Source of the DNA: Escherichia coli
GTDB taxonomy: Bacteria > Pseudomonadota > Gammaproteobacteria > Enterobacterales > Enterobacteriaceae
Direction: 5' to 3' (one strand)
Length of the DNA: 64,000 nucleotides
Assembly: GCF_030013595.1 (NCBI RefSeq)
Contig: NZ_CP122768.1
The position numbers were made by a program, and so were the translations under genes. The notes under the pieces were generated by a model, which saw only the letters and a program-made list of their open reading frames with translations, ran no database searches and had not been told where the DNA came from. Positions within the stretch are counted from its first letter, which is position 1. Every line of letters begins with the position of its first letter. Of the stretch, positions 1 through 64,000 are shown piece by piece.

Positions 1-98
1 TTGTGCTGAGCAATGGCACACTTGTTCCGGGTTACCAGCCGCCGAAAGACATGAAAGAATTCCTCGACGAACACCAAAAAATGACCAGCGGTAAATAA
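1..98 (+). CDS. dsbC: Thiol:disulfide interchange protein DsbC, 3' end only (partial, in frame from position 3)
   Basis: Translation ends ...VLSNGTLVPGYQPPKDMKEFLDEHQKMTSGK then TAA at 96-98; lies immediately upstream of recJ as in E. coli. Confidence 0.6.
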   Translation, partial: VLSNGTLVPGYQPPKDMKEFLDEHQKMTSGK

Positions 99-103
99 TT
101 CGC

Positions 104-1837
104 GTGAAACAACAGATACAACTTCGTCGCCGTGAAGTCGATGAAACGGCAGACTTGCCCGCGGAATTGCCTCCCTTGCTGCACCGTTTATACGCCAGCC
201 GGGGAGTGCGCAGTGCGCAAGAACTGGAACGCAGTGTTAAAGGTATGCTGCCCTGGCAGCAACTGAGCGGCGTCGAAAAGGCCGTTGAGATCCTTTACAA
301 CGCTTTTCGCGAAGGAACGCGGATTATTGTGGTCGGTGATTTCGACGCCGACGGTGCCACCAGCACGGCTCTAAGCGTGCTGGCGATGCGCTCGCTTGGT
401 TGCAGCAATATCGACTACCTGGTTCCAAACCGTTTCGAAGACGGTTACGGTTTAAGTCCGGAAGTGGTCGATCAGGCCCATGCCCGTGGCGCGCAGTTAA
501 TTGTCACGGTGGATAACGGTATTTCCTCCCATACAGGGGTTGAACACGCTCGTTCGTTGGGCATTCCGGTTATTGTTACCGATCACCATTTGCCGGGCGA
601 AACATTACCCGCGGCGGAAGCGATCATTAACCCTAACTTGCGCGACTGCAATTTCCCGTCGAAATCACTGGCAGGTGTGGGGGTGGCGTTTTATCTGATG
701 CTGGCGCTGCGCACCTTTTTGCGCGATCGGGGCTGGTTTGATGAACGCTGCATCGCAATTCCTAACCTGGCAGAACTGCTGGATCTGGTGGCGCTGGGGA
801 CTGTGGCAGACGTGGTGCCGCTGGACGCTAATAACCGTATTCTGACCTGGCAGGGGATGAGCCGCATCCGCGCCGGGAAGTGCCGTCCAGGGATTAAAGC
901 GCTGCTTGAAGTGGCCAACCGTGATGCGCAAAAACTCGCCGCCAGCGATTTAGGTTTTGCGCTGGGGCCACGTCTCAATGCTGCCGGGCGACTGGATGAT
1001 ATGTCCGTTGGTGTGGCGCTGTTGCTGTGCGACAACATCGGTGAAGCGCGCGTGCTGGCAAATGAACTCGATGCGCTAAACCAGACGCGAAAAGAGATCG
1101 AACAGGGAATGCAGGCTGAAGCCCTGACCCTGTGCGAGAAACTGGAACGCAGCCGTGACACGCTACCCGGCGGGCTGGCAATGTATCACCCTGAATGGCA
1201 TCAGGGCGTTGTTGGCATTCTGGCATCGCGTATCAAAGAGCGTTTTCACCGTCCGGTTATCGCCTTTGCCCCTGCGGGCGACGGTACGCTGAAAGGTTCT
1301 GGTCGTTCCATTCAGGGGTTGCATATGCGCGATGCGCTGGAGCGGCTGGACACGCTCTACCCCGGCATGATGCTGAAGTTTGGCGGTCATGCGATGGCGG
1401 CGGGTTTGTCGCTGGAAGAGGATAAATTCGAACTCTTTCAACAACGGTTTGGCGAACTGGTGACTGAGTGGCTGGACCCTTCGCTATTGCAAGGCGAAGT
1501 GGTGTCAGACGGTCCGTTAAGTCCGGCCGAAATGACCATGGAAGTGGCGCAGCTGCTGCGCGATGCTGGCCCGTGGGGGCAGATGTTCCCGGAGCCGCTG
1601 TTTGACGGTCATTTCCGTCTGCTGCAACAGCGGCTGGTGGGCGAGCGTCATTTGAAAGTCATGGTCGAGCCGGTCGGCGGCGGTCCGCTGCTGGATGGTA
1701 TTGCTTTCAATGTCGATACCGCCCTCTGGCCGGATAACGGCGTGCGCGAAGTGCAACTGGCTTACAAGCTCGATATCAACGAGTTTCGCGGCAACCGAAG
1801 CCTGCAAATTATCATCGACAATATCTGGCCAATTTAG
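104..1837 (+). CDS. recJ: Single-stranded-DNA-specific exonuclease RecJ
   Basis: 577-aa ORF with GTG start; N-terminus MKQQIQLRRREVDETADLPAELPP and DHH motifs match recalled RecJ. Confidence 0.95.
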   Translation: MKQQIQLRRREVDETADLPAELPPLLHRLYASRGVRSAQELERSVKGMLPWQQLSGVEKAVEILYNAFREGTRIIVVGDFDADGATSTALSVLAMRSLGCSNIDYLVPNRFEDGYGLSPEVVDQAHARGAQLIVTVDNGISSHTGVEHARSLGIPVIVTDHHLPGETLPAAEAIINPNLRDCNFPSKSLAGVGVAFYLMLALRTFLRDRGWFDERCIAIPNLAELLDLVALGTVADVVPLDANNRILTWQGMSRIRAGKCRPGIKALLEVANRDAQKLAASDLGFALGPRLNAAGRLDDMSVGVALLLCDNIGEARVLANELDALNQTRKEIEQGMQAEALTLCEKLERSRDTLPGGLAMYHPEWHQGVVGILASRIKERFHRPVIAFAPAGDGTLKGSGRSIQGLHMRDALERLDTLYPGMMLKFGGHAMAAGLSLEEDKFELFQQRFGELVTEWLDPSLLQGEVVSDGPLSPAEMTMEVAQLLRDAGPWGQMFPEPLFDGHFRLLQQRLVGERHLKVMVEPVGGGPLLDGIAFNVDTALWPDNGVREVQLAYKLDINEFRGNRSLQIIIDNIWPI

Positions 1838-1927
1838 CGTCATATTCTCTATAAAAAAGAGCGTGGATTGGGTACAATCCCGCTCTTATCACCGCATTTT
1901 GACTAGCTCAATAAAAGAAATCAGACC

Positions 1928-3026
1928 ATGTTTGAAATTAATCCGGTAAATAATCGCATTCAGGACCTCACGGAACGCTCCGACGTTCTTAGGGGGTATC
2001 TTTGACTATGACGCCAAGAAAGAGCGTCTGGAAGAAGTAAACGCCGAGCTGGAACAGCCGGATGTCTGGAACGAACCCGAACGCGCACAGGCGCTGGGTA
2101 AAGAGCGTTCCTCCCTCGAAGCCGTTGTCGATACCCTCGACCAAATGAAACAGGGGCTGGAAGATGTTTCTGGTCTGCTGGAACTGGCTGTAGAAGCTGA
2201 CGACGAAGAAACCTTTAACGAAGCCGTTGCTGAACTCGACGCTCTGGAAGAAAAACTGGCGCAGCTTGAGTTCCGCCGTATGTTCTCTGGCGAATATGAC
2301 AGCGCCGACTGCTACCTCGATATTCAGGCTGGGTCTGGCGGTACGGAAGCACAGGACTGGGCGAGCATGCTTGAGCGTATGTATCTGCGCTGGGCAGAAT
2401 CGCGTGGTTTCAAAACTGAAATCATCGAAGAGTCGGAAGGTGAAGTGGCGGGTATTAAATCCGTAACGATCAAAATCTCCGGCGATTACGCTTACGGCTG
2501 GCTGCGTACAGAAACTGGCGTTCACCGCCTGGTGCGTAAGAGCCCGTTTGACTCCGGCGGTCGTCGCCACACGTCGTTCAGCTCCGCGTTTGTTTACCCG
2601 GAAGTTGATGACGATATCGATATCGAAATCAATCCGGCGGATCTGCGCATTGACGTTTATCGCGCGTCCGGCGCGGGCGGTCAGCACGTTAACCGTACCG
2701 AATCTGCGGTGCGTATTACTCACATCCCGACCGGGATCGTGACTCAGTGCCAGAACGACCGTTCCCAGCACAAGAACAAAGACCAGGCCATGAAGCAGAT
2801 GAAAGCGAAGCTTTATGAACTGGAGATGCAGAAGAAAAATGCCGAGAAACAGGCGATGGAAGACAATAAATCCGACATCGGCTGGGGCAGCCAGATTCGT
2901 TCTTATGTCCTTGATGACTCCCGCATTAAAGATCTGCGTACCGGGGTAGAAACCCGCAACACGCAGGCCGTGCTGGACGGCAGCCTGGATCAATTTATCG
3001 AAGCAAGTTTGAAAGCAGGGTTATGA
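1928..3026 (+). CDS. prfB: Peptide chain release factor 2, expressed by programmed +1 frameshift at 2000-2006
   Basis: Frame 0 gives [25 protein letters not shown] then in-frame TGA at 2003-2005; the +1 frame continues [12 protein letters not shown]... to the stop at 3026. Contains the SPF and GGQ motifs. Confidence 0.92.
1991..2006 (+). promoter_or_regulatory. prfB autoregulatory +1 frameshift site (internal Shine-Dalgarno AGGGGG, then CTT TGA C)
   Basis: Sequence AGGGGGTATCTTTGAC read directly; matches the classic RF2 recoding signal. Confidence 0.9.
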
Positions 3027-3035
3027 GGAACCAAC

Positions 3036-4553
3036 ATGTCTGAACAACACGCACAGGGCGCTGACGCGGTAGTCGATCTTAACAATGAACTGAAAACGCG
3101 TCGTGAGAAGCTGGCGAACCTGCGCGAGCAGGGGATTGCCTTCCCGAACGATTTCCGTCGCGATCATACCTCTGACCAATTGCACGCAGAATTCGACGGT
3201 AAAGAGAACGAAGAACTGGAAGCGCTGAACATCGAAGTCGCCGTTGCTGGCCGCATGATGACCCGTCGTATTATGGGTAAAGCGTCTTTCGTTACCCTGC
3301 AGGACGTTGGCGGTCGCATTCAGCTGTACGTTGCCCGTGACGATCTGCCGGAAGGCGTTTATAACGATCAATTCAAAAAATGGGACCTTGGCGATATCCT
3401 CGGTGCGAAAGGTAAGCTGTTCAAAACCAAAACCGGCGAATTGTCTATCCACTGCACCGAGCTGCGTCTGCTGACCAAAGCACTGCGTCCGCTGCCGGAC
3501 AAATTCCACGGCTTGCAGGATCAGGAAGCGCGCTATCGTCAGCGTTATTTGGATCTCATCTCTAACGATGAATCCCGCAACACCTTTAAAGTGCGCTCGC
3601 AGATCCTCTCTGGTATTCGCCAGTTCATGGTGAACCGCGGCTTTATGGAAGTTGAAACGCCGATGATGCAGGTGATCCCAGGCGGTGCCGCTGCGCGTCC
3701 GTTTATCACCCACCATAATGCGCTGGATCTCGACATGTACCTGCGTATCGCGCCGGAACTGTACCTCAAGCGTCTGGTGGTCGGTGGCTTCGAGCGTGTA
3801 TTCGAAATCAACCGTAACTTCCGTAACGAAGGTATTTCCGTACGTCATAACCCAGAGTTCACCATGATGGAACTCTATATGGCTTACGCAGATTACAAAG
3901 ATCTGATCGAGCTGACCGAATCGCTGTTCCGTACTCTGGCACAGGATATTCTCGGTAAGACGGAAGTGACCTACGGCGACGTGACGCTGGACTTCGGTAA
4001 ACCGTTCGAAAAACTGACCATGCGTGAAGCGATCAAGAAATATCGCCCGGAAACCGACATGGCAGATCTGGACAACTTCGACTCTGCGAAAGCGATTGCT
4101 GAATCTATCGGCATCCACGTTGAGAAGAGTTGGGGTCTGGGCCGTATCGTTACCGAGATCTTCGAAGAAGTGGCAGAAGCACATCTGATTCAGCCGACCT
4201 TCATTACTGAATATCCGGCAGAAGTTTCTCCGCTGGCGCGTCGTAACGACGTTAACCCGGAAATCACTGACCGCTTTGAGTTCTTTATCGGTGGTCGTGA
4301 AATCGGTAACGGCTTTAGCGAGCTGAATGACGCGGAAGATCAGGCGCAACGCTTCCTGGATCAGGTTGCCGCGAAAGACGCAGGCGACGACGAAGCGATG
4401 TTCTACGACGAAGATTATGTCACCGCACTGGAACATGGCTTACCGCCGACAGCAGGTCTGGGAATTGGTATCGACCGTATGGTAATGCTGTTCACCAACA
4501 GCCATACCATCCGCGACGTTATTCTGTTCCCGGCGATGCGTCCGGTGAAATAA
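3036..4553 (+). CDS. lysS: Lysine--tRNA ligase (constitutive)
   Basis: 505-aa ORF; class II aaRS motifs; N-terminus [33 protein letters not shown] matches recalled LysS. Confidence 0.95.
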
Positions 4554-4573
4554 GCATTACGTTATGCTCACAA

Positions 4574-4597
4574 CCCCGGCAAATGTCGGGGTTTTTT
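4574..4597 (+). terminator. Rho-independent terminator after lysS (overlaps the idi stop codon)
   Basis: Hairpin CCCCGGCAAATGTCGGGG followed by a T6 run. Confidence 0.7.
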
Positions 4598-5144
4598 AAT
4601 TGTGCTGCGCGAAAGCAGACAACAATTTTCTTGCTTCACTATTGGCTGCCTGCATCACCATCCACGGACTGAACGCCCACGGTGTGGCATCAATACCGTG
4701 TAATACATCTGCTAAATCACACCATTGATAATCCATCACTTCATCATCATTGATCTGTAACGCACTGGTCGTGCGTGCGGCAAATACCGGACACACTTCA
4801 TTTTCCACAATGCCATTCGGATCGGTGGCGCGGTAGCGAAAGTCAGGATAGATAGATTCAGGAGGCGTAATTTCCACGCCAAGCTCATAACGGCAACGGC
4901 GGATCACTGCGTCTTCGTTGCTTTCTCCCAGTTGTGGGTGCCCACAAACCGAGTTAGTCCACACGCCAGGCCATGCTTTTTTGCTCAGTGCGCGGCGGGT
5001 AACTAATAATTGCCCTTTGGCATTAAACAGCCAACTGGAGAACGCGAGATGTAAGAGAGTGTCTGCCGTGTGTGCGGCATACTTTTCCAGCGTACCCGTG
5101 GGAACTCCCTGTGCATTCAATAAAATGACGTGTTCCGTTTGCAT
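4596..5144 (-). CDS. idi: Isopentenyl-diphosphate delta-isomerase (Nudix fold)
   Basis: 182-aa [28 protein letters not shown]...; matches recalled Idi. Confidence 0.93.
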
Positions 5145-5266
5145 AATTTCTCACATGTAATTCTAATCACTCATCATTATAGATAATTGAAGAGTGAAAT
5201 GATTAACCAAGTGAGCGTTTATCGACAACCGCCCGTTTTGAGCGGATGTCGACAGGTAAAAACCAT

Positions 5267-5392
5267 TTAAAAAAGCAGCATCATATATTTGAAGCGACTT
5301 TCAATGGCCATTGCAACACAGTCAGAAATGACAGGAATAGAGAGAGTAAAAAGCAACAACAGACTGAATATAGCGCGCATTAAAAGATTCAT
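5267..5392 (-). CDS. yqfG: Small hydrophobic protein (41 aa), YqfG-like
   Basis: Hand-translated minus-strand ORF MNLLMRAIFSLLLLFTLSIPVISDCVAMAIESRFKYMMLLF; ATG sits 1 nt after the uacT stop (TAATATG). Below the ORF-track size cut-off. Confidence 0.4.
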   Translation of the reverse strand: MNLLMRAIFSLLLLFTLSIPVISDCVAMAIESRFKYMMLLF

Positions 5393-5393
5393 A

Positions 5394-6842
5394 TTATTCT
5401 CCATGCTCATTTTTCTTCAGCTTGCGCATCAGAAGCCACATACGTACTGTCCTGACTTTTAAATCTTTATCAGAGACGGATTCCTTCACCAGATCAGCAT
5501 GATGCTGATAGCCATTAAAGAAGACGTTCAGCACAACGGCGCTAAGGGTTGCGAGCATAATGCCGCTATGCAGCAACGGTTGCAGTACGGCCGGTAACTT
5601 AGAAAAGAAATCGTGAGAGAGCGTCGGAGTCATGCCAACGCCGAGACTGATCGCCACAATATAGAGGTTGTAACGGTTGGTGGTGTAGTTACAGCGCGAC
5701 AGAATTCGAATTCCTGTCGCCAGTACCATGCCGAACATCACCAGCCCAGCACCGCCCAGCACAAATTGCGGAATGGAGGCGACCAGCACCGCCATTTTTG
5801 GCACCATGCCAAACAGGATTAATATAATTCCCGAAGAAATACACACCCAGCGGCTATGAACGCGCGTCACGCTAACCAGGCCAACGTTTTGTGAAAATGA
5901 CGTGTGGGGGAAGCTGTTAAACGTTCCGCCTATCATTGTCCCTACGCCATCGACACGCAGCCCGCGAATAATATCGTGTGAAGAGAGTTTACGACCGACT
6001 ATTTCACCCAGTGCCAGGAACATCCCCATCGACTCGATAAACACGATGATTAACACGGCAGTCATGGTCAGAATGGAAACGGGATCGAAAATCGGCATAC
6101 CAAATGACATCGGCGTGACAATCGCAAACCATGAAGCATCATGTAGCCCGGATAAATTGACTTCATTCATCATCCACGAAAGTAAAAAGCCAAATACAAT
6201 CCCCAGTAATACGGCGACGTTGGACATAAATCCTTTCGCATAGCGAGTAATGAGCAAGATAAAAATTAAGACGGCAAAGGAGATACCTAAATAAACGGGA
6301 TTACCATATTGCGGATTCCCTTTACCTCCTGCGGCCCAGTCAATACCCACCTGAATGATGCTAAGTCCGATAGAAGTAATAACCACACCGGTAACCAGTG
6401 GTGGGAATAAAGGCATCAAGCGACCGATAAGTGGCGCTAATAATGTGGTGATAAAACCCGCGGCGATAGTGGCACCAAATATCCCCAGCAGGCCGATATC
6501 CGGGTTCATCCCAATGGCTATCATTGGTGTTACAGCGGCGAAGGTCACCGACATAATCACCGGCAGGCGGATCCCCATAAAGCGGCCGATACCGATACAT
6601 TGCAATAATGTGACGATCCCGCAGCAAAAGAGATCCGAGCTAATGAGCATCGCAATAGCTTCTTTTGAGAGGCCCAGTCGGTCAGCAATCATAAGAGGAA
6701 CAGCGACTGCACCTGCGTACATGACAAGGACGTGTTGCAGACCGAGTATGATCAGCTTTCCTGGTGATAATATGCGGTCAACCTCATCAGTTGGGCGGTC
6801 TTGCCCTGAAGATGAGGGAAGTTGGGAATCTATGGCGCTCAT
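5394..6842 (-). CDS. uacT: Uric acid / xanthine permease, NCS2 family
   Basis: Long ORF 5394-6971; start placed at MSAIDSQLPSSSG (ATG 6842-6840) behind an AGGAG Shine-Dalgarno, giving 482 aa; polytopic membrane protein. Confidence 0.88.
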   Translation of the reverse strand: MSAIDSQLPSSSGQDRPTDEVDRILSPGKLIILGLQHVLVMYAGAVAVPLMIADRLGLSKEAIAMLISSDLFCCGIVTLLQCIGIGRFMGIRLPVIMSVTFAAVTPMIAIGMNPDIGLLGIFGATIAAGFITTLLAPLIGRLMPLFPPLVTGVVITSIGLSIIQVGIDWAAGGKGNPQYGNPVYLGISFAVLIFILLITRYAKGFMSNVAVLLGIVFGFLLSWMMNEVNLSGLHDASWFAIVTPMSFGMPIFDPVSILTMTAVLIIVFIESMGMFLALGEIVGRKLSSHDIIRGLRVDGVGTMIGGTFNSFPHTSFSQNVGLVSVTRVHSRWVCISSGIILILFGMVPKMAVLVASIPQFVLGGAGLVMFGMVLATGIRILSRCNYTTNRYNLYIVAISLGVGMTPTLSHDFFSKLPAVLQPLLHSGIMLATLSAVVLNVFFNGYQHHADLVKESVSDKDLKVRTVRMWLLMRKLKKNEHGE

Positions 6843-7277
6843 CAGTGTTTCTCCTTTCGCCCGCCAGAGTAAAAAGCAACCGTTTACGTTAATGAAACTG
6901 TCTAAACACATGCTCGTGGAGTGCCAGTTTTTGCGAGGAAGGGGAGTTAGAGACAGGAATTGCGGAGGCAATCACATAATCGTGGTTAAACCACGAAAAT
7001 GAGAAGAGAACCTGACAATGGAATTATCTGTAATTTTCTCATATTGATATTTCATTAATCATTCTGGCATGTCGCACTCTCGCATTTAATCGTTTTTATC
7101 TGGATAGCGCTCTTTTGGTCGGCAATGTTGAAATAATGAAAGCGGCACAGATTGAGGGGCAATAATTTGAACTCAGTCGCAAAATTATAATTAAATCGGC
7201 CATGCTACCTAATATATGCCCATTTATTGCATCGCGAAATTTGAGAAGACATAACTCATTAAATGAAAGGGATGCAA

Positions 7278-9197
7278 ATGAATAAGTTTATCGCTGCTGA
7301 AGCTGCGGAATGTATAGGCTGTCATGCTTGTGAAATTGCCTGTGCGATGGCACATAATCAAGAAAACTGGCCGCTGAGTCACAGTGACTTTCGACCGCGT
7401 ATCCACGTTGTAGGGAAAGGCCAGGCTGCGAATCCGGTGGCCTGCCATCACTGCAACAATGCCCCTTGCGTTACGGCTTGTCCGGTTAATGCTCTGACTT
7501 TCCAGCCCGATAGCGTACAACTGGACGAGCAAAAATGTATTGGTTGTAAAAGATGCGCAATCGCTTGCCCCTTTGGCGTCGTTGAGATGGTCGATACGAT
7601 TGCGCAGAAATGCGACCTTTGTAACCAGCGCAGTTCCGGCACGCAAGCCTGTATTGAAGTCTGCTCAACACAGGCGTTACGGCTGATGGACGATAAAGGG
7701 TTGCAGCAGATAAAGGTGGCCCGCCAGCGCAAAACGGCAGCAGGAAAAGCGTCATCAGATGCTCAGCCATCTCGCAGGGCAGCGTTGCTCCCCGTTAACT
7801 CGCGTAAAGGCGCAGATAAAATTTCAGCGAGTGAACGGAAAACCCACTTTGGCGAAATTTATTGCGGGCTGGATCCACAACAAGCGACTTATGAGAGTGA
7901 CCGCTGTGTTTATTGCGCCGAAAAAGCTAACTGCAACTGGCATTGCCCGCTGCATAACGCTATTCCGGATTACATCCGTCTGGTACAGGAGGGAAAGATT
8001 ATTGAAGCGGCAGAACTTTGCCACCAGACCAGTTCCTTACCAGAAATCTGCGGAAGGGTATGCCCACAGGACCGTCTTTGTGAAGGCGCATGTACTTTGA
8101 AAGATCACTCTGGCGCAGTCTCTATCGGGAATCTGGAACGCTACATCACCGATACCGCGCTGGCGATGGGCTGGCGTCCCGATGTCAGCAAAGTTGTTCC
8201 CCGTAGCGAAAAAGTGGCGGTGATTGGCGCTGGGCCTGCAGGGTTAGGATGTGCTGATATTCTGGCGCGCGCAGGAGTTCAGGTTGATGTCTTTGATCGC
8301 CATCCAGAAATTGGCGGTATGCTGACTTTTGGCATTCCTCCTTTCAAACTCGATAAAACGGTATTAAGCCAGCGGCGAGAGATATTCACCGCAATGGGAA
8401 TCGACTTTCATCTTAACTGTGAAATTGGCCGCGATATTACCTTTAGCGATTTAACTTCTGAATATGATGCAGTTTTCATCGGCGTGGGGACTTACGGGAT
8501 GATGCGAGCAGATCTGCCGCATGAAGATGCGCCCGGTGTCATTCAGGCTCTACCGTTCCTGACTGCCCATACCCGCCAGCTCATGGGGTTGCCGGAGTCT
8601 GAAGAGTATCCGCTGACGGATGTGGAAGGTAAGCGAGTCGTGGTATTGGGCGGTGGCGATACGACCATGGATTGTTTGCGGACTTCCATCCGCCTCAATG
8701 CCGCCAGCGTGACCTGCGCGTATCGTCGTGATGAAGTCAGTATGCCGGGCTCGCGCAAAGAGGTGGTCAATGCGCGCGAGGAAGGTGTCGAGTTTCAGTT
8801 CAATGTTCAGCCGCAATATATCGCTTGTGACGAAGATGGGCGTTTAACTGCGGTGGGCCTGATTCGTACAGCCATGGGTGAGCCGGGGCCGGATGGTCGC
8901 CGTCGTCCTCGTCCGGTAGCGGGTTCAGAGTTTGAATTGCCCGCCGATGTTCTCATTATGGCCTTTGGTTTCCAGGCGCATGCCATGCCGTGGTTGCAGG
9001 GCAGCGGAATTAAACTCGATAAATGGGGCCTGATTCAAACCGGTGACGTCGGGTATTTACCTACCCAGACGCATCTGAAAAAAGTCTTTGCTGGTGGTGA
9101 TGCTGTTCATGGCGCGGATCTGGTTGTCACTGCAATGGCCGCAGGAAGGCAGGCGGCGCGCGATATGTTAACTCTGTTTGATACGAAGGCATCGTGA
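7278..9197 (+). CDS. ygfT: Putative oxidoreductase YgfT: N-terminal 4Fe-4S ferredoxin domain fused to a GltD-like NAD(P)H/FAD domain
   Basis: CxxCxxCxxxCP clusters at the N-terminus and the GAGPAGL dinucleotide motif; start chosen at MNKFIAAEA (alternative ATG at 7263). Confidence 0.88.
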
Positions 9198-9685
9198 TGA
9201 AATCGTTAATTATCGTTAATCCGGCTGACTGTATTGGCTGCCGTACTTGTGAAGTAGCCTGTGTGGTCGCTCACCCTTCAGAACAGGAGTTGAATGCCGA
9301 TGTCTTTTTACCCCGGCTGAAGGTACAGCGACTGGACAGCATCAGTGCGCCGGTGATGTGCCATCAGTGTGAAAACGCCCCTTGTGTTAGCGCTTGCCCC
9401 GTGGGGGCGCTGACGATGGGCGAGCAGGTGGTGCAGGCCAATTCTGCCCGTTGTATTGGCTGTCAGAGTTGCGTCAGTGCGTGCCCGTTTGGGATGATAA
9501 CCATTCAGTCGTTGCCGGGGGATACCCGGCAACAAATTGTGAAATGCGATCTCTGTGAACAGCGGGAAGAGGGGCCAGCCTGCGTTGAATCTTGCCCAAC
9601 ACAGGCGCTGCAGTTGCTTACTGAAAGAGAACTCAGGCGAGTCCGCCAGCAGCGTATTGTTGCCAGCGGTGAGAATCCTCTCTGA
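9194..9685 (+). CDS. ygfS: 4Fe-4S ferredoxin-type protein YgfS
   Basis: 163-aa ORF with four Cys clusters; ATGA start/stop overlap with ygfT implies translational coupling. Confidence 0.88.
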
Positions 9686-9691
9686 AAGAAA

Positions 9692-9715
9692 TCTCCGCGC
9701 TGAAAGGCGCGGAGA
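9692..9715. terminator. Bidirectional hairpin terminator between convergent ygfS and ghxQ
   Basis: Inverted repeat TCTCCGCGC-tgaaag-GCGCGGAGA (9-bp stem). Confidence 0.6.
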
Positions 9716-9720
9716 ATCTA

Positions 9721-11088
9721 TTAGATTGCCCAACCACCCGCGTAAAATGCGACCAGTGCGGCAGTAATGATCACCGTACCAATATTCAGCTTTTGCCATT
9801 CGCGGGCAAAGACGCGGCCTACGACCAGTGTCACAAAGCCCAGCATAATACCGGTAACGATATTACAAGTCAGAACGATGAACACGGCACACACCAGGCC
9901 AGCCATTGCGTCAATAAAATCATTGAAATCCAGCTTCGAGACGTTACTTAACATCAGCAAACCTACGTACATCAGAGCGGGTGCAGTGGCGTAACCAGGG
10001 ATCAAAAATGACAACGGTGATAAGAACAAAATCAGCAGGAATAACGCCCCCACTACGGTTGCGGTCAACCCTGTTTTACCCCCGGCGGCGGTTCCTGCCG
10101 CTGATTCGATATAAACCGCTGCGGGCGCTGCGCCCACCAGGCCGGAGAATATTGAACTTACTGAGTCACTGGTCAGGGCTTTGCCGCCGTTGATGATCTG
10201 GTTGTCTTTATCCAACAAATTCGCCTGACCGGCGACGGCACGGATGGTACCAGTGGCGTCGAACACTGCGGTCATCACCAATGCTAGTACACTCGGAAGT
10301 ACAGTTGGCTGGAGTGCGCCCATAATATCGAGGCTGAAAATCAGAGACTTACCATCTTCGCCAGTCAGGCTTGGCATCGCCACCAGACCGTGGTATTTCA
10401 CCGCTGGATCAAAGATTAAGCCGATGATCGAAATTGCAATAATCACCAACAAGATCCCGCCTGGTACGCGGCACTTTTCCAGACCGAAGATGACCGCCAG
10501 CCCCAGCAAGCTCATCATCACCGGGAAGGAGGTAAACGCACCGAGCGCCACTGGCAAGCCTTCAATCGGGTTTTTGATAACCATTCCCACACCGTTAGCA
10601 GCAATCAGCAGCAGAAACAGGCCGATACCGATACCTGTACCGTGAGCTATCCCCATCGGTAAATTACGTAAGATCCAGGTACGCACACCGGTTACGGAAA
10701 TGGCGGTGAAGATGACGCCCATCAGAAAGACCGCGCCCAGTGCGACAGGAACGCTAATTTGTTGCCCGAGAACCAGACTGAATGCGGTAAACGCCGTCAA
10801 GGAAATCGCGCAACCAATCGCCATTGGCAAATTGGCCCATAATCCCATCAGCAACGAGCCGAAGCCCGCGACCAGACAGGTGGCAACAAACACAGCTGCG
10901 GGAGGAAAACCTGCTTTGCCCAGCATTCCCGGAACGACGATAACGGAATAAACCATGGCCAGAAAGGTCGTTAAGCCAGCCAGTACTTCCTGACGAACGG
11001 TACTGCCACGAGCGGTAATTTTAAAATAATTATCCAGCGCGCCCTGTGGCTTTGGTGCGTCCGGTGTTTGTAGGATGTCTCCAGACAT
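9721..11088 (-). CDS. ghxQ: Guanine/hypoxanthine permease, NCS2/AzgA-like
   Basis: 455-aa membrane protein, [34 protein letters not shown]... Confidence 0.9.
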
Positions 11089-11123
11089 AATGATGTCCTC
11101 ACGAGGATGTTAAAGTTTTATTA

Positions 11124-12443
11124 TTAGTTGCGTTCGTACACCAGACGACCATCAACGTAGGTGCGGTAGATCGAACGGTCATCGCCCAACGTCATCATCA
11201 CGAACAATTTGTCGACTAAAGAAACAGAGTTGTCATAGCGCAGCTGCTGTAGCGGAGTGGCGGTGGGTTCCATCACCACGAAATCAGCCTCTTTGCCAGG
11301 TAAAAAGTTGCCAATCAAATCGTCAAGGCCCAGAGATTTCGCTCCGCCGAGCGTGGCCAGGTAAAATGCTTCATATGCCGAGAGGCGATAGCCTTGTAGT
11401 TGCAACACTTTGTAGGCTTCGTTTAGCGTTTGCAGCATGTTGAAAGTTGTTCCGGCACCGATATCCGTTCCCATGCCCACTTTGACTTTCTTCTGCCATG
11501 CTTTTTTCAAGTTGAATAAGCCGCTGCCCAGGTAAAGGTTGGAGGTCGGACAGAAAGCAATGCTGGATTTGGTTTCGCTGAGACGATCCCACTCTTTTTC
11601 TTCGAGATGGACGCAGTGAGCAAAGACACAGTTTTTACCTGTCAGGCCATACTGGTGATAAACATCCAGATAGCCATCATGTTCAGGATAAAGTTCTTTC
11701 ACCCAGGCAATTTCATCTTTGTTTTCACAGAGATGGGTATGTACCCACGTATCCGGATATTCTTCTTTCAGGCGTTGCGCCATCGCCATCTGTTCAGGAG
11801 ATGAGGTAGGGGCGAAGCGTGGCGTAATCGCATACAATAGACGACCATTTTTGTGCCAGCGCTCGATCAGTTCTTTGCTTTGGTGATAGCTGCTTTCGGC
11901 AGTGTCGAGCAGATAATCCGGTGCGTTGCGGTCCATCATCACCTTACCGGCAATCATACGCATATTGATATGGCTGGCGGCTTCAAACAGCGCATCAACG
12001 GATTGCGGATGAACAGTGCCAAACACCAGCGCCGTGGTGGTTCCGTTACGTAAAAGCTGCTTGATGAAGAACGCCGACATTTCGCGGGCGTACTCTAAAT
12101 CCTCATAACGACGTTCAGTAGGGAAGGTGTGTTTATTCAACCACTCCAGCAATTGCTCACCATAGGCTCCCACCATTTCACTTTGCGGATAATGGATATG
12201 TGTATCGACAAAGCCCGGTACTATCAGTTTGCCGCGATAGTCGCGCACGCGAATGGTGTCAGGAATTTGATGTTTTCCGTCTTCCCATTCGCCAAACCAT
12301 TCCACTTTTCCCTGTTTAATGAGTAATAAACCATCCTCAATAAACCGCAGCGCAGAGGCAATCTCTTCCGGGTTGTCGACCGTACGGGTGACATCAATAA
12401 AACTGCCTCGTACCGCTTTTAACGTGTGTTCTCCTGACATCAT
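11124..12443 (-). CDS. guaD: Guanine deaminase (amidohydrolase superfamily)
   Basis: Start placed at MMSGEHTLKAVRGSF (ATG 12443-12441) behind GGAGTCA; 439 aa; HxH metal-binding motif (VDTHIHYPQ). Confidence 0.9.
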   Translation of the reverse strand: MMSGEHTLKAVRGSFIDVTRTVDNPEEIASALRFIEDGLLLIKQGKVEWFGEWEDGKHQIPDTIRVRDYRGKLIVPGFVDTHIHYPQSEMVGAYGEQLLEWLNKHTFPTERRYEDLEYAREMSAFFIKQLLRNGTTTALVFGTVHPQSVDALFEAASHINMRMIAGKVMMDRNAPDYLLDTAESSYHQSKELIERWHKNGRLLYAITPRFAPTSSPEQMAMAQRLKEEYPDTWVHTHLCENKDEIAWVKELYPEHDGYLDVYHQYGLTGKNCVFAHCVHLEEKEWDRLSETKSSIAFCPTSNLYLGSGLFNLKKAWQKKVKVGMGTDIGAGTTFNMLQTLNEAYKVLQLQGYRLSAYEAFYLATLGGAKSLGLDDLIGNFLPGKEADFVVMEPTATPLQQLRYDNSVSLVDKLFVMMTLGDDRSIYRTYVDGRLVYERN

Positions 12444-12457
12444 TGACTCCTTTACTG

Positions 12458-13858
12458 TTAATCCATCTCTTCCGCTGAGGTAATACCAGGCAGAACGTTT
12501 TCCTGTCGGTAGCCACCAGGGAGGATAATATTTAATAAAATCGCAGTTAACCCGCCAGCACAAATAGGGTTTTCAACTAATACATAAATAGAGGCTGGCA
12601 ATATTTTAAAAATTTCGGGATCGTAGGAGACGCCAAGCCCTAAACCTAAAGAAGTGGCGACAATAAGTGTTTCACGGCGCTTTAATCCGTTGGTGATGAT
12701 GATGCGAATCCCTGCGATGGCAATCATGGAAAACATCAACGTCATTGCGCCTCCCAGAACTGCCGAGGGTATGGTTGTGAAGAAGCCGCCAATCATCGGA
12801 AACAAGCCGAGGATAACCAGCATTACCGCGATGGTTCGCCCGACATAACGTGAAGCGACGCCAGTCATCTGAATAACCCCATTATTTTGCGCAAACGTGG
12901 TTAAGGGTAATGAACCGACAGCGGAGGCGATAACAGAAACCAGACCATCTGCCAGCACGCCGCCTTTCAGTCGGGACTGATACTCTTCCCCCTGAATAGG
13001 GCGGCGGGAAACCATTGCCGTGGCGGTGATATCGCCGACAGCTTCCAGCACGCTAAGCAAATAAATCGTGCCAACCACCAGGAACTGATGGAAGCTGAAA
13101 CTAAACCCGTATTTGAACGGATGAGGGATGGTGATTAACGGCAAATTGCGCATACTGCTGAAATCCACCATACCCAGGCATAACGACACGATATAACCGA
13201 CGCAAAGGCCAATGGCGATCCCTCCCATGCGTAGCAACGGACTGCGACAGCAGTTAAAGCCGATCACCACAATCAAAACCAATAAACCAACGCCGAGATG
13301 TTCGTAATTGCCGAACGTACCGCTGCTTTTGGCCGCAAATCCTCCACCAAAATCAATAATGCCGACTTTAATCAGGCTTAAGCCGATCATCAGCACCACA
13401 ATGCCGCTGACGGTAGGCGTAATAACCCGACGTAAATAGGGCAGGATAAAAGAAGAGCCGACAACCAGAAATGCGCCAACGAAGGAGACGCCGAGGAGCG
13501 ACGACATGATTAACTCTTCGTGAAAACCGTCGCTTTTCATGCTGCTGCCCAGCGCAATCATGACCGTAACAAATGAAAAATTGACTGACTGAATTGAGAG
13601 AAGACCAGAACCGACGATGCCGTAGCGGTTTACTTGTAACCAGGTACCAATACCAGAGGCGATCATCGCCATAGAAACCAGATAAGCGGTTGTTTCAGCG
13701 GAAAGCTGTAAGGCCGCACCCACGATTAACGCGGGGGTTACCATCGGAACGAAAATTGCCAACAGATGGGTAATGGCACCAACGAGAGCCTGATGAAAGG
13801 GAGGGCGATCCTCCAGTTCAAATATAAGGTCAGAACCTGCATGGTTTATATCAGACAT
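12458..13858 (-). CDS. xanQ: Xanthine permease, NCS2 family
   Basis: Start placed at MSDINHAGSDLIFELEDRPPF (ATG 13858-13856) behind AGGAG; 466 aa. Confidence 0.9.
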   Translation of the reverse strand: MSDINHAGSDLIFELEDRPPFHQALVGAITHLLAIFVPMVTPALIVGAALQLSAETTAYLVSMAMIASGIGTWLQVNRYGIVGSGLLSIQSVNFSFVTVMIALGSSMKSDGFHEELIMSSLLGVSFVGAFLVVGSSFILPYLRRVITPTVSGIVVLMIGLSLIKVGIIDFGGGFAAKSSGTFGNYEHLGVGLLVLIVVIGFNCCRSPLLRMGGIAIGLCVGYIVSLCLGMVDFSSMRNLPLITIPHPFKYGFSFSFHQFLVVGTIYLLSVLEAVGDITATAMVSRRPIQGEEYQSRLKGGVLADGLVSVIASAVGSLPLTTFAQNNGVIQMTGVASRYVGRTIAVMLVILGLFPMIGGFFTTIPSAVLGGAMTLMFSMIAIAGIRIIITNGLKRRETLIVATSLGLGLGVSYDPEIFKILPASIYVLVENPICAGGLTAILLNIILPGGYRQENVLPGITSAEEMD

Positions 13859-14022
13859 CCCTTCACTCCTTTTAAAGTAAATTTGATCATCTGAATCAGT
13901 AAAATAAATTCCCACGAATTTGGGGCGCAGGACGCCTTGAGAACGGCTTATCTCATTTTCGCAGTCACTATTTAGTCGTCGTTCAAACAGAGAAACAGGC
14001 CGCCGAAGCGGCCATTTATTAT

Positions 14023-16893
14023 TTATATTTTTTCCAGCGCGGTGAGTATTTTCTCCGGTGTGAAATGCCATTCGCGTAACCAGATGCCGCATGCATCGTG
14101 AATTGCGGTAGCAATCGCCGGAGCTGCGCCATTTACACCGATTTCCGAGATTGATTTCGCCCCGAACGGGCCGACTTTATCGTCGCTCGGCACCAGCACA
14201 GCGCGGAAATCACGTGGAATGTCACCAATTTTCGGTGCGCCGTAACTGCGTAAATCACGCGTTAACGGGTGACCTTCGGCGTCATAAATGATTTCTTCGC
14301 TCATACTGTGGCCGATAGCACGTAGGGTAGCACCGTAGATTTGTCCCAACGCTAACTCTGGATTGACCGGTGTACCGCAGTCCAGCAAGGCGTAGAATTT
14401 ATCCAGGCGGATTTCACCCGTACGCGTGTTGACGGCAACTTCAGCGAAGTTTGCGCCATACGGGAAGGCGAAATCTGGCGTGATATAACTGCCAGTTCCC
14501 ACCAGTGAACCAAAGCCGGTGCCGGTTTCGCCTTTATGGGCAATATCCCCGAAGCTAACTTCGCCTTTCTTGCCGCGCACGACGCCCGGCGTTGCCAGTT
14601 GAACATCTGCCACTGGCTCACCCAACATTTGCGCACCGTGGAACAGAATTTTCTCCCGCAGATTTTCCGCTGCCATACGCGCCGCGTTACCAGAGAAGCA
14701 AGTACCGGACGAGGCATATGCGCCTTTATCAAACAACGCATGATCGGTATCACCGGAGATAACATGCACGTCCTGCGGTGGGCAGTGCAGCACTTCTGCT
14801 GCCAGTTTCGTCACCACAGTATCCAGACCAGTGCCAATATCCGCACCGCCAGAATGAACGATAAAGGTACCGTCTGATTCCAGTTTGATCATGCAGTTAG
14901 CCTGATCGATATCCGGGATCCCTGATTTCTGCATGATAATGGCGACGCCACGACCGATGTGCCAGTCACCGTTTTGTGGTTTTGGTGAAGACCATTGGAT
15001 CATCTCGCGACCCTGACGCAAGATCTCTTCCAGTGCGCAGCTGGCGGCGGAAGGAACGGAGGTCGGCGCTTTACCTTCACCGATTGCACCGAGAATTTTC
15101 AGCTCTTGCCCTTCGTGTACCCGGTTACGTTCGATAATTTCCAGTTGGTCGATCTGTAACTGTTCAGCCAGTTCCGCTAATGCCATGGTGATAGCGAAGT
15201 TACCTTTCGGTGCGCCATAACCCTGATAAGCACCATTTGGGCAAATGTTGCTGTAGTAGGTGGTGACCTGGAAATCGACGTTATCGCACGGATATAACGG
15301 CAGCGACAGCGCCGGTCCGTTACACGGTACGGTGAGTGAGTGGTTGCCGTAAGGGCCAGTGTTGGCGCGGAAATCCATCTTCACTGCCGTCAGGCGACCA
15401 TCTTTTTTCGCTCCCAGTTTGACGGTGACTTTCGCGACGTGACGAGAGGTGTTAGCAATAAACTCTTCTTCACGGGTGTAGCGGAACAGTACCGGACGCC
15501 CGGTCACGCAGGTTGCCCAAGCGCACACTTCTTCCAGCAGGATGTCCTGTTTAGACCCAAAACCGCCGCCAACTCGCTCTTTAATGACATGAACTTTATG
15601 TTGTTTCATGCCCACGAGGCGCGCGACCTGGCGGCGTAAGTGCCATGGTACCTGGGTGGAGGCGTGGATAACCAGACGATCGCCGTCCATACGGGTAAAG
15701 CAGATATGTGTTTCAGTCGGGCACTGCTGCGCCTGCGTTGAGTTATAGGTTCGCTCAATGATCACATCGGCATCGGCAAAGCCTTTGTCCATATCGCCAA
15801 TATGACCATGAATACTGGCGGCGATATTTTTACGGGGGCGAGAACCGATCGGGAAGTTGATGATCATATGCTCGCCGCGCTGGGCTGCATGGCTGTTATC
15901 GTCTTCCAGAGTATCTGGCGCACCAGCAACATACACCACCGGTTCATCGTGCACGACAGGTGCATCTTCCGCCATTGCTTCGTCAATCGACATTACCGGC
16001 TTAAGCACTTCATATTCAACGTCGATGAGCTTCAGTGCTTCGAGCGCAATTTCTTCACTTTCAGCGACGACCGCAGCAACGCGATCGCCGACGTGACGCA
16101 TTTTCTTGCCGAACATACGGCGGTCAAGCGGTGACGGTTCCGGTGCGCTCTGACCGCCCGGGGTATAGTAGATATCCGGGCAATTCAGGTGAGTAATAAC
16201 GTGAACAACGCCCGGTAAGGCTTCAGCTTTGCTGACATCCAGATGAGTAATCAGTGCGTGAGCGTGTGGGCTACGTAACATTTTAATGACGCAGGCGTCA
16301 GCCGTTACGCGGTCTTCAACATAGCAGGGTTTCGCCTGCACCATTTTCGCGGCATCAGTTTTAGGATAATGCTTACCAATGACTTCAAGGTCATCGCGGA
16401 AAGTTGGAGCGATATCAATGGTGGCCTGCGGATTATTTTTACGTGCAACCGCCAGTTCAATGACCTGATAGTATTGTTGCCAGCCTGCATCGCGGCTGAA
16501 CAAACCAGAAAGCGCGTCGTCGATCTCTTCGCGGGTCGGTGCGGCAATGCGATCGAGAAGATCGGTGATAATCAGAGCCGCAGCTGGATCGTTATAACCA
16601 GACTGCACCACGCCAACATCAACCATTGCCTGTTGAACCAGACTTAACTCGTTCCATTTGCCCAGAGACTCTGCGGTACGAATATCTGCCTTCTCTAACT
16701 GTGCGGCGATAAGCAAGGACGCGTTAACGATATTACCGTTAAAGATAATTGCGTCTGAACCGGCAAACCCGAATCCATCATCGCTGTTGCGTACAGAGTG
16801 CATTCCCATGTTAAACAACAGCTTTTGCACGTTTTCGCCTGGATTAACGGTTAGCTCCTGAGGCGCGCCATTTAAAGTAAAGTGGATGATCAT
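14023..16893 (-). CDS. xdhD: Molybdopterin-dependent hydroxylase, fused 2Fe-2S and Moco domains (xanthine-dehydrogenase family)
   Basis: 956-aa ORF, MIIHFTLNGAPQELTVNPGENVQKLL...; family assigned from domain organisation. Confidence 0.92.
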   Translation of the reverse strand: MIIHFTLNGAPQELTVNPGENVQKLLFNMGMHSVRNSDDGFGFAGSDAIIFNGNIVNASLLIAAQLEKADIRTAESLGKWNELSLVQQAMVDVGVVQSGYNDPAAALIITDLLDRIAAPTREEIDDALSGLFSRDAGWQQYYQVIELAVARKNNPQATIDIAPTFRDDLEVIGKHYPKTDAAKMVQAKPCYVEDRVTADACVIKMLRSPHAHALITHLDVSKAEALPGVVHVITHLNCPDIYYTPGGQSAPEPSPLDRRMFGKKMRHVGDRVAAVVAESEEIALEALKLIDVEYEVLKPVMSIDEAMAEDAPVVHDEPVVYVAGAPDTLEDDNSHAAQRGEHMIINFPIGSRPRKNIAASIHGHIGDMDKGFADADVIIERTYNSTQAQQCPTETHICFTRMDGDRLVIHASTQVPWHLRRQVARLVGMKQHKVHVIKERVGGGFGSKQDILLEEVCAWATCVTGRPVLFRYTREEEFIANTSRHVAKVTVKLGAKKDGRLTAVKMDFRANTGPYGNHSLTVPCNGPALSLPLYPCDNVDFQVTTYYSNICPNGAYQGYGAPKGNFAITMALAELAEQLQIDQLEIIERNRVHEGQELKILGAIGEGKAPTSVPSAASCALEEILRQGREMIQWSSPKPQNGDWHIGRGVAIIMQKSGIPDIDQANCMIKLESDGTFIVHSGGADIGTGLDTVVTKLAAEVLHCPPQDVHVISGDTDHALFDKGAYASSGTCFSGNAARMAAENLREKILFHGAQMLGEPVADVQLATPGVVRGKKGEVSFGDIAHKGETGTGFGSLVGTGSYITPDFAFPYGANFAEVAVNTRTGEIRLDKFYALLDCGTPVNPELALGQIYGATLRAIGHSMSEEIIYDAEGHPLTRDLRSYGAPKIGDIPRDFRAVLVPSDDKVGPFGAKSISEIGVNGAAPAIATAIHDACGIWLREWHFTPEKILTALEKI

Positions 16894-17669
16894 ACGGCTT
16901 CCTCCCCAGCCTGTTGGCAGTCGGCATACAGGTCGGCTACCAGAACTCCCGTGATATAGCGTTTATAGGCCACGCTGCCCCGCAAATCTTCCTGCGGGAA
17001 AATGGCGTTGGCGACAGCCTGTTCAAGTGCATTGCCTTCCAGATTTTGTTTTTCAACATCGTGCAGACGCAGGGCTTTACTGGCGACGCCATCCAGCGCA
17101 ATTCGCATACCGTCGTGGTCTGTCATTGCAACGGCTGCCGTCACGACGGTTAAACCTGCCTGAGAACGGCTAATTTTGCGGGTCGCACAGGTGCGATACG
17201 GATCTTTAATGATAATTTCGGTTAGCAGGCGATCGCATGGGCAGGCCAGGTACTCTTCGATTGACAGCGTTTCGCCGTTGCCAAAAACCAGTTCAGCATC
17301 CAGTGCCAGCAGGACGGGAAGCAGCACAGACTCTTCCTGCCGGGCGGCGATTTCACCACCAATGGTCGACTGATTACGAACATGGCGTGAGTAAACAAAA
17401 CCGAGGGCTTCACGCAGTGCTGCAGGAATAAATCGCGCATCACGCAGTGGCTGCAAGCGAGACATTGCGCCAATCCGCAGTGCACCGTTATCCCAGTCAA
17501 CCCAGTCCAGCTCCAGATCCTGTAAGGAAATGGCAATCTTTTTATCGGTACGGGTTGGTGTAGCGTTGAGTTTGCTGCCCCCGGCGAACCAGACGGCTTC
17601 ATCCTGGTAACGGCGCTTCAGTTCCAGCGCCTGTTCGACAGAGTCGGGCCTGAAAAATTGTTCAATCAT
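16890..17669 (-). CDS. ygfM: FAD-binding subunit of a molybdo-hydroxylase (CO dehydrogenase flavoprotein-like)
   Basis: 259-aa ORF; stop overlaps the xdhD start (ATGA). Confidence 0.88.
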   Translation of the reverse strand: MIEQFFRPDSVEQALELKRRYQDEAVWFAGGSKLNATPTRTDKKIAISLQDLELDWVDWDNGALRIGAMSRLQPLRDARFIPAALREALGFVYSRHVRNQSTIGGEIAARQEESVLLPVLLALDAELVFGNGETLSIEEYLACPCDRLLTEIIIKDPYRTCATRKISRSQAGLTVVTAAVAMTDHDGMRIALDGVASKALRLHDVEKQNLEGNALEQAVANAIFPQEDLRGSVAYKRYITGVLVADLYADCQQAGEEAV

Positions 17670-17719
17670 CTTCTTTCCTTATTTAACCCTCTTCCCAGCG
17701 GGAAGAGGGTATTTGTCAT

Positions 17720-19048
17720 TTATGCCAACGCATCCATCCGACGCCACATACTGGCAGCGGCTTTTCTGGCTTGCGCATAAATGGAATCGCAATCGAAGTT
17801 AAACTGACGGTCTTCATAGACCATCACGCCATTGACCATCACGCTATGAACGCTGCCTGAGCCCATACCGAAAGCGATATGCCCGGCGATATTGTCTGCC
17901 AGCAGCGGTGTCGGCGAGTTGTAATCGCAAATGGTTAAATCGGCTTTGTAACCGGCTTCCAGAAGGCCAAATTTCGCGCCAAAGTTGCGGCTCATCAGTT
18001 CGTTGCCGTTAGCCAGTGCTTTGGCAAAACTGTTAGGCCACAGCGGACCACCCGCATCGCGATGTTTAAAGAAGGCAAATTTCATCTCTTCAAACATGTC
18101 CGAACCAATGCCGTCAGTTCCCAACGCCAGATTGCGGATGTCGCTAAGGTGATGGTTGTAGCCGACATGGTTGTTCATGTTTGAACGGGCGTTATGCACC
18201 AGGAACGCATCGCGCTGATTGAGTAGGGCGATGTCATCTTTCGACAAGTACAGCCCATGAGCGACCAGCGTTTTGCTGTCGATGAGATCGAATTGCGCCA
18301 GTCGTGCCAGCAGGTCTTTGCCGTACCAGTGGTGACTGTAGGAAACGTCATAAAGGTCTTCCGCAGCGTGAATGTGCAAACCACGACCTGTGGCTTTCAC
18401 GGCTTCACGCAGCATCTCCAGACCGGCATCCGGCACGGTAAACGGCGCGTGAGCGCCGATATGAGCTTCCACCAGATACGGCTCGGTTGCTGCTTTCTTC
18501 GCCTCATCAATCTGACGGGCGAAGCGGATGTTTTCTTCTACACCTTCCTGCAACTCTTTGATGCTGTTGTTACGGTCAGTAGTTTCAAAACAGGTCATCG
18601 CGCGCAGGCCAACTTTTAAAAATGCGTTGCGCAATGTGGAGAGCGACCCGCCGATATACGCCGGAGAGGCATGGTGATCGATAACCGATGTACATCCGCT
18701 CTTAATCGCTTCCAGGGAACAAATCAGTCCGCTGTAATAGAGCGACTCTTCATCAAGGGCGCGATCGAGTCGCCACCAGAGATTTTTCAGCGTTGAGATG
18801 AAATCCGGGCAGGGGGCGATGTTTGCCATAATTCCGCGGGACAGCCCCGAGTAAAAATGGTTGTGCGAGCAGACAATTCCCGGCATCACAATCCGACCAT
18901 GCATCTCTTTGTAGCTGGCATCGGGGTAGCGTTGCGTCAGGGCATCGCCGATAGCAACAATCACATCATTTTCGATGGCGATATCAACGCCTTCCTGCAC
19001 TTTCGCCGGGTGTAACTGCACTGCGGTGACATTCTTCAGAATCAACAT
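17720..19048 (-). CDS. ssnA: Putative aminohydrolase SsnA (chlorohydrolase / amidohydrolase family)
   Basis: 442-aa ORF with the HNHF metal-binding motif near the N-terminus. Confidence 0.9.
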   Translation of the reverse strand: MLILKNVTAVQLHPAKVQEGVDIAIENDVIVAIGDALTQRYPDASYKEMHGRIVMPGIVCSHNHFYSGLSRGIMANIAPCPDFISTLKNLWWRLDRALDEESLYYSGLICSLEAIKSGCTSVIDHHASPAYIGGSLSTLRNAFLKVGLRAMTCFETTDRNNSIKELQEGVEENIRFARQIDEAKKAATEPYLVEAHIGAHAPFTVPDAGLEMLREAVKATGRGLHIHAAEDLYDVSYSHHWYGKDLLARLAQFDLIDSKTLVAHGLYLSKDDIALLNQRDAFLVHNARSNMNNHVGYNHHLSDIRNLALGTDGIGSDMFEEMKFAFFKHRDAGGPLWPNSFAKALANGNELMSRNFGAKFGLLEAGYKADLTICDYNSPTPLLADNIAGHIAFGMGSGSVHSVMVNGVMVYEDRQFNFDCDSIYAQARKAAASMWRRMDALA

Positions 19049-19050
19049 GA

Positions 19051-22000
19051 TTACACCTCCACGCGGCCCAGCAGATAATGATGATGCTGGTGGACATGGC
19101 TAATAATGCGGCACATATCGTTCAGCTCCGGTGGTACGTTGTTGAACTGACCTTCGCTGTCGATGCTTAACACCCAGCTTTGGTTATTCAGACGTACTCG
19201 TACCCGGCAATCTTCCACAAGGAAGCCAGGATTGCTGCTGTTATCAAAGTCTTGCGACAGGCTGAAGACGGTGATTTTGTCTTTGTACGGTTTACCGTTC
19301 CACGGGCAGAACTGAGCGCAGTTGCCGCATTCGTTACAGTAAGCGTCGAGGTGCAGCGTCTGGAAACGGTTCTGGAAGCCAGGGACCGCAATGGATACGT
19401 TGGCACGGTTCGGGCAGACATCCACACACTTGCTGCAAACGTAGTTACATTCAAGGCAGCGTGCGGCTTCCTGGGCGACAAACGCGTCACGATCGTCGCT
19501 ATCCACCAGGGTGATAGAGATATCGCCTTTGCGTTGATAGATTTCCGCCGGATTGACGTTGTTCCAGTATTTATCGTTCTGGTGGGAACGGATATTTTCC
19601 CGACTAAGGATGGCATCGGTCGCCCGACGCGCGGTTCCGACAGCAGCGACAATGGAGGATGGTCCGCGCTGTACGTCGCCGATCATAAAGACGTCAGTCA
19701 GACGAGTTTCGCCATTATGGTCGACGTCTGGCCAGCCGTTTTTGTCCAGCGGCACGCCCATCGCATTCAGGGCTTCAGTATCCTGCTGTTCACCAATGGC
19801 GGTGATCAGGCTGTCTACATGCAGTGTTACTGTTTCGTTGGTTTCAACCGGACGGCGACGACCTTTCTCATCAGGTTCGCCAAGCGACATAACGCGCAAG
19901 GTTAAGGTGCCATCAGCATCGAAACGTTCCGGATTATTCAGGAAACGGAACTCCACGCCGTCGTGCAACGCTTCTTCATACTCTTCGCGCCATGCTGGCA
20001 TCTCTTGCAGTGAACGACGGTAAACGACCGTTGCTTTTTCTACGCCTGGAACGCGTAACGCCGCACGAGCGCAGTCCATTGCCGTGTTACCCGCCCCGAC
20101 AACGACCACATGTTTGCCCAGCTTGAGCGCTGTGCCCTTGTTGTATTCACGCAGGAAGGGGAGTGATTTCCAGACATTTTGGTTGTCGCCCGCCAGTTTC
20201 ACACCGCTATTTTTATCAGTGCCGGTGGCAATCAGAACATAGTGGAAGCCCTGATTTTTTAACTGTTCAACGGTCAAATCGGGTGAGCAGCCATACTCAA
20301 ATTTCACGCCGTGAGCGGCAACAAAATCAATATCGTGCTGAATTAACTCTGCAGGAATACGGAACTGAGGAATGATATTTTTCACCACGCCGCCCGCATT
20401 GGCTTCGCGTTCAAACAGCGTAACCGGATGGCCCGCTCTGGCAAGGAAGTAACCTGCTGCCAGACCCGCCGGACCTGCACCAATCACGGCAACCGGATGG
20501 CGTGAACCAGAACCGGCGGGTTTGTGCCACCGTTGCTTATATTCATCCCAACCTTTTTCCAGCGCGACTTTTTTCAGTTCGCGGATATTCAGCGCACTGT
20601 CGTAATCCAGGCGGGTACAGTTGTATTGGCACTGGTGATCGCAAATATGACCGGTAATGGCGGGCAGGGCGTTGCGTTGGTAGATGAGTTCCAGCGCGTC
20701 AGCATAGCGGTGTTCGCCAAGCAAACGGATGTATTCCGGAATATCTTGCTTGATAGCGCAGGCAGTAACACAGGGGGCAACGTAGCAGTCGGTCAGCGGC
20801 AGGTCTTCTGCCACTTCAATACGCTCTTCTGGCTTCCAGTGTTTCTGGGTGTATTCCATGGTTAACGCGTCTGCTGCCAGTTTGTTCAGTCGTTCGACGT
20901 CAACATGGTCAAGCCCCCAGGCGTCGGAGCCTTCCAGCTCGCGCATGCAGGCACTTAAGCGCAGATAGCCGCCAGGTTTCAGCAGGTCGGTTGCCATAGT
21001 AATAGGGCGAATACCAGTATCAAAAATATCGCGGATAGTCAGCTGACTGGCACCACCGGAATAAGAAATGGGCAGTTTGCCGTCAAAGGCGCGAGAGAGA
21101 ACTGCTGCAACATTGATGGAGAGCGGGAACAGCGCACGGCCTGACATATACATCTCTTCACCAGGCAGTGCGCCTTTATTGTTGATGGTGCCGAGAGTGT
21201 TAGTCAATTTTACGCCAAAGCCGAGTGATTTTTCTTTTGCCAGTACCATCAGGCGTTCCAGCATTTCCAGCGCTTGCGTCAGCTTGAGGTCGTGATCAAA
21301 TGACTCTTCTTTTAAGCCTATGTAACCGAAACCGCAGACATCGAGGATCTCACGAACACGCGCGTACCCCAGTAAGGTCGGGTTGAGTTTCACAAAGGTA
21401 TTGAGCCCTTTTTCTTCCAGCATGTAGCGGCAAATGGCTTCGATTTCATGCGGAGGACAGCCGTGCATGGTGGAGAGGGTGACGCCCTGCACCATACTGG
21501 TGGGGATGCGAGCGGGTAAAGCTTGCAAGCTTTCGCGTTTTTCCTGCAATCCGTGGCGGGCTAAAAATGCGTCATCCTGGAGTAATTTATTCAGCGTATC
21601 GCGATATTGAGCGAATTTCGGATGGTCAGATGCATCCATCATATTGTCGATGAACTGTTGCATCGGAGGTTGCTTAATACCTTCGAGGTTATAACCGACG
21701 CTCATATTAAAGATGAACGATTTACCGGAATCAGAAGGTTGGAACATCGCTTCGAGAAGATGCAGGGCAAACCAGGCTTTGAGGTATTCATCCCAGGCTT
21801 TAAGCAGGGTAAATTCGGTAGACCATTCGGTGTTAAAGCACTCGTCTTCGGCATCGATACAGGGCTTTTCCAGTTCCAGGCGGTCAAGAATTTGGACGGT
21901 TTTTAGTTCGATGAAGCGCCCGCCAGTCAGCCAGGAAGTGACAATATTTTGCGCGAGCTGCGTGTGCGGGCCAGCGGCAGGGCCGACGGGAGTGGCACAG

Positions 22001-22149
22001 GTTTCACCGAAGACGCTAACAGTTTTACCTTTTACGGGTGAGTAAAACTGTTGCTCGGGAATACCAAAGATTGAGCGTTGTTGTTGGTATTCATCAAATA
22101 TGCGCGTCAAAAGTTCCTCAAACGGAATGGGACGCATAATATCCCCCAT
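19051..22149 (-). CDS. ygfK: Putative Fe-S / FAD-NAD(P) oxidoreductase YgfK (GltD-like)
   Basis: 1032-aa ORF, MGDIMRPIPFEELLTRIFDEYQQQRSIFG...; GAGPAGLAAG nucleotide motif and C-terminal Cys clusters. Confidence 0.92.
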   Translation of the reverse strand: MGDIMRPIPFEELLTRIFDEYQQQRSIFGIPEQQFYSPVKGKTVSVFGETCATPVGPAAGPHTQLAQNIVTSWLTGGRFIELKTVQILDRLELEKPCIDAEDECFNTEWSTEFTLLKAWDEYLKAWFALHLLEAMFQPSDSGKSFIFNMSVGYNLEGIKQPPMQQFIDNMMDASDHPKFAQYRDTLNKLLQDDAFLARHGLQEKRESLQALPARIPTSMVQGVTLSTMHGCPPHEIEAICRYMLEEKGLNTFVKLNPTLLGYARVREILDVCGFGYIGLKEESFDHDLKLTQALEMLERLMVLAKEKSLGFGVKLTNTLGTINNKGALPGEEMYMSGRALFPLSINVAAVLSRAFDGKLPISYSGGASQLTIRDIFDTGIRPITMATDLLKPGGYLRLSACMRELEGSDAWGLDHVDVERLNKLAADALTMEYTQKHWKPEERIEVAEDLPLTDCYVAPCVTACAIKQDIPEYIRLLGEHRYADALELIYQRNALPAITGHICDHQCQYNCTRLDYDSALNIRELKKVALEKGWDEYKQRWHKPAGSGSRHPVAVIGAGPAGLAAGYFLARAGHPVTLFEREANAGGVVKNIIPQFRIPAELIQHDIDFVAAHGVKFEYGCSPDLTVEQLKNQGFHYVLIATGTDKNSGVKLAGDNQNVWKSLPFLREYNKGTALKLGKHVVVVGAGNTAMDCARAALRVPGVEKATVVYRRSLQEMPAWREEYEEALHDGVEFRFLNNPERFDADGTLTLRVMSLGEPDEKGRRRPVETNETVTLHVDSLITAIGEQQDTEALNAMGVPLDKNGWPDVDHNGETRLTDVFMIGDVQRGPSSIVAAVGTARRATDAILSRENIRSHQNDKYWNNVNPAEIYQRKGDISITLVDSDDRDAFVAQEAARCLECNYVCSKCVDVCPNRANVSIAVPGFQNRFQTLHLDAYCNECGNCAQFCPWNGKPYKDKITVFSLSQDFDNSSNPGFLVEDCRVRVRLNNQSWVLSIDSEGQFNNVPPELNDMCRIISHVHQHHHYLLGRVEV

Positions 22150-22221
22150 AACCCTCTCCTTAGCTTATACAGATATCATTGAGTGACCGGTGTTGAGAAA
22201 TCCGGTGGTTTAGGGGGATAG

Positions 22222-22246
22222 AGCAACAATCGCACCACTCTTGCCA
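22222..22246 (-). promoter_or_regulatory. Candidate sigma-54 promoter (-24/-12) for ygfK
   Basis: Minus strand reads CTGGCAAGAGTGGTGCGATTGTTGCTC: two overlapping GG-N10-GC matches (TGGCAA-N5-GTGCG and TGGTGC-N5-TTGCT) about 75 bp upstream of the ygfK ATG. Confidence 0.3.
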
Positions 22247-22470
22247 GGTTTGGCGGGAAATATAAAAAAATGTGAGGCGGCTCGAAACTTAGGAGCTTTT
22301 TGTGAATGAACTCACAGGTGCCAAATGAGAATTAAAATCACTCCTGAAAATTATTATTGCCAGCCCATTTATCACTTTTTCTCTTTTCTCAAAATCAGTG
22401 ATTCCTTATCATTATGATAAAGAGTGCTGGAGGGATTAAATATTTGAACGCAATCGTTTAACTACATTTT

Positions 22471-23049
22471 CTAAATTTTAGTATACCTTTTTTGCGCTGT
22501 AATAAAGTCGTCCGGAGTATCAATATCTAAAATTATTTCTGCATTTTCTATTTCGACGGAATAATGATCTCCCATAAGGAGTGCCTGACGCATATTGGTG
22601 ATATTGGGACGCTGGATTGCCTGCATCAGGCATGGCTTTGACACTAAAATCGGATGGCCGGGAATGCCATTATGGAGTGGCAGTATTGCGCCATCATTTC
22701 GTAACGACCAGATTTTTCTAAAAATATCGATGGTGAGGGTAGGCATGTCACCGTGGGTGAGAAAACAATATTCTGTTTTTACCGCGGGTACTGCGGCCTT
22801 TACTGATGTTAGTAAACCCTGCGCATAATCTGGGTTGTGGATAATAGTGATATTGCTCTGGTTCGCATAACGCTCGTGCAGTTCATTACCACGATAGCCG
22901 GTGACTAAAATAATTCGGCTACAAAACTGCAACGCATTTTTGATACTTGTATCAAGAATTGTTCCCTGTTGCCAGGGTAACATCATTTTCCATTGCCCCA
23001 TTCTTGATGATAATCCGGCAGCGGTAATTATACAGTCGATGGCTGACAT
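22471..23049 (-). CDS. mocA: Molybdenum cofactor cytidylyltransferase
   Basis: 192-aa ORF, MSAIDCIITAAGLSSRMGQWKMMLPW...; nucleotidyltransferase fold. Confidence 0.9.
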   Translation of the reverse strand: MSAIDCIITAAGLSSRMGQWKMMLPWQQGTILDTSIKNALQFCSRIILVTGYRGNELHERYANQSNITIIHNPDYAQGLLTSVKAAVPAVKTEYCFLTHGDMPTLTIDIFRKIWSLRNDGAILPLHNGIPGHPILVSKPCLMQAIQRPNITNMRQALLMGDHYSVEIENAEIILDIDTPDDFITAQKRYTKI

Positions 23050-23151
23050 AGTGGTTCCATTATTTATAGGGGCTAATAACGCCTGATAATTGCGTTACTT
23101 CCTGATGGATTAAGTTGGGGATAATTTATCCCAGAGAGGTCATAAAGACTC

Positions 23152-23922
23152 GTGAAAAGTATAGTTGACCCATCGGCATTATTCATTGATTTAGGCGCGC
23201 AGAAACGTCCCATTGTGATTTCTGTTGTTGGGGCTGGGGGGAAAACCAGCTTGCTTTTTTGGCTGGCAGAACTGCTCCAGGCTAGCGGCAGGCGTGTGTT
23301 AATCACGACGACGACACATATGTTTATGCCAACGTCTCACTGGCCCGTGGTTTTCTGTCGTGATCCCGCCATGCTTCCTCATGCGTCTTTTATATCCCCC
23401 ATTTCATTTTGTTTTCACAGCTGGAAAGCGAACCAGGGAAAAGTGCAGGGATTTACGCCAGAAGCGATTGATGCACTGGTACAACGATCAGAGTGTGACG
23501 TAATTCTCATTGAGGCAGATGGCTCGCGTGGAATGCCGTTAAAAGCGCCTGATGATCACGAACCTTGCATACCTAAAAGCAGTTGCTGCGTGATTGCTGT
23601 GATGGGAGGACATATTTTGGGTGCAAAAGTGAGCACAGAAAATGTCCATCGCTGGTCGCAGTTTGCTGATATTACCGGGTTAACACCTGATGCACCCTTG
23701 CAACTGAGCGATCTCGTTGCGCTGGTTCGCCACCCTCAGGGCGCGTTTAAAAACGTACCGCAAGGTTGTCGGCGAGTCTGGTTCATTAACCGTTTTTCTC
23801 AATGTGAGAATGCGATTGCGCAAAGCGAGCTCCTTCAACCGCTGCAACAACACAACGTAGAGGCAATCTGGCTGGGCGATATACAAGAACATCCTGCAAT
23901 CGCGCGCAGATTTGTGAATTAG
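23152..23922 (+). CDS. yqeC: Putative selenium-dependent hydroxylase accessory protein YqeC
   Basis: 256-aa ORF, MKSIVDPSALFIDLGAQKRPIVISVVGAGGKTSLLFWLA (P-loop-like). Confidence 0.88.
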   Translation: MKSIVDPSALFIDLGAQKRPIVISVVGAGGKTSLLFWLAELLQASGRRVLITTTTHMFMPTSHWPVVFCRDPAMLPHASFISPISFCFHSWKANQGKVQGFTPEAIDALVQRSECDVILIEADGSRGMPLKAPDDHEPCIPKSSCCVIAVMGGHILGAKVSTENVHRWSQFADITGLTPDAPLQLSDLVALVRHPQGAFKNVPQGCRRVWFINRFSQCENAIAQSELLQPLQQHNVEAIWLGDIQEHPAIARRFVN

Positions 23923-23969
23923 CGGCCCGGGTATTCCGGGTTACTGAAAGGATATCCATTGAGGTTGGT

Positions 23970-25595
23970 ATGAATATTTTCACAGAGGCTGCAAAACTCG
24001 AAGAGCAAAATTGTCCGTTTGCGATGGCGCAAATTGTTGATAGCCGAGGCTCGACTCCCCGCCATTCTGCACAAATGTTAGTGCGCGCCGATGGCTCTAT
24101 CGTCGGTACAATTGGTGGCGGAATGGTTGAGCGGAAGGTGATTGAAGAGTCGCTTCAGGCATTGCAGGAACGTAAGCCGCGATTATTCCATGGACGTATG
24201 GCTCGTAACGGTGCGGATGCTGTCGGGTCAGATTGTGGAGGTGCAATGTCAGTATTTATCAGCGTCCATGGTATGCGTCCACGTCTGGTGTTGATTGGCG
24301 CGGGGCATGTCAACCGGGCGATAGCCCAGAGTGCGGCGCTATTAGGATTTGATATTGCCGTTGCTGATATTTATCGCGAAAGCCTCAATCCTGAACTATT
24401 CCCACCATCAACCACGCTTCTCCATGCTGAGTCGTTTGGTGCGGCAGTGGAAGCACTGGATATTCGCCCTGATAATTTTGTCCTGATTGCCACGAATAAT
24501 CAGGATCGTGAAGCCCTCGACAAACTCATTGAACAGCCCATTGCATGGTTGGGGTTGCTGGCAAGTCGTCGCAAGGTTCAGCTTTTCCTGCGTCAATTGC
24601 GTGAGAAAGGCGTGGCTGAAGAACATATTGCCCGTTTACATGCGCCTGTTGGTTACAACATAGGTGCGGAAACGCCGCAGGAGATCGCCATCAGCGTGCT
24701 GGCAGAAATATTACAGGTGAAAAATAACGCGCCGGGTGGGCTGATGATGAAACCTTCTCATCCTTCCGGACACCAGCTGGTGGTGATTCGCGGTGCGGGG
24801 GATATCGCCAGTGGTGTGGCGCTACGTCTGTATCATGCGGGTTTTAAAGTGATCATGTTGGAAGTGGAAAAACCGACAGTGATTCGTTGTACCGTGGCGT
24901 TTGCCCAGGCCGTGTTCGATGGCGAAATGACGGTCGAAGGCGTCACTGCCCGCCTGGCAACCAGCTCTGCGGAAGCGATGAAACTTACCGAACGCGGATT
25001 CATCCCTGTGATGGTAGATCCCGCCTGTTCATTGCTTGATGAACTGAAACCGCTTTGCGTGGTGGACGCTATTCTGGCGAAACAGAATTTGGGGACGCGG
25101 GCAGATATGGCACCAGTAACAATCGCGCTTGGGCCGGGCTTTATTGCAGGGAAGGATTGTCATGCGGTAATTGAAACAAATCGCGGGCACTGGCTCGGTC
25201 AGGTGATTTACTCTGGTTGTGCGCAGGAGAATACCGGTGTTCCTGGCAATATTATGGGGCATACCACCCGACGGGTGATCCGTGCTCCTGCTGCAGGCAT
25301 TATGCGATCCAACGTGAAATTAGGCGATCTGGTGAAAGAGGGCGATGTGATTGCCTGGATTGGTGAGCATGAAATTAAAGCACCGTTGACGGGGATGGTG
25401 CGTGGCTTGTTGAACGACGGACTAGCAGTGGTCGGTGGTTTTAAAATTGGTGATATCGATCCTCGTGGTGAAACGGCTGATTTCACCAGCGTTTCTGATA
25501 AAGCCCGGGCGATTGGCGGCGGCGTACTTGAGGCGTTAATGATGTTGATGCATCAGGGCGTGAAAGCGACAAAAGAAGTGCTGGAAGTGGCTTAA
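23970..25595 (+). CDS. yqeB: XdhC/CoxI-family molybdo-hydroxylase maturation protein YqeB
   Basis: 541-aa ORF, MNIFTEAAKLEEQNCPFAMAQIVDSRGSTPRH... Confidence 0.9.
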   Translation: MNIFTEAAKLEEQNCPFAMAQIVDSRGSTPRHSAQMLVRADGSIVGTIGGGMVERKVIEESLQALQERKPRLFHGRMARNGADAVGSDCGGAMSVFISVHGMRPRLVLIGAGHVNRAIAQSAALLGFDIAVADIYRESLNPELFPPSTTLLHAESFGAAVEALDIRPDNFVLIATNNQDREALDKLIEQPIAWLGLLASRRKVQLFLRQLREKGVAEEHIARLHAPVGYNIGAETPQEIAISVLAEILQVKNNAPGGLMMKPSHPSGHQLVVIRGAGDIASGVALRLYHAGFKVIMLEVEKPTVIRCTVAFAQAVFDGEMTVEGVTARLATSSAEAMKLTERGFIPVMVDPACSLLDELKPLCVVDAILAKQNLGTRADMAPVTIALGPGFIAGKDCHAVIETNRGHWLGQVIYSGCAQENTGVPGNIMGHTTRRVIRAPAAGIMRSNVKLGDLVKEGDVIAWIGEHEIKAPLTGMVRGLLNDGLAVVGGFKIGDIDPRGETADFTSVSDKARAIGGGVLEALMMLMHQGVKATKEVLEVA

Positions 25596-25603
25596 ATGAA
25601 AAT

Positions 25604-25632
25604 GGCCGGATGGTATTACCCACCCGGCCTTT
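25604..25632. terminator. Hairpin terminator between convergent yqeB and yqeA
   Basis: GGCCGGATGG-tatta-CCCACCCGGCC followed by TTT. Confidence 0.55.
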
Positions 25633-25635
25633 AAA

Positions 25636-26568
25636 TTACTGACAAATCACCGTTCCGGTTTTGCCTTCAATCCCTTCTTTCGCTTTGCTCAATACGGTAA
25701 TCAGTGCTTCACGACCTGCGCGAGAGCGAGCAAACGAGGCGGCAGCTTCCACTTTAGGCAGCATAGAACCTTTCGCAAAATGACCTTCTTCGATAAAGCG
25801 TTCAGCATCACTTAATGACAGGCGATCGAGCCACTGTTCATTCTCTTTACCGAAGTTAATGGCCACTTTTTCTACCGCAGTCAGAATGATCAGCATATCG
25901 GCATCAATCATTTCTGCTAAACGGGCGCTGGCCCAGTCTTTATCGATAACCGCACTGGCACCACGCAGGTGGTTACCTTCACGAATAACAGGGATACCAC
26001 CACCGCCAACGGTGATCACCACCTGGCCTGCATCTACCAACGCTTTAACCGTTTCTTTTTCAATGATATCAACCGGTTTTGGCGAGGCAACAACACGGCG
26101 ATAGCCGCGACCAGCATCTTCTTTCAGAGTGTAACCCTGTTTTGTCAGTTGCTCTGCTTCTTGCTCGGTAAAGAACGAACCGATCGGCTTGGTCGGGTTG
26201 AGGAATGCCGGGTCGTTAGCATCGACTTCGACCTGGGTAACCAGCGTTGCTACAGGTTTATTAATGCCACGAGAAAGCAGTTCTTCTCTTAATGCGTTTT
26301 GTAGATCGTAACCAATATAACCCTGGCTTAAGGCAACACAGACAGACATCGGCAGCATTGGCGAGTGCGCTTCAGTTTTTGCGGCAGCTTCAAAGGCCTG
26401 GTTAATCATGCCCACCTGTGGCCCGTTACCGTGAGTGACGATGACCTCATGTCCCTGGGCAATTAAATCAACAATTGCCTGAGAAGTAATTTTTACCGCT
26501 TTCATTTGTCCGGCCAGGTCATCGCCCAGCGCATTCCCGCCCAGGGCGAGAACAATTTTCTTACTCAT
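25636..26568 (-). CDS. yqeA: Carbamate kinase-like protein
   Basis: 310-aa ORF, MSKKIVLALGGNALGDDLAGQMKAVK... (amino-acid kinase family). Confidence 0.9.
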   Translation of the reverse strand: MSKKIVLALGGNALGDDLAGQMKAVKITSQAIVDLIAQGHEVIVTHGNGPQVGMINQAFEAAAKTEAHSPMLPMSVCVALSQGYIGYDLQNALREELLSRGINKPVATLVTQVEVDANDPAFLNPTKPIGSFFTEQEAEQLTKQGYTLKEDAGRGYRRVVASPKPVDIIEKETVKALVDAGQVVITVGGGGIPVIREGNHLRGASAVIDKDWASARLAEMIDADMLIILTAVEKVAINFGKENEQWLDRLSLSDAERFIEEGHFAKGSMLPKVEAAASFARSRAGREALITVLSKAKEGIEGKTGTVICQ

Positions 26569-26615
26569 TTTTCCTCACTCATCATTCTTGATTGTGTATA
26601 GATCCCTGGCAGTGG

Positions 26616-28001
26616 TTAGAGCACGGGAGGGACAAACGGTTTGCGTCGCAGGAAACGACCTCGCCCGGCTTTGCCTGTAAAGGTGCCGTCACAGAAAATC
26701 GTTTCACCACGGGATAAAGTTCTGACAATCGCGCCCTGACAGGTAAAACCCTCCCATGGCGAATAGTCAGCGTTGTCGTGGAGATGGCGATGCTGAATTT
26801 GTTGGCTCTGACGTGGGTCGATAATCACCACGTCGCCATCGGAACCGGGCGCTAATAATCCTTTTTGCGGCCACAGGCCAAACAGCCTGGCGGGCATCGC
26901 GCTGGTTAATTCAACAAAACGTTCCGGTGTTATACGTCCCGTCATTACGCCACTGGAAAACAGTAACTGCATGCGGTTTTCCACACCGGGTAAGCCATTT
27001 GGGCAGCGACTGAAATCGCCTTTAGAAATTTGCAGGCGTTGAGCCATCGAGAATGAGCAGTGATCGGTCGCTACCACGTCAATCGCACCATCGCTGATGC
27101 CACACCACAGTTTGTCCTGCTCGCGTACGTTACGCAGCGGTGGGCTAAGAATGAACTTCATGCCATCTTCTGTATCGTAACTGCGTTCGTCCAACAGGAG
27201 ATATTGTGGGCAGGTTTCAACCCAGACTGGCTGGTGATTCGCACGGGCAAGACGCAGATAATCCAGACCTAAGCCGTTAGACAGGTGCACGATATAGAGC
27301 GGGGCGTTACCGGCAATTTGTGCCAGGTTAATCATGCGGGCGATGGCTTCCGCTTCGCATTCCAGAGGGCGACTCAAGGCGTGATAGCGCGGCGCGGTTA
27401 ACCCTGCGGCAATAAACTCCGCCCGCTTGCTGGCGATAGCTGCATCATTTTCCGGGTGCACGGTGGTCAGCGCGCCGGACTCATGCAAGCGGCGTAACGC
27501 CTGCAAAACTTCGTCATCGTTGAGTTTGTATTGATAGGTTAAATAGAGTTTAAAACTGCTCAGTCCTTCTTCGACCATCATCGGAATTTCGTCGAGGATG
27601 GCGTGATTAATGTGCTGGATCACACCGTGAAAGCTGTAGTCGATGACCGCCTTATGGGCGGCATAACCACGATAAACCTCCAGTTGATGGCGTAACCGGC
27701 AGCCATTCGGGCCAAATCCCATATGGTCAATAATGGTTGTTGTACCGCCACACGCAGCTGCGCGGGTACCGGTAAAAAAATCATCACAACTGTGCGCGAT
27801 GCCGACATCAATATTGAAATGCGTATGGACATCCACGCCGCCAGGGAAAACGTAACAGCCAGTGGCATCAATTTCTTCATACGGGAGCTGTGGCGAAATA
27901 TTGTTGCCCAACTGGCGAACAATCCCGCTTTCAATCAGCAAATCCTGTTTGGCTTGTCCATCTGCGTTAACGACAGTGCCGTTTTTGATCAATACGCGCA
28001 T
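26616..28001 (-). CDS. hyuA: D-phenylhydantoinase / dihydropyrimidinase-family amidohydrolase
   Basis: Start placed at MRVLIKNGTVVNADG (ATG 28001-27999); 461 aa; VDVHTHF metal-binding motif. Confidence 0.9.
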   Translation of the reverse strand: MRVLIKNGTVVNADGQAKQDLLIESGIVRQLGNNISPQLPYEEIDATGCYVFPGGVDVHTHFNIDVGIAHSCDDFFTGTRAAACGGTTTIIDHMGFGPNGCRLRHQLEVYRGYAAHKAVIDYSFHGVIQHINHAILDEIPMMVEEGLSSFKLYLTYQYKLNDDEVLQALRRLHESGALTTVHPENDAAIASKRAEFIAAGLTAPRYHALSRPLECEAEAIARMINLAQIAGNAPLYIVHLSNGLGLDYLRLARANHQPVWVETCPQYLLLDERSYDTEDGMKFILSPPLRNVREQDKLWCGISDGAIDVVATDHCSFSMAQRLQISKGDFSRCPNGLPGVENRMQLLFSSGVMTGRITPERFVELTSAMPARLFGLWPQKGLLAPGSDGDVVIIDPRQSQQIQHRHLHDNADYSPWEGFTCQGAIVRTLSRGETIFCDGTFTGKAGRGRFLRRKPFVPPVL

Positions 28002-28053
28002 AGCAAACTCCAAAAACCCTCCGGCGAACCGGAGGGGAATAAGTGAAGAGTAA

Positions 28054-29265
28054 TTATTCGGTTGCCAGCCAGCTTAACGGGATTGCCGCGTACATCGCGG
28101 CACAGGTCACCAGGTGAGATTTCCAGGTTTTTTCGTTAGGTGCATGCGCTTCAGGTTCTTTACCTGGGCCAAAGCCGATCACCGGAATGCCGTGACGGCC
28201 CATGATAGATACGCCGTTAGTTGAGAAGGTCCACTTATCAACAACCGGCGCTTTGCCAAACAGACCTTCGTAGGCATTCACCAGTGCTTTAACGGTGAAG
28301 TGATCTTCTTCCACTTTCCAGGTCGGGAAGTAGCATTCGGTTGGGTAAACCAGGCCAGTCCAGGACGGACGGTCGTAGTTGTACATAGAAACAACCGCGT
28401 TAGCTTTCTGTACTGCAGGCAGGGCGCGGATTTCGTCCAGCGCGCCTTCCCAGGTTTCGCCCCAGGTCAGACGGCGGTCAATAGAGACGGCGCAGCTATC
28501 TGCTACAGCGCAACGGCTTGGGGATGTGAAGAAGATTTCAGAAACGGTGAGGGTGCCTTTGCCGAGGAATTCGTCATAACCCAGACGTTGGGAGAGTTCT
28601 TGTAATTCGCCAAGAATTGGACCCATTTTGAAAATGGCGTTGTCACCGCGTTCTGGCGCAGAACCGTGGCAGCTAACACCCTGAACATCAATACGAATTT
28701 CCATACGACCGCGCTGACCACGGTATACCTGGCAGTCGGTTGGTTCGGTACTGACCACAAATTCCGGGCGAATGCCGGATTGTTCAATAATGTACTGCCA
28801 GCACAGACCGTCGCAGTCTTCTTCCTGCACAGTACCGGTAACCAGCAGGGTATATTCATCTTCCAGACCGAGGTCTTTAATGATTTTACCGGCATAAACC
28901 ATAGATGCCATGCCGCCTTCCTGGTCGGAAGTACCGCGACCACCGATCAGCTCATCAGTTTCCATGCCTTCGTACGGATCGAAGTCCCAGTTTTTGATGT
29001 TGCCAATGCCGACGGTATCAATATGAGCGTCCATTGCCACCAGACGTGGGCCGTGGCCGATATAACCGAGAACGTTGCCCATCGGGTCGATTTCAACTTT
29101 ATCGAAGCCGACTTTTTCCATCTCTTCTTTAATACGATGTACTACGCGTTTTTCGTCGCAGCTTTCACTGGGAATAGCAACCATGTCGCGCAGGAAGCGA
29201 GTCATGTCCGCCTGGTAATCTTTTGCTTTTTCAAGAATCAGTTTGAATGGAATATTCTTAGCCAT
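28054..29265 (-). CDS. ygeY: M20-family peptidase / putative selenium-metabolism hydrolase YgeY
   Basis: 403-aa [38 protein letters not shown]... Confidence 0.9.
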
Positions 29266-29322
29266 TATTTTTCTCCAGATTTTTTACTCCCCGTTTTGCA
29301 GGGAGCAGTTCCAATAGGGTGA

Positions 29323-30519
29323 TTAAGGTGCTACAGCGTGTTTGCCTTCCCAGACAACTTCGCGGTAGTGCTTCACGTCTGTGTCGCCTTCAGTGCTGAT
29401 AACCAGCACTACGGCATCTTTGTTCAGCGCCAGTTTTTCCATCAGGCTTTGACGTTGCGGGTGATAATGAACCGCTGCGAGAACGCCCAAACCGACAGCG
29501 CCGGATTCACCGGAGATGATGCGCGGGTCATTGCCGTACGGATTACCCAGCACACGCATACCTAATGCGGCAACACTGTCCTGGCAGGAGATGAATTGGG
29601 TGGCGCAGTTACGTAGGATTTCCCAGCCCAGCGGGTTAGGTTCGCCGCAGGCCAGGCCCGCCATGATGGTGGCCATATCACCGCCAACGTTGACGATGTC
29701 GCCTTTGACGCCGGAGCGATAAATACAGTCAGCTTTGTCAGGTTCAACAATAATGCTGTGCAGATTTTGCGGGCTATAGACGTCGACCAGATAACCCAGC
29801 ACACCACCGGCCATTGCACCGACACCAGCTTGCAGCAGAACGTGCGTCGGGGTTACGCCCATTTCACGCATTTGCTCGACGGCTTCATCTGCCAGTGTTG
29901 CATAGCCCTGCATGATCCAGGTTGGGATTTTGGTGTAACCTTCCCAGGCGGTATCTTGCACCACTTCCCAGCCGTGCTGCTGCGCGTGTTGCATGGTCAG
30001 GCGAACGGTATCGTCATAGTTCATATCCGTGACGATGCACTCGGCACCGAGGTTCAGAATGGCGTCAACGCGTTCCTGAGCAGAACCTTTCGGCATGTAA
30101 ATCACCGCATTCTGTCCGAGTTGCTGTGCTGCCCATGCCACACCGCGCCCGTGGTTGCCGTCGGTGGTGGTCGCGAAGGTCATTTTTTCGCCGATGGCAT
30201 TTTTCAGATGCTCAAATGACAGCGTTTCGATATCAAGATGATATTTTTCACACAATAATTGAGCGATGGCGTACGCACCGCCGAGCATTTTGAAGGCGTT
30301 CAGACCGAATCGTTTTGATTCGTCTTTGACGAGAATTTTCTTCACACCAAAAAGGTTTGCGAGATCGTCCAGCGCACAAAGCGGTGTTGGGCGATAACCA
30401 GCAATTTTCTGGTGGAACTGGCGCGCCAGTTTGGCCTGGCTTTGCGAAAAGAGCGGTGATGTTTCGCCGTTGAAAAATTTGTTATCGGCGATATCAATCT
30501 TCAATGAGAAAACGGACAT
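29323..30519 (-). CDS. ygeX: 2,3-Diaminopropionate ammonia-lyase (PLP-dependent)
   Basis: 398-aa ORF with a tryptophan-synthase-beta-like PLP fold. Confidence 0.9.
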   Translation of the reverse strand: MSVFSLKIDIADNKFFNGETSPLFSQSQAKLARQFHQKIAGYRPTPLCALDDLANLFGVKKILVKDESKRFGLNAFKMLGGAYAIAQLLCEKYHLDIETLSFEHLKNAIGEKMTFATTTDGNHGRGVAWAAQQLGQNAVIYMPKGSAQERVDAILNLGAECIVTDMNYDDTVRLTMQHAQQHGWEVVQDTAWEGYTKIPTWIMQGYATLADEAVEQMREMGVTPTHVLLQAGVGAMAGGVLGYLVDVYSPQNLHSIIVEPDKADCIYRSGVKGDIVNVGGDMATIMAGLACGEPNPLGWEILRNCATQFISCQDSVAALGMRVLGNPYGNDPRIISGESGAVGLGVLAAVHYHPQRQSLMEKLALNKDAVVLVISTEGDTDVKHYREVVWEGKHAVAP

Positions 30520-30576
30520 ATCCTATCCTTTTGGCCTCTGGAAATAGAGGGCCGACCAGCTGATCGGCCCGAGGGG

Positions 30577-31767
30577 TTATTTCACGCGTTCTTGCGCTTC
30601 TTTCAGCAGTTGCTCGAGCAGTGCACCTGGTTTGGCGTATTTGCGGGACAGGATCATCGCGGCGATGATATAAGGCTTCCAGCTGGCTTCTTTGTAGGTC
30701 GCGATACGGTATTTTTCGAATACGCCTTCAGTCACTTCACCTTCTTTGCAGGATACGCCGCTGATATCAGCTGGCAGGCAGTGCATGTACAGGGCTTCGC
30801 CATCACGGGTCAGTTCCATCATCTCTTCAGTACAATGCCAGTCTTTGTGTTGCGCGTTCTGTGCCAGACACTGTTTTTCCAGTGCTTTTAAGCCTTCGTG
30901 ATCGTTCGCACGCAGCAATTCAGTACGCTCTTCCATCACTTTGTAAGGTGCCCATGACTTCGGATAAACGATGTCTGCGTCTTTGAAGGCTTCTTCCATG
31001 CTGGTGACCTGACGGAAGCTACCGCCGGAGGCTTTAGCATTGTTTTTAGCGACTTCAACGACATCCGGGATCAGGTCGTAGCCTTCCGGATGGGCCAGGG
31101 TGACATCCATACCGAAGCGAGTCATCAGACCGATGATGCCTTGTGGTACAGAGAGCGGTTTGCCATAGCTTGGGGAGTAGGCCCAGGTCATGGCGATTTT
31201 TTTACCTTTCAGGTTTTCCAGTGAACCAAAGTGTTCACGTAACCATGCCAGGTCAGCCATTGACTGAGTCGGGTGGTCAATATCGCATTGCAGGTTCACT
31301 AAAGCCGGACGTTGCGGCAGCACACCCTGCTTGTAACCGTCATCAAGTGCAGCGCCAACTTCACGCATATAGGCGTTGCCTGCGCCCAGATACATATCGT
31401 CACGAATACCGATGGCATCGGCGCAGAAGGAGATCATATTGGCGGTTTCACGCACTGTTTCGCCGTGAGCGATTTGTGATTTGCCTTCGTCGAGATCTTG
31501 CTGTGCAAGGCCGAGCAGGTTAAGCGCGGAAGCATAAGAGAAACGGGTACGGGTGGAGTTGTCGCGGAATACGGAAATACCTAATCCACTATTAAAGACT
31601 TTGGTTGAGATGTTTTCAGCACGCAGTGCTTTTAATGCTGCGGCAACGTCCAGTACTTGTTTCAGTTCATCTGGCGTCTGTTCCCACGTTAACAAAAAAT
31701 CTTTCTCGTGAAGGTGAGAGGTCAGCGAATTGATATCCTTAATCAGCTCATTAACAGTTTTCATCAT
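30577..31767 (-). CDS. ygeW: Putative carbamoyltransferase YgeW (transcarbamylase fold)
   Basis: 396-aa ORF, MMKTVNELIKDINSLTSHLHEKDFLLTWEQTPDELKQ... Confidence 0.9.
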   Translation of the reverse strand: MMKTVNELIKDINSLTSHLHEKDFLLTWEQTPDELKQVLDVAAALKALRAENISTKVFNSGLGISVFRDNSTRTRFSYASALNLLGLAQQDLDEGKSQIAHGETVRETANMISFCADAIGIRDDMYLGAGNAYMREVGAALDDGYKQGVLPQRPALVNLQCDIDHPTQSMADLAWLREHFGSLENLKGKKIAMTWAYSPSYGKPLSVPQGIIGLMTRFGMDVTLAHPEGYDLIPDVVEVAKNNAKASGGSFRQVTSMEEAFKDADIVYPKSWAPYKVMEERTELLRANDHEGLKALEKQCLAQNAQHKDWHCTEEMMELTRDGEALYMHCLPADISGVSCKEGEVTEGVFEKYRIATYKEASWKPYIIAAMILSRKYAKPGALLEQLLKEAQERVK

Positions 31768-32242
31768 AAAGTCCCGGTAGTGGAATGACAGGCAAAGAGG
31801 TTTATTTCACTGTGACTTGCCAAAGTGATTGGTGTTTTCACAGCTATACCTGGGACTAACAATAAGTGTGCCAGAATTATCCGCGCGGCTGCAAAAGACT
31901 AATTTGACGGATAATGTGTGGGGTTGATCACAAATTGATGCCAGCTTCTGGTTGTTTGTAAAATACGAAAACGTTTGGCTTTTTTTATCGCGTTATTTAT
32001 TTGCTGCTAAGTATCAGAAATAAGATAAAGGAACAGGCGCTCTCTCTTCAGTTTGATAAACTCACCGCCGTAATTCTCATATTGATATAGAAATGTGATA
32101 TCTCTTCCATAATTTCATTAGAAAGTGATAAAAATCTTATGTTTTTATCAAAGCCAATTTCGCCTGAGTTAATATCATCATGATCTGTGAACCATCAACG
32201 TCTTCAATGATCGACTTTTAAGTAAGTCTGGAAGGTAAAGCT

Positions 32243-34021
32243 ATGGAGCTTGCTACTACGCAGTCAGTATTGATGCAAATTCAACCGACAATTCAGCGTT
32301 TTGCCAGAATGCTTGCCAGCGTTTTGCAGCTTGAGGTTGAGATCGTTGATGAAAACTTGTGTCGCGTCGCCGGAACGGGCGCGTATGGGAAGTTTCTTGG
32401 TCGCCAGTTGAGCGGCAACTCACGCCTGCTCCGCCACGTCCTGGAAACGAAAACTGAAAAAGTTGTGACACAGTCTCGCTTCGATCCCCTTTGCGAAGGT
32501 TGCGATAGTAAAGAAAATTGCCGCGAAAAAGCATTTCTGGGTACGCCTGTCATTTTACAGGATCGTTGTGTTGGGGTGATAAGTTTGATTGCCGTTACCC
32601 ACGAGCAACAAGAGCATATTAGTGATAATTTACGCGAATTTTCTGATTACGTTCGCCATATATCCACCATTTTTGTTTCGAAACTTCTGGAGGATCAGGG
32701 ACCAGGAGATAACATCAGTAAAATATTCGCGACCATGATCGATAATATGGATCAGGGTGTATTAGTTGTTGATGACGATAATCGGATTCAGTTTGTTAAT
32801 CAGACTGCCTTAAAAACACTTGGTGTTGTACAAAATAATATTATTGGGAAACCTATCCGTTTCAGACCATTAACATTTGAGAGTAATTTTACCCATGGAC
32901 ATATGCAGCATATTGTTTCGTGGGACGATAAAAGTGAATTAATCATTGGTCAATTGCATAACATTCAGGGCCGACAATTATTTTTAATGGCGTTTCACCA
33001 ATCGCATACCAGTTTTTCTGTAGCAAATGCACCTGATGAACCGCATATTGAACAATTGGTTGGCGAGTGCCGTGTTATGCGGCAATTAAAACGACTCATT
33101 AGCCGTATTGCACCCAGCCCATCCAGCGTTATGGTGGTTGGTGAAAGCGGCACGGGTAAAGAAGTTGTCGCCCGTGCAATCCATAAGTTGAGCGGAAGAC
33201 GGAATAAACCCTTTATTGCTATCAACTGTGCCGCGATTCCGGAGCAGCTTCTGGAGAGCGAACTGTTCGGTTATGTTAAAGGCGCATTTACTGGCGCTTC
33301 TGCCAACGGTAAAACAGGGTTGATTCAGGCGGCGAATACGGGCACGCTGTTTCTCGATGAAATAGGTGATATGCCATTAATGTTGCAGGCTAAATTACTG
33401 CGCGCTATTGAGGCGCGTGAAATTCTGCCGATTGGTGCCAGTAGCCCAATACAAGTCGACATTCGCATCATTTCTGCAACTAACCAGAATTTGGCCCAGT
33501 TCATTGCCGAAGGTAAATTCCGCGAAGATCTCTTCTACCGACTTAATGTTATCCCGATAACTCTGCCACCGCTGCGTGAACGTCAGGAAGATATTGAACT
33601 ACTGGTGCATTACTTTTTACATCTGCATACCCGTCGTCTGGGATCGGTTTATCCGGGCATTGCTCCCGATGTCGTCGAAATATTGCGTAAGCATCGTTGG
33701 CCCGGAAACCTGCGCGAGTTAAGCAATTTGATGGAATATCTGGTTAACGTGGTTCCTTCAGGTGAAGTTATCGACAGCACGCTATTGCCGCCAAATCTGC
33801 TGAATAATGGCACAACGGAGCAAAGTGATGTAACAGAGGTCAACGAGGCGCACCTGGCACTCGATGATGCGGGCGGCACGGCGCTGGAGGAGATGGAAAA
33901 GCAAATGATCCGCGAGGCGCTTTCACGTCATAACAGCAAGAAGCAAGTTGCTGATGAACTGGGCATCGGCATTGCTACGCTCTATCGCAAGATTAAGAAA
34001 TATGAGTTGTTAAACACATAA
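32243..34021 (+). CDS. ygeV: Sigma-54-dependent transcriptional activator (bacterial enhancer-binding protein)
   Basis: 592-aa ORF with Walker A VVGESGTGKE, the GAFTGA motif and a C-terminal HTH (ADELGIGIATLYRKIKK). Confidence 0.92.
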   Translation: MELATTQSVLMQIQPTIQRFARMLASVLQLEVEIVDENLCRVAGTGAYGKFLGRQLSGNSRLLRHVLETKTEKVVTQSRFDPLCEGCDSKENCREKAFLGTPVILQDRCVGVISLIAVTHEQQEHISDNLREFSDYVRHISTIFVSKLLEDQGPGDNISKIFATMIDNMDQGVLVVDDDNRIQFVNQTALKTLGVVQNNIIGKPIRFRPLTFESNFTHGHMQHIVSWDDKSELIIGQLHNIQGRQLFLMAFHQSHTSFSVANAPDEPHIEQLVGECRVMRQLKRLISRIAPSPSSVMVVGESGTGKEVVARAIHKLSGRRNKPFIAINCAAIPEQLLESELFGYVKGAFTGASANGKTGLIQAANTGTLFLDEIGDMPLMLQAKLLRAIEAREILPIGASSPIQVDIRIISATNQNLAQFIAEGKFREDLFYRLNVIPITLPPLRERQEDIELLVHYFLHLHTRRLGSVYPGIAPDVVEILRKHRWPGNLRELSNLMEYLVNVVPSGEVIDSTLLPPNLLNNGTTEQSDVTEVNEAHLALDDAGGTALEEMEKQMIREALSRHNSKKQVADELGIGIATLYRKIKKYELLNT

Positions 34022-34030
34022 CCTCAGTGA

Positions 34031-34054
34031 ATCCGGCCTGAATTCAGGCCGGAT
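34031..34054. terminator. Perfect 24-bp palindrome, bidirectional terminator between ygeV and xdhC
   Basis: ATCCGGCCTGAATTCAGGCCGGAT followed by a T-rich run. Confidence 0.7.
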
Positions 34055-34060
34055 ATCCTT

Positions 34061-34540
34061 TTACTTCGTTTTCTCGCAATCCAGAACTGTATTTACAATC
34101 ATCTGATACCCCGTGCAGCGACAAAGATTTCCCGCCAGTCCGCGACGAATTTCCGTAATGGTTAATGGCTTCTCGCGTGGTTTCGCCAGCATTGCTGTGG
34201 TAGCCATAATCAGGCCAGGCGTACAAAACCCGCACTGCACCGCGCCGGATTTCGCATAAGCCTGCTGAATATGAGAAAGTTTTCCGCCTTTCGCTTCACC
34301 TTCCAGCGTGCGGATCTCTTTTCCTTCAGCCCAGGCGGCAAGGTATAAGCAACTGTCTATTGCTGTGCCGTCGACCAGCACCGTACAGGCACCACATTCA
34401 CCCACGCAGCACCCTTGTTTGACACTTAGCAGTCCTTGTTCGCGGAGTAATTCCGAGAGCGGCGTGCCTGGTGCGGCGTGAAGCTGAAAAGGGATCCCGT
34501 TAATGGCGCATTCGATGGTAATTGTTTCGCTGTGATTCAT
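34061..34540 (-). CDS. xdhC: Xanthine dehydrogenase 2Fe-2S subunit
   Basis: 159-aa ORF with 2Fe-2S Cys motifs ([17 protein letters not shown]). Confidence 0.92.
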
Positions 34541-35415
34541 TGCAATTTTCCCCCCGCCGCGGCGACGGCTTCGCTAATCACTTTTTTGGTCATCGTCTGG
34601 ATGAGATGCAGACGAAACTCTTTACTGGCCCGCCATGAAGAACGCGGGGCGACATCTTGCAGAACAGATTCGCTGATAGCTTCCAGCGTTTGCAGGTTTA
34701 ATGGCGCATTTTGTGCAGTCTGTTCGGCATGTTGGCAGCGAATCGGCGTTGGCGCGGCAACACCAAATGCCAGACGTAATTCGCTGAAATTGCCGTTATC
34801 CAGTCGGCAATGTGCGGCGCAGCCAATCGTTGAAATATCCATTGCGTCGCGCATGGCATATTTAAAATGCGCGCTGCCCGCGTGTTCTTTCGGCTGGGGC
34901 GGAAAATGAAAGGCGACAAGGATTTCGTCATGCTCAAGAGACACTTTGCCCGGCCCAGTGTGAAAGCCATTAATCGGGACGAAACGAACACCGCGCGGGG
35001 AGTGAATCTCCAGTTTCGCGTCATAAATTAGCGTTGGCGTGGCAGAATCTGCGCTGGTAGCACCGTTGCAAATATTTCCACCGTAGGTAGCGACGTTACG
35101 GATCTGCGGTCCGGCAATGGATGAGGCCGCAGCACATAACGCTGGGAGATGACGTTGAGTTACAGGATCTTCAATGAGCTGGGTAAATGTCGTTGCAGAG
35201 CCGATACGTAGTGAGCCATCTTCCGCCAGCGTAATTCCCCGCAGCTCCGCCAGATTATGAATATCAACAATATGGCGATAACGGTTATTGTGATGGTGGA
35301 GCTGAATCAGTACGTCAGTGCCACCGGCGAGCAGTTTGGCCTGCGGGTTGTCAGCCAGCAGGTTGATGGCATCAGCAAGGGTTGCTGCGCGATGGTAAGA
35401 AGCAAAATCAAACAT
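34537..35415 (-). CDS. xdhB: Xanthine dehydrogenase FAD-binding subunit
   Basis: 292-aa ORF; stop overlaps the xdhC start. Confidence 0.92.
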
Positions 35416-35425
35416 GATGTTATCC

Positions 35426-37684
35426 TCAAATCAATCCTGCCAGATGGAACTCTTCATATAACCGTTTTGGCGTCAGCGGCAGTGTATTGATTGCAACACC
35501 GGTAGCCATCTTCACCGCGTTACGAATAGCAGCGGCAACAGGAATTATGGGTGGCTCACCCAGTGACTTATGTCCGTATGCGGATTGCGGCTCATTGATT
35601 TCGACGAACGCGCTTTCCAGTTGTGGCAGATCCGGCATGGTCGGCATTTTGTAATCCAGCAGGTTGGGGTTACGGACCACGCCGCTTTTCGCATCAATGA
35701 TCATCTCTTCAAATAGCGCCCAGCCAATGCCCATTCCCATTCCGCCGTGTACCTGACCTTCTGCCAGTAGCGGATTAAGAATATGGCCCGAATCATGAAC
35801 GTTGAGGATGCGGTTGATGGTGATTTTGCACAGCGCAATATCGATCGTCAGATCAACAAAGGTACAGCCAAATGCCGGTGGGTTAGTGGTGGTTTTGATG
35901 GAGCTTTCAGCAGAGAGCTGCCCGCCGCGTTCAGGGTGGTAGAAAGCGTCCATCGCCAAATCTTTTAACGACATTAACGGCTCTTCCGGTCGTTCAATCA
36001 GCACGATATGGCCTTTTATCAGGGTCAGATTCATCGCTGACTGATGTAGCATGACAGCGGCGTGAGCGATGATTTTCTCTTTTAATAACAGTGCAGCACT
36101 GCGCAGCGCAGGCGCGGCAACATAGCTCTGGCGTGAGGCAAATGCGCCGGGATCGAACGGCGTAACGTCGGTATCTTGTGTTGAAATAACGCGAATGTCG
36201 CTGATCGGAACCCCCACGGTTTCTGCCACCATTTGCGAGAAGACAGTGTCGGCACCCTGACCGATTTCTGTCGCGCCGCTTTGCACGTTGATGGTTCCAT
36301 CCTGATTCATCAACAGGCGCGCGCCTGCTATTTCTACGCCGACAGGCCAGGTGTTAGAGGTGTAGCTAAAACAGGCGACGCCAACGCCGCGGCGTAAATT
36401 GCCTTGCTGGTTCTGGCACTCTGCACGGCGTTTTTCCCATTCAAAGATTTTCCGGCCTTTTTCAAGACACTCCGGCAACCCTGCGCTGTAAATACGTTTG
36501 CCTGTGAGCGGATTAGCATCTCCTTCGTGGGCGGCGTTGCGTAAACGAATTTCAACAGGATCAATACCTAACGCTGTCGCGGCGTCATCAAGCATAGACT
36601 CAACGGCAAATACGACTTGTGGCGCGCCATAACCACGCATCGCACCAGCCGAGGGGAGGTTGGTATAGCAGGTCTTTGAACTGTAAGCGTAGGCACAACG
36701 AGGATAAAGGTAAGCGACTTTATTTCCGCCCGCAGAAGCGATGGAGTGCCCGTGAGATGCATAAGCGCCGGTGTTAGACAGAACATCCAGACTATAACCT
36801 TTCAATGTTCCGTCGCGGTTCACGCCCATTTGCCCGTCAATAGTAAAAGCGTGGCGGGTACGGGTTGCGAGGAAACACTCTTCACGGCTAAGGGAAACTT
36901 TCACCGGAATGCCGCCAAGCTTGCTGGTCAGGAATGCCGCCATTGGCTCTTCCAGCACATCCTGTTTATTACCAAAACCGCCACCGACAAACGGTTTGAT
37001 AACTCGTACGCATGACCAGGGAATATCCAGCGCCTGACCAACTACGCGGCGAACAATGTGCGGGATCTGGGTGCTGGAAACGATGGTAATTCGAGAGTCA
37101 TCCTCCATCCATGCCAGCGATGTCACGCTTTCCATATGACAATGTTGAATAACGGGAGTCTGATAGTGCCCCTGCACCTGGTAATCGGCGGCATCGATTG
37201 TTTGTTGGACATTACCCGTCGACATCGAGCTTTGTTTTAGTAAATTGCCGCCGTTATGGATTGGTGCAGCGTCATCTGCCAGCGCCGCTTCTGGCGTGGT
37301 GATAACGGGTAATTCTTGCCACTCAATGCTGACCAATTGCGCCGCTTTTTCTGCCGTGAGTTCATCACGGGCCACGACGATGGCAACGGCGTCACCATGA
37401 TGACGAACATGGCGAGTTAGCAGTGCGCGATCGGCGGTATCGCGCTTGTTTTCATCAAGTGTCCAGGCGTGCCCAGCGGTAGCGAATGGGATATCAGGTA
37501 CATCTTCCCAGGTAAAAATCGCCAGTACGCCTGGTAAACTTCTGGCTTGTTCATCATTAATACTTACGGCATAACCATGTGCGATAGGGCTACGTACATA
37601 TTTCGCGTAACACATGCCCGCCATAACATAATCGTCAGTATATCGTGCCCGCCCGGTGACCTTAGCAATGGCATCTACGCGCAT
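35426..37684 (-). CDS. xdhA: Xanthine dehydrogenase molybdopterin-binding subunit
   Basis: Start placed at MRVDAIAKVTGRARYTDDY (ATG 37684-37682); 752 aa. Confidence 0.92.
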   Translation of the reverse strand: MRVDAIAKVTGRARYTDDYVMAGMCYAKYVRSPIAHGYAVSINDEQARSLPGVLAIFTWEDVPDIPFATAGHAWTLDENKRDTADRALLTRHVRHHGDAVAIVVARDELTAEKAAQLVSIEWQELPVITTPEAALADDAAPIHNGGNLLKQSSMSTGNVQQTIDAADYQVQGHYQTPVIQHCHMESVTSLAWMEDDSRITIVSSTQIPHIVRRVVGQALDIPWSCVRVIKPFVGGGFGNKQDVLEEPMAAFLTSKLGGIPVKVSLSREECFLATRTRHAFTIDGQMGVNRDGTLKGYSLDVLSNTGAYASHGHSIASAGGNKVAYLYPRCAYAYSSKTCYTNLPSAGAMRGYGAPQVVFAVESMLDDAATALGIDPVEIRLRNAAHEGDANPLTGKRIYSAGLPECLEKGRKIFEWEKRRAECQNQQGNLRRGVGVACFSYTSNTWPVGVEIAGARLLMNQDGTINVQSGATEIGQGADTVFSQMVAETVGVPISDIRVISTQDTDVTPFDPGAFASRQSYVAAPALRSAALLLKEKIIAHAAVMLHQSAMNLTLIKGHIVLIERPEEPLMSLKDLAMDAFYHPERGGQLSAESSIKTTTNPPAFGCTFVDLTIDIALCKITINRILNVHDSGHILNPLLAEGQVHGGMGMGIGWALFEEMIIDAKSGVVRNPNLLDYKMPTMPDLPQLESAFVEINEPQSAYGHKSLGEPPIIPVAAAIRNAVKMATGVAINTLPLTPKRLYEEFHLAGLI

Positions 37685-38138
37685 GCATGATTCACCTGTA
37701 GCGGTTGCTTCCCGCGCTTCCATAGAAATCCCCTCGATTTGAACATTTGGTTCTTATGGCAAAGATTTAGTCTAAGCAGGCAAGATTTACGCCAGAAACG
37801 ACGATAAGCGTTAAGGGAGGAAGGAAGTGTGATGATGTTAAAAAAACACAGATATGATACGAAACAGGACCCTGAATAGGGGCAGTGATACGTATCAATA
37901 TGAGTGGCGATAAAATCAATGTGATAAATTGGGATTATTACGCATCAGGATGGGAAATAGGGTAAATGAGTCAGGAAATTCGATACATCTACAGTGAATA
38001 TTTTGCTGATGATACTTCCCTTTGCCAAATGAAATTAACCTCTTTCTCTATTACCGCGTTTTTCCAGAAGCAAGAGATTGGGTATCAAGAGGCTGGCTGC
38101 TATGATATGGCGTCTTGTTTTTTAAGCGAGGAAAGATT

Positions 38139-38891
38139 TTGAGTGCGGGACGCCTGAATAAAAAATCTCTGGGTATCGTGATGTTGTTATCGGTTGGACT
38201 GCTTTTGGCGGGCTGCTCGGGTAGCAAATCATCCGATACAGGAACGTATTCCGGCTCCGTTTACACCGTGAAACGGGGGGATACGCTATATCGTATTTCG
38301 CGCACCACGGGAACCAGCGTAAAAGAGCTGGCGCGACTGAACGGCATTTCCCCCCCTTACACCATTGAAGTTGGTCAGAAACTAAAACTGGGTGGGGCGA
38401 AAAGTAGCAGTACACGTAAATCAACCGCCAAATCAACGACCAAAACCGCATCGGTTACACCGTCATCAGCAGTACCGAAATCTTCCTGGCCGCCAGTAGG
38501 GCAACGTTGTTGGTTATGGCCAACGACAGGGAAAGTTATCATGCCGTATTCGACAGCTGATGGCGGCAATAAAGGGATTGATATCTCAGCTCCACGGGGG
38601 ACTCCTATTTACGCCGCGGGTGCAGGAAAGGTGGTGTATGTGGGCAACCAGCTGCGTGGCTACGGTAATCTCATCATGATTAAACACAGTGAAGATTACA
38701 TTACGGCTTACGCCCATAATGACACGATGCTGGTAAATAATGGGCAAAGCGTGAAGGTTGGGCAAAAAATCGCCACTATGGGGAGCACTGATGCGGCATC
38801 TGTTCGCCTGCATTTCCAGATTCGTTACCGTGCTACGGCAATTGATCCGCTGCGTTACTTGCCGCCTCAGGGCAGCAAGCCAAAATGCTGA
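38139..38891 (+). CDS. ygeR: LysM / M23-peptidase (LytM-domain) lipoprotein YgeR
   Basis: Signal peptide with lipobox LLAGC; LysM motif (YTVKRGDTLYRISRTTG); TTG start behind AGGAAA (alternative ATG at 38115). Confidence 0.85.
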   Translation: MSAGRLNKKSLGIVMLLSVGLLLAGCSGSKSSDTGTYSGSVYTVKRGDTLYRISRTTGTSVKELARLNGISPPYTIEVGQKLKLGGAKSSSTRKSTAKSTTKTASVTPSSAVPKSSWPPVGQRCWLWPTTGKVIMPYSTADGGNKGIDISAPRGTPIYAAGAGKVVYVGNQLRGYGNLIMIKHSEDYITAYAHNDTMLVNNGQSVKVGQKIATMGSTDAASVRLHFQIRYRATAIDPLRYLPPQGSKPKC

Positions 38892-38969
38892 TGGCGAATT
38901 AATCAGCAGTCAGCAGCGCGGCACTTGCTAAGGAGAGCGTAAGGTTTATAATGCCTTACGCATCTCGAA

Positions 38970-39043
38970 GCGGGCGTAGTTCAATGGTAGAACGAGAGCT
39001 TCCCAAGCTCTATACGAGGGTTCGATTCCCTTCGCCCGCTCCA
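38970..39043 (+). tRNA. glyU: tRNA-Gly, anticodon CCC
   Basis: 74 nt GCGGGCGTAGTTCAATGGTAGAACGAGAGCTTCCCAAGCTCTATACGAGGGTTCGATTCCCTTCGCCCGCTCCA; cloverleaf, T-loop GGTTCGATTCC, encoded CCA. Confidence 0.95.
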
Positions 39044-39044
39044 A
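39026..39044. repeat. attL: 19-bp direct repeat (tRNA-Gly 3' end) at the left island junction
   Basis: TTCCCTTCGCCCGCTCCAA is identical to 53083-53101. Confidence 0.85.
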
Positions 39045-39207
39045 ACAAACATTTCTCAACGTCTACTAAAGTCCATCAAACCCACGAATATCAAGCCTTC
39101 CAGCCATTTTCATAGTTTATTAACGTCTACTCACAACCACCAGAATCTACACACAGAAGTGTATAGTAATGCGTATAGGACAAAATTTATTTTTTGGAGC
39201 TATACAC

Positions 39208-40422
39208 ATGCTGCTTTCAGACCTTGCCATCAGGCGCGCGAAGCCGAAAGAAAAGGCTTATACACTCAATGACGGTAACGGGCTTTCGTTGCTCATTGAG
39301 CCGAACGGTTCGAAAGGGTGGCGACTGCGCTACAGGTTTGCAGGAAAGCCCAAAATGTTGTCGTTGGGTGTGTACCCTGATGTGTCTCTGTCTGATGCCA
39401 GGGCGGCAAGGGATGAGGCTAAAAGGCTTCTTGCTGGTGGTATAAATCCAAGTGAGGCCAGAAAAGCCCAAAAGCGAGAACAGGCGAGCAAATTTGGCAA
39501 TACTTTTGAGGGTATTGCTCGCGAATGGTACGAAAAGCGGATCGACAGGTGGTCATCGTCATACGCCGAGGAAATGATCGAGACGTTTGAAAAAGATGTT
39601 TTTCCGTACATTGGCGGTAGGCCGATCGCAGAAATTAAGCCGATGGAATTGCTGGCGGTTCTTTCCCGTCTTAATGACCGTGGTGCGACTGAAAAATTGC
39701 GTAAGGTTCGCCAGCGATGCGGCGAGGTGTTCCGGTACGCAATCATCACCGGACGCGCCGAATATAATCCAGCCCCTGACCTGGTGAGCGCATTTGCTCC
39801 ACATAAAAAAGAGCATTACGCCTATTTGAAGGCCGACGAACTGCCGGAATTTTTCCGCGTTTTTAATACGTACACCGGAAGCCAGATCGTCAAACTGGCA
39901 ATGCGGCTATTAATTCTGACAGGTGTCAGACCCGGGGAATTACGGCAGGCAGAATGGCAGGAGATCGATTTTGATAATCGTTTGTGGGAAGTGCCTAAAG
40001 AACGAATGAAGATGCGCCGTCCGCATTGTGTGCCATTACCAGAACAGGCGATAAAAATACTGGAGCAGTTAAAAAACATGACAGGCCAGTATCAGTTTAT
40101 TTTCCCCGGTCGTATTCACCACAGTAAGCCAATGAGTGAAATGGCGATGAATGTGCTCATTCGTCGTATCGGCTATGCCGGGCGCGTTACTGGTCATGGA
40201 TTCCGGCACACCATGAGCACCATTTTGCATGAGCAGGGCTATAACACCGCGTGGATAGAGACGCAGCTCGCACACGTCGATAAAAACTCAATTCGTGGCA
40301 CATACAACCATGCGCAATATCTGGATGGTCGCCGGGAGATGCTCCAGTGGTATGCCGACTATATGGATTCGCTCGAGCATGGCGGTAACGTGGTGCATGG
40401 CAAGTTCGGAAAATGTGGATGA
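39208..40422 (+). CDS. int: Tyrosine recombinase, P4-type integrase
   Basis: N-terminus MLLSDLAIRRAKPKEKAYTLNDGNGLSL...WRLRYRFAGKPK and catalytic-region residues (HGFRHT, LAH...RGTY); start after GGAGC. Confidence 0.9.
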   Translation: MLLSDLAIRRAKPKEKAYTLNDGNGLSLLIEPNGSKGWRLRYRFAGKPKMLSLGVYPDVSLSDARAARDEAKRLLAGGINPSEARKAQKREQASKFGNTFEGIAREWYEKRIDRWSSSYAEEMIETFEKDVFPYIGGRPIAEIKPMELLAVLSRLNDRGATEKLRKVRQRCGEVFRYAIITGRAEYNPAPDLVSAFAPHKKEHYAYLKADELPEFFRVFNTYTGSQIVKLAMRLLILTGVRPGELRQAEWQEIDFDNRLWEVPKERMKMRRPHCVPLPEQAIKILEQLKNMTGQYQFIFPGRIHHSKPMSEMAMNVLIRRIGYAGRVTGHGFRHTMSTILHEQGYNTAWIETQLAHVDKNSIRGTYNHAQYLDGRREMLQWYADYMDSLEHGGNVVHGKFGKCG

Positions 40423-40550
40423 CTGGTTGCGTATACAGTAGTAGACTTTGAGCGACGAAAGAAAAGGCTGTGTCTAGGGTCGCTCCCGAAAATCCGTACA
40501 CCTCGACGGACTGGTACAGCCACTACAGTAGAGGACGCTGAGGTGTGCGT

Positions 40551-41348
40551 ATGATTGATATTCATGCCGAATTAAACGAATACAAAAAAGATTTTATTTC
40601 TTTACGTGAATTTCTTGAGGTCGTGCTTAAGGTCGCTGGTGATGATTATGATGTTTCAGATGTCATAACTTGGATACTCAGGAGAATAAGCGGAGAACAT
40701 ATCCGCCTGTACACAGTAAATGAATTTAAGCTGTTGGAATCTTTTTGTAACCCGTATCGGGATGAATTTGATTATGATGTTCTTTATAGAAATCTGAATG
40801 CGGTTCGGAAACGTGGTTGTTTACCTGGTGAGAGGGATGAAAATGGTTTTCTGGTGTCCGGTTATTGGGAAGATCCCGAATTTGAGAACATTGGATTTAT
40901 AAGGGGTGAAATTTTCGCAATTTTTCCCGATGTCCTTGACGCGTTAACGAAGCTGGAAGGCGCTAACTCTTCTGAAAATGACGAGGCACAAGGACGCGAT
41001 ATTGAAAAGAAAGAGTTGCGTACAGAGGATGATTTATTATCCCAAATCGCAATGCTGGAAAAAGAAAACGCAGAGTTAAGGGCAAGGATAGAGCAGTTAG
41101 AGCAAGAGCGCCCGATACACTTATATAAATACTGGGATAAAGACCCATTAGCTAAGGCTATTGAGATTAGAAACAGAGAGTGGGCCAATTACGATCCAGA
41201 AAATGATTTTGCCACCAGGGGAAATCAAGAAGCGATAACCAGGGAGCTTAAGCAGTGGGGGGCAAGTAATGCACTTGCAACGCTCATAGAGAGGACTGCC
41301 TGCCCTATTAACCGAGACAACAGCCAAAAGAACGCAAAGCCGGATTAA
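40551..41348 (+). CDS. Hypothetical protein, AT-rich orphan cargo gene next to the integrase
   Basis: 265-aa ORF behind a GAGG Shine-Dalgarno; central coiled-coil stretch (LSQIAMLEKENAELRARIEQLEQER); visibly lower GC than int; no motif I recognise. Confidence 0.6.
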   Translation: MIDIHAELNEYKKDFISLREFLEVVLKVAGDDYDVSDVITWILRRISGEHIRLYTVNEFKLLESFCNPYRDEFDYDVLYRNLNAVRKRGCLPGERDENGFLVSGYWEDPEFENIGFIRGEIFAIFPDVLDALTKLEGANSSENDEAQGRDIEKKELRTEDDLLSQIAMLEKENAELRARIEQLEQERPIHLYKYWDKDPLAKAIEIRNREWANYDPENDFATRGNQEAITRELKQWGASNALATLIERTACPINRDNSQKNAKPD

Positions 41349-41363
41349 CGCACCATACCGCAT

Positions 41364-41507
41364 ACCCTGAGGGTGATTTACTGTTACCCTGAGGGTATTT
41401 TTTTATCTTCCCCGTCAATTTTACCATCACCCTTAGGGTAGATTTCCTCCCGATTACCATCACCCTTAGGGTTAATTTCCTTCCGGTAACCATTAGGCCT
41501 GAGGGTA
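41364..41507. repeat. Five copies of the palindromic motif CCCT(G/T)AGGGT, including a ~33-bp tandem direct repeat; putative operator upstream of alpA
   Basis: Copies at about 41364, 41386, 41428, 41461 and 41494; unit TTACCATCACCCTTAGGGT(A/T)(G/A)ATTTCCT occurs twice. Confidence 0.6.
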
Positions 41508-41575
41508 TGAAAATATTCGTTATTTCTGTGCCAGGATTACCTCGTCAAATTGAGTAGACGTTATGAGGTAAATAT

Positions 41576-41773
41576 ATGTCAAATACGCTTATTCGTTTAA
41601 CAGAAGTTCAGCGTAGAACTGGATATAGCAAGGCATGGATTTATCGCCTTATGGGGCAAGGTAAATTTCCTGCATCAGTTAAAATTGGCTCGCGAGCTAT
41701 TGCTTTCGTTGAGAGTGAAATTGACGAGTGGATTAATCAGCGTATTGCGGAATCACGCGGAACAGCTACCTGA
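41576..41773 (+). CDS. alpA: AlpA-family phage transcriptional regulator / excisionase-like
   Basis: 65 aa, MSNTLIRLTEVQRRTGYSKAWIYRLMGQGKFPASVKIGSRAIAFVESEIDEWI, the canonical AlpA HTH. Confidence 0.8.
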   Translation: MSNTLIRLTEVQRRTGYSKAWIYRLMGQGKFPASVKIGSRAIAFVESEIDEWINQRIAESRGTAT

Positions 41774-41850
41774 TTAAATGGCTACGGGGCTATTGCCCCC
41801 AGCTATCCACCAGCAAATAAAAGTAACTTAATTCGATAGCAGGAGTTTTT

Positions 41851-42651
41851 ATGAAATTTCCAAAAACGCCCGTACAGGGGCGGGGCTTCGTTCGGCCTGA
41901 AAACCAGAATCTGCAAAATTTCGGCGAAATTATCCCGGTTATTTCCGGCGTTATTGGCGGGAGTGAAACCACTATTGTTAGCGCCAGAGCGTTACATAAG
42001 GCGTTAGGTGTAGGGCGCGTTTTCCGTTCGTGGATCAAGGGGCGCATTGAAGAATACGGGTTCACGGAAGGCGTGGATTATGAGGTTGTTGAATATTTGA
42101 GCCGACCCGATCCGGTGAGCGCAAAATCTCGCCAGCAAACCGCTCTTGAGTACATCATCACAGTGAACATGGCGAAAGAACTGGCGATGGTCGAGCGCAC
42201 CGAACAGGGCCGCGCCGTTCGTCAGTACTTCATCAAATGCGAGGAGGAGCTACACAAGGTTGCGCCTGTTCGTTCCGCAGCGTTACGCCGGGAACTGAAA
42301 GCCCGTATCACCGTTGCCAGTTACTTTAAGCCGATGTGCGCCGCGCTGGAGGCGTACCGGGCTGAACTGGGTAAAAACACGTTCCAGCACCACTACACCA
42401 CGGAAGCCAATATGCTGGCGCGTATCGTGCTGGGTGGCATGACTGCAAAACAGTGGGCGCAGGCGAACGGCATCACAGGCGAACCACGCGACCACATGAG
42501 CACGTTGCAGCTTGAGCACCTTTCTTACCTTGAGCAGAGCAATATCACGCTGATTGAGTTAGGCCAGGACTACCACCAGCGGAAAGCTGAATTAATTCGT
42601 CTTTCGCAGCGTTGGTTAGCCCGTCGCATGGAGGAAAACAGCCATGTGTAA
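41851..42651 (+). CDS. Phage antirepressor-like protein (AntA N-terminal / KilAC-like C-terminal)
   Basis: ARALHKALGVGRVFRSWIKGRIEEYGFTEGVDY and MAKELAMVERTEQGRAVRQYFIKCEE resemble Ant-type antirepressor domains; AGGAG Shine-Dalgarno. Confidence 0.65.
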   Translation: MKFPKTPVQGRGFVRPENQNLQNFGEIIPVISGVIGGSETTIVSARALHKALGVGRVFRSWIKGRIEEYGFTEGVDYEVVEYLSRPDPVSAKSRQQTALEYIITVNMAKELAMVERTEQGRAVRQYFIKCEEELHKVAPVRSAALRRELKARITVASYFKPMCAALEAYRAELGKNTFQHHYTTEANMLARIVLGGMTAKQWAQANGITGEPRDHMSTLQLEHLSYLEQSNITLIELGQDYHQRKAELIRLSQRWLARRMEENSHV

Positions 42652-43278
42652 CGCTCTGACCGTTACAAAAAGAGAAAGCGCCCCGTTGCCGGAGCGCCTT
42701 TGTGAACGAATAGCCTACTGCGCCATATTGCTTACTGTCTACGAGGCAGATTATAGCGTTGTGGTCGCACAGAGTGAAGGCGCTGATCACCGTTACTACA
42801 GCACGCCAGAAATGCAGAATATTTTGCTGCAAAATGCCGTTGGTCACGCCGTCCGGAAAGCAAAAAATTTTGCTGGTGGCGCGACTGATGCGATTTTGTC
42901 AGGTCGCCAGGTGCTGATCAATCTGATGTCTGATTTCGTTCTGGATAAAACAAAGGCGACCGCAGAGAGCCGCCAGTGGAAAAGCTACATACTTGAACGC
43001 ATCACCAACAATGCCACATTTGCGGCTGGTGGGCAATGTGATCAGTCAGATTTGGTTCGTTCCAAGGTTTGCAACGAGAGCTTTTTCCTGTGCTCTTTAA
43101 GGAATTTCTCAAGAGCAAACGAACAAGGTGCGAATCTTTCTGATTCATGTTCATGCGCTATATTTTTGCGTCGTTTCTTACGAGTTGGTGATGGTGTTTT
43201 GGTTGATTCTGTGTCGCTCATGGTGCTGTCCTGTAAAGCAATGCGCCTGCGTTCCTCAAACTATGGCGCTGATAGTGG

Positions 43279-43584
43279 CTATTCCTGCTCTTTGACCTTG
43301 CGTCGCTGGAGTTCTTCACGCGCGACGGTGACGAGTTGCCCGATCTCCTCGGCTGCTTTGACTCCGATTTTTTCCACCTGCGCCAGTGCATCGAGCGAAG
43401 AAACCAGGGGATTTTCTCCTCTTCCTTCTGCCTGGCGCCGGGCGATCTCCCCGCGCATGGCGGTTACTATGAATCCGGCGTTGCTTTCGCCGTCCAGTTT
43501 TACGGATTCCATGCCTTCAATAACATCATGCGGGATCCGAGCTGTCAGTGATTGTGATTTTGCGTTTTTTGAACCTGTAGCCAT
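43279..43584 (-). CDS. Putative small DNA-binding repressor (ribbon-helix-helix-like), divergent from the replication operon
   Basis: 101 aa from the ATG at 43584 behind GAGAGGA (track ORF extends to a TTG at 43599); faces a palindrome-containing intergenic region. Confidence 0.5.
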   Translation of the reverse strand: MATGSKNAKSQSLTARIPHDVIEGMESVKLDGESNAGFIVTAMRGEIARRQAEGRGENPLVSSLDALAQVEKIGVKAAEEIGQLVTVAREELQRRKVKEQE

Positions 43585-43780
43585 CTGTAATCCTCTCAAT
43601 GAAAGTGTAAGACAATATACACATAAAAAGTCTTACATAAAAGCATTGACATGTAAGCCACCCACAAATAAAGTTACTTACACCTTGTTAATGCAAGGTG
43701 CAGAAACGACGAAACCCGGCAGTGCGCGAACACTAACCGGGCTTCTAACCACCAACGATAGAGAGCTTATCGAGGTAGCT

Positions 43781-43984
43781 ATGTTAAATCATACCACACA
43801 CCCGCAAGGGCGGGACTCGCACAACCTGAATAAATACATCTGGCGTTTTATCGCCCTGAGTACGGCACAACCGCGCGTAATTCACATCGAGGCCACCAGC
43901 GAACAGGAAGCGCGTCAGCAATCTCCTGATGGCTGCGTGATGGTATTCGCTGCCCGTATTCGCCAGGAGGTGCACCATGCATAA
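43781..43984 (+). CDS. Hypothetical small protein (67 aa), first gene of the rightward operon
   Basis: ATG behind GAGGTAG; stop overlaps the start of the next gene; it is the C-terminal segment of track ORF 42644..43984. Confidence 0.4.
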   Translation: MLNHTTHPQGRDSHNLNKYIWRFIALSTAQPRVIHIEATSEQEARQQSPDGCVMVFAARIRQEVHHA

Positions 43985-44342
43985 CCTGTCAATTTCTGAC
44001 CTTAACAGCATTCAGTTTGACGAGAAATTTACCGGGCAGCTACTGGTCCATGTGGAGAACGGGCGCATAGTGCGTAATTACAACCTGCCGGATGGTGCAA
44101 TTGCCGGAAGCGTTGAAGCATTGCTGGAACTGGCAGAACGTGCGCGACTGATTAAGCCGTTAACGAGCCATCACGATGATGATCTGCATTTTACCGGACG
44201 CATGGTGAGTCACTACGAAAACGGTGTCGAGGTATCCCGCGAACGTCTGCGTGATGATTGCTGTTTCGGCACACTGCCGGAATTTATCGAATTGCTGACC
44301 GATTGCGGTTATCAGGTAATTCAGAGCAAGACGCAGGAGTAA
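43977..44342 (+). CDS. Hypothetical protein (121 aa)
   Basis: ORF coupled to the upstream and downstream genes; no recognisable motif. Confidence 0.5.
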   Translation: MHNLSISDLNSIQFDEKFTGQLLVHVENGRIVRNYNLPDGAIAGSVEALLELAERARLIKPLTSHHDDDLHFTGRMVSHYENGVEVSRERLRDDCCFGTLPEFIELLTDCGYQVIQSKTQE

Positions 44343-44348
44343 AAAACC

Positions 44349-44639
44349 ATGAAAAAGAAAAATTCTGGCTTTACTGCCAGCGGCCCCGCTCGGCCTGAAA
44401 TCAGACACGGCGATATTTACCGCGACACCAGACGCGGGGGACGAGTGGTTATTCGTCACGTTACGCCAGGCAATATCACCTACCGCCGCGAGGCTTACGA
44501 ATATGACTGCGTAATGCCGCGCCGTCAGTTTGAGCGTGATTTTATTCTGGTGGAAAACAAACAACAGGCGGTGGCGAGACGTGCAGCCACGAATATTAAA
44601 AAAATCCGGGCAATGTTGGTTGCGGGAGGTAAGAAGTGA
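44349..44639 (+). CDS. Hypothetical protein (96 aa)
   Basis: AGGAG Shine-Dalgarno; stop overlaps the GTG start of the primase gene. Confidence 0.5.
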   Translation: MKKKNSGFTASGPARPEIRHGDIYRDTRRGGRVVIRHVTPGNITYRREAYEYDCVMPRRQFERDFILVENKQQAVARRAATNIKKIRAMLVAGGKK

Positions 44640-46384
44640 AAAACGCACCGAATTTGAAATATCAGCCGAAGGATAAATTCACTGAGGTTATCATTTTTGC
44701 CGGGACGGATGCTTACGCCCATGCCCAACACTGGATTGAAAGCGAAGGACGAAAACATGGCGATAACGTGCCACCCGTTTATCTGGGGCCAAAGCAACTG
44801 GCAGACCTGGCGAATATCCGCATTGTCGACGATGAACGCCGCTTTGCGCGTGTTTATATCGCGGGGGAGATAGAGCCAATCCAGATCAACGCTATCGCTG
44901 AAAAACTGGCGCTGGCTGGCGTACAGGAGGCGAAATTATACAAAGGCATCACCGACCGGGAGCCGGAGAACTGGCGCGATTACCTGCAACGGTTACGCGA
45001 ACAGGCTGAGCGCGGAGAAATTCTGTCAGGAAGGACCGAGAAAAAACACAAAATATCTCTTTCCAGAATGGCGGACAGCCAAAGGGCAAAACTTTTAGCT
45101 GAACGATTTCAGGATGTAGCAATGAATCAGGAGAGTGAGGTTGTCCACGTCTGGCGCGATGATTTTTGGGTTCCGGTAAGCACACTGGATCTTAGTCGTG
45201 AAATGGTGGCTATTTACGAAGAAAACGGAACAGCGTTTAGCCGGAGAGCAATAAGCAATGCAGTGGATGCTTTAAAAGTTATGGCCAGGCCAATGGGGGA
45301 GCCGTCAGGTGATTTATTGCCGTTCGCTAATGGCGTGTTTGACCTGAAAACTGGCGAATTTTCCCCGCACTCGCTGGATAACTGGATCACCACGCATAAC
45401 GGCATTGAGTACACGCCACCAGCACCAGGGGAGAACATCCGCGACAACGCGCCAAACTTTCATAAATGGCTTGATCACGCTGCAGGAAAAGACCCGCGAA
45501 AGATGATGCGTATATGCGCTGCGCTGTACATGATTATGGCTAACCGGTACGACTGGCAAATGTTTATTGAGGCCACAGGAGACGGCGGGAGCGGCAAGAG
45601 CACATTTACGCACATAGCCACCCTTCTGGCAGGGAAACAGAACACGGTAAGCGCCGAAATGACATCGCTTGATGATGCTGGCGGGCGTGCACAGGTTGTC
45701 GGAAGTCGTCTTATTGTCCTGACAGACCAGCCGAAATATACAGGCGAAGGATCGGGAATCAAGAAAATAACTGGCGGCGACCCCGTGGAAATTAACCCGA
45801 AATATGAGAAGCGTTTCACAGCAATTATCAGGGCTGTCGTGCTGGCAACAAACAACGTGCCGATGATATTCACCGAACGGGCCGGAGGCGTTGCACGTCG
45901 ACGTGTAATTTTTCAGTTCGATAATATTGTAAGGGAGGCCGAAAAGGATAAAGAATTACCGCAAAAGATAGCGGCAGAAATACCTGTCATTATTCGTCGA
46001 CTGCTTACTAACTTTTCAGATCCAGAAAAAGCACGAGAATTATTGCTTGATCAGCGTGACGGTGCCGAAGCTCTGAAAATAAAACAGGAAACTGATCCTG
46101 TCATTGGGTTATGTGCGGCGCTTGCATTTCTTGACGAACCGCATGGAATGATGATGGGAGGCGGTAAGAGAACAGTTGACCTTAACCCACGTACAAGTCT
46201 GTACAGGCTTTATCTTGCCTTTATGGAGTACATAGGCAAAGAAGAAAAATTAAGTGTTAATGATTTTGGTAAGGCCATGAAGGCGGCTGCAAGAGAATAT
46301 GGAGCTGAATATCTGACCAGAGGTTTTAAAGGACGAACACAAACTAACGTTATAAGAACGGAGAGAACCGAGGAATTTTTATAA
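44636..46384 (+). CDS. Phage/plasmid primase-helicase (P4-alpha / PICI Pri-Rep type, SF3 P-loop)
   Basis: Walker A GDGGSGKST and Walker B-like LIVLTDQP; GTG start behind GGAGG; iterons immediately downstream. Confidence 0.85.
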   Translation: MKNAPNLKYQPKDKFTEVIIFAGTDAYAHAQHWIESEGRKHGDNVPPVYLGPKQLADLANIRIVDDERRFARVYIAGEIEPIQINAIAEKLALAGVQEAKLYKGITDREPENWRDYLQRLREQAERGEILSGRTEKKHKISLSRMADSQRAKLLAERFQDVAMNQESEVVHVWRDDFWVPVSTLDLSREMVAIYEENGTAFSRRAISNAVDALKVMARPMGEPSGDLLPFANGVFDLKTGEFSPHSLDNWITTHNGIEYTPPAPGENIRDNAPNFHKWLDHAAGKDPRKMMRICAALYMIMANRYDWQMFIEATGDGGSGKSTFTHIATLLAGKQNTVSAEMTSLDDAGGRAQVVGSRLIVLTDQPKYTGEGSGIKKITGGDPVEINPKYEKRFTAIIRAVVLATNNVPMIFTERAGGVARRRVIFQFDNIVREAEKDKELPQKIAAEIPVIIRRLLTNFSDPEKARELLLDQRDGAEALKIKQETDPVIGLCAALAFLDEPHGMMMGGGKRTVDLNPRTSLYRLYLAFMEYIGKEEKLSVNDFGKAMKAAAREYGAEYLTRGFKGRTQTNVIRTERTEEFL

Positions 46385-46401
46385 GAGTAATGCCTGCAAC
46401 A

Positions 46402-46691
46402 GGTAGACGGGTAGATATTGGGTAGATGCTAGTTTTATGGATGCCTACCCGCTGAATCCCTTGCGCCACAAGGGATTCAGCGAAATAGGTAGATAGGGTA
46501 GACAATATCTCGCTTAAAAACTTTTTTACGCAGCGAAAGGAAAATACAGGTTAGAGAATGGAGAGTTAAAAGAAAGTCACTTTTACTATCTACCCTATCT
46601 ACCTAATAGATAAAAGTTGTTTTTTATCATTGTGTTAAGTGGGTAGATAACCGTTTCTTTGTTGTCTACCTGTTATCTACCTTGTCTACCC
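46402..46691. repeat. Putative replication origin: at least 11 copies of the iteron GGGTAGA(T/C) in both orientations, an 11-bp-arm hairpin and an AT-rich stretch
   Basis: Iterons at 46402, 46409, 46420, 46488, 46496, 46588, 46597, 46641, 46664, 46675 and 46684; inverted repeat CTGAATCCCTT/AAGGGATTCAG at 46452-46480. Confidence 0.7.
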
Positions 46692-46760
46692 ATAAGATGA
46701 AAGTACCGGATACGCCGTGAAGGTGCAGGCAGTGAAGCCCTGGTTATCGCATGTACCAAG

Positions 46761-47108
46761 ATGAAGGATGCGGAGGAACTGAAAGAAATGGCTTGCGATT
46801 TGCGCGAGGTTGAGCTTTTCAAGGATGAAGGCGGGGAGTTAATCACGTCGTTGGTGCTGGAGGATAAGCCCCGCCCACCCGTTGAACTGGAGCGCATCGA
46901 GTACGCTGCTAACAAGACAGAGAATCACGACGCGCTATGGGGCTGTATCCGTTCACGCACACAGCGCGGCGATAAATGCACTATCCCGTTGTTGCGCGAT
47001 GACATGAAAAAGCTGGGGTATGAGATGAAACACTTCCGGCGCTGGCTGTACAAGCTGGAAAGCGACGGCGTAATCGCTATTGACGGTGATTATGTGCGCC
47101 CACTGTAA
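46761..47108 (+). CDS. Hypothetical protein (115 aa)
   Basis: ORF only; sits between the origin and the GTGAGGA array. Confidence 0.4.
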   Translation: MKDAEELKEMACDLREVELFKDEGGELITSLVLEDKPRPPVELERIEYAANKTENHDALWGCIRSRTQRGDKCTIPLLRDDMKKLGYEMKHFRRWLYKLESDGVIAIDGDYVRPL

Positions 47109-47495
47109 AAAGTGAGGAGCAAAAGTGAGGATGGCGGGTAATTTAACAAAAAATCAACGCCACTCCTCACTTTCTCACCTGTATATAGGTCAAAAAGTGA
47201 GGAGTTAAAAACACATTGCAAAACAACAGATTACAACAATAAAGAAAACGACTGAGGAGCAGAACAAGAATAATAAAAAGTGAGGAACAAAAGTGAGGAA
47301 TGGTGAGTTAATAGAAATGAGGTAATAAAAATAACAGGTAGGTTAAAAAACACACCATGCAAGATATTAACTAAAACTTAACTATTTACCTCACTTTTGC
47401 GTATATATAAGGATTAAAAAGTGAGTACTTAAAAATACATTTAAAATCATATTGTTATTAACTTCATAAATTTTCACTGTGCAGCAGGTGAGGAA
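47107..47495. repeat. AT-rich non-coding array of at least 8 copies of AAAGTGAGGA (both orientations)
   Basis: Copies at about 47107, 47121, 47161 (inverted), 47193, 47276, 47289, 47388 (inverted), 47417 and 47487; no ORF of 60 aa or more. Confidence 0.6.
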
Positions 47496-47574
47496 TTAAA
47501 AAATCAGGAATGTTAAAAATGAAAACAGAATGTTGTGTCAGTGCCGTTGGGCAACGTAGCAACCAGTAAAAACG

Positions 47575-48117
47575 ATGGGGCAAAGCATGACTAAGCTGAC
47601 CATTAACAGAAAACCGAAAGGCATTTACGGCACGCCGCAGAAAACGACGCAGGCGGCGCAGGAGCAGGATAAAACCACATCGGCGCATAAAGTGATGCCC
47701 GGTAACCAGAAAGCGCAGCAGAAGCCCACAGGGGCGACACCGTGGCGGCATATGACCAAACGCCAGCGCAAAAACCGCAGGCGCGTTAACCGCCTCACTG
47801 AGTTGTGGCCTGAATTATTCAGCCGGGAAGCACCGAAGCCGCTTAAGGTGGGGATATTCGACGACCTGATGCAGGATCTCGCCGTCAGGGGGCTGGCATT
47901 CGGTCCAGGGGCATTGCGTGCGACGCTGGCATCTTATGCGCAGTGTCCGCGCTATTACCGCGCCTTAATGGCTGGTGGGGTACGCTACGACCTGAAAGGC
48001 CAGCCGTGCGGCGAGGTGACACCACAGGAACAACAGGACGCCGAAACGCGGCTGGTGGCGCTGAATGAGAAGCGCAAACGTCAGCGCCGGGCAGCAAAGG
48101 AGAAAACAGGCGCATGA
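47575..48117 (+). CDS. ProQ/FinO-domain RNA-binding protein
   Basis: LTELWPELFSREAPKPLKVGIFDDLMQDL...RATLASYAQCPRYYRALMAGGVRYDLKGQPCGEV parallels the recalled ProQ N-terminal domain (RFPHCF...RPLKIGIFQDL...RVDLDGNPCGE). Confidence 0.7.
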   Translation: MGQSMTKLTINRKPKGIYGTPQKTTQAAQEQDKTTSAHKVMPGNQKAQQKPTGATPWRHMTKRQRKNRRRVNRLTELWPELFSREAPKPLKVGIFDDLMQDLAVRGLAFGPGALRATLASYAQCPRYYRALMAGGVRYDLKGQPCGEVTPQEQQDAETRLVALNEKRKRQRRAAKEKTGA

Positions 48118-48401
48118 TTCACGACAGCAAAGCGGAAGCACTGGAAGCGCGTGGTCTGTACCGGAGAGCGGCGGCGCGGTGGGCTGAGGTCATCATGCTG
48201 GCGAATGATGACAAGGCACGGGAACAGGCGGCAAAACGTCGCGCGGAATGTATCCGCAAGGCAGCACGCCCACCAGCAAGGCAGGATAATTTCGGGGAAA
48301 TGCGCGAAACCATCAGCCGGGCACATGCCGGGATGGGATTACATCAGCCCAATGGTAAGGCATTCAGGAAATACCCTGGATCGAAAAATTGCAGTCAGTG
48401 A
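48114..48401 (+). CDS. PerC-family transcriptional regulator (copy 1)
   Basis: MIHDSKAEALEARGLYRRAAARWAEVIM...RRAECIRKA matches the PerC/Pch family signature as I recall it; ATGA overlap with the ProQ/FinO gene. Confidence 0.7.
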   Translation: MIHDSKAEALEARGLYRRAAARWAEVIMLANDDKAREQAAKRRAECIRKAARPPARQDNFGEMRETISRAHAGMGLHQPNGKAFRKYPGSKNCSQ

Positions 48402-48405
48402 CAGA

Positions 48406-48430
48406 AGCCGGGATTTTTCCCGGCTTTTTT
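48406..48430 (+). terminator. Rho-independent terminator after the PerC-like gene
   Basis: AGCCGGG-attttt-CCCGGCT followed by a T6 run. Confidence 0.75.
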
Positions 48431-48442
48431 GTGCCAGTAAAA

Positions 48443-48477
48443 AGCCCGCAGCCAGAAGTGTTGCGGGCTTTGTTTTT
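48443..48477 (+). terminator. Second tandem rho-independent terminator
   Basis: AGCCCGCA...TGCGGGCT followed by TTGTTTTT. Confidence 0.65.
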
Positions 48478-48596
48478 CAGGTGATTGAAGTCAATGGGAA
48501 GAACGCGATCATCATGCGTTATCGCTTCATAAATTGCAACGATGTAGATCGTTATTTCAGTTTGTGCAATCATAATCATTGTTTTGTTCAGGAGAT

Positions 48597-48776
48597 ATGA
48601 CTATGAGAAAAGCCAGCGTGAAACCCGTTTTACTCGCTCGTGATCAGATTGAAGCATTACAGCGCATCCAGGACGAGGAACGCCGCAATTCTCCGCTGGG
48701 GATTGCTCCGAGCATTCATGAGGTCGCCCGGCGTTTAATGCAGCGGGCGCTTTATCCCGTAGAACGTCCGGCCTGA
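48597..48776 (+). CDS. Hypothetical small protein (59 aa)
   Basis: ATG behind CAGGAG; MTMRKASVKPVLLARDQIEALQRIQDEE... Confidence 0.4.
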   Translation: MTMRKASVKPVLLARDQIEALQRIQDEERRNSPLGIAPSIHEVARRLMQRALYPVERPA

Positions 48777-48815
48777 TGGTCGTGATTTTTTGGTGAAAAA
48801 AGAGAGGTGGTAAAA

Positions 48816-49400
48816 ATGCCAGCAAGCAAAGAAGATTTGCGATTAAAACTGATGGAGGTGGTTAACGCTCTGTCAGAGTCGCAGGGCAGCACTCCGCAGG
48901 AGATTATCGAAATTCTGAATGCGATCCCCGCACAGGATTTCACAAAAGCGGACGAGGATGACGCGAATAAAAACATCGTCGCGTCAGTCGAAGATGAATC
49001 CTCACTGGCAGAAGCCCAGGCTAAAGCGGATTCCGCATACAGCAATATGGGCCGTCGCGCTCCAGCCCCGTTTGCTGGTGAAAAGTCGATGGATTACCGC
49101 AAGCGTGCATTAATTGGTGCACAGAAGCTGGCTAAAAAATTCAGTGATGTGGATATTCGTTCCGTTTCAGATTCTGCAACGCTGGCGGTGCTGGAAGATC
49201 AGATTTACCAGGCTGCAAAAGACAGTGTTCAGTGGGCTGTGGAAAATACGCCGGGCTATTTGCGTAAAACCGTAAGAATGGATGAAGCCGGACGGCGGAT
49301 TACTGAATATCAGGGGGATCCGAATAACTGGCTTAGTGCTTTCAAAATCCCTCCCCGTCGCCTGGTTAAAATTAACGTTGCAAGCCTCGCGGGGGCATGA
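48816..49400 (+). CDS. Hypothetical protein (194 aa)
   Basis: ATG behind GAGGTGG; acidic, with predicted helical regions; no recognisable motif. Confidence 0.5.
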   Translation: MPASKEDLRLKLMEVVNALSESQGSTPQEIIEILNAIPAQDFTKADEDDANKNIVASVEDESSLAEAQAKADSAYSNMGRRAPAPFAGEKSMDYRKRALIGAQKLAKKFSDVDIRSVSDSATLAVLEDQIYQAAKDSVQWAVENTPGYLRKTVRMDEAGRRITEYQGDPNNWLSAFKIPPRRLVKINVASLAGA

Positions 49401-49464
49401 AAAACGTGCTGATTTCAGCCCTGCCGGATTTGGTGGGGCTTATTGCTTATAACCGGGGGACATT

Positions 49465-50118
49465 ATGCTTTTAACAGAAATTGAGGCGGCAAAGCAGATT
49501 CGGGACGGTCAGCTACCGTCGCCTTATCAGTTTTCCAACATGTGGCTGATTAACCTGCGTATCACAGGAACCGGAATGGCCTATCGCGCCGAAGAAAAAG
49601 AATTTGTCTGGCGTTCACCGCAAACTTATCTCAATCCGCAGTTCCTGGAACGTTGCGCCGGAGTACCCGTCATTATCGACCATCCCGAAAGCAAAACCCT
49701 TGAAGACGTGGGCGAACGGTCGCGCATTATTGGCACCGTTATGTTGCCGTATATTCGCGGTGACGAGGTGTGGGGCGTATGCCGGATTTACGGGCAGGAA
49801 ATCATCGATTACATCCAGAAAGCACGGGGGGAGGTATCCACCAGCCCGTCGGTTGTGTTTTGTGGTGCGTCCGGTGGGGCAGAAGTTCCTGATGTAATGG
49901 GCGAGGACAATTTTTTCATTGAGGGTACGCCATTTCTTATCGATCACGTTGCGCTCGTACCGTTGGGCGTATGGGATAAGGGCGGGAAACCATCAGGTGT
50001 GGAAGTAACAACGCCGACAGAAGAAGAACAGCTCGCCGGAATGGTCCGTGAAGTTATTGATGCGGCCTGCAAGCCAGCCCTGGAAAAACTGGAAGAAATA
50101 TCCGGGCGCTGGCTATGA
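49465..50118 (+). CDS. Hypothetical protein (217 aa)
   Basis: ORF behind a GGGGGA Shine-Dalgarno; no recognisable motif. Confidence 0.5.
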   Translation: MLLTEIEAAKQIRDGQLPSPYQFSNMWLINLRITGTGMAYRAEEKEFVWRSPQTYLNPQFLERCAGVPVIIDHPESKTLEDVGERSRIIGTVMLPYIRGDEVWGVCRIYGQEIIDYIQKARGEVSTSPSVVFCGASGGAEVPDVMGEDNFFIEGTPFLIDHVALVPLGVWDKGGKPSGVEVTTPTEEEQLAGMVREVIDAACKPALEKLEEISGRWL

Positions 50119-50288
50119 ATCGTGGGATTGTCCCTGCAGCAGGAAACAATGATCAGAACGTTAAGTTGGAAATTGTTCGGAACGCTGGTGCCGATTACTT
50201 CGCGCAACTAATTGGTGCTCAACGGTTCCTGGGATGATTTAAATACACGCGCTTTCCGGCGCATTAATACAGTCTGAGGGGAAGTGTC

Positions 50289-50813
50289 ATGTTTATGAGC
50301 AAGGCAGAATATGCCAAACACAAAGGCGTAAGCCGCCAGACAGTTTACGACTGGATCGAGAAAGGCGAAGTGGTCATGTCCGGTAAAAAAATCGATGTGG
50401 AAGCGACAGAGCAGCGGAACAGCCCACCAGCACAGGGAAAAGATACCGTTTCTGAAATGTGGCCAGAGAGAACGCTGGAAATGACGTGGGGCGAGTTCTG
50501 GAAAGCAGTTAAGGCCAGAGACGGTAAAATCCCTGCACCAGTAACGGACGATGACATACAGCAGCGTGTGCAGGATGCAGCCGGGGAACTATGCTGTGAA
50601 GTGCAATTTCTTGATGATGGTGCTATCTGCCTTGAGGATTATGCTGGGCAATATTACTTTGAGCAGTATGATTTTCGGGAAAATGCCAGGCTGGCAATTC
50701 GTATGCTGCGTTGTGAGCTCTGCTATGTTGCAGGTGATTGTCCCGATGAGCTGGATAACTGGAGTGAAGCCGGACTAAACGCCCTGGCTGAGTGGGAAAA
50801 ATCATCCCATTAA
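50289..50813 (+). CDS. HTH-domain protein (small-terminase / Rpp-like N-terminus)
   Basis: N-terminus SKAEYAKHKGVSRQTVYDWIEKGEV is a typical HTH as seen in phage small terminase subunits; followed by a repeat array. Confidence 0.5.
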   Translation: MFMSKAEYAKHKGVSRQTVYDWIEKGEVVMSGKKIDVEATEQRNSPPAQGKDTVSEMWPERTLEMTWGEFWKAVKARDGKIPAPVTDDDIQQRVQDAAGELCCEVQFLDDGAICLEDYAGQYYFEQYDFRENARLAIRMLRCELCYVAGDCPDELDNWSEAGLNALAEWEKSSH

Positions 50814-50826
50814 TGACCGTAAAATT

Positions 50827-51110
50827 CGCGAAAAGTGTCAAGTCAGGCCGTCTGCCGGGTTGACACTTTACACTCTGAACGCGAAAAAGTGTCAACCTCG
50901 CTGTAAGCCCCGCCATTACTGGCCTTTCGCCAGATTTACCACGTCAAAAAGCCGAAAAAATCGCGAAAAGTGTCAAGTTGCCATGCTTAGAAATGCTAAG
51001 GTTTGATAAGGTTTTTCGCGAAAAAGTGTCAAGTGTGTCAACCTGCGATGTTAAGATTTGTTAAGGTCTTAAGCCGGAAAGTGTCAACCAGCCCCTAAGA
51101 TTTCCTAAGG
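50827..51110. repeat. Array of at least 6 copies of CGCGAAAAGTGTCAA plus three TAAG(A/G)TTT doublets
   Basis: Copies at about 50827, 50861 (inverted), 50880, 50960, 51016 and 51078; non-coding. Confidence 0.6.
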
Positions 51111-51118
51111 TGTAAATC

Positions 51119-51409
51119 ATGACCATCACCGAAGCCGATATGCTGGAGATGATCCGCAGCATTGCCGGAATCAGACCACCAGCAGGCAAACAGGAGGCCA
51201 CGCAGCCGGACAGCGTTATCGCTGAGAACTATGCGCGTGTGGTGGCTGAGGTGATGCGCCGTGACGGTATTGAGCTTAACGGAGTGGATATGCGCGACAT
51301 ACGCACCAGGGTACTCGAGTTATTGGCCTACCGTCGCCGCGTGCAGATGTACCGGGAGAGCGAGAAAAAGACTTACCAGTGGAAGAAGCCGGAGCGGTTA
51401 CGGCGGTAA
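51119..51409 (+). CDS. Hypothetical protein (96 aa)
   Basis: ORF behind an AAGGTG Shine-Dalgarno. Confidence 0.45.
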   Translation: MTITEADMLEMIRSIAGIRPPAGKQEATQPDSVIAENYARVVAEVMRRDGIELNGVDMRDIRTRVLELLAYRRRVQMYRESEKKTYQWKKPERLRR

Positions 51410-51459
51410 CCAGTTGATAAAAAGGCTCCTCAATTTTGAGGAGGGTAGCTGGTGGCTGG

Positions 51460-51481
51460 CAGAATGTAAATTTACATTCTG
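51460..51481. terminator. Perfect 22-bp palindrome between convergent genes (bidirectional terminator or protein site)
   Basis: CAGAATGTAAATTTACATTCTG, preceded by a second hairpin CTCCTCA-attt-TGAGGAG at 51426-51443. Confidence 0.5.
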
Positions 51482-51511
51482 GTGATTTAATCATCTGATT
51501 TACCCGATGGC

Positions 51512-51802
51512 TTACCTTACCAGGCCATAGCGGATTACCGTGCAATGCGCACCATCGCCACCAATACGCACATCAAAACGTGGCTCACGGACTTTCACAC
51601 GCTCCAGCAACTTATCACGAACCATAGCGTTTAGCGTCCTTCGTGTTGCCTCTATGTGATATCGCTGATATTCGGAACCATAGAGCAGCACTGTAACACC
51701 ACGAACATCAAAAGGTGGATCTCCAGCCTCCACCCGCACCCAATCGCGATACTCAGGTTTGTAGAGTTCAAGGATCTGTTTTTTGTGCCTGGTCATTCTC
51801 AT
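51512..51802 (-). CDS. Hypothetical protein (96 aa)
   Basis: Minus-strand ORF with a protein-like composition; palindromic operator upstream. Confidence 0.45.
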   Translation of the reverse strand: MRMTRHKKQILELYKPEYRDWVRVEAGDPPFDVRGVTVLLYGSEYQRYHIEATRRTLNAMVRDKLLERVKVREPRFDVRIGGDGAHCTVIRYGLVR

Positions 51803-51916
51803 GCGTGCAACTCCTTATTGTGGGACAGTACTGTCATACAATAAGCTATACGGAAAATTATCAAAAGAACAGAAACCAACCATTCAGATTTAACAGGTAT
51901 CAATGGGATTATGCTT

Positions 51917-52219
51917 ATGGTGCATGATGACAAAGCGGAAGAACTGGAAGCGAAAGGCTTATGGCGACGGGCGGCTAATCGCTGGGGTGAGTTACTGAAA
52001 CAGGCGGCAAGTGATGAAGCGCGTCAGTATGTAACGGAACGACGAACGGCATGCATCCGGAAGGCAACCATAACCCGGGAACCGGAAAGAGACCTGATTT
52101 GTGCCATAAGAACCGCCGCCACAAAAACACTAACGGATATGGGGATCGACCTGAAAAAAGAAGATCCACTGCGGGGCATTCAGCACGGACATACAAAGCA
52201 GGATAAACGCAGGAAGTAA
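51917..52219 (+). CDS. PerC-family transcriptional regulator (copy 2)
   Basis: MVHDDKAEELEAKGLWRRAANRWGELL...RRTACIRKA parallels copy 1 at 48114 (clear paralogue); alternative ATG at 51911. Confidence 0.7.
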   Translation: MVHDDKAEELEAKGLWRRAANRWGELLKQAASDEARQYVTERRTACIRKATITREPERDLICAIRTAATKTLTDMGIDLKKEDPLRGIQHGHTKQDKRRK

Positions 52220-53082
52220 ATTTTTTCGTGTAACCAGGCAACCGACTATCTGAAAGATAGTCACACCCTACCGGGATCACGCTAGTAACGCACAACAGAG
52301 TGACCCATAGCCACCCTGTTTAACCGTTCCGGCTGGCTGGGCAGATTTTGCGCGGGTCTTATAGTCCCTCACAACAGAGTAAATAAAATTGACTTGGTTA
52401 CAGAGTAACCAAACCGGAGATTCCCGGTTTGCTCAAAAAATGACAATGAGTTACGCCCCTAACCTAAGTAATCCTTACATTCACTGCATCATCACCATGA
52501 TGGTGACGCAGCCCACCAGCAACCATAACGATTTCCGTTACAGTTGATGTGCTTTTTTGCTGGTAAGGCGTAACCCGTTGATTGTTCCAGAATCCACCAT
52601 CGGTGGAAGTTGAAAAACTCACCCGCCAGATTCTGAATGGTGAAAATCACCGGGGATCTGAATAGGCATTTCCTCTATGGAGGTCGCACCGTTTTCGGGA
52701 GAAGGTGCGATCATGTTCGTCATACCTGTTCCGTTGAAACGGAATACCCCATTCCGGCGTAGCTGGTGGACGCACAGCCACATACGAAAAATTGCATTCA
52801 GGAGGGGGGATCGAAATCCCTACCCCCCATTGCTTATGGGACCGCCCGCCCCGTCAAATTTTTACACCCGCGAAATTAAAAAAATGCGTCGCGCTGGTGG
52901 GCCTGATGCCGATATGGGGATTCCCATAACGGGTTATCCATGATCATCCACCAGCTTGATAACGGATAACAGGGGATGCGAAATCCTCAAGCGAGTGATA
53001 AACGTGTATAGAAATGTGTATAGAATCTATTTTAGAACTCGAGAATGTGCCTTTATTACTGGTCTTGTTGCTTGTTGTATTG

Positions 53083-53101
53083 TTCCCTTCGCCCGCTCCA
53101 A
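53083..53101. repeat. attR: 19-bp direct repeat of the tRNA-Gly 3' end at the right island junction
   Basis: TTCCCTTCGCCCGCTCCAA is identical to 39026-39044. Confidence 0.85.
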
Positions 53102-53333
53102 TTTATCTTCACCTCATCAACCTGTCATTTTTGTTGTATCTGATTTTCTATATTATCTTAATTCAATCGCTTCAGACTTTTCGCAATCGCCGAAATACTT
53201 CCCCATTTTGTTGTAAATAAAAAGCGTTTACGCAATGCAATCCTTTTGTAACAACCCAGGTAAAATACCTTATTTTCAAGTTGTTAAATAAGTGGTTATC
53301 TACGCTTTTAACAAACGATTGATGGAATATTTT

Positions 53334-54944
53334 ATGAAAGGGAAATCTGCATTAACGCTTCTGCTTGCTGGTATATTTTCGTGCTGCACATGCCAGGCGA
53401 CATGGGCAGAAGTGACGAGTGACTCCGTATTTAACATTCTTAATTCCAGGGGGGAAGCAATAGATAAAAGTTATTTATCGTTAAATCCAGATAAGTATCC
53501 TAATTATCGTCTTCTGATTCACTCAGCCAAATTACAAAATGAAATAAAGAGCCACTATACCAAAGACGAAATTCAAGGATTGTTTACATTAACAGAAAAC
53601 ACACGAAAGTTAGCGTTGACGGAGAAACCCTGGGGAACGTTTATTCTTGCTTCTACTTTCGAAGATGACAAAACAGCGACAGAAACCCACTATGATGCTG
53701 TCTGGCTGAGGGATAGTTTATGGGGCTATATGGCATTAGTATCAGATCAGGAAAATAGGGTAGCTGCAAAAAAGATTCTGCTCACCCTGTGGGATTATAT
53801 GTCTACGCCCGACCAGATTAAGCGGATGCAGGATGTCATTAGCAACCCAAAACGACTGGATGGAATTCCCGGGCAAATGAATGCTGTGCATATCCGATTT
53901 GACAGCAACTCCCCCGTGATGGCAGATGTGCAGGAAGAAGGCAAGCCGCAGCTGTGGAACCATAAACAAAATGATGCTTTAGGTCTTTATCTTGATCTCC
54001 TTATACAAGCCATCGACACTGGTACTATTAACGCTGAAGACTGGGAAAAAGGTGACCGATTAAAATCGATTGCGCTGTTGGTTGCTTATCTGGATAAATC
54101 CAATTTCTATATTATGGAAGATTCTGGAGCGTGGGAAGAAGATGCCCGATTAAACACATCTTCCGTTGCACTGGTGACCTCGGGACTGGAACGTTTGTCG
54201 AACTTACTCTCGAAGAAAGACTCTGTTTTTATTTCTGATTTACTACGCGAAGCTAAAGCCAATGAACTGGATGAAACTTTTTCAACAACGAGGTTGAACC
54301 ATCTCATAGATAAAGGGTATGAAAGAATAACGCTACAGCTTGATTTAGGGGGAGAATCCCCTGGTTATCTGGAAAAAGATAAACATTACAGAGAAGCTGA
54401 TGCGGCCTTACTTAATGTTATTTATCCTGCAAATCTTTCAAAGATAAACACCAGAAGAAAAGAGCAAGTTCTAAAAATAGTTAAAAAACTAGCAGGTCCG
54501 TATGGTATAAAAAGATACGAGAAGGATAATTATCAGTCGGCAAATTTTTGGTTCAATGATATTAAAACTGATACTGATGAAAATTCACATGCGAAAAGAG
54601 AAATGAGCTTCATTCCATCAACAGAAGCAGAATGGTTTTTTGACTCATGGTATGCAAAATCAGCAGCAATTGTTTATAAAGAATCAAGAAAAGAAGAGTA
54701 TTTGAATGACTCAGTGCAATTTATGAATAGATCATTGGCCCAAATAACAGGCGAGAATATGATTGGTGCAAATGGCAGGAGCGTACCAGAAATGGCACTT
54801 CCCGAAAGCTATAACTATATCCACAAGTCGGGAACTTTGCATGAAGCGCCAAGCCCTATCATTCCGCTAAATTGGTCGAAAGCTTCAATGACTCTCATGT
54901 TGAAAGAGATGTCCAACCTTATCAATGATGAGGGAATTAAATAG
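53334..54944 (+). CDS. Secreted hypothetical protein flanking ETT2 (possibly glycoside-hydrolase-like)
   Basis: Signal peptide MKGKSALTLLLAGIFSCCTCQATWA; AT-rich; DAVWLRDSLWG motif is weakly reminiscent of (alpha/alpha)6 glycosidases; sits where ygeP/ygeQ lie in K-12 as I recall. Confidence 0.55.
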   Translation: MKGKSALTLLLAGIFSCCTCQATWAEVTSDSVFNILNSRGEAIDKSYLSLNPDKYPNYRLLIHSAKLQNEIKSHYTKDEIQGLFTLTENTRKLALTEKPWGTFILASTFEDDKTATETHYDAVWLRDSLWGYMALVSDQENRVAAKKILLTLWDYMSTPDQIKRMQDVISNPKRLDGIPGQMNAVHIRFDSNSPVMADVQEEGKPQLWNHKQNDALGLYLDLLIQAIDTGTINAEDWEKGDRLKSIALLVAYLDKSNFYIMEDSGAWEEDARLNTSSVALVTSGLERLSNLLSKKDSVFISDLLREAKANELDETFSTTRLNHLIDKGYERITLQLDLGGESPGYLEKDKHYREADAALLNVIYPANLSKINTRRKEQVLKIVKKLAGPYGIKRYEKDNYQSANFWFNDIKTDTDENSHAKREMSFIPSTEAEWFFDSWYAKSAAIVYKESRKEEYLNDSVQFMNRSLAQITGENMIGANGRSVPEMALPESYNYIHKSGTLHEAPSPIIPLNWSKASMTLMLKEMSNLINDEGIK

Positions 54945-55233
54945 TTTTCATAATGAGGCGGTCCTGGATTAAAAGGACCGCTCAAAGAGAAATCGTAAGG
55001 GAGGTAAAAGTGATCAATAAATTACTGTTAGCTTACCTGATAGGTCTGGTTGTAACATCGACCTTAATATTTATCTTCTCGGAAGAAAAAGTAACATATC
55101 GGTTGTTTGCTGCAGTAATTACAGGGTTGACCTGGCCGCTTAGCCTCATTCCATCCATCATAAGTCTCATAATTCGTAAATCCGACTAACAAGAAATTTA
55201 TATGAACGATTAAGAAAAATAGTGGATTTGCCC

Positions 55234-56139
55234 CTATATTTCCAGACATCTGTTATCACTTAACCCATTACAGGCCCGCTGCCGCAGATATTCCCGTGGC
55301 GAGCGATAACCCAGCGCACTATGCGGATGCCATTCGTTATAATGCTCGAACGCCTCTGCAAGGTTCTTTGCTGCCGTTAACCCGTCTGGTTTGGGCATGA
55401 TACTGATGTAGTCACGCTTTATCGTTTTCACGAAGCTCTCTGCTATTCCGTTACTCTCCGGACTCCGCACCGCCGTGTTCTTCGGTTCAAGTCCCAACAT
55501 CCGGGCGAACTGGCGTGTTTCATTAGCCCGGTAGCATGAACCATTATCCGTCAGCCACTCCACTGGAGACGACGGAAGATCGTTGCCGAAGCGGCGTTCC
55601 ACCGCTCCCAGCATGACGTCCTGTACTGTTTCACTGTTGAAGCCGCCGGTAGTCACCGCCCAGTGCAGTGCCTCACGATCACAGCAGTCCAGCGCGAACG
55701 TGACACGCAGTCTCTCTCCGTTATCACAGCAGAACTCGAACCCGTCAGAGCACCATCGCTGATTGCTTTCTTTCACGGCCACTCTGCCTGTATGTGCCCG
55801 TTTCGATGGCGGTACAGCAGGTTTTCGCTCAAGCAACAGCGCATTCTGGCGCATGATCCGGTAAACACGTTTGGCATTGATCGCAGGCATACCATCAAGT
55901 TCTGCCTGTCTGCGAAGCAGCGCCCATACCCGACGATAACCATACGTGGGCAGCTCTCCGATAACATGGTGTATACGGAGAAGCACATCCGTATCATCAG
56001 TGTGACGACTGCGGCGGCCATCCATCCAGTCATCGGTTCGTCTGAGAATGACGTGCAACTGCGCACGCGACACCCGGAGACAACGGCTGACTAAGCTTAC
56101 TCCCCATCCCCGGGCAATAAGGGCGCGTGCGCTATCCAC
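55234..56139 (-). CDS. insD: IS2 transposase OrfB (DDE integrase core)
   Basis: 301-aa ORF matching IS2 InsD as recalled. Confidence 0.9.
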
Positions 56140-56462
56140 TTTTTTGCCCGTCCATATTCAACGGCTTCTTTGAGGAGTTCATTTTCCATCGTTTTCTTGC
56201 CGAGCAGGCGCTGGAGTTCTTTAATCTGCTTCATGGCGGCAGCAAGTTCAGAGGCAGGAACAACCTGTTCTCCGGCGGCGACAGCAGTAAGACTTCCTTC
56301 CTGGTATTGCTTACGCCAGAGAAATAACTGGCTGGCTGCTACACCATGTTGCCGGGCAACGAGGGAGACCGTCATCCCCGGTTCAAAGCTCTGCTGAACA
56401 ATTGCGATCTTTTCCTGTGTGGTACGCCGTCTGCGTTTCTCCGGCCCTAAGACATCAATCAT
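56097..56462 (-). CDS. insC: IS2 transposase OrfA
   Basis: [52 protein letters not shown]...; HTH; overlaps insD for -1 frameshift fusion. Confidence 0.9.
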
Positions 56463-56870
56463 CTGTTCTCCAATGACTAGTCTAAAAACTAGTATTAAGA
56501 CTATCACTTATTTAAGTGATACTGGTTGTCTGGAGATTCAGGGGGCCAGTCTAAATAGAATCGAAAAAGAGAATAAAATATATGCAGGGAGTAACAAAAC
56601 ACTCGCAGTGCGTTAATGTGTAACTAACAAATATGATTTTTATTGAAAATAGTCACCAAATAAGTGTTATAAGAAATACGGGGTATGTTTAAGTAAAACA
56701 TATCAACAGTTGCAATTCTGTATATGGACAGGATGACTTACTACTGTAAGTGGCTGATAGCTATTCGCTCATAACAAAATCATTATTTTATAAATAGGAA
56801 TCATCACTTTTTAATCATGTTTTTATTGCAAGTTTATGGAGAATGAGAATATGGAATAAGGAGATGAAAC

Positions 56871-57620
56871 ATGATTGAAGAAGGGCTGTTACTTCCAATG
56901 AATGTTTTGCTTCAAGGACAGAAGTTAACCCTACTGGATCCTGAAATGTGGTTCTTACGGGGAAATGAAAACAAGGATGTAACCCTTGTTATTACGATTG
57001 GTAATAACCACCAAAAATTAATGGTAGTGGAAGACATATTACTGCTCATTGACCGAAGCCAAATTGAGGTAACTGCAGGGAAAGTAATTTATCATCCACT
57101 TCGCATTGATATCCTGAGTAAATTATTAGCTTTTATAGATGAATCAACGGGGAGTGTGGAAAGGGAACACCATGAGTTGTTTGCTGATGCCTTGCCCTTT
57201 GCATCAGAAGTTGTGCTATTCAGTAAAGTTGCAAGTGAAGCCTGGTTTTTAGCCACTTATCTGAGCAGCGATAATATTAATGCAATTCTGTTTCAGCATC
57301 TAAGAAAAACAGAATGCTATAAACTGGTTCGCTATTTATTATCGCAATCGCTCATACAGACTTCACTCTATGATCTTGGTGAGCTTTACGGCGTATCGTA
57401 TTCACATTTTCGCCGTTTATGTAGTTATGCATTGGGTGGTAAAGTTAAAACGGAATTATGTGGCTGGAGAGTTGCCAGAGCAGTGTTGGAAATCATTGAA
57501 GGAAACAGTGATATGACAACTATTGCGCATAAATATGGCTACTCATCCTCATCACACTTTTCAGCCGAAGTAAAAAGCCGGTTAGGAAAAACACCGAGAG
57601 AACTATGTAAAAAGTTATGA
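56871..57620 (+). CDS. eivF: AraC-family T3SS transcriptional regulator (InvF-like)
   Basis: C-terminal AraC HTH (YGYSSSSHFSAEVKSRLGKTPRE); AAGGAG Shine-Dalgarno; first gene of the inv-like operon. Confidence 0.8.
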   Translation: MIEEGLLLPMNVLLQGQKLTLLDPEMWFLRGNENKDVTLVITIGNNHQKLMVVEDILLLIDRSQIEVTAGKVIYHPLRIDILSKLLAFIDESTGSVEREHHELFADALPFASEVVLFSKVASEAWFLATYLSSDNINAILFQHLRKTECYKLVRYLLSQSLIQTSLYDLGELYGVSYSHFRRLCSYALGGKVKTELCGWRVARAVLEIIEGNSDMTTIAHKYGYSSSSHFSAEVKSRLGKTPRELCKKL

Positions 57621-59320
57621 AAATAAAATTACGTATTACTATTATATTAATTTCAGCCTTATGCATTTTTAATGGATTATTGACTCCTGGTGCATATGCC
57701 GCAACAGCGAATGGATACGTAGCAAATAAAGAAAATCTACGTAGTTTTTTTGAAACGGTTTCATCATATGCGGGTAAGCCTACAATAGTAAGTAAGCTTG
57801 CCATGAAGAAACAGATCAGCGGAAATTTTGATTTAACCGAACCCTATGCCTTGATTGAACGCCTGTCGGCGCAGATGGGACTTATTTGGTACGATGATGG
57901 CAAAGCTATTTATATCTATGACTCATCAGAGATGCGTAATGCGCTGATTAATCTGAGAAAGGTATCGACGAATGAGTTTAATAAATTTTTAAAAAAATCG
58001 GGTCTGTATAACTCTCGTTATGAAATTAAAGGGGGCGGCAATGGTACTTTCTATGTTTCGGGGCCACCGGTTTATGTTGACCTGGTCGTTAATGCTGCGA
58101 AATTAATGGAGCAAAACAGCGATGGCATCGAGATCGGACGCAATAAAGTAGGGATTATTCACCTGGTCAACACATTCGTTAATGATCGGACTTATGAATT
58201 ACGTGGCGAAAAGATAGTTATTCCTGGCATGGCAAAAGTACTATCGACGTTGTTAAATAATAACATTAAGCAAAGCACTGGGGTTAACGTACTTTCTGAA
58301 ATTTCAAGTCGTCAACAACTAAAAAACGTATCACGTATGCCTCCTTTTCCTGGTGCTGAAGAAGATGATGATCTACAAGTAGAGAAAATAATATCGACAG
58401 CTGGAGCGCCAGAGACTGACGATATACAAATTATTGCATATCCTGATACCAACAGTTTACTTGTTAAAGGAACAGTATCTCAGGTTGATTTTATCGAGAA
58501 GTTAGTAGCTACACTCGATATTCCAAAGCGACACATTGAATTATCTTTATGGATAATAGATATTGATAAGACTGATTTAGAACAGTTAGGAGCTGACTGG
58601 TCGGGCACGATAAAAATTGGATCCAGCCTAAGTGCATCATTTAATAATTCAGGTTCAATTAGTACCCTGGATGGGACACAGTTTATTGCAACAATACAGG
58701 CACTTGCGCAAAAAAGAAGAGCCGCCGTTGTTGCTCGTCCTGTCGTTTTAACACAGGAGAATATTCCTGCTATATTTGATAATAACCGTACTTTCTATAC
58801 TAAATTAGTCGGCGAGCGTACTGCGGAGTTGGATGAAGTAACTTATGGTACGATGATTAGCGTGCTACCACGATTTGCTTCGCGAAATCAAATTGAATTA
58901 CTCTTGAATATTGAAGATGGCAATGAAATCAATTCTGACAAGACCAATGTTGATGATCTGCCTCAGGTTGGTAGAACGCTTATAAGTACTATTGCGCGCG
59001 TGCCTCAAGGGAAAAGTCTTTTGATTGGTGGATATACACGAGATACGAATACCTATGAAAGTCGCAAGATCCCAATATTAGGCAGTATTCCATTTATTGG
59101 TAAATTATTTGGATATGAAGGAACAAATGCGAATAACATCGTTCGTGTCTTTCTTATTGAGCCAAGAGAGATCGATGAGCGCATGATGAATAATGCGAAT
59201 GAGGCTGCGGTTGACGCCAGAGCAATAACACAGCAAATGGCAAAAAATAAAGAAATCAACGATGAATTACTGCAGAAATGGATAAAAACTTACCTGAATC
59301 GTGAAGTCGTCGGAGGATAG
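57617..59320 (+). CDS. eivG: Type III secretion outer-membrane secretin (InvG/SctC-like)
   Basis: 567 aa with signal peptide and conserved secretin C-domain; ATGA overlap with eivF. Confidence 0.85.
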   Translation: MKIKLRITIILISALCIFNGLLTPGAYAATANGYVANKENLRSFFETVSSYAGKPTIVSKLAMKKQISGNFDLTEPYALIERLSAQMGLIWYDDGKAIYIYDSSEMRNALINLRKVSTNEFNKFLKKSGLYNSRYEIKGGGNGTFYVSGPPVYVDLVVNAAKLMEQNSDGIEIGRNKVGIIHLVNTFVNDRTYELRGEKIVIPGMAKVLSTLLNNNIKQSTGVNVLSEISSRQQLKNVSRMPPFPGAEEDDDLQVEKIISTAGAPETDDIQIIAYPDTNSLLVKGTVSQVDFIEKLVATLDIPKRHIELSLWIIDIDKTDLEQLGADWSGTIKIGSSLSASFNNSGSISTLDGTQFIATIQALAQKRRAAVVARPVVLTQENIPAIFDNNRTFYTKLVGERTAELDEVTYGTMISVLPRFASRNQIELLLNIEDGNEINSDKTNVDDLPQVGRTLISTIARVPQGKSLLIGGYTRDTNTYESRKIPILGSIPFIGKLFGYEGTNANNIVRVFLIEPREIDERMMNNANEAAVDARAITQQMAKNKEINDELLQKWIKTYLNREVVGG

Positions 59321-59324
59321 TGAA

Positions 59325-60437
59325 ATGGCGATTCATGTAGAACATGTCGGTGTATTAGAAAGAGCCAGAGAAGTTTCTCGCTTAGAGGACATTATCACAG
59401 AAGATAATGAAGATATTGAAGCTGAAATGCCTAAAATGGGAGATGATCCCGCCGGTAAAGAAGCTCGATTCTTACAAGCTACTGACGAGATGTCAGCAGC
59501 GTTAACGCAGTTTATGAAGAAAAAAATCTACGAAGAACAACTGGCCAACTTTCTGGACGGAGAAGAATATGTCCTGGAAGATCAGCCAATAGAAAAAACC
59601 GATAAAGTCATGGAGGCGCTTAAGGCAGCAACTACCCATGACTATGAAGTGTATAGCTTTGCTAAAAAATTATTTCCAGATGAAAGCGATCTGGTGGTTG
59701 TATTACGTGCAATTTTACGTAAAAAACAAATATCTGAAAATGTGCGGCTAAACGCTGAAGCATTACTTAAAAAAGTTAATCAAGAGACTACTAAAAAATT
59801 CATTAATAGCGGTATTAACTCGGCATTAAAAGCAAAGTTATTTGGCCAGGCATTGTCATTAAATCCAAAATTACTAAGGGCAAGTTATCGACAGTTTTTA
59901 ATGGCAGAAGACGATGCTGTAGATACTTATGTCGAATGGATTGGTAGTTATGGCTATCAAAATAGAATACTGGTGACAAAATTTATCAAAGAGACGCTTT
60001 TCTCAGATATAAATGCACTTGATGCGAGCTGTTCATCATTGGAATTTGGTATGTTTCTCAATAAGTTGTCACAACTATTGTCTCTTCAGTCAGCAGAGGC
60101 TTTATTTCTGAAAACTTTAATAAATAACCCAATAATTAAAAAATTTATTAGCGCAGAAGATTATTGGATATTTTTTCTGATATCGTTAATAAAATTTCCT
60201 GAGACAGCAGAGGAACTCCTGAAAAATGCACTGGTAACCCTACCCGCAGATGCTAATTATAAAGACAAAACGTTACTCCTGAAGGCGATTTACAGCGGAT
60301 GTACAAATCTTCCATTTTCACTTTTTATTAATAATGAACAATTATTAGAGATTAGGGAGTGTTGTAAACAGGCAATAAAAGTAACATTTGCAGCAGAGCT
60401 CTTTGATACACAAAACAGTAATAAAAAAACAAAATAA
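59325..60437 (+). CDS. eivE: Type III secretion gatekeeper (InvE/SctW-like)
   Basis: ATG behind GGAGGA; 370 aa; synteny between the secretin and SctV. Confidence 0.75.
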   Translation: MAIHVEHVGVLERAREVSRLEDIITEDNEDIEAEMPKMGDDPAGKEARFLQATDEMSAALTQFMKKKIYEEQLANFLDGEEYVLEDQPIEKTDKVMEALKAATTHDYEVYSFAKKLFPDESDLVVVLRAILRKKQISENVRLNAEALLKKVNQETTKKFINSGINSALKAKLFGQALSLNPKLLRASYRQFLMAEDDAVDTYVEWIGSYGYQNRILVTKFIKETLFSDINALDASCSSLEFGMFLNKLSQLLSLQSAEALFLKTLINNPIIKKFISAEDYWIFFLISLIKFPETAEELLKNALVTLPADANYKDKTLLLKAIYSGCTNLPFSLFINNEQLLEIRECCKQAIKVTFAAELFDTQNSNKKTK

Positions 60438-60463
60438 AAAACCATGGAAGAAGGTAATGTTCA

Positions 60464-64000: not shown

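Follow-up and report, generated by a model that had tools for sequence, protein, structure and literature searches.

Two adjacent genes in a chromosomal satellite of Escherichia coli are, as judged by homology, diverged versions, encoded by the satellite itself, of the two halves of a capsid protease-scaffold protein of its helper phage. The genes, referred to as ORF1 (194 aa) and ORF2 (217 aa), were analysed within a window of 64,000 nt (the whole stretch of DNA considered; all coordinates refer to it). As both appear to be diverged halves of the helper protein, the pair most likely serves to tamper with the helper capsid and does not represent a new kind of cargo. We consider it probable that the pair, taken as a whole, is a head-assembly 'late zone' module that was derived from one helper gene and re-programs assembly of the helper procapsid; support for this explanation comes from homology, fold, synteny, conservation, purifying selection and helper association.

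The island and its gene content

The pair resides in a phage-inducible chromosomal island (PICI). An exact repeat search found the 18-nt att sequence twice (0 matches expected), at the 3′-end of a tRNA-Gly gene and at 53083-53100; therefore, the island spans ~14.06 kb (39044-53100). The features used below are as follows.

38970-39043, + strand: tRNA-Gly(CCC), found by ARAGORN
39026-39043, + strand: attL, TTCCCTTCGCCCGCTCCA, the 3′ 18 nt of tRNA-Gly
39169-40422, + strand: tyrosine integrase of the island (Pfam Arm-DNA-bind_3, Phage_int_M, Phage_integrase)
41851-42651, + strand: AntA/B antirepressor-like gene, upstream of the primase (Pfam AntA)
44349-44639, + strand: DUF4222 gene, upstream of the primase (Pfam DUF4222)
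44636-46384, + strand: D5-type primase/replication protein (Pfam D5_N, DUF5906, Pox_D5)
47575-48117, + strand: ProQ/FinO-domain protein (Pfam ProQ, E-value 8e-24)
48114-48401, + strand: PerC-family regulator (Pfam PerC, E-value 2e-32)
48405-48431, + strand: first terminator-like hairpin with T-run after PerC, read directly from the sequence
48441-48471, + strand: second terminator-like hairpin with T-run after PerC, found by terminator scan
48603-48776, + strand: 57-aa ORF (WP_001224090.1 in relatives)
48816-49400, + strand: ORF1, 194 aa (ATG at 48816, stop at 49398-49400), with GAGAGGTGG 5 nt upstream
49417-49440, + strand: GC-rich intercistronic hairpin between ORF1 and ORF2, found by scan
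49465-50118, + strand: ORF2, 217 aa (ATG at 49465, stop at 50116-50118), with GGGGGA 4 nt upstream
50289-50813, + strand: 174-aa HTH protein, downstream of ORF2 in the same module
53083-53100, + strand: attR, identical to the 3′-end of tRNA-Gly

We defined a PICI by the presence of an integrase, an AlpA-type regulator, primase/replication genes, unidirectional gene order, a length of ~10-20 kb and att repeats, along with absence of phage capsid, portal, tail and lysis genes. Of the features typical for Gram-negative PICIs, we found the integrase, the D5 primase, PerC and att repeats 14.06 kb apart at tRNA-Gly; RefSeq relatives of the island carry a small HTH regulator as well as AntA/B and Icd-like genes. 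Genes for a capsid, a portal or a large terminase are absent from the island. It is not a cf-PICI, since such islands by definition encode major capsid, portal, protease, head-tail adaptors and terminase themselves, and the only head functions encoded here are a protease domain and a C-domain resembling a scaffold; nor is it an HE-PICI, integrated inside a late gene of a helper prophage, as its tRNA-Gly site adjoins ETT2.

The ProQ/FinO and PerC genes form the end of the transcription unit upstream of the pair. The initial annotation had placed ORF1 and ORF2 between the PerC terminators and the HTH protein; both flanks are indeed present, but it had missed a conserved 57-aa ORF situated between the terminators and ORF1. 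This ORF is the first gene of the module in all related islands, those of Pantoea and Klebsiella included, where it occupies the equivalent position. It gave no match in a Pfam search; we read its sequence pattern as possibly ribbon-helix-helix-like.

On the other side of the pair, residues 1-42 of the 174-aa HTH protein have a weak likeness to the TerS N-terminus (phrog_57, E-value 4.8e-7), and its Pfam HTH_17 score is below threshold. Two clear TerS-like genes stand at its place in the Pantoea and Klebsiella relatives; similarity of the 174-aa protein to the TerS-like proteins of the helper or of Pantoea was not found. We also considered this neighbour as a candidate for Rpp and did not assign it as such, because a PDB sequence search gave no match.

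ORF1 and ORF2 as genes

ORF1 and ORF2 are real genes, not chance ORFs; identical CDSs of both are annotated by RefSeq in other E. coli. They are adjacent on the same strand, each preceded by a good Shine-Dalgarno sequence, just as had been described initially. The intercistronic hairpin has a folding energy of -16.9 kcal/mol, yet its z-score is only -0.18; in the alignment with Pantoea it is kept though its flanks have diverged, and it may act as an attenuator or an RNA-stability element.

Both proteins match the profile phrog_6216, ORF1 with an E-value of 8e-47 and ORF2 with 2e-79. The matches do not overlap: out of 545 profile positions, ORF2 aligns with 115-315 and ORF1 with 405-544. Thus, neither protein has the full architecture of the family, while the pair covers both of its conserved blocks with the gene order reversed. 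The 'orphan module of unknown function' of the initial annotation has to be given up, since each gene is clearly homologous to part of a single head-morphogenesis protein of the helper, a protease-scaffold fusion. The same annotation had held that such capsid/scaffold homology would point to ordinary satellite morphogenesis; we looked for it and found it in both ORFs, which argues for satellite morphogenesis or interference and not for a new function.

Neither ORF had a match in NCBIfam, and searches of PDB sequences, by single sequence as well as by profile, retrieved nothing relevant for either. A PDB profile search started from an alignment that included phage rows returned NUDIX structures only, matched via those rows. 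Many homologues of ORF1 are named 'NUDIX hydrolase' by NCBI. In a Pfam search, NUDIX (PF00293) matched neither ORF1 nor ORF2, and PdC23 gp04 has its NUDIX domain N-terminal of the regions aligning with ORF1 and ORF2, so that this domain aligns to neither; by this domain content the name appears to be a widely spread misannotation. PADLOC yielded nothing significant (for ORF1 the best hit was a spurious JetA with E-value 0.03; for ORF2 there was none). The earlier expectation that this position in satellites holds capsid, packaging or defence cargo was therefore borne out in part: the element is a PICI with morphogenesis-type genes at that place, and for defence there was no PADLOC match. We found no paper joining DUF2213 or 'Nudix' to PICIs; a report of an 'essential DUF2213' in Burkholderia concerns a different gene (BCAM1066) and has no bearing on the pair.

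ORF2 has the fold of a prohead protease

The remark that no motif was recognisable does not hold for ORF2, which passes the gathering threshold of the Pfam family PF09979 (28.2 bits versus 22; E-value 2.2e-6; residues 39-168); ORF1 has no match to this family. PF09979 is DUF2213, renamed Pa193_gp24. The DUF2213/Pa193_gp24 domain, with the assemblin/T4 gp21 prohead-protease fold, takes up residues ~20-175 of ORF2 and is followed by a C-terminal helix (186-216), with no capsid-targeting C-domain. Structure prediction, which had been proposed along with the initial annotation, gave a model of ORF2 that matches T4 gp21 and herpesvirus assemblins, i.e. the fold of assemblin-type proteases; from this modelled fold, we assigned to the DUF2213 domain the putative function of a prohead protease.

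Across 28 sequences, residues H73, S125, S127, E153 and D160 do not vary, and at least 90% of the sequences retain H161. The distance from His73 of the 'DHP' motif to Ser127 of 'STSP' is 54, and that from His85 of 'NHP' to Ser140 of 'SS' in T4 gp21 is 55; His85 and Ser140 are presumably the catalytic residues of gp21. The putative catalytic residues of ORF2 were assigned by motif and spacing only, and an hhalign comparison of the DUF2213 block with T4 gp21 was not significant.

ORF1 combines a family-specific N-domain with a scaffold-side C-domain

Residues ~62-194 of ORF1 correspond by homology to the C-terminal domain of the protease-scaffold protein of the helper phage (64.8% identity between residues 60-187 and the C-terminus of Rac-SA53). 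Residues 1-60 form a satellite-specific two-helix N-domain with an acidic disordered linker; a profile search of 1.84 billion representatives returned its own family only, and the weaker matches considered for its origin (DUF1601-repeat and other proteins) were unrelated. The AF2 model of ORF1 is mostly helical (pLDDT 77.5). Scaffolding proteins are typically helical, have their genes in the portal-MCP interval, bind the inner face of the capsid protein through a C-terminal part and are lost on maturation. The phage homologue has this gene position, and we read ORF1 as a putative scaffold mimic. Its C-domain may bind capsid, by analogy with Pa193 gp24; in a comparison of the ORF1 C-domain with the C-part of Pbunavirus PB1 gp22, homology outside the protease region was not detected.

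As a source of the reversed gene order, we considered a tandem duplication, with the ORF1 N-terminus corresponding to the helix after the protease. It was not supported: pairwise similarity was weak (z ~1.6-2.4), and profile-profile E-values of 0.16-0.21 were not significant.

The parent gene in helper-type phages

In tblastn searches both ORFs matched the same 14 phage records, and in the annotated ones both matches fell inside one gene. The phages with such a single gene include Rac-SA53, PdC23 and Chronis, with the order protease, charged linker, C-domain. The Rac-SA53-type protein consists of an optional NUDIX domain, the DUF2213 protease, a helix, a long Ala/Glu/Lys linker and a 130-aa C-terminal domain. 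Protease and scaffold genes of phages usually occupy the interval between portal/MuF and decoration/MCP. The parent gene has exactly this slot, with portal/MuF on one side and decoration/major capsid on the other; in two phages examined the order is terL-portal-MuF-[protease-scaffold gene]-phrog_6268-MCP. The helper MCP has a length of 342 aa.

Pbunaviruses have the same synteny, and PB1 gp22 (DUF2213, E-value 5.5e-29) is annotated as head maturation protease. Its homologue Pa193 gp24 was found bound inside the capsid at the five-fold vertices and was termed a putative scaffold (PMC11456595). One metagenomic phage has the gene naturally split into a protease followed by a scaffold-like protein; therefore, the C-part is a separable unit. 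In the phage genes, an internal Met together with an SD-like motif is also conserved, a sequence feature that suggests a nested scaffold product.

Conservation, selection and association with the helper

The ORF1-ORF2 pair is conserved in Escherichia, Citrobacter, Salmonella, Enterobacter, Klebsiella and Pantoea. The comparison of related islands that had been called for initially found the pair at one and the same place in the islands of E. coli, Pantoea, Klebsiella and Enterobacter; it belongs to the fixed island backbone, with variable inserts following ORF2. In trees of both proteins the satellite copies form one clade, spanning at least five genera, beside the clade of Rac-SA53-type phages; identity of satellite copies to helper genes is 55-65% in E. 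coli and Pantoea. The pair is under purifying selection: ORF2 has a dN/dS of 0.06-0.13. The values of ORF1 are 0.15-0.5 among E. coli sequences (with only 5-8 substitutions per pair) and ~0.19 versus Pantoea, with ~0.13 for the C-domain versus Pantoea.

Baseplate-hub-like and tape-measure/transglycosylase-like genes adjoin the pair in related islands. A 342-aa gene upstream of ORF1 in an Enterobacter island, at first taken for a captured MCP, proved to be baseplate-hub-like.

A full-length Rac-SA53-type gene was present in at least 18 of the 33 module-bearing E. coli genomes, with 0.47 expected (background 78 of 5426 E. coli genomes); the hypergeometric p-value of this co-occurrence, 7e-26, is inflated by clonal ETEC/STEC kinship. 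In 15 of the 33 genomes the gene was not detectable by megablast. Strains STEC005, RM9088 and ETEC1732 are examples with both elements, at a distance of 37-44 kb from each other. In Pantoea, the island is inserted in a Rac-SA53-type prophage, directly upstream of the portal gene, and the satellite copies have 63% and 55% identity to the resident helper gene. Only a short remnant of an ORF separates this Pantoea island from the portal gene of the helper; we read the remnant as the terL 3′-end. The size of the island is ~30% of that of helper genomes (44-52 kb). The predicted helper family is that of Rac-SA53-type myophages, which include toxin-carrying ETEC/STEC prophages and the prophage adjoining the Rac site.

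Comparison with known systems

CpmB of SaPI1 and SaPIbov1, which acts with CpmA, is a small helical satellite protein with homology to the helper scaffolding protein at its C-terminal end; it competes for the scaffold's site on the helper capsid protein, leading to small capsids. The work on capsid size by CpmB is reportedly that of Dearborn et al. (eLife, 2017). ORF1 likewise has a C-terminus homologous to the helper scaffold end, i.e. the scaffold-side C-domain (~64% identity) on a much shorter body, and by this analogy may bind capsid protein. Unlike CpmB, to which it has no detectable sequence relationship (the PDB sequence search with ORF1 was empty), it has a domain of 130 aa and not a short helix. 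It is also paired with a protease gene, which SaPIs are not known to have.

Pbunavirus Pa193 gp24 and PB1 gp22 share the family PF09979 with ORF2, and with the parent phage gene they share the order protease, linker, C-part as well as decoration and MCP neighbours. Lambda C/Nu3, Mu I/Z and P2 gpO are similar by architecture, as protease-scaffold fusions or nested genes. In contrast to these phage genes, the satellite parts are separate, in reversed order and without the long charged linker, and the ORF1 N-domain is new; we found no description in the literature of a split, order-reversed, linker-less protease/scaffold pair. Unlike T4 gp21, HK97 gp4 and herpesvirus assemblin, ORF2 is satellite-encoded, has no significant sequence or profile similarity to them and is devoid of the element that targets these proteins to the procapsid interior.

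A close parallel among islands of the same type is EcCICFT073, with c1499 (capsid homologue) and c1500 (head-decoration homologue) downstream of primase and PerC; there, too, the island has diverged versions of head genes that correspond to the family of its helper. The helper is lambda-like there and a Rac-SA53-type myophage here, and the genes are MCP and decoration there versus protease and scaffold C-domain here. No interference role of the EcCICFT073 homologues was detectable, nor was any function of c1499 or c1500 found, and EcCICFT073 DNA goes into capsids of full size (PMC6092414); PICI capsid genes, in the 'late zones' of GN-PICIs, were reported to be dispensable for transfer (PMC10111431).

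Possible mechanism and alternative explanations

According to the explanation that we favour, ORF1 would be the C-domain with a short helical N-domain replacing protease and linker, and ORF2 would be the protease and helix, with putative catalytic residues intact and the C-domain absent. Upon helper induction, ORF1 would compete with the protease-scaffold of the helper for the inner face of the helper capsid protein; as it is much shorter than the helper protein, we propose that the procapsid core would be changed. By analogy with SaPI CpmB, the most likely outcome would be small, satellite-sized capsids, and ORF2 would carry out maturation proteolysis in trans for particles excluding the tethered protease of the helper. 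What we infer in this explanation is that the C-domain binds capsid, that ORF2 is active as a protease and that capsid size or helper yield is affected. Its most specific form is offered tentatively: a two-component capsid hijack, in which ORF1 as a scaffold mimic would direct helper capsid protein into satellite-sized procapsids, to be joined by ORF2 as a free-standing protease, possibly by helix pairing with the ORF1 N-domain.

The same evidence of homology, fold and helper association would also fit pure interference. ORF1 could be a dominant-negative scaffold fragment capping the capsid protein, and an untargeted ORF2 could cleave helper head proteins early, so that helper yield falls and island concatemers go to normal-sized heads; E. 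coli PICIs studied to date interfere without small capsids, and ORF2 lacks the C-domain that would hold a protease in procapsids. Still, a block of capsid assembly would leave the satellite without capsids too, and the long co-retention of the two halves with strong constraint on the protease fits a constructive role at least equally; we regard pure interference as unlikely.

Less likely still is that the pair are captured helper late genes, spare or compatibility parts of little effect that arose as a side effect when PICI and helper late regions recombined, like c1499/c1500. Captured late genes, dispensable for transfer, are frequent in GN-PICI 'late zones' (PMC10111431; PMC6092414), and the tail-type genes beside the pair in relatives would agree with such an origin. 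However, capture was not recent, given the divergence from helper genes and the separate clade described above, the architecture is remodelled with a family-specific N-domain, and purifying selection on both genes argues against spare parts, as neutral remnants would have decayed. Defence genes are frequent in this region of satellites and NCBI puts NUDIX names on ORF1 homologues, but a role of the pair in anti-phage defence, or any other accessory role that has nothing to do with virion assembly, is very improbable in view of the PADLOC and Pfam results, the optional NUDIX addition of some phage homologues that aligns to neither ORF, and the position of the pair in the fixed backbone and not in a variable slot.

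To our knowledge, the handling of helper capsids by Gram-negative PICIs is little understood, and many PICIs have helper-like head genes with no assigned role; Rpp, whose target is the terminase, is the sole well-studied mechanism of E. coli PICIs that we know of. If the two-component hijack is true, the pair would include the first capsid-size determinant in E. coli-type PICIs, and the island would be the first satellite without its own capsid gene yet with its own prohead protease. The module offers a concrete candidate pair of capsid-assembly effectors that is open to test.

The island and its gene pair

The element around ORF1 and ORF2 is a Gram-negative PICI. The 3′-end of tRNA-Gly(CCC) forms an 18-bp exact direct repeat, at 39026–39043 and 53083–53100 (0 expected by chance); this repeat pair therefore bounds an island of 14.06 kb, which adjoins the ETT2 type III secretion locus. 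Its gene set includes integrase, AntA/B, DUF4222, D5-type primase, ProQ/FinO and two PerC paralogues; in annotated relatives, genes for a small HTH regulator, for Icd-like and for YlcI/YnfO proteins occur as well. The island is devoid of genes for capsid, portal, tail or lysis proteins. Both ORFs lie exactly where the initial annotation had put them, between the PerC terminators and the HTH protein, and the good Shine–Dalgarno sequences it described are indeed there (purine-rich, 4–5 nt upstream of each). RefSeq E. coli genomes carry annotated CDSs identical or near-identical to both.

38970–39043: tRNA-Gly(CCC)
48114–48401: PerC, preceding the ORF1–ORF2 module
48405–48431: terminator-like hairpin 1, read directly from the sequence
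48441–48471: terminator-like hairpin 2
48603–48776: 57-aa ORF, conserved, immediately 5′ of ORF1; absent from the initial annotation
48816–49400, + strand: ORF1, 194 aa
49465–50118, + strand: ORF2, 217 aa
50289–50813: 174-aa HTH protein, 3′ of ORF2

The ProQ/FinO-domain RNA-chaperone-like protein and the first PerC-family regulator are encoded at 47575–48401, before the module, and the second PerC-family regulator at 51911–52219, near attR; the ∼860 bp from there to attR (52220–53080) hold short ORFs only. A 446-aa ORF at 42644–43984, which may be spurious or a fusion, has a repressor-like phrog_6196 match confined to its last 90 residues; relatives have at this region separate small genes, Icd-like (+) and YlcI/YnfO (opposite strand). 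The 57-aa ORF occupies the same spot, at the head of the module, in E. coli, Pantoea and Klebsiella islands; it had no Pfam or PHROG match and looks, by eye, like a ribbon-helix-helix regulator. The ORF2 product ends here in EEISGRWL-stop (50100–50118) and in most relatives in EEISGRLAQLEKEG/TE-stop (223 aa; cf. compared loci L005 and L006); sequence similarity is lost just downstream, and the 3′ border of the gene resembles a site of recombination.

One phage gene holds both halves

The label ‘orphan’ did not survive database comparison: both ORFs match a single phage family, PHROG 6216, ORF2 at profile positions 115–315 (E-value 2e-79) and ORF1 at positions 405–544 (E-value 8e-47). ORF2, reported earlier to have no recognizable motif, scores 28.2 bits against PF09979 (DUF2213, now Pa193_gp24), above the Pfam gathering threshold of 22, and also weakly matches a ‘head maturation protease’ PHROG. 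With either ORF as query, tblastn returned one and the same set of 14 phage records; they include Escherichia Rac-SA53, an Actinobacillus phage, Klebsiella Chronis, RothC and RothD, Pantoea PdC23, five Yersinia YenM phages and a Shewanella phage (listed under two record names). Where records are annotated, a single gene covers both matches, the ORF2-like one lying 5′. In Rac-SA53 and PdC23 the order is terL, portal, MuF-like head morphogenesis, this gene, phrog_6268 and major capsid; the slot between portal/MuF and major capsid is the usual place of tailed-phage prohead protease and scaffold.

The phage protein consists of an optional NUDIX domain, DUF2213, a helix, an Ala/Glu/Lys-rich linker of 90–150 residues and a conserved C-domain of ∼130 aa. 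In a metagenomic phage (L009) a NUDIX-DUF2213 gene is followed by a gene for a 314-aa charged coiled-coil protein that terminates in the ORF1-type C-domain (hhalign probability 99.2%); thus, the C-part can stand apart as a scaffold-like unit. Three phage genes were inspected (Rac-SA53, L002, 7550–7570; the Pantoea agglomerans locus, L007; and L003), and they share an internal Met with an SD-like motif (GGTGA/GAGG) where the post-protease helix begins, which hints at a nested, separately translated scaffold product. Such a putative product would resemble the nested-scaffold architecture of lambda C/Nu3 and Mu I/Z.

The satellite encodes the two parts as individual genes, placed in the order opposite to that of the phage; the long linker is gone and the ORF1 N-domain is new. 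When neighbour-joining trees were built for each half, nearly all short satellite forms made up a single clade next to that of the Rac-SA53-type phages, with one basal short form per tree (P0027, P0143) nearer to the phages, which points to an old capture from the Rac-SA53-type lineage. We also considered tandem duplication with reciprocal loss, the ORF1 N-terminus then corresponding to the post-protease helix; the sequences were only weakly similar, pair by pair, where the match would be expected, and the profile comparison was not significant, so that this origin is not supported.

ORF2 as a putative protease and ORF1 as a probable scaffold end

Structure prediction for ORF2 (AlphaFold2, 28-sequence alignment, mean pLDDT 82) gave a model with a prohead-protease fold, and proteolysis is predicted. 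His73 (in ‘DHP’), Ser125-Thr-Ser127-Pro, Glu153 and Asp160 are invariant across satellites and phages, and His161 is kept in at least 90% of alignment rows. In T4 gp21, His85 stands in ‘NHP’ and Ser139/140 form ‘SS’, residues that we take to be catalytic, with a His-Ser spacing of 55 versus 54 in ORF2; since the profile comparison of the ORF2-type domain with gp21 was not significant, the ORF2 catalytic residues are assigned only putatively. The DUF2213 protein of Pbunaviruses, PB1 gp22, bears the annotation head maturation protease, and its gene precedes a structural gene in the decoration position and the major head gene; together with the proposal that Pa193 gp24 is a scaffolding protein (PMC11456595), this argues that DUF2213 proteins are protease-scaffold fusions. 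ORF2 keeps the post-protease helix (z 5.7 versus Rac-SA53), without the C-domain.

By alignment, ORF1 is the other end of this phage protein: residues ∼62–194 align with the phage C-domain, with 64.8% identity to Rac-SA53 (alignment A2). Residues 1–60, modelled as two short helices and, after them, an acidic linker of low confidence, are conserved in satellite forms only; their profile found just its own family among 1.84 billion representative proteins, and fold searches with ORF1 returned generic helical matches only. As the ORF1 C-domain was not detectably homologous to the PB1 gp22 C-part, its putative capsid-binding role rests on architecture.

Conservation across islands

The two genes are maintained together as a functional module. 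Comparison of gene content across related islands, proposed in the initial annotation, placed it in the same slot throughout: the 57-aa ORF (where present), ORF1, ORF2 and then an HTH or TerS-like gene, in E. coli islands at two attachment sites, Pantoea agglomerans, Klebsiella aerogenes and Enterobacter hormaechei, with further homologues in Salmonella (Typhi included) and Citrobacter. Variable genes sit 3′ of ORF2 or 5′ of ORF1, not between the two. The dN/dS values were 0.06–0.13 for ORF2, ∼0.13 for the ORF1 C-domain against Pantoea and, from very few substitutions, 0.15–0.5 for ORF1 within E. coli.

In related islands further late genes of helper type adjoin the pair (L006, 10707–12010; L011, 6030–9319), among them genes for a baseplate-hub-like protein (phrog_196, 342–345 aa), for a partner of 88 aa and for a tape-measure/transglycosylase-like protein of 633 aa; SieB is encoded near the end of L006.

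Predicted helper phages

Among 5426 complete E. coli genomes, 33 carry the module and 78 a full-length Rac-SA53-type gene; at least 18 carry both, versus 0.47 expected (hypergeometric p 7e-26, a figure inflated by strain relatedness; the megablast search misses diverged helpers). In five genomes module and helper gene are just 37–44 kb apart, the island being at abgR/smrA, adjoining the Rac attachment site.

In Pantoea agglomerans (L007, 1–12450) the island is integrated within its presumed helper, a Rac-SA53-type prophage, just 5′ of the portal gene, and abuts the prophage head module (portal 478 aa, MuF-like 276, DUF2213 438, 208, MCP 342); a short ORF remnant between island and portal gene (12090–12448) is probably the terL 3′-end. 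This matches the helper-embedded configuration known for other PICIs (PMC10111431). The satellite copies there share 63% (C-domain) and 55% (protease) identity with the resident helper gene, nearly the E. coli values. The L007 island has two TerS-like genes (113 and 275 aa) in place of the 174-aa HTH protein. We predict that Rac-SA53-type phages are the helpers of the island.

Possible role in capsid assembly

The helper protein probably enters procapsids via its C-terminal part, bringing the protease along. ORF1, the helper C-part on a body ∼180–300 residues shorter, would compete for the helper capsid protein and alter the internal core, and ORF2 would carry out maturation proteolysis in trans, perhaps recruited by its C-terminal helix. 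The ORF1–ORF2 spacer contains a GC-rich hairpin (49417–49440) followed by TTATT, kept in the Pantoea island while the remaining spacer diverged. One could speculate that the scaffold-first order and this hairpin, as a possible attenuator, fit a high scaffold-to-protease ratio; the idea is speculative because the hairpin folding energy is unexceptional (z -0.18).

Scaffold mimics are known among satellites. The closest precedent for ORF1 as a putative mimic of this kind is SaPI CpmB, whose C-terminus, in the 2017 work of Dearborn, is said to mimic the helper scaffold and lead to small capsids. The island has ∼30% of the helper genome size, a ratio compatible with small capsids, not diagnostic of them.

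An alternative to capsid remodelling is pure interference, with ORF1 as a dominant-negative scaffold fragment and ORF2 as an untargeted protease. Another is that the pair represents captured late genes of low impact, as c1499 and c1500 of EcCICFT073, an element packaged in full-size heads, where deletion of either gene left interference with lambda unrelieved (PMC6092414). Defence cargo, an option of the initial annotation, is not supported, PADLOC giving no significant match, and a Nudix enzyme is not supported either. In NCBI and UniRef most homologues of ORF1 go by the name ‘NUDIX hydrolase’ and some of those of ORF2 by ‘TolA’, domains that neither ORF contains; these misnomers apparently come from fused phage proteins, which have a charged linker and an additional NUDIX domain.

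The ‘late zone’ of Gram-negative PICIs is known to hold diverged helper head genes (PMC6092414, PMC10111431). In the literature we found no description of a satellite protease/scaffold pair split and order-reversed from one helper gene, and no report that PICIs carry DUF2213 or that Rac-SA53-type phages serve them as helpers. The identification of ORF1 and ORF2 as homologues of the two ends of one phage head-assembly protein is solid, and their role in capsid assembly is putative.

Follow-up and report, generated by a model that had tools for sequence, protein, structure and literature searches.

A 174-residue protein, HTH174 (50289–50813, + strand), and the repeat array that follows its gene (50827–51113, + strand) form a conserved unit of enterobacterial phage-inducible chromosomal islands (PICIs), which we read as a packaging-specificity module, similar in function to Rpp and TerS proteins and a member of neither family. 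In our judgement this reading stands at an even chance. A packaging role is favoured because the unit sits in the slot that holds the packaging determinants of related islands, because the N-terminal domain of HTH174 shares its fold with the heads of TerS and Rpp proteins, because gene and motif are linked across distant relatives, and because no other packaging determinant is found in the islands. All coordinates refer to the window, the 64,000-nucleotide stretch of Escherichia coli DNA (contig NZ_CP122768.1) that was analysed. No description of the unit was found in the literature open to searching, where searches with the motif and with protein accessions gave nothing relevant.

Many enterobacterial PICIs carry no recognisable terminase, Rpp or cos and for that reason are classed as incomplete or possibly defective; even the verified PICI EcCIMP1 has no known packaging route (PMC11773190). 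HTH174 and its 300-bp array provide a defined candidate for this missing packaging function, with an array that could be moved to a plasmid.

The host island and the HTH174 protein

The unit belongs to an AlpA-type PICI inserted at tRNA-Gly(ccc), mapped on the + strand from 38970 to 52219, a right-hand coordinate that is set by the second PerC gene. The island starts at the tRNA gene (38970–39043) and continues with int (39169–40422), an int–alpA RNA (RF02996, 45.5 bits), alpA (41576–41773), AntA/B, Icd-like and DUF4222 genes, and a primase of 582 residues (44636–46384). The ori iterons (46398–46700), ProQ/FinO and PerC genes, and a small ribbon-helix-helix-like (RHH-like) gene (48579–48776, + strand) follow, the last recognised by sequence pattern only and opening the late, or 'packaging', block. 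Two fragments of head genes (48807–50118) then precede HTH174 and its array, the 96-residue gene (phrog_1561; 51119–51409, + strand), which is conserved on the right of the packaging slot in this PICI backbone, and the second PerC (51911–52219). In comparison with two close relatives, a 205-residue gene and a lytic-transglycosylase gene have been lost between 50118 and 50289.

The GGTAGA-type iterons flank an AT-rich stretch immediately 3′ of the primase gene, where EcCICFT073 has its tested origin (PMC6092414). The window island is syntenic with EcCICFT073, to which its primase is 71%, its PerC 53%, its DUF4222 protein 52% and its 96-residue gene 69% identical. This EcCICFT073-type backbone identifies the element as an AlpA-type Gram-negative PICI, and it has the defining features of that class of 8–20-kb elements: int, alpA, a primase gene with iterons behind it, a late block and accessory genes, a tRNA gene as integration site, and no complete set of phage structural or lysis genes. 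The head and tail remnants of the island match genes of Rac-SA53-type phages. The GTGTCAA motif described below was not found in the Rac-SA53 late region, a result that speaks neither for nor against packaging. A comparison of the 96-residue gene with phage sequences gave no useful match, and identification of a helper by this route failed.

The first-pass annotation had proposed a 174-codon reading frame directly before the repeats and a small-terminase-like HTH at the N-terminus of its product. The reading frame is confirmed at 50289–50813, and the HTH is borne out by the best profile match of the protein in PHROG, which is to phrog_57, the lambda-Nu1-type TerS family (E 5e-7). This match is confined to residues 1–42 of HTH174 and spans only profile positions 11–57 of 199. 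The validated RppA likewise matches phrog_57 at its N-terminus only (residues 7–47); a true PICI-encoded Nu1-type TerS is matched end to end (E 1e-64).

AlphaFold2, run with the family alignment, models the whole of HTH174 confidently as two domains (pLDDT 88.7). A winged HTH at residues 1–44 (50289–50420) is joined by a disordered linker (residues 45–60) to an α/β C-terminal domain at residues 61–170 (50469–50798), which reaches a pLDDT of 94.6 when modelled by itself. The N-terminal domain is a winged helix of the lambda-Nu1/Rpp/Xis type and carries the sequence motif R-x-T-[IV]-x-x-W-x-x-x-G, as in TerS proteins of the lambda gpNu1 type. Mycobacteriophage Pukovnik Xis heads the list of structural matches (score 7.2), followed by a TerS DNA-binding domain (7lxs; 6.9), lambda TerS (6hn7_B; 6.6), BldC (6.1), RdfS (5.8), RppC (6hn7_A; 5.8), and P2 Cox (5.6). 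Fold alone cannot separate the heads of TerS and Rpp proteins from excisionases or from repeat-binding regulators.

The C-terminal domain is an orphan fold, unlike the oligomerisation and TerL-binding regions of TerS and unlike the helical domain of Rpp. With the complete protein, Pfam searches returned only weak matches to generic HTH families, NCBIfam only sub-threshold matches to excisionase, YlxM and RacR models, and the sequences in the PDB no real match. Neither the protein, compared with 50,697 phage records, nor the array DNA has a match among phage genomes, and with no homologue in these records a helper partner cannot be named for HTH174.

The repeat array and its association with HTH174

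The 305-bp spacer between the HTH174 gene and the next start codon, at 51119, is filled with repeats. Seven GTGTCAA cores, six on the + and one on the − strand, lie within 260 bp, and the first begins 17 nt past the HTH174 stop codon. The longer form AAGTGTCAA occurs seven times in the 64-kb window, six of them inside 50833–51087 (five on the + strand, one on the −) and one elsewhere; shuffled versions of the window average 0.54 and never exceed 3. The seventh GTGTCAA core is at 51035–51041. At least six copies of CGCGAAAAGTGTCAA had been claimed in the first reading of the DNA, a figure too high for the full 15-mer, which is exact only at 50827 and 50962 and has one extra A at 50880 and 51017, giving two to four copies. 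The remaining copies have in common only (A)AAGTGTCAA or GTGTCAA, and the core common to the array repeats is (G)AAAAGTGTCAA.

The array consists of three parts: sites on the left, a conserved element in the centre, and, on the right, composite units of GTGTCAA and a TAAG doublet. On the left are site 1 (50830–50841, + strand; GAAAAGTGTCAA), site 2 (50860–50869, − strand), an inverted copy that reads TTGACACTTT on the + strand, and site 3 (50884–50895, + strand; AAAAAGTGTCAA). The central element is a 28-mer, CGCTGTAAGCCCCGCCATTACTGGCC (50898–50925, + strand). On the right, site 4 (50965–50976, + strand; again GAAAAGTGTCAA) is followed by TTAGAAATGC and the first TAAG doublet (50997–51014), sites 5 and 6 (51021–51041, + strand; AAAAAGTGTCAAGTGTGTCAA) by the second (51052–51069), and site 7 (51076–51087, + strand; GGAAAGTGTCAA) by the third (51096–51113), the second half of which is also the ribosome-binding site of the gene at 51119–51409. 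With one doublet after site 4, one after sites 5 and 6, and one after site 7, the right half of the array resolves into three composite units approximately 55 bp apart.

TAAGRTTT by itself is not enriched in the window (seven matches, a number reached by 19 of 100 shuffles), and four of the seven matches are clustered at 50997–51103. The three TAAGRTTT doublets of the first-pass annotation are present, as TAAGRTTT-N2-TAAGGT with 10-bp spacing, with the qualification that doublets 2 and 3 have a second half-site that deviates from TAAGRTTT. The TAAG doublet also occurs in the arrays of other genera. The RHH-like gene accompanies HTH174 in nearly all loci and is found in EcCIMP1 as well, where HTH174 and the motif are both absent, which weakens the candidacy of its product as a specific partner of the TAAG doublet. 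No Rfam match to an RNA gene or riboswitch was obtained in the array, and a consensus scan found no promoter, σ70-like ones included, and no terminator. A hairpin formed by sites 1 and 2 was rejected as a terminator: it lacks a T-run, and its loop varies in length, with an octamer expansion in one relative.

At least 161 complete E. coli genomes carry the HTH174 gene together with the array, and the unit is known from at least nine further genera of Enterobacterales. Homologues of 34–99% identity are encoded in Citrobacter, Pantoea, Rouxiella, Serratia, Raoultella, Enterobacter, Lelliottia, Pseudocitrobacter, and Mangrovibacter. Residues 1–41, including the recognition helix VSRQTVYxW, are nearly invariant, and the remainder of the protein diverges freely. 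The motif is retained 3′ of homologues with 34–63% identity in six genera, and its consensus, GAAAAGTGTCAAC, is identical in all genera.

Twelve loci from other genera, retrieved via the protein alone, contain 27 GTGTCAA cores in the 400 nt after the gene where 0.2 are expected (approximately 130-fold enrichment, Poisson P ~2e-47), and only 8 in the other 186 kb. A scan based on DNA alone, in which the pattern TTGACACTT-N8-38-AAGTGTCAA was run against 2.9 million viral contigs, returned 120 loci; in 81 of these, the reading frame of a full-length homologue terminates no more than 103 nt from the pair, at a median distance of 46 nt. Loci with dense GTGTCAA arrays and no HTH homologue (for example L095, L118, L097, and L123) resemble unrelated phage origins and were not considered further.

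Blocks of the array are conserved among loci from Escherichia, Pantoea, and Raoultella and two IMG/VR contigs (alignment A2). The most conserved feature is a (−,+) pair of sites 27–30 bp apart, represented in the window by sites 2 and 3. It is kept even in relatives with 37–40% protein identity and is the sole feature retained in a minimal subfamily, whose arrays lack both the 28-mer and the CGCG flank. The 28-mer is common to the Escherichia, Pantoea, and Raoultella arrays and to two further relatives (L147 and L017), and the right part of the array comprises three or four units of GTGTCAA and a TAAG doublet across alignment A2.

Seven further loci encode a protein of approximately 190 residues, 'HTH194', with the same N-terminal HTH (MSRQALYSW). 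In these loci the GTGTCAA array lies directly upstream of the gene, that is, in cos–terS order. At least one of them (L127) is also a satellite, with integrase, Ant, primase, and tail-fibre-assembly-like genes, followed by the array, HTH194, and cargo. In two protein families an invariant reading head is paired with an invariant motif, as expected of a cognate protein–site pair, and on this pattern of sequence conservation HTH174 is predicted to bind the array.

The packaging slot and alternative readings

In EcCICFT073 the head genes are followed by cos1 (GGGCGGCGACCT), rppA, a reversed cos2, the 96-residue gene, and attR. HTH174 and its array occupy the position of cos1–rppA–cos2, with the array exactly at the place of cos2. 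The use of this slot was surveyed in 80 PICI loci from IMG/VR, retrieved through the 96-residue gene alone. The gene just upstream encodes a Nu1-type TerS in 33 of the 80 loci and TerL in 24; an RppA-like protein is found there in four, another TerS (phrog_141) in one, and HTH174 in one, the rest having small or uncalled ORFs. In many of these loci the terminase gene is preceded by a cosN in forward orientation, and a reversed cosN lies approximately 73 nt before the 96-residue gene, which is where the array sits in the window. The earlier suggestion of an island packaging-recognition unit is supported in part, by the HTH, the PICI, and the packaging slot upstream of the 96-residue gene; HTH174 itself falls outside the TerS and Rpp families on account of the C-terminal domain and of cos.

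A tblastn search over all loci collected (approximately 100 bearing HTH174, with flanks) found no TerS or Rpp, and TerL matches in three loci only, all lacking HTH174. No lambda cosN or P2 cos was found in the 15 HTH174 islands checked (the window island and 14 related ones); for the lambda type, GGGCGGCGACCT at up to one mismatch was absent from all of them, and the EcCICFT073 control showed both of its cos sites. A hidden lambda or P2/P4 cos in the island was rejected as a candidate. The smallest members of the family consist of int, alpA, DUF4222, primase, RHH, one gene of 261 residues, the HTH protein, the array, and cargo. Provided that such islands are transferable, the unit is their sole candidate packaging determinant.

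Conservation among the islands ends just past the array, in many E. coli relatives approximately 70 nt into the 96-residue gene. The cargo beyond it differs between islands: strain 55989 has an AAA-ATPase and DUF4435 pair, strain 83972 an RNA-binding-domain protein, and Lelliottia other large genes. For SaPIs, genes for accessory functions and defence are reported to occupy the stretch from the pac site to the island end and to be open to shuffling by lateral transduction there (PMC12829572). The order of core, array, and cargo is consistent with this arrangement and suggests that packaging would proceed rightwards.

As we envisage it, induction of the island by a helper phage would lead to synthesis of the 174-residue protein from the late gene block, and its Nu1-type winged helix would bind the GAAAAGTGTCAA sites just 3′ of the gene that encodes it: three to the left, the inverted pair among them, and four to the right, all of these accompanied by a TAAG doublet. 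The orphan C-terminal domain may then recruit the helper terminase, either TerS or TerL, so that the helper motor would start on island DNA and not on phage DNA, probably by a headful (pac-type) mechanism, and would run through the variable cargo towards attR. It is tempting to speculate that HTH174 and its array represent a third Gram-negative PICI packaging solution, beside Rpp/cosB and satellite TerS, in which a Nu1-type head with an orphan adaptor captures a helper terminase of the pac type and loads it onto a multi-site, island-only pac array; we offer this broader proposal tentatively, as a possibility that falls a little short of even. Several observations sit uneasily with packaging. 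Near-identical units lie beside different helper-like head and tail gene sets (Rac-SA53-type in the window, unrelated genes in strain 55989), which is somewhat unexpected for an adaptor to one terminase; the C-terminal domain is unlike the corresponding regions of TerS and Rpp; a cut site was not found; and the likeness of the 28-mer to plasmid origins, described below, is unaccounted for.

The N-terminal domain shares its fold family with BldC, P2 Cox, RdfS, and Xis, regulators and architectural proteins that recognise direct repeats, and the weak PHROG and NCBIfam matches of HTH174 are to Cox-like, excisionase, and RacR models. HTH174 could be, in line with the alternative named in the first reading of the DNA, a transcription factor with no packaging role and the array its operator, bound cooperatively at GTGTCAA as by Cox, Xis, or BldC, and either controlling the 96-residue gene and the cargo or insulating the cargo from late-gene read-through. 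The array takes up all of the spacer as far as the ribosome-binding site for 51119–51409, and the HTH194 array lies directly upstream of its own gene, like an autoregulated operator. The constancy of the unit beside differing helper-type gene sets would also fit a helper-independent function. However, the consensus scan placed no σ70-like promoter inside the array, the genes downstream vary between islands while the array stays constant, and the 96-residue gene occurs without the array in EcCICFT073-type islands. Seven sites and a second motif spread over 300 bp are much for an operator, and approximately 100 otherwise complete islands would be left without any packaging determinant. On balance we regard regulation as the main rival to packaging, yet as an unlikely explanation of the unit.

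The array was rejected as the origin of the island's own primase because separate GGTAGA iterons are present at 46398–46700; the primase type, moreover, differs from island to island where HTH174 and the array remain the same, and both points favour packaging. A second, plasmid-like origin of replication or maintenance, with GTGTCAA as iterons, HTH174 as origin binder, and the 28-mer as a host-factor element, would have to be accommodated in an island whose primase gene is already followed directly by an iteron origin, the arrangement of tested PICIs (PMC6092414). The idea draws on the central element, since 50898–50925 is identical at 26 of 28 positions to SJ46/p0111-type P1-like plasmid DNA located between a GATC-rich region and the RepA iterons, a match carried by approximately 300 plasmids and several P1-like phage records, and the element is identical at 25 of 26 positions to DNA adjoining the iterons of the small plasmid pEh22_2. 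Repeats on either side of a conserved core resemble an origin layout, and the E. coli copies read TTGAC...CGCGA, like RepFIB-type iterons (TTGACTRTACGCGA). Yet HTH174 is essentially absent from plasmids (one N-terminal-only match among 72,556), no Rep-like fold was found in it, the arrays of the minimal subfamily do without the 28-mer and the CGCG flank, and the array is not AT-rich; such an origin seems very improbable. We give hardly any credence to HTH174 being a recombination directionality or architectural factor of the Xis/Cox type that bends DNA for island excision or cargo exchange. An excisionase is indeed its top structural match, excisionases bind direct-repeat arrays, and the boundary between conserved and variable DNA falls just past the array. 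Against this, the array is approximately 11 kb from attL and int, and in relatives it is separated from attR and the right end by 1–6 kb of variable cargo, which places it outside the attP arms; AlpA is already in the canonical position, and HTH174 is twice the size of known recombination directionality factors and has an extra domain.

As a pac site, the array would set the start and direction of packaging for the cargo, anti-phage systems included, and for neighbouring chromosomal DNA. If the unit is a third packaging solution, many 'type C' PICIs, at present regarded as possibly defective because they lack packaging genes, would be functional satellites, with their defence cargo placed for lateral transduction. 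If the array is instead an operator, it would constitute a conserved control point at the boundary between island core and cargo.

Comparison with known systems

The closest known system is Rpp (redirecting phage packaging) with cosB of the EcCICFT073-type PICIs (Fillol-Salom et al. 2019, PMC6739421; PDB entry 6hn7), which has the same island backbone and the same slot before the 96-residue gene. Rpp and HTH174 are both small proteins with a Nu1-type winged HTH, match phrog_57 at the N-terminus only, lack phage homologues beyond the HTH, and have their cognate DNA site, in the case of HTH174 a candidate site, adjoining the gene. HTH174 is somewhat larger (174 residues, compared with 139–154 for Rpp), and the identity between the two amounts to 10 of 25 residues, all inside the HTH. 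Rpp binds the TerS of the helper, blocks packaging of the helper, and promotes that of the island. In place of the three-helix α4–α6 domain by which Rpp homo- and heterodimerises and binds TerS, and which membership of that family would entail, HTH174 has its α/β domain. Rpp islands possess a lambda-type cosQ and cosN, which the HTH174 island lacks, and the single R3-like site proposed for Rpp is upstream of its gene, whereas the 300-bp multi-copy array is 3′ of HTH174.

Lambda gpNu1 with the R sites of cosB (phrog_57; PDB entries 1J9I, 6hn7_B, and 7lxs) shares with HTH174 the winged-HTH fold and its sequence motif, and in both cases several sites of mixed orientation are clustered beside the gene, those of HTH174 being candidates. 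The homology is not full-length, however, as the profile match extends no further than residue 42 of 174, and HTH174 has neither the coiled-coil oligomerisation region nor the C-terminal TerL-binding region of gpNu1. No cosN adjoins the HTH174 sites, which are 3′ of the gene. Repeats that flank a distinct centre are also seen in the R sites of lambda cosB, in pacL–pacC–pacR of SPP1, and in the hexamer-flanked pac of P1, although these are analogies only.

Xis, Cox, BldC, and RdfS have MerR-like winged HTHs and bind direct-repeat arrays. They are single-domain proteins of 50–90 residues that act at att sites or promoters, in contrast to HTH174, which has a second domain and an array at neither an att site nor a promoter. 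TerS and pac of the SaPIs of Gram-positive cocci offer a parallel for the arrangement proposed here. SaPI TerS is a full homologue of phage TerS, whereas HTH174 has no phage homologue and headful packaging is only proposed for it. In SaPIs, as in the model for HTH174, a satellite specificity protein is encoded at the end of the late operon, and the pac site, like the array, is specific to the satellite, absent from the helper, and separated from the island end by accessory genes.

The packaging slot and its neighbors

The gene for the 174-aa winged-HTH protein (HTH174; 50289-50813, + strand) and the GTGTCAA array directly behind it (50827-51113) stand immediately before a 96-aa gene of phrog_1561 (51119-51409). 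Across roughly 80 IMG/VR loci retrieved through this gene (L154-L233), in islands with this PICI backbone it is a near-constant right neighbor of TerS, TerL or Rpp, and a reversed cosN often lies 5′ of it. One PerC-family regulator gene flanks the slot on each side (48114-48401 and 51911-52219); in the related PICI EcCIMP1, a PerC-like gene represses LEE (PMC11773190).

Upstream of HTH174, two ORFs within 48807-50288, of 197 aa and 217 aa (DUF2213), match the C-terminal and central parts, respectively, of phrog_6216 (545 positions), with their order swapped. A 430-aa protein from the head module of phage Rac-SA53 is a further match to both. The close relatives L001 and L002 carry two more genes here, one of 205 aa and one for a lytic transglycosylase of 680 aa, both of which are deleted in the window between 50118 and 50289.

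Array architecture in related loci

In the related locus L038 (~9000-9050), the octamer GCTTGCCA is tandemly expanded to about five copies between array site 1 (+ orientation) and the inverted site 2, indicating that the spacing of these two sites is unconstrained. In the minimal subfamily, the smallest islands of HTH174 type (L011-L016), the conserved core stops at a common motif, CTCTAAGTTACAGTTG, preceded by TTGTCAAAACTTGTCAC, approximately 280-330 nt past the HTH stop codon. Beyond CTCTAAGTTACAGTTG these islands all differ; the end of the core may be a promoter that points outward, or the boundary at which cargo is exchanged by recombination.

A sister family of approximately 190-aa proteins (L127, 12200-13037; L082, 8667-9490; also L048, L099, L100, L124 and L045) has the same N-terminal HTH as HTH174 but a different C-terminus, and its GTGTCAA array is located directly 5′ of the HTH gene. 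The L127 unit belongs to another satellite type, comprising an integrase, Ant, a primase and a tail-fibre-assembly-like gene, and is positioned just ahead of the cargo. In L124, the cargo behind the sister unit was judged from its sequence to be a putative OLD/AAA-type ATPase.

Other features of the island and its flank

An int-alpA RNA (RF02996; 40467-40534) scores 45.5 bits in Rfam, exceeding the gathering score, and is placed between the integrase and the following gene. In the approximately 1.3-kb stretch 42644-43984, the sole + strand ORF is an implausible 446 aa; a 106-aa ORF on the - strand (43279-43599) is likely the YlcI/YnfO-family gene annotated at the same position in relatives. 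The stretch also includes a weak, sub-threshold SymR-like Rfam match (43708-43780). Downstream of the island region, a two-ORF insertion sequence (55234-56507, - strand; transposase ORFs of 136 and 301 aa), predicted from its sequence to be an IS2/IS3-like element, precedes apparent ETT2-type T3SS genes, with a putative secretin, likewise recognized by sequence, from 57617.

Iterons and a plasmid-like element

The center of the array holds a 28-nt element (50898-50925) that resembles plasmid origin DNA (loci L151, 2925-2952, and L153, 4632-4657). Some 300 SJ46/p0111-type P1-like plasmids match it with 26/28 identity between a GATC-rich region and the RepA iterons, and in the small plasmid pEh22_2 the DNA adjoining the iterons matches with 25/26 identity. 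A host-factor site and recombined origin DNA are both possibilities for this element.

The island's own iterons, GGTAGA(T/C)A, form a dense set in both orientations on both sides of an AT-rich stretch (46398-46700), directly 3′ of the primase gene. This region is the probable replication origin of the island, and the tested ori of EcCICFT073 occupies the same position.

Follow-up and report, generated by a model that had tools for sequence, protein, structure and literature searches.

A conserved 32-bp inverted repeat as the putative autoregulatory operator of a small, predicted winged-helix protein in a phage-satellite-like island of Escherichia coli

In a 64,000-nucleotide stretch of Escherichia coli DNA (contig NZ_CP122768.1; the window in what follows), a minus-strand gene for an uncharacterised protein of 96 amino acids is separated from the second copy of a PerC-family gene by an intergenic region that contains a 32-bp inverted repeat, CTTATTGTGGGACAGTACTGTCATACAATAAG (Table 1). 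On balance, comparison of homologous loci favours reading this repeat as an autoregulatory operator, a putative binding site for the adjacent winged-helix protein that overlaps the promoter of its gene. The operator would consist of two inverted copies of the pattern CTTATTGTRKGAYAG, that is, two 15-bp half-sites around a 2-bp centre, and a dimer of the 96-aa protein would bind both half-sites and control its own transcription. Since the site lies on or next to the promoter region and the ribosome-binding site, this control would most likely be negative. The proposed site spans the region just upstream of the ribosome-binding site, overlaps it, and holds the only conserved promoter-like elements. 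Together, repeat, ribosome-binding site, gene and terminator make up a portable cassette located where PICI/P4-like phage satellites have their right end. An earlier note on this DNA had proposed an operator for the same small protein, centred on the perfect 12-bp palindrome GACAGTACTGTC; the assignment to the adjacent protein is strengthened by the presence of the repeat at most homologous loci and by the predicted fold, while the functional unit appears to be the 32-bp repeat, with its conserved outer arms, and not the 12-bp core, which varies.

Both the position of the palindrome and the larger symmetric sequence around it that the earlier note had described (TTGTGGGACAGTACTGTCATACAA, 51818-51841, 10/12 symmetric) are borne out by the sequence. 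The palindrome lies 21 nt from the ATG (51802) of the minus-strand 96-aa open reading frame and 75 nt from the first ATG (51911) of the plus-strand PerC frame. By itself it is an unremarkable feature that occurs at chance frequency, as the window contains 19 perfect 12-bp palindromes against 17.7 +/- 5.2 expected from first-order Markov simulations. The symmetry is wider than had been noticed. It extends over 32 bp with the layout CTTATTGT-N16-ACAATAAG and 14/16 symmetric positions, in which outer arms TTATTGTA and TACAATAA enclose inner arms GGACAG and CTGTCA and a centre GTAC; no other 32-mer of the window reaches a symmetry of 14/16, and 0.05 would be expected. In the whole window the half-site pattern matches only the gene-proximal site and its mirror copy, and a search of the 64 kb for further repeat copies or half-sites, which might have formed a regulon, returned none, as would fit a local regulator.

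Table 1 Features of the intergenic region and its neighbours in the window, and repeats upstream of distant homologues of the 96-aa gene.
Feature	Position	Strand	Description or basis
32-bp inverted repeat	51814-51845	.	Putative operator and conserved unit; symmetry, presence upstream of homologous genes
Perfect 12-bp palindrome GACAGTACTGTC	51824-51835	.	Variable core of the repeat; sequence and comparison with relatives
Gene-proximal half-site CTTATTGTGGGACAG	51814-51828	+	Half-site pattern CTTATTGTRKGAYAG
Gene-distal half-site CTTATTGTATGACAG (minus-strand reading)	51831-51845	-	Half-site pattern; homology of relatives stops at 51845
TACAAT, -10-like	51837-51842	+	Inside distal arm, faces PerC copy 2; PWM 5.8-8.3 bits (weak); candidate outward promoter
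TTATTG, -35-like	51815-51820	+	Partner 16 bp upstream of TACAAT
CACAAT, mirror -10-like	51817-51822	-	Faces 96-aa gene; PWM and sequence
Shine-Dalgarno-like AAGGAG	51811-51816	-	Sequence; 8 nt 5' of the ATG at 51802; AAG shared with proximal arm
96-aa gene	51512-51802	-	Uncharacterised winged-helix family, putative cognate regulator; ORF and predicted fold
Terminator-like hairpin CTCCTCAAAATTGAGGAG with T-run	51426-51443	-	3' of 96-aa gene; terminator scan
PerC-family gene, copy 2	51911-52219	+	Divergent neighbour; PF06069, E 4.5e-23
Locus L172 (P0036)			Two tandem TTAATGTACAA-n5/7-TTGTACATTAA repeats, 41 bp apart; second touches AAGGA
Locus L176 (P0034)			Single repeat of the TTAATGTACAA-n5/7-TTGTACATTAA type
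Locus L184 (P0051)			Two copies, 64 bp apart
Locus L177 (P0045)			One copy, TTATTGCA-N14-TACATTAAGGAG; TTGACA-17-CATTAT overlaps distal arm
Locus L180 (P0071, GIY-YIG-like fusion)			TTAATGTA-N16-TACATTAA at -79 to -48, overlapping TTGCAC-18-TATGAT
Locus L175 (P0025)			Pair plus third half-site
Locus L173 (P0023)			Diverged arms TTGTAGC-n10-GCTACA, touching AAGGAGG
Klebsiella phage ZX1 (37% identical)			32-bp CTTATTGA-N16-TTGATAAG after a terminator; arms coincide with TTGACC-18-TAAGAT

Evidence for a function tied to the adjacent gene comes from relatives of the locus, which were collected by protein similarity alone and comprise 13 genomes of 10 other enterobacterial genera (among them Buttiauxella, Mixta, Serratia, Erwinia, Pluralibacter, Lonsdalea, Shimwellia, Enterobacter and Hafnia) together with 68 viral contigs. 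The repeat stands directly 5' of the ribosome-binding site at 70 of the 72 loci that include enough upstream sequence, so that an inverted-repeat site is found beside the protein's own gene and is conserved jointly with it; the TAAGGA that adjoins the repeat is likewise kept in most relatives. Among these loci the repeat occurs in 39 unique variants; the 35-nt flanks upstream of it comprise 55 unique sequences that fall into many unrelated groups, and sequence similarity among loci ends at the distal edge of the repeat. Within E. coli, the module as found in the window occurs at >=90% identity in 48 of 5,426 complete genomes, and a more sensitive search finds 408 genomes. In about 330 of the latter the BLAST alignments are confined, within the gene, to its 5' part, and they stop exactly at query position 334 (51845), the outer edge of the repeat. 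Conservation of this kind excludes a chance origin.

Conservation within the repeat is concentrated away from the 12-bp core. Read in the orientation of the gene, the consensus of the 39 variants is CTTAwTGT-AKGAyAsnnsTrwCCy-ACAwTAAG-GA, with T2, T3, A4, T6, G7, T8, A9, G11, A12, C22, A25, C26, A27 and A30 invariant; the conserved parts are the outer arms, which are nearly invariant, and the inner GGA.AG/CT.TCC. The core reads GATAG..CTATC in most variants and GAGAC..GTCTC in locus L007, and its central 4 bp are free. Even in strain RM9088, which is 99.9% identical, a single SNP breaks the perfect 12-mer (GGCAGTACTGTC), and in strain CFIAFB20180511 (GATAGTACTATC) both mirror positions differ from those of the window. 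Changes at mirrored positions are to some extent coupled. Pair 13-20 is T:A in 25 of the 39 variants, C:G in 4, G:C in 1 and broken in 9, and pair 5-28 is T:A in 25, A:T in 2, A:A in 6 and T:T in 6. Cells in which both sides have changed number 8, against 3.1 +/- 1.3 in shuffles (reached in 1/500, relatedness ignored), and the covariation score is 0.051, against 0.033 in shuffles (reached in 3/500, relatedness again ignored), which suggests a symmetric covariation signal that is real but modest. At the same time, many mirror pairs are systematically asymmetric: position 9 is A in 100% of the 39 variants, while its mirror position is C in 77%.

When orphan repeats lacking the gene were sought, for example in helper phages, the apparent cases proved to be decayed or replaced copies of the gene. 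Eight viral contigs (L025, L027, L028, L037, L041, L043, L062 and L063) retain the repeat and the first codons ATGAGAATG, with the winged-helix gene either truncated or swapped for an unrelated 36-aa open reading frame, and in this lineage the otherwise invariant A9 is mutated. Homologues also occur on 10-23-kb molecules from Klebsiella and Raoultella that were deposited as 'non-mobilizable plasmids' (records H87-H90 and H97) and that may be excised circular satellites.

The protein encoded next to the repeat has no match among the Pfam, PHROGs or NCBIfam models, its family is annotated as 'hypothetical protein' throughout the databases, and a literature search for the RefSeq protein accessions found no paper that mentions them. 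Close relatives are scarce (17 clusters), and an exhaustive profile search gathered 60 representatives at 50% identity, mostly of 95-155 aa, which share the pattern MRMTxRKKxIL...PPFDVxGV..LL...ES/ATRRTLxxMVxDGLLE...RYGLPG. Profile comparisons with known families were negative: a Pfam search over 28 family members gave HTH_20 as its best hit, at E 0.062 in one member, a sequence-profile search of the family against the PDB gave FurB at E 0.49, and no significant profile match places the protein in the MarR, ArsR, PadR or Fur families of Pfam. Structure prediction with AlphaFold2 from an alignment of 28 diverse sequences returned a winged-helix topology at pLDDT 83.9 and pTM 0.73. The best Foldseek hit has an E value of 0.018 and the fold match is one at class level only; the best structural matches are ArsR, MarR, Fur and MecI, dimeric repressors whose palindromic binding sites lie within the promoters of their own genes. 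On this model the 96-aa protein is predicted to have a winged helix-turn-helix fold and to bind DNA, and the segment ES/ATRRTLxxMV, predicted to be the recognition helix, is the most conserved part of the protein. With its own canonical AAGGAG and the terminator-like hairpin downstream, the gene forms a self-contained unit. A second hairpin (GCAGAATGTAAATTTACATTCTGG, 51459-51482, 11/12 symmetric) lies between the convergent genes 51119-51409 and 51512-51802.

Some members of the family are built differently. P0071 (200 aa) is fused to a GIY-YIG/T5orf172-like nuclease domain, and P0019, P0042 and P0047 (591-1506 aa) contain 6-11 tandem matches to the segment formed by the recognition helix and the wing. 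Rpp, the packaging redirector of PICIs, for which a structural study exists (PMC6739421), was considered as an identity for the protein because of the satellite context and was rejected, the best PDB match of the profile being FurB, at E 0.49.

Further evidence comes from distant homologues (32-45% identity), whose loci have no DNA that can be aligned with the window. The arms TTAwTGTA..TACAwTAA are nonetheless kept in 7 of 10 such loci and in Klebsiella phage ZX1, the sole match among 50,697 phage records (Table 1). The remaining three of the ten show no clear repeat: none is found at L182, a half only at L185 and a degenerate form at L179. Arms that stay constant while copy number and distance from the start codon vary have the look of operators for a conserved recognition helix.

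Could the repeat instead be a promoter and nothing more? Under this account, to which we would give a rather low probability, it is a palindromic bidirectional core promoter that is symmetric through dual use, with TTATTG (-35-like) on one strand and yACAAT (-10) on the other in each arm, and either no protein binds to it or one other than the adjacent protein does. The linkage of site and gene would also be expected were the repeat simply the promoter of the gene. Moreover, since homology ends at the edge of the repeat, any conserved promoter must lie inside it, and the only promoter-like elements that fall wholly within the conserved block are of the form TTATTG-16-yACAAT, weak and present on each strand (TTATTG-16-TACAAT and TTATTG-16-CACAAT). 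The bases that form TACAAT are invariant in the 39 variants, the asymmetry at A9 would be needless in a pure dimer site, and in phage ZX1 the arms coincide with a promoter-like TTGACC-18-TAAGAT. Against this, the -35 elements match at 2-3 of 6 positions with low scores, a promoter scan tool reported none in the intergenic region, and a position weight matrix, applied to candidate -10s at repeat positions 3 or 8, picked out no -35 that recurred consistently across the variable flanks. On the gene strand, the distal arm contains the candidate -10 elements TATTGT and TATGAC. The failure to find a clear sigma-70 promoter counts against the operator reading as well. Use of CACAAT as the promoter of the 96-aa gene is doubtful, because the start site predicted for it falls after the conserved AAGGAG. 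A promoter-only role also leaves unexplained the inner GGA.AG/CT.TCC arms, the tandem sites at L172 and L184, and the constancy of the winged-helix gene. Promoter and operator function may coexist.

A role at the level of RNA seems unlikelier still. In this account the 5' leader of the mRNA for the 96-aa protein would fold at the repeat into a hairpin; pairing of the distal arm with ACAAUAAG would hide part of the Shine-Dalgarno sequence and so control translation or stabilise the message. The predicted folding energies are consistent with such a structure (-10.1 kcal/mol for the gene strand and -12.0 kcal/mol for the opposite strand, z ~ -4 against shuffles), as are the overlap of the proximal arm with AAGGAG and the presence of some compensatory double changes. 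The variants argue otherwise: uncompensated changes are common in the middle of the AU-rich stem, where pair 5-28 is broken in 12/39, and on the gene strand most variants have mismatches at pair 9-24, broken in 30/39, and at pair 10-23. In addition, the flanks are unrelated and bring no conserved upstream promoter from which the distal arm could be transcribed. Among the distant homologues (L180, L172, L184 and ZX1) there are repeats placed 29-48 nt away from the start, repeats present in duplicate, and repeats with a promoter element within or behind them; arms that remain constant under such variation in number and distance are difficult to square with the masking of a ribosome-binding site by a hairpin. 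A search of positions 51000-53000 against Rfam 15 gave no relevant match at E<=1. The repeat does not resemble an intrinsic terminator, as the scan did not report it, its stem is AT-rich and it is followed by a T-run on neither strand.

Least probable, and in our judgement very improbable, is a recombination or module-boundary site, or a site bound by a different protein of the satellite, a helper phage or the host, which would mark where an accessory-gene slot begins or ends at the right end of satellites: homology breakpoints do fall exactly at the distal edge in many contexts, with varied cargo beyond it (PerC, an HNH endonuclease with a methyltransferase, host genes), and the repeat survives beside decayed gene copies, but each element has a single copy, direct repeats do not flank it and no recombinase is consistently adjacent, the winged-helix gene is the only constant neighbour, and selection that ended at the border of a promoter-operator would produce the same breakpoints just as well.

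The preferred reading, an operator of the adjacent protein, places the system beside several that are well known. ArsR/SmtB, MarR, Fur, BlaI/MecI and PadR act as dimeric winged-helix autorepressors, each through a palindromic operator within its own promoter, and the 96-aa protein is proposed to be of the same working type, although it belongs to none of these families by sequence, has no ligand- or metal-binding extension, and would use a long site of 32 bp in which the conserved arms are 16 bp apart. The SOS repressor LexA recognises a box of the form CTGT-N8-ACAG. The earlier note had set the palindrome against this box; both contain the tetramers CTGT and ACAG, here in the reversed order ACAG-TA-CTGT, but the comparison turns out to be irrelevant, as CTGT-N8-ACAG is absent from the window and the C and G of the tetramers (CAG/CTG) vary among relatives, most of which have GATAG/CTATC.

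Late promoters activated by P2 Ogr or P4 delta carry a dyad TGT-N12-ACA centred near -55. The repeat likewise presents a TGT...ACA dyad in a satellite, with its centre 81 bp upstream of the ATG of PerC copy 2. It was rejected as a promoter of this kind, the spacing being TGT-N16-ACA and not N12 in all 39 variants, and its association is with the winged-helix gene and neither with late or morphogenetic genes nor with PerC.

The divergent gene itself is a clear member of its family (PF06069, 81.8 bits against a cut-off of 22.6), and RefSeq annotates it in near-identical strains with a start at 51917, against 51911 for the first ATG. The suggestion in the earlier note that the small protein gates expression of PerC does not carry over to relatives. 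Among 50 distinct contexts, only 5 have PerC as the divergent neighbour, and homology stops at the edge of the repeat that faces it; in the other contexts the region beyond the repeat contains an HNH endonuclease and a methyltransferase, host genes such as dinD, or nothing for several hundred base pairs. The comparison thus argues against a dedicated PerC gate, and any gating would be local at most. In this island an effect on PerC copy 2 through the outward TACAAT is possible, the one argument for it being that a bound protein would cover this element, and the protein might then co-repress PerC copy 2 locally.

A broader version of this idea, which we regard as improbable, is that the repeat is a self-contained, portable, bidirectional promoter-operator, each arm of which serves as a -35 in one direction and as a -10 in the other, and that together with the winged-helix repressor it forms a conserved 'gate' at the right-end cargo slot of enterobacterial phage satellites. 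Were this so, the cassette would control whatever accessory gene had landed there, a PerC homologue here and nucleases or methyltransferases elsewhere, and its response might be tied to infection by a helper phage.

PerC/Pch proteins are activators of the LEE virulence locus in pathogenic E. coli. In STEC and other E. coli with this island, of which strains RM9088 and STEC308 are examples, the site separates the regulator from a second PerC-family gene, and a repressor acting there could matter for the control of virulence genes. Apart from this possible link, the system would be an ordinary autoregulated cassette, uncharacterised and of a very well known type. The analysis does provide a likely role for an unannotated family of small proteins that about 400 of the 5,426 complete E. 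coli genomes encode and that is also found in many other Enterobacterales, and predicts a probable, now precisely defined DNA target for it.

The island is 14.06 kb long and is bounded by a perfect 19-bp direct repeat (TTCCCTTCGCCCGCTCCAA, at 39026-39044 and 53083-53101), the copy at 39026-39044 being the 3' end of tRNA-Gly(CCC); we assign the two copies as attL and attR of a satellite-like island. Its genes are, in order, an integrase, an AntA-like gene, DUF4222, a D5/P4-type primase-helicase, ProQ/FinO, PerC copy 1, DUF2213, a small-terminase-like helix-turn-helix gene, phrog_1561, the minus-strand 96-aa gene and PerC copy 2, a make-up by which we class it as a PICI/P4-like phage satellite. 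In other E. coli, the triplet of phrog_1561 gene, 96-aa gene and PerC again occupies the right end of satellites, whose packaging modules are quite different.

A second known protein from an island of the same kind was compared with the 96-aa product. RgdR (ECs1581), encoded by the cryptic prophage Sp7/CP-933C of E. coli O157, is a small activator of the LEE for which DNA binding has been reported (PMC3378721), and the two have in common a basic protein of 96-99 aa, the type of island, and an adjoining PerC homologue, PchE in the case of Sp7 (PMC3378721). This identity was rejected, because the gene of the window with which ECs1581 aligns is the DUF4222 gene (44349-44639), not 51512-51802, and island Sp7 has neither the winged-helix gene nor the repeat. 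The DUF4222 gene, which lies just upstream of the primase gene, is the RgdR/ECs1581 homologue in this island and has RHGD where the Sakai protein has an RGD motif.

Several other repeated sequences were observed in the island. Four close copies of the palindromic ACCCTnAGGGT occupy an intergenic stretch at 41363-41486, near the regulatory genes on the left-hand side, and look like another operator array. Three copies of AAAAAGTGAGGAGCAAAA, spaced by ~84 bp, lie at 47107-47299 upstream of the ProQ/FinO gene; iterons are one possibility for them, repeated ribosome-binding sites belonging to tiny open reading frames another. Between the small-terminase-like gene and the open reading frame that begins at 51119, four copies of CGCGAAAA(A)GTGTCAA(GT) at 50817-51032 could constitute a packaging or terminase-binding array.

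Follow-up and report, generated by a model that had tools for sequence, protein, structure and literature searches.

A probable phiP27-type cos site flanked by Chi sequences at the attR terminus of an Escherichia coli PICI-family satellite

The Gram-negative PICI EcCICFT073 (PMC6092414, PMC6739421; Fillol-Salom 2018, 2019) follows the gene plan int, alpA, primase, PerC, and carries two lambda-type cosN sites (GGGCGGCGACCT, at 2559 and 3302 of locus L060) upstream of its last gene. The island analyzed here lies in a 64-kb stretch of Escherichia coli DNA (64,000 nucleotides, referred to below as the window) and is a Gram-negative PICI of the same plan. Its gene at 51119-51409 and the last gene of EcCICFT073 are homologous (78% identical DNA), and the two islands have pieces of the terminal spacer in common. 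Each has a helper-type cosN without phage-type terS or terL, and in each the cosN-side flank is unlike that of the phage. However, the window island has a single site, of phiP27 type, which follows the last gene, and it lacks a lambda-like cosN; matches to GGGCGGCGACCT occurred in the window only at chance level, and aligning lambda cosQ-cosN-cosB locally with the region returned nothing. The specificity factor of EcCICFT073, Rpp, has no detectable homologue in the window island, since the TerS-like 174-aa island protein gave no match in a PDB sequence search.

SaPIbov5 and the other cos SaPIs (Quiles-Puchalt 2014) likewise carry the cos of HNH-requiring helpers without terminase genes of their own. 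They differ from the window island in their Gram-positive host and unrelated sequence, and a flanking Chi arrangement is unmentioned in the literature examined. The cf-PICIs (bioRxiv 10.1101/2022.09.08.507074) are also E. coli satellites tied to HNH/P27-family terminases, but they bring HNH, TerS, TerL and capsid genes of their own, none of which the window island encodes. The cf-PICI-like island JNE070796 shares 52490-52607 and 52593-52749 with the window, and a related cos-like sequence occurs in its terminal spacer. In phiP27, HK97-like and Burkholderia phages, cos is preceded by an HNH gene and followed within 10-28 nt by terS and terL, while in the window a satellite-only block lies before cos, and further satellite-only DNA, Chi and attR come after it.

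The island occupies 14,038 bp in tRNA-Gly(CCC). The region of interest is the gene-free stretch at its right end, and the features that frame it are as follows.

38970-39043: tRNA-Gly-CCC
39169-40422: int, with an Arm-DNA-bind_3 domain (E = 2e-26)
41576-41773: AlpA gene (E = 2e-19)
44636-46384: D5_N/DUF5906 primase-helicase gene
52220-53082: gene-free stretch, bounded by a PerC stop codon (gene at 51911-52219) and by the 19-nt repeat at 53083
53083-53101, plus strand: attR core TTCCCTTCGCCCGCTCCAA, exact 19-nt direct repeat of 39026-39044 (3' end of tRNA-Gly-CCC, attL)

With int at one end, att direct repeats, a size within about 10-15 kb, alpA and a primase/replicase module in the orientation of int, and a packaging device (cos) without tail, lysis or full capsid-assembly genes, the island is a phage satellite of the Gram-negative PICI family (int, alpA, D5 primase); its induction and transfer by a helper are predictions from sequence. 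It also contains two PerC genes and a ProQ/FinO-domain gene, and an Rfam scan found an int-alpA RNA motif. No terL, portal, tail or lysis genes were found in the island, and its phage structural or packaging-like content comes down to DUF2213/phrog_6216 fragments and a TerS-N-terminal-like HTH protein.

The original prediction described the gene-free stretch as one GC-rich, non-coding element of about 860 bp. At 47.4%, its GC content is slightly below that of the island (48.7%) and of the window (48.6%), so that only the adjoining chromosome (40%) is lower and the term GC-rich does not apply. The absence of a convincing ORF held up: the only ORFs of at least 70 aa, 52677-52943 and 52956-53216, have no Pfam match, and the latter does cross attR as had been remarked. 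No PHROGs family was found for 10 of the 13 stop-free segments of at least 30 aa (six-frame, 52200-53000), among them the segment holding ORF 52677-52943. Rather than one element, the stretch is a mosaic of at least five modules, each distributed differently among relatives. We consider it highly probable that the region is mainly the packaging and integration terminus of the satellite, with a cos copied from phiP27-type helpers as its functional core.

52801-52888, plus strand: cos region of phiP27/HK97 type (HNH-dependent terminase), with a G-tract at 52804-52809, the cleavage site and an A/T-rich right flank GTCAAATTTTTACACCCGCGAAATTAAAAA
52843-52852, plus strand: predicted cosN CGCCCGCCCC, aligned with the 10-nt phiP27 cos-site (AJ298298, 21806-21815)

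A cos-type site had been the last-mentioned alternative of the original prediction and emerges as the main identity of the region. Positions 52801-52882 are 86.9% identical to 21764-21845 of phiP27, a segment that overlaps the feature annotated 'cos-site', and 52838-52882 equal the phiP27 cos region at 45 of 45 positions, spanning that annotated site. The 45-nt core, of which the window holds one copy, is 89% identical in the Burkholderia phages phiE125 and phi644-2; all of these sequences share the upstream G-tract and a 10-nt cohesive-end sequence. For phi644-2 and phiE125 a 10-base 3' extension, CGCCCGCTTC, has been reported (PMC2920897), and the predicted cosN CGCCCGCCCC equals it at 8 of 10 aligned positions. 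The phiP27 cos assignment itself comes from the GenBank record annotation and the Burkholderia phage literature. By this homology, cutting at cosN would leave 3' cohesive ends of 10 nt and place the left mature end at 52853; in the deposited Burkholderia phage genomes the cos core lies at the physical left end.

The core was found 10-28 nt upstream of terS and then terL in all 47 phage or prophage loci (43 IMG/VR contigs and 4 species genomes), the downstream genes encoding a TerS of about 160 aa and a TerL of about 573 aa. In each of the 47, HNH lies on the other side of the site; phiP27 has the order HNH, cos, TerS (Terminase_4), TerL. A general cos pattern searched in one genome per species gave 4 matches, all of them prophages, and a satellite-specific pattern of cos plus Chi gave none in the same type of search. 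In the window, neither HNH nor terS-terL adjoins the site, and 3' of cos there are just ~190 bp, without terS or terL, before attR. The absence of these neighbours is what a captured copy would show: judged by its sequence, the site is a helper cos taken up by a satellite of the PICI type, a phage-cos-like site and not a phage cos locus. No phiP27-like prophage was found within the 64-kb window; such a prophage is present in 18 of 5426 genomes overall and accompanies the window-type region in 2 of the 24 genomes that carry it.

Around the cos region, three further modules are recognized.

52220-52570: variable hairpin-dense spacer after perC, with hairpins at 52244-52262, 52394-52412, 52410-52431 and 52487-52506
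52689-52781: invariant satellite-specific 93-nt block, with the overlapping dyads TTCCG-N6-CGGAA and CGGAAT-N5-ATTCCG and a Chi at 52762
52889-52974: satellite-only segment right of cos, with two Chi and the palindrome CGATATGGGGATTCCCATAACG (52912-52933)

The spacer is itself a mosaic, as query sub-blocks 1-44, 128-306 and 271-381 are found separately in other islands, and the PKF11 island is without 52345-52482. A tblastn search with Ant of phage 933W gave a 26-aa match on the minus strand of the spacer, a terminator-like site lies on the same strand at 52415-52391, and the pair 52400/52406 shows a single compensatory change from A-T to G-C. The spacer thus probably holds relics of a leftward ant-like gene together with its terminator. 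The phage similarity of 52220-52800 consists of just a 31-nt ant match and noise, and about 560 of the 863 bp, 52220-52781, lie outside what cos, Chi or arm sites explain. Within this part, the 93-nt block has two variable columns across six islands, and the 35 bp to its left cannot be aligned. The block is present in 73 of 5426 E. coli genomes, showed no phage match at E <= 1, and may be a satellite-specific recognition element. The segment right of cos is common to satellites of differing integrase and cos subtype and absent from phiP27. Its palindrome is perfect in EcCICFT073, and in MB06102 pairing is kept via two-sided changes.

In E. coli islands with other integrases and other insertion sites (yejO, clpS, thiM and dinD), the non-coding element closest to attR is in every case the homologous cos segment. 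The satellites carry several cos subtypes: that of the window matches phiP27, and the AF26-type cos equals the core of Citrobacter/Edwardsiella prophages save for one position inside the cohesive-end decamer. Among islands at this att site, the nearest relative is OkiPb01676, in which the cos core and all of 51190-52904 are missing; it shares another repeat array (50814-51118) next to a TerS-like gene. From this combination, the window island may possess a different packaging site or depend on one.

The part of the region nearest to attR belongs to the integration module.

39159-39207: int-side (attL) arm-type repeats, GTGTATAGTA at 39159, GCGTATAGGA at 39171 and inverted GTGTATAG at 39200-39207
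52905-53082: attP arm travelling with the integrase module
53004-53025, plus strand: two tandem arm-type repeats (A)AAyGTGTATAGAA of the attR arm

The original prediction had pointed to integrase arm-type sites on the basis of the decamer GTGTATAGAA. On the plus strand this is exact at 53004-53013 and 53016-53025; the copy claimed at 39159-39168 reads GTGTATAGTA, with one mismatch, and the inverted copy at 39200-39207, which abuts the likely int start codon at 39208, is exact for GTGTATAG. The window holds 6 copies of the octamer GTGTATAG, where 1.04 would be expected, and 4 of the 6 lie within 165 bp of an att core. The OkiPb01676 island shares the integrase and att site; it keeps both tandem repeats, and its int-side repeats are identical. 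The attP arm is 94.9% identical in that island, the match running into shared chromosome to 53574, so that the last ~180 bp and the repeats are retained next to a different interior. With the motif on both attP arms, distinct from the core, and an integrase with an Arm-DNA-bind_3 domain, the idea of arm-type sites is supported, and we regard the GTGTATAG repeats as predicted arm-type sites of the integrase.

Four Chi sites lie in the 863 bp of the region, at positions conserved among relatives.

52513-52520, minus strand: Chi adjoining the 31-nt stretch (52517-52547, 30/31) that matches Stx-phage ant
52762-52769, plus strand: Chi GCTGGTGG, 80 bp left of cosN, in the right orientation for RecBCD entering the right mature end
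52893-52900, plus strand: Chi at +51 from cosN, inside the satellite-only motif CGCTGGTGGGC
52948-52955, minus strand: Chi (CCACCAGC on the top strand), ~100 bp right of cosN, in the right orientation for RecBCD entering the left mature end

The octamer is strongly over-represented, with 23 Chi in the window against 1.7 expected, and 18 in the 14 kb of the island compared with 5 in 50 kb of flanking chromosome. GCTGGTGG is the commonest octamer of the island, where the two strands are about even (8 and 10) at a density of 1 per 0.78 kb. Orientation was assigned by the rule of PMC12315714. Over 25 satellite loci, some of whose left flanks are non-homologous, 18 of 21 Chi left of cos are on the top strand (18:3), and right of cos all 30 are on the bottom strand (0:30) once the +51 site is set aside; these counts include related loci and thereby overstate independence. 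The exact octamers on both sides are thus oriented to the RecBCD entry ends. The +51 top-strand Chi is kept in 24 of the 25 loci, 19 of which were retrieved with a pattern that itself contains it. Its orientation is wrong for the adjacent end and misfits a model of end protection. In phages this Chi is absent and terS begins there instead; E. coli-type phages have a single Chi near cos, at -286 and in the wrong orientation.

A comparable use of Chi is known from the Chi-rich lambdoid phages of LLS type (PMC12315714; Genome Res 2025), a report in which satellites are not mentioned. Like the island, these phages have no recognizable Gam/Red and a Chi density far above that of the host, and their Chi sites cluster by cos in the orientation active for RecBCD entering the cos-cut end. 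LLS has 1 Chi per 1.86 kb with 20 of 23 in one orientation, whereas the island has both orientations, opposed across cos. From the arrangement in the window, RecBCD entering a cos-cut end would be expected to meet an active Chi within ~100 bp. The flanking Chi sites are therefore a likely protection of the mature ends of a satellite in which no recognizable Gam-type RecBCD inhibitor was found.

The hairpins of the region invite a different explanation. The original prediction had named three of them, all of which are present (52682-52690/52704-52712, 52740-52756 and 52804-52828), and had raised a satellite sRNA like the P4 CI RNA. In this case the region, or its hairpin-dense left half, would encode a structured RNA acting in immunity or as antisense, like P4 CI, or as a partner of the ProQ/FinO-domain protein encoded in the island. 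Perfect hairpin registers of at least 6 bp number 10 against 0.55 in shuffles, and 52220-52600 folds better than shuffled sequence (z = -4.5 on the plus strand, -4.8 on the minus strand; z = -2.6 and -2.0 for 52600-53000). The AF26-type islands have a non-homologous pre-cos spacer that is also hairpin-dense (z = -10.4), the tandem minus-strand terminator-like hairpin at 52431-52381 includes the compensatory change, and a plus-strand transcript of the 31 nt nearly identical to ant would be antisense to that gene. However, z is alike on both strands, which points to DNA palindromes. Rfam was searched twice, the second time on 1 kb with lax filters, and returned no family at E <= 0.3 in 52150-53150 (the top score, 17.5 bits, went to a lncRNA model from eukaryotes), and the region is not enriched over shuffles in promoter- or terminator-like sites. 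In relatives, uncompensated loss of one arm affects two of the three named hairpins: the left arm of the GGTCGCACC/GGTGCGATC hairpin is replaced while its right arm is invariant, and the outer G6/C6 stem decays. The third is invariant. RNAalifold covariation terms for six-sequence alignments are about zero (-0.8 and -0.6 kcal/mol), two-sided changes being confined to the 52912-52933 palindrome and the pair 52400/52406, and the left half, a mosaic, is in part missing from relatives. An sRNA therefore appears improbable, and the covariation proposed as its check did not materialize.

The mosaic blocks, the minus-strand ant-like fragment followed by a terminator-like hairpin, and the ORFs without family matches would also fit a stretch of mostly decaying filler, composed of gene relics and module joints, in which the cos copy is an unused relic of phage recombination. 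The cos core is lost by a clean deletion in PKF11, and OkiPb01676 is without the entire module, as this explanation would allow. It does not sit well with a core identical to a phage cos at every one of 45 positions and held in the same terminal position across islands with different integrases, with several cos subtypes of which two match phage lineages, with an invariant 93-nt block between divergent flanks, or with conserved Chi positions and orientations. We thus regard decay as an unlikely account of the region, plausible for 52264-52570 only. A satellite replication origin is less likely by far. RepA-type relatives have a 281-bp insert at window position 52782, with TGCGGGTTA/TAACCCGC iterons around an AT-rich core, and the terminal regions of EcCICFT073 and a cf-PICI-like island contain 3-4 CTAACCCGTTGAT repeats, but the window lacks the insert and has iteron-like repeats of its own downstream of the D5 primase gene (46486-46605 and 47107-47425). 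As a shared iteron, CTAACCCGTTGAT was rejected, as the window has a single degenerate copy only.

As a packaging and integration terminus, the region would act as follows. Upon induction of the helper, the island would be excised by Int recombination between the 19-bp att cores, with the arm-binding domain of Int presumably contacting the GTGTATAG repeats on both arms, and would be replicated by its own D5-type primase-helicase. The terminase of the helper would be HK97-like, with HNH, a TerS of the Terminase_4/P27 family and TerL. Together with HNH it would recognize the copied cos and cut at CGCCCGCCCC (52843-52852), leaving 10-nt 3' cohesive ends, and packaging would proceed rightwards from 52853, as homology with phages that have terS after cos suggests. 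Three units of 14,038 bp make 42.1 kb, near the 42.6 kb of the phiP27 genome. More tentatively, E. coli PICIs could share a terminal module in which a captured helper cos is bracketed by outward-facing Chi, within an element saturated with Chi on both strands and downstream of a hairpin-dense spacer. Host RecBCD-Chi would then be co-opted to protect cos-cut or injected ends and perhaps to drive concatemers, and the 93-nt block and the right-of-cos segment would bias the P27-type terminase to the satellite. We put this forward as a possibility somewhat short of an even chance.

The comparison provides a probable helper type for a widespread group of E. coli satellites, namely phiP27-like HNH-dependent cos phages, including Stx2e-converting ones; the experimentally studied prototype uses a lambda-type cos, unlike the window group. 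In the literature examined, the phiP27-type phage class is linked to cf-PICIs, which have their own packaging module. The island indicates that a classical PICI encoding neither capsid nor terminase can target such phages simply by copying cos. The Chi arrangement raises the question of whether linear satellite DNA depends on host RecBCD-Chi to survive. In satellites, the density and orientation of Chi near cos could also be used as a signature by which to find cos and predict the direction of packaging.

The only tRNA found in the window is tRNA-Gly(CCC), and its last 19 nt (TTCCCTTCGCCCGCTCCAA) are repeated at 53083-53101 (attR). This repeat sets the bounds of an island of 14,038 bp.

Features of the island and of its right end (window coordinates)
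38970-39043: tRNA-Gly(CCC)
39169-40422: tyrosine integrase (int) with an arm-DNA-binding domain
40467-40534: int-alpA RNA motif (Rfam RF02996), directly 3' of int; 45.5 bits against a gathering score of 35.8
41576-41773: AlpA
44636-46384: D5-type primase-helicase
50289-50813: HTH protein of 174 aa with a small-terminase-like (TerS-like) N-terminus
encoded in the island: AntA-domain protein, DUF4222 protein, one ProQ/FinO protein, two PerC proteins, two phrog_6216/DUF2213 fragments
52220-52570: module that goes with this perC allele, itself mosaic; E. coli PKF11 lacks 52345-52482
52571-52781: module ending in a 93-nt block (52689-52781)
52782-52974: cos module, right part satellite-only
52843-52852: predicted cosN (cleavage site), CGCCCGCCCC, mapping to the 10-nt cos-site of phage phiP27
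52905-53082: module that goes with the window integrase
52513 (bottom strand), 52762 (top), 52893 (top), 52948 (bottom): Chi, four in the region

Since int, alpA, the primase and the perC set are present and terL, portal, tail and lysis genes were not found in the 14,038 bp, the island follows the Gram-negative PICI satellite plan (PMC6092414). A sister island occupies the same site in E. coli OkiPb01676, whose sequence is 98.7% identical over the flanks and int. At 46486-46605 and 47107-47425, 3' of the D5 primase-helicase gene, lie a 22-nt inverted repeat, TAGGTAGATAGGGTAGACAATA, and AAAAAGTGAGGAG, which is repeated several times in both orientations; this is likely the island's replication origin. 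Between the TerS-like HTH gene and a phrog_1561 gene, 50814-51118 is an intergenic array in which (CGCG)AAAAAGTGTCAA is repeated at least six times, once in inverted orientation. The array is also found in the OkiPb01676 island, itself without a phiP27-type cos, and may serve as a second site for packaging or regulation.

The region in question reaches from the end of the second perC (stop codon at 52219) to attR. Searched sensitively against 50,697 phage records, it gave one meaningful match, 52801-52882 against the Stx2e phage phiP27 (86.9% identity), over its annotated 'cos-site'. The alignment is identical at 45/45 positions across 52838-52882, which supports the cos-type site suggested in the original prediction. 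The same segment also matches several Burkholderia phage genomes over their first ~100 nt, where the decamer aligned with 52843-52852 is CGCCCGCTTC; in phi644-2 and phiE125 this sequence is published as a 10-base 3' cohesive end (PMC2920897). In phiP27 the order is HNH endonuclease gene, cos, TerS (Terminase_4) and TerL. At all 47 core loci recovered by pattern search (43 IMG/VR contigs and 4 species-representative genomes), a ~160-aa ORF begins 10-28 nt 3' of the core and is followed by a ~573-aa ORF. The core is single-copy in the window, and no terS/terL-like ORFs were detected downstream of it; ~190 bp follow, then attR. Judged by sequence, the predicted site is a helper cos of the phiP27/HNH type captured by a PICI. 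By analogy, a bare cos without terminase genes is how a satellite that hijacks a helper terminase would look, with P4, the cos SaPIs and EcCICFT073 as known precedents.

Of 5426 complete E. coli genomes, 413 have some part of the region and 24 have 52220-52974 nearly whole. In every context inspected, this segment closes a satellite-like island, as its last non-coding stretch before attR, and the islands differ in integrase and insertion site (tRNA-Pro/yejO, clpS, thiM, dinD, hpt). The region splits into modules, each with its own distribution among relatives. The 93-nt block is found in 73 genomes and is nearly invariant, its neighbouring 35 bp being unalignable; no phage carries a match to the block. 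E. coli PKF11 (L009 2900-2960) shows a clean deletion corresponding to 52782-52863 that removes the cos core and keeps the 93-nt block and the right flank. In E. coli SA53-3 (L003 16567-16846), a 281-bp insert sits exactly at the equivalent of 52782; its AT-rich core is accompanied by TGCGGGTTA iterons and inverted TAACCCGC copies, three of each. The window lacks this insert; islands that encode a RepA-family helicase carry it, probably as their origin of replication.

Several cos subtypes exist in satellites, that of the window being the phiP27 type. The type in AF26-like islands equals a Citrobacter and Edwardsiella prophage core save for one position within the cohesive-end decamer, and a third (CTGCCAGCCCC) comes from satellite contigs in IMG/VR. 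phiP27-like prophages with cos plus terS were found in only 18 of the 5426 genomes, and the cos segment is several-fold commoner in satellites. Prophage and window-type region occur together in STEC276 and A36 (2 of the 24 genomes).

EcCICFT073, the prototype E. coli PICI, has two lambda-type cosN 5' of its last gene (L060 2559 and 3302), in agreement with the published account, whereas no lambda-like cosN was found in the window. In the terminal spacers, the only sequences common to both islands are a TAACCCGTTGAT motif and the palindrome around 52912-52933, and no homologue of Rpp, the specificity protein of EcCICFT073, was detectable in the window island. HNH-type phages are exploited by capsid-forming cf-PICIs bearing their own HNH, TerS and TerL (bioRxiv 10.1101/2022.09.08.507074); in contrast, the window island has a bare cos, like SaPIbov5 of staphylococci. 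A cf-PICI-like island in E. coli JNE070796 (L066 360-490 and 3440-3520) encodes its own HNH, P27-family TerS and TerL and has two cos-like sites. One lies 5' of its terS; the other differs, is nearer to that of phiP27 and lies in the terminal spacer, at a position equal to that of the window cos.

Another function proposed for this region, integrase arm-type sites, is also supported. GTGTATAG occurs six times in the window (1.04 expected). Four of these copies are no more than 165 bp away from an att core, and at 39171 there is a fifth, degenerate one, GCGTATAG. The GTGTATAGAA repeat originally described is exact in two copies (within 53004-53025) but has one mismatch in the attL-side copy; in the inverted copy, 8 nt match exactly. 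The inverted repeat adjoins the probable int start codon at 39208. The OkiPb01676 island, whose int and att are the same and whose interior differs, keeps both arms with their repeats, though it lacks 51190-52904. The GTGTATAG repeats are putative arm-type sites.

As originally stated, the region has no convincing ORF: the only long ones, 52677-52943 and 52956-53216 (the latter spanning attR), had no Pfam match, and 10 stop-free six-frame segments had no PHROG family. At 47.4% GC, slightly under the island's 48.7%, it is not GC-rich. All the hairpins named are present. Folding of the left half exceeds chance on both strands (z = -4.5 and -4.8), as does its number of perfect hairpin registers, 10 where shuffles give 0.55; the right half is weaker (-2.6 and -2.0).

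A satellite sRNA had also been proposed for this region. In its favour are a few compensatory hints: changes in the palindrome 52912-52933 and one double change, A-T to G-C, in the hairpin 52394-52412, which belongs to a minus-strand terminator-like tandem. Against it, an Rfam search of the region gave no match, promoter- and terminator-like sites occur at background frequency, z-scores are alike on both strands, the left arm of GGTCGCACC/GGTGCGATC is lost in two lineages while the right is invariant, the G6/C6 stem erodes, and CGGAAT/ATTCCG does not vary at all. The original prediction is partly confirmed. Of its readings, arm and cos-type sites are supported, the sRNA is not. A minus-strand ORF fragment (within 52464-52622) upstream of the tandem aligns with Ant residues 34-59, and this short fragment suggests what is left of a leftward gene together with its terminator. 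In the same stretch, 52517-52547 matches the antirepressor gene ant, in 933W and in over 250 Stx-phage records, at 30/31 nt; it is a relic of lambdoid-phage recombination or possibly an antisense target. The pre-cos spacer of the AF26 island (L012 3725-3965) is not homologous to the window and is made up of near-perfect hairpins, about eight in a row (z = -10.4 for DNA folding); hairpin density before cos appears to be kept without sequence conservation.

An inverted repeat returned by the repeat finder, GCTGGTGG/CCACCAGC at 52893-52900 and 52948-52955, is a pair of Chi octamers. The window holds 23 Chi (1.7 expected). GCTGGTGG is the commonest octamer of the island (39045-53082), with 18 copies in 14,038 bp (8 top, 10 bottom), against 5 in 49,943 bp of flanking chromosome (0.1 per kb). 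Three relatives, EcCICFT073 included (L003 3788-17250, L068 5800-17150, L065 480-14411), have 24, 11 and 13 per 11-14 kb (0.9-1.8 per kb). In 25 distinct satellite loci, counting up to 450 bp from cosN, 18/21 Chi on the left are top-strand and 30/30 on the right are bottom-strand, excepting a conserved top-strand site at +51; since the loci are mutually related and 19 were retrieved by a pattern that includes the +51 Chi, these counts describe the pattern and do not establish its significance. The left Chi of AF26-type islands lie in sequence unrelated to that of the window. E. coli phiP27-type phages have a sole Chi, at -286, in the opposite orientation.

RecBCD recognises Chi in one orientation relative to its entry end, and by this rule (restated in PMC12315714) the orientation seen around cos suits RecBCD entering at the cos-cut end and moving away. 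We infer that the Chi sites may protect satellite DNA ends; the orientation of the +51 Chi is contrary to this model. Chi-rich lambdoid phages without a Rec module are known (PMC12315714), and our literature search found no papers tying Chi to PICIs. Capture of a helper cos by a PICI is already known; here the cos is of the phiP27/HNH type, and outward-facing Chi around cos in a Chi-saturated satellite are an additional feature that can be tested.

Follow-up and report, generated by a model that had tools for sequence, protein, structure and literature searches.

The open reading frame at 53334..54944 on the plus strand of the window, meaning the whole 64,000-nucleotide stretch of Escherichia coli DNA analysed here, is the known gene pkgA. 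The reading preferred in this work, with a probability of about 0.7, is that of an intact pkgA at the glyU-proximal edge of ETT2, which encodes a Sec-exported protein of GH15 fold, predicted to hydrolyse alpha-glucosides. The gene corresponds to ECs3736/ECs3737 in O157:H7 Sakai and to EC042_3075 in EAEC 042, the name used in the E. coli 042 genome paper. In the ETT2 review, ECs3736/pkgA appears as "phosphorylase kinase and glucoamylase", homologous to K-12 b2863/b2862, and the RefSeq annotation reads "glycoside hydrolase family 15 protein". As a gene that has a name, an annotation and a published discussion, it is nothing new in itself, and the genome annotation stays unchanged, as RefSeq already calls pkgA. 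A literature search for experimental work on ygeQ, ygeP, pkgA or ECs3736 found none. The locus illustrates ETT2 decay clearly: pkgA is intact in the window and in 042, interrupted by a nonsense codon and IS2 in K-12, and by a 5-bp deletion in Sakai.

The frame has the length and AT-richness that the original prediction gave it. It opens with an ATG at 53334, closes with a TAG whose last base is 54944, and has no interruption between them; it encodes 536 amino acids, with a GC content of 0.401 (GC3 0.374), compared with about 0.50 in the upstream island and core DNA and 36-41% in the downstream ETT2 genes. The gene would have been brought in together with the AT-rich ETT2 island. An alternative GTG start at 53292 would add 14 codons, while the RefSeq orthologues use the ATG. 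Comparison with other E. coli alleles gives a dN/dS ratio of 0.21-0.26, comparison with the Escherichia albertii homologue one of 0.08, and intact pkgA alleles are under purifying selection. Its retention in thousands of E. coli genomes, with such low ratios, shows that the frame did not arise by chance. The possibility of a pseudogene was also considered for this strain and is rejected, given the absence of stop codons and dN/dS below 0.3. A scan for promoters and terminators across 53000..55400 returned sites no more numerous than in shuffled sequence, so no transcription unit can be defined for pkgA.

The frame was proposed to occupy the place of the small K-12 fragments ygeP and ygeQ and perhaps to be their intact ancestor, and comparison with the K-12 translations bears this out: both fragments are collinear with the single frame, and the lesions that separate them can be located. 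K-12 YgeQ (264 amino acids) equals pkgA residues 1-264 at 93% identity and shares its ATG, and the next K-12 frame, ygeP (92 amino acids), equals residues 288-379 at 95% identity. Compared codon by codon, codon 265, GGA (Gly) at 54126..54128 on the plus strand, is TGA in K-12, and YgeQ therefore stops two codons before the catalytic W-E-E. Past codon 379, the K-12 locus carries an IS2 insertion and a deletion, which together remove codons 380-536, the predicted catalytic base E491 among them. In BLASTN against the annotated K-12 locus, the last base of the window with a K-12 counterpart is 54470. The K-12 IS2 begins where this homology ends, in the orientation opposite to that of the IS2 in the window, and the deletion reaches orgA. 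The K-12 locus has the same flanks as the window, namely actS, the tRNA-Gly gene and ETT2 remnants. Since the K-12 copy is broken by the stop at codon 265 and by IS2 with its deletion, the window holds the intact form of the gene; K-12 ygeQ/ygeP (the b2863/b2862 region) are remnants of a dead copy. In O157:H7 Sakai, a different lesion is found, a 5-bp deletion at codons 187-188, which splits pkgA and thus accounts for the two annotated frames, ECs_3737 and ECs_3736. The gene has been inactivated independently in K-12 and Sakai, like many other ETT2 genes.

A pkgA match is present in 3978 of 5426 complete E. coli genomes, covers at least 80% of the length in 2968 of the 5426, and is chromosomal in every case. 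The closest alleles come from two pig isolates (99.9%), followed by the copy adjoining glyU in EAEC 042 (99.6% nucleotide identity), and the majority of alleles lie at 96-97%. Core genes beside pkgA match in the same pattern, and the window therefore derives from a lineage close to 042. With the 042 and O157 loci (O157 alleles about 96%), the window shares the length and start of pkgA and the order glyU, pkgA, GhoT-like gene, eivF, eivG. It differs from both in an island of about 14 kb between glyU and pkgA, and in an IS2 downstream.

Both differences can be mapped to the base. The tRNA-Gly(CCC) gene glyU is annotated at 38970..39043, and the last 18 bases of it, ttcccttcgcccgctcca at 39026..39043, are repeated directly at 53082..53099 (plus strand). 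This right-hand repeat of the glyU 3' end, attR, marks the end of the island and the original glyU/pkgA junction; homology to other genomes restarts at 53083, under their tRNA-Gly annotation. Between the two repeats lie genes for a P4-type integrase, an AntA antirepressor, a D5-like primase, a ProQ/FinO protein and a DUF2213 protein, and the region is a satellite-like (prophage-like) island of about 14 kb inserted in glyU. No island intervenes in E. coli 042 and O157, where pkgA comes directly after glyU. Downstream, the IS2 copy occupies 55223..56553 on the minus strand, as delimited by BLASTN against the IS-less O157 and 042 loci and the K-12 IS2. It is a clean insertion with a 5-bp target duplication (AATAG), placed between a GhoT-like gene and eivF, beyond which stand eivF and eivG of ETT2, and it leaves pkgA untouched. 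The predicted position of the frame between the island and IS2 thus agrees with the mapping of attR and IS2, except that a further gene had been passed over. At 55010..55189 on the plus strand lies a gene for a small membrane protein of 59 amino acids and the GhoT/OrtT family (Pfam PF10753, E = 3e-11), homologous to ECs3735, with a GTG start preceded by GGGAGG. The pair formed by pkgA and this downstream gene is also present in O157, 042, E. albertii, and one further Enterobacterales contig considered below (L078).

The family to which the protein belongs is hard to recognise by sequence. The original prediction held its glycosidase resemblance to be weak, and by sequence this is true: the conserved domain that was looked for, Pfam PF00723, is matched above its cut-off, with 26.5 bits against 22 (E = 3.9e-6). 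The match spans profile positions 14-309 of 427, about two thirds of the profile, and leaves the C-terminal third uncovered. A search of NCBIfam gave no meaningful match and no equivalog, the best score being 15.3 bits against a cut-off of 820. Among solved structures, a sequence search with PkgA matched only phosphorylase kinase beta and alpha. A family profile built from 45 homologues, down to 25% identity, detected phosphorylase kinase alpha at E = 4e-12, beta at 5e-5 and glucodextranase at 0.084; apart from the latter, no canonical GH15 structure was detected by sequence with this profile. By fold and active-site residues, yet, the resemblance is strong. The AlphaFold model built on the family alignment is confident (pLDDT 91.3, pTM 0.91) and shows PkgA as a single-domain (alpha/alpha)6-barrel of GH15 fold. 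The barrel is preceded by the signal peptide and by an extension of about 85 residues at the N-terminus.

Across the 45 homologues, 27 columns are invariant, and they fall into the motifs WxRD, WxHxQxD, GxWEE, RxxD, PE and LxW. The residues concerned are A106, W124, R126, D127, W208, H210, Q212, D214, G265, W267, E268, E269, S276, S277, R353, D356, A358, G391, R394, Y395, D398, Y400, W434, P490, E491, L512 and W514. Y120 and the other predicted -1 subsite residues (W124, R126, D127, W208, R353 and D356) vary little or not at all across the same 45 sequences. In the motif G-A-W-E-E, the predicted general acid E268 and the adjacent E269 are encoded at 54135..54140 (plus strand) and are invariant in all 45 homologues. 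Alignment with hhalign to Aspergillus niger glucoamylase, in a numbering that agrees with the literature, pairs Y120/W124/R126/D127 with Y48/W52/R54/D55, W208/Q212/D214 with W120/Q124/D126, and W267/E268/E269 with W178/E179/E180; against this single sequence, it covers the first three motif regions only, at low probability. The same WEE of PkgA aligns to WEE 429-431 of glucodextranase and to Glu185 of phosphorylase kinase alpha, a residue named as catalytic in the cryo-EM paper (PMC10978961). The predicted general base, E491 of L-P-E-S-Y-N (codon 54804..54806, plus strand), is likewise invariant in the 45 homologues. Its L-P-E-S-Y aligns locally to M-S-E400-Q-Y of the A. niger enzyme with a score of 41.5, which lies within the range of shuffled sequences (31 +/- 5.5, maximum 48.5). 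As the alignment with Glu400 is not significant, the role of E491 as general base is only inferred. Taken by its sequence, PkgA appears to have a complete active site of GH15 type and is most likely an inverting exo-alpha-glucosidase, and the PkgA family appears to keep every predicted catalytic residue.

In the proposed mechanism, PkgA would be taken to the periplasm by the Sec pathway and cleaved near Ala25. A non-reducing-end, alpha-linked glucose would be bound in the -1 pocket formed by Y120, W124, R126, D127, W208, E269, R353, D356 and W514. The glycosidic bond would then be hydrolysed with inversion, E268 acting as general acid and E491 as general base, and glucose would be freed from an alpha-glucoside or alpha-glucan. 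The ends of maltodextrin or glycogen, isomalto-oligosaccharides, or a trehalose-like disaccharide come into question as substrates. No enzyme assay for any member of the PkgA subfamily was found in the literature. Intact residues do not guarantee an activity of the glucoamylase type, because phosphorylase kinase alpha showed no activity on maltose, isomaltose or glycogen despite having both catalytic glutamates.

It is this comparison that gives some ground to a non-catalytic explanation, under which PkgA would bind carbohydrate or serve a regulatory purpose, in the manner of the glucoamylase-like domains in phosphorylase kinase. [quoted passage not shown] The predicted acid, base and all -1 subsite residues of PkgA, on the other hand, are invariant across very divergent bacteria, which is hard to explain without catalysis, whereas phosphorylase kinase beta has lost some of its catalytic residues (PMC10978961). 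Furthermore, PkgA is a stand-alone exported domain without partner domains. A non-catalytic PkgA is thus considered highly improbable, and the hydrolase reading is retained.

The differences from the known relatives are considerable. The D1 domains of phosphorylase kinase alpha and beta (PDB 8JFK) belong to cytosolic, eukaryotic proteins of more than 1000 amino acids with four further domains, in contrast to the 536-residue, stand-alone exported domain of PkgA, and they carry WER where PkgA keeps WEE along with all pocket residues. The GH15 "glycosidase" 5Z3A (371 amino acids), the isomaltose glucohydrolase of Kribbella flavida, has 15% identity to PkgA and was missed by the family profile; PkgA is 165 amino acids longer, with a signal peptide and an N-terminal extension. 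Similarity to the classical GH15 enzymes of A. niger (3EQA) and Clostridium (1LF6) and to the glucodextranase of Arthrobacter (1ULV) is marginal, the best E-value being 0.084, and unlike classical GH15 enzymes, PkgA has neither a starch-binding domain nor an N-domain of the bacterial type. Among bacterial proteins, those of the PkgA family come nearest to the glucoamylase-like domains found in phosphorylase kinase, which makes their biochemical characterisation worthwhile.

The presence of a signal peptide, noticed at the outset, is borne out by a basic n-region, a hydrophobic core, and a detached helix of low confidence in the model. Two lysines in the PkgA N-terminus, MKGKSALTLLLAGIFSCCTCQATWA, precede a hydrophobic core of 10 residues (Kyte-Doolittle 2.5), after which comes an AXA-like site, T-W-A. 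The AlphaFold model places this stretch outside the fold as a helix of low confidence, with low pLDDT over residues 1-30. Together with the cleavage places of relatives, these features delimit a predicted Sec signal peptide of residues 1-25 (53334..53408, plus strand), and cleavage by signal peptidase I would most likely follow T-W-A25. The E. coli protein also contains a lipobox-like LAGIFS-C17 (PROSITE-style pattern), so that an outer-membrane lipoprotein anchored at Cys17 may be envisaged. In E. albertii, a Cys lies within the hydrophobic core, after Asp and without a lipobox, and the homologues of Yersinia and of the Enterobacterales contig L011 have no Cys, their signal peptides ending AQA|S and AFA|T, with AQA|S at the aligned place. 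Because the lipobox Cys is not kept in these three, a soluble periplasmic PkgA is favoured, and the lipoprotein appears less likely. Sequence features therefore support the predicted path of PkgA as far as export across the inner membrane. Within the wider family, an N-terminal hydrophobic segment is found in 84 of 153 full-length members. About 45% have no detectable signal peptide, so the compartment varies among the relatives of PkgA; members without the segment come mostly from Firmicutes-like, Elusimicrobiota and Bifidobacterium sources, and they appear cytoplasmic.

The predicted export bears directly on the published idea about this gene, that PkgA is a type III effector injected through ETT2, which acts on host glycogen or mimics the regulatory subunits of phosphorylase kinase. 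Both the 042 genome paper and the ETT2 review state this hypothesis, which the review credits to Pallen 2003. Its published standing is joined by the location of pkgA, which borders ETT2 in both E. coli and E. albertii, by the eukaryotic nature of its nearest solved sequence relatives, phosphorylase kinase alpha and beta, and by homologues of 50-65% identity beside hilA-like, iagB, orgAB and prgHIJK genes on three Enterobacterales contigs, one of them adjoining a SopD-like gene. Unlike type III substrates, though, PkgA appears to carry a Sec signal at its N-terminus, and no chaperone gene adjoins pkgA.

The distribution of the family also speaks against injection. Homologues occur in E. albertii (77%), Yersinia enterocolitica (60%), Commensalibacter (55%) and termite-gut metagenome-assembled genomes of several phyla, as well as in Bdellovibrionales, Omnitrophota, cyanobacteria, Francisella, Endozoicomonas, Chlamydiae, and Gram-positive and candidate-phylum members. 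At the Y. enterocolitica and Commensalibacter loci, no type III secretion genes lie near the homologue. About 60 loci of other species, E. albertii and two stray E. coli contigs apart, have no SPI-1-type secretion genes within 10 kb, and in a tblastn screen with ETT2 apparatus proteins, Escherichia DNA and L011 were the only places with type III secretion genes inside this distance. The twenty-year-old effector hypothesis is in doubt, because a predicted Sec signal meets a widespread family that is mostly unlinked to secretion systems. Linkage to ETT2-like modules does not rescue the idea, which the Sec signal fits poorly, and an injected PkgA must be regarded as very unlikely.

The linkage in question still carries some weight. 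On the three Enterobacterales contigs (L011, L078 and L079), each homologue stands beside a hilA-like regulator, an iagB-like transglycosylase, a GerE regulator and orgAB-prgKJIH, in gene arrangements unlike that of ETT2, and inv/spa genes are absent from the sequenced stretches of all three. In a neighbour-joining tree, drawn without support values, the homologues linked to type III secretion genes form two subgroups mixed with unlinked ones. Such linkage may reflect shared inheritance with an old island, or an accessory role in the periplasm.

The second of these possibilities can be extended into an explanation of its own, in which PkgA is a Sec-exported envelope accessory of ETT2-type islands that remodels or senses a glycan of the envelope or of the host surface, without being a nutritional enzyme or an injected effector. 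The pair of pkgA and the GhoT-like gene is found beside ETT2-like modules of prg/org and regulator genes in at least four arrangements (Escherichia, L011, L078 and L079), and conservation of pkgA there, at 50-65%, exceeds that of PrgH (36%) and OrgA (27%). IagB-type lytic transglycosylases and the secretin are other Sec-exported accessory proteins of type III secretion systems. Against this stands the majority of family members, which have no type III secretion system nearby, and the linkage could be plain inheritance of one ancestral island. In E. coli, no periplasmic alpha-glucan is known whose removal the apparatus would need, and a gene of this kind is not known from Salmonella SPI-1. An accessory of this kind is judged quite unlikely beside the preferred reading of an exported alpha-glucoside hydrolase.

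Elements of these explanations meet in one further proposal. The PkgA-type proteins might form a distinct GH15-like branch, the bacterial sister of the phosphorylase kinase alpha/beta D1 domains, its active site complete but its substrate other than maltose, isomaltose or glycogen, recruited together with the GhoT-like gene as a Sec-exported, ETT2-type accessory in Enterobacterales. This proposal is unlikely as it stands, but if the sister-branch reading were true, the substrate of PkgA would suggest what is bound by the apparently intact, "inactive" pocket of phosphorylase kinase alpha.

The recurring linkage of pkgA to ETT2-like modules hints at a role tied to the secretion system, a feature that the hydrolase explanation leaves unexplained. 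As for mobility, a search of PLSDB returned no plasmid-borne pkgA homologues, the matches being chromosomes filed as plasmids. At L078, where the GhoT-like gene comes after the homologue, the latter adjoins an F-type traI, and of this locus only traI matched known plasmids.

Homologues of pkgA from three other Enterobacterales contigs, L078 (3842..13861), L079 (1926..12263) and L011 (1712..10647), adjoin a 'half' SPI-1/ETT2-type module, whose genes include hilA-like and iagB-like genes, a GerE regulator gene, orgAB and prgHIJK. The inv/spa export-apparatus genes were not found on the sequenced stretch of any of these three loci, and the half module is present on no plasmid in PLSDB. The region in L078 is adjoined by an F-type traI, and that in L011 by parAB and a gene encoding a SopD-like pentapeptide protein.

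On its 3' side, pkgA is followed by a 59-aa gene resembling small membrane toxins of the GhoT/OrtT family (window 55010..55189), which begins with a GTG start codon, is served by a strong ribosome-binding site (GGGAGG) and has no evident antitoxin gene. This gene order is constant in E. coli, E. albertii and L078. After the stop codon of pkgA and ahead of the toxin-like gene, the window has a hairpin (54957..54981) with an 8-bp stem.

The pkgA copy of O157:H7 Sakai (L009 3603..5208) has lost 5 bp at codons 187-188, and this deletion splits the gene into ECs_3737 and ECs_3736 ('ygeP'). An intact pkgA is found in the sorbitol-fermenting O157 strain 493/89.

In the window, an IS2 element (55223..56553), flanked by a 5-bp target duplication (AATAG), occupies the intergenic region upstream of eivF, an AraC-type regulator gene, and may disturb the expression of eivF and the inv operon. 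The K-12 IS2 of the same region lies at another site, within pkgA, and in the opposite orientation. An island of about 14 kb (39044..53099) is inserted in the 3' end of the tRNA gene glyU, with an 18-bp direct repeat at both ends (39026-39043 and 53082-53099); E. coli 042 and O157 have no such island at this position. The island carries genes for a P4-type integrase, an AntA antirepressor, a D5-like primase-helicase, a ProQ/FinO protein, a DUF2213 protein and a small HTH protein, and has the appearance of a phage satellite or a phage-inducible island.

In Commensalibacter oyaizuii, the pkgA homologue is arranged tail-to-tail with a GH32 (fructosidase/invertase-type) gene (L007 8001..11147), a neighbour that hints at a role in dietary sugar use by insect-gut bacteria.
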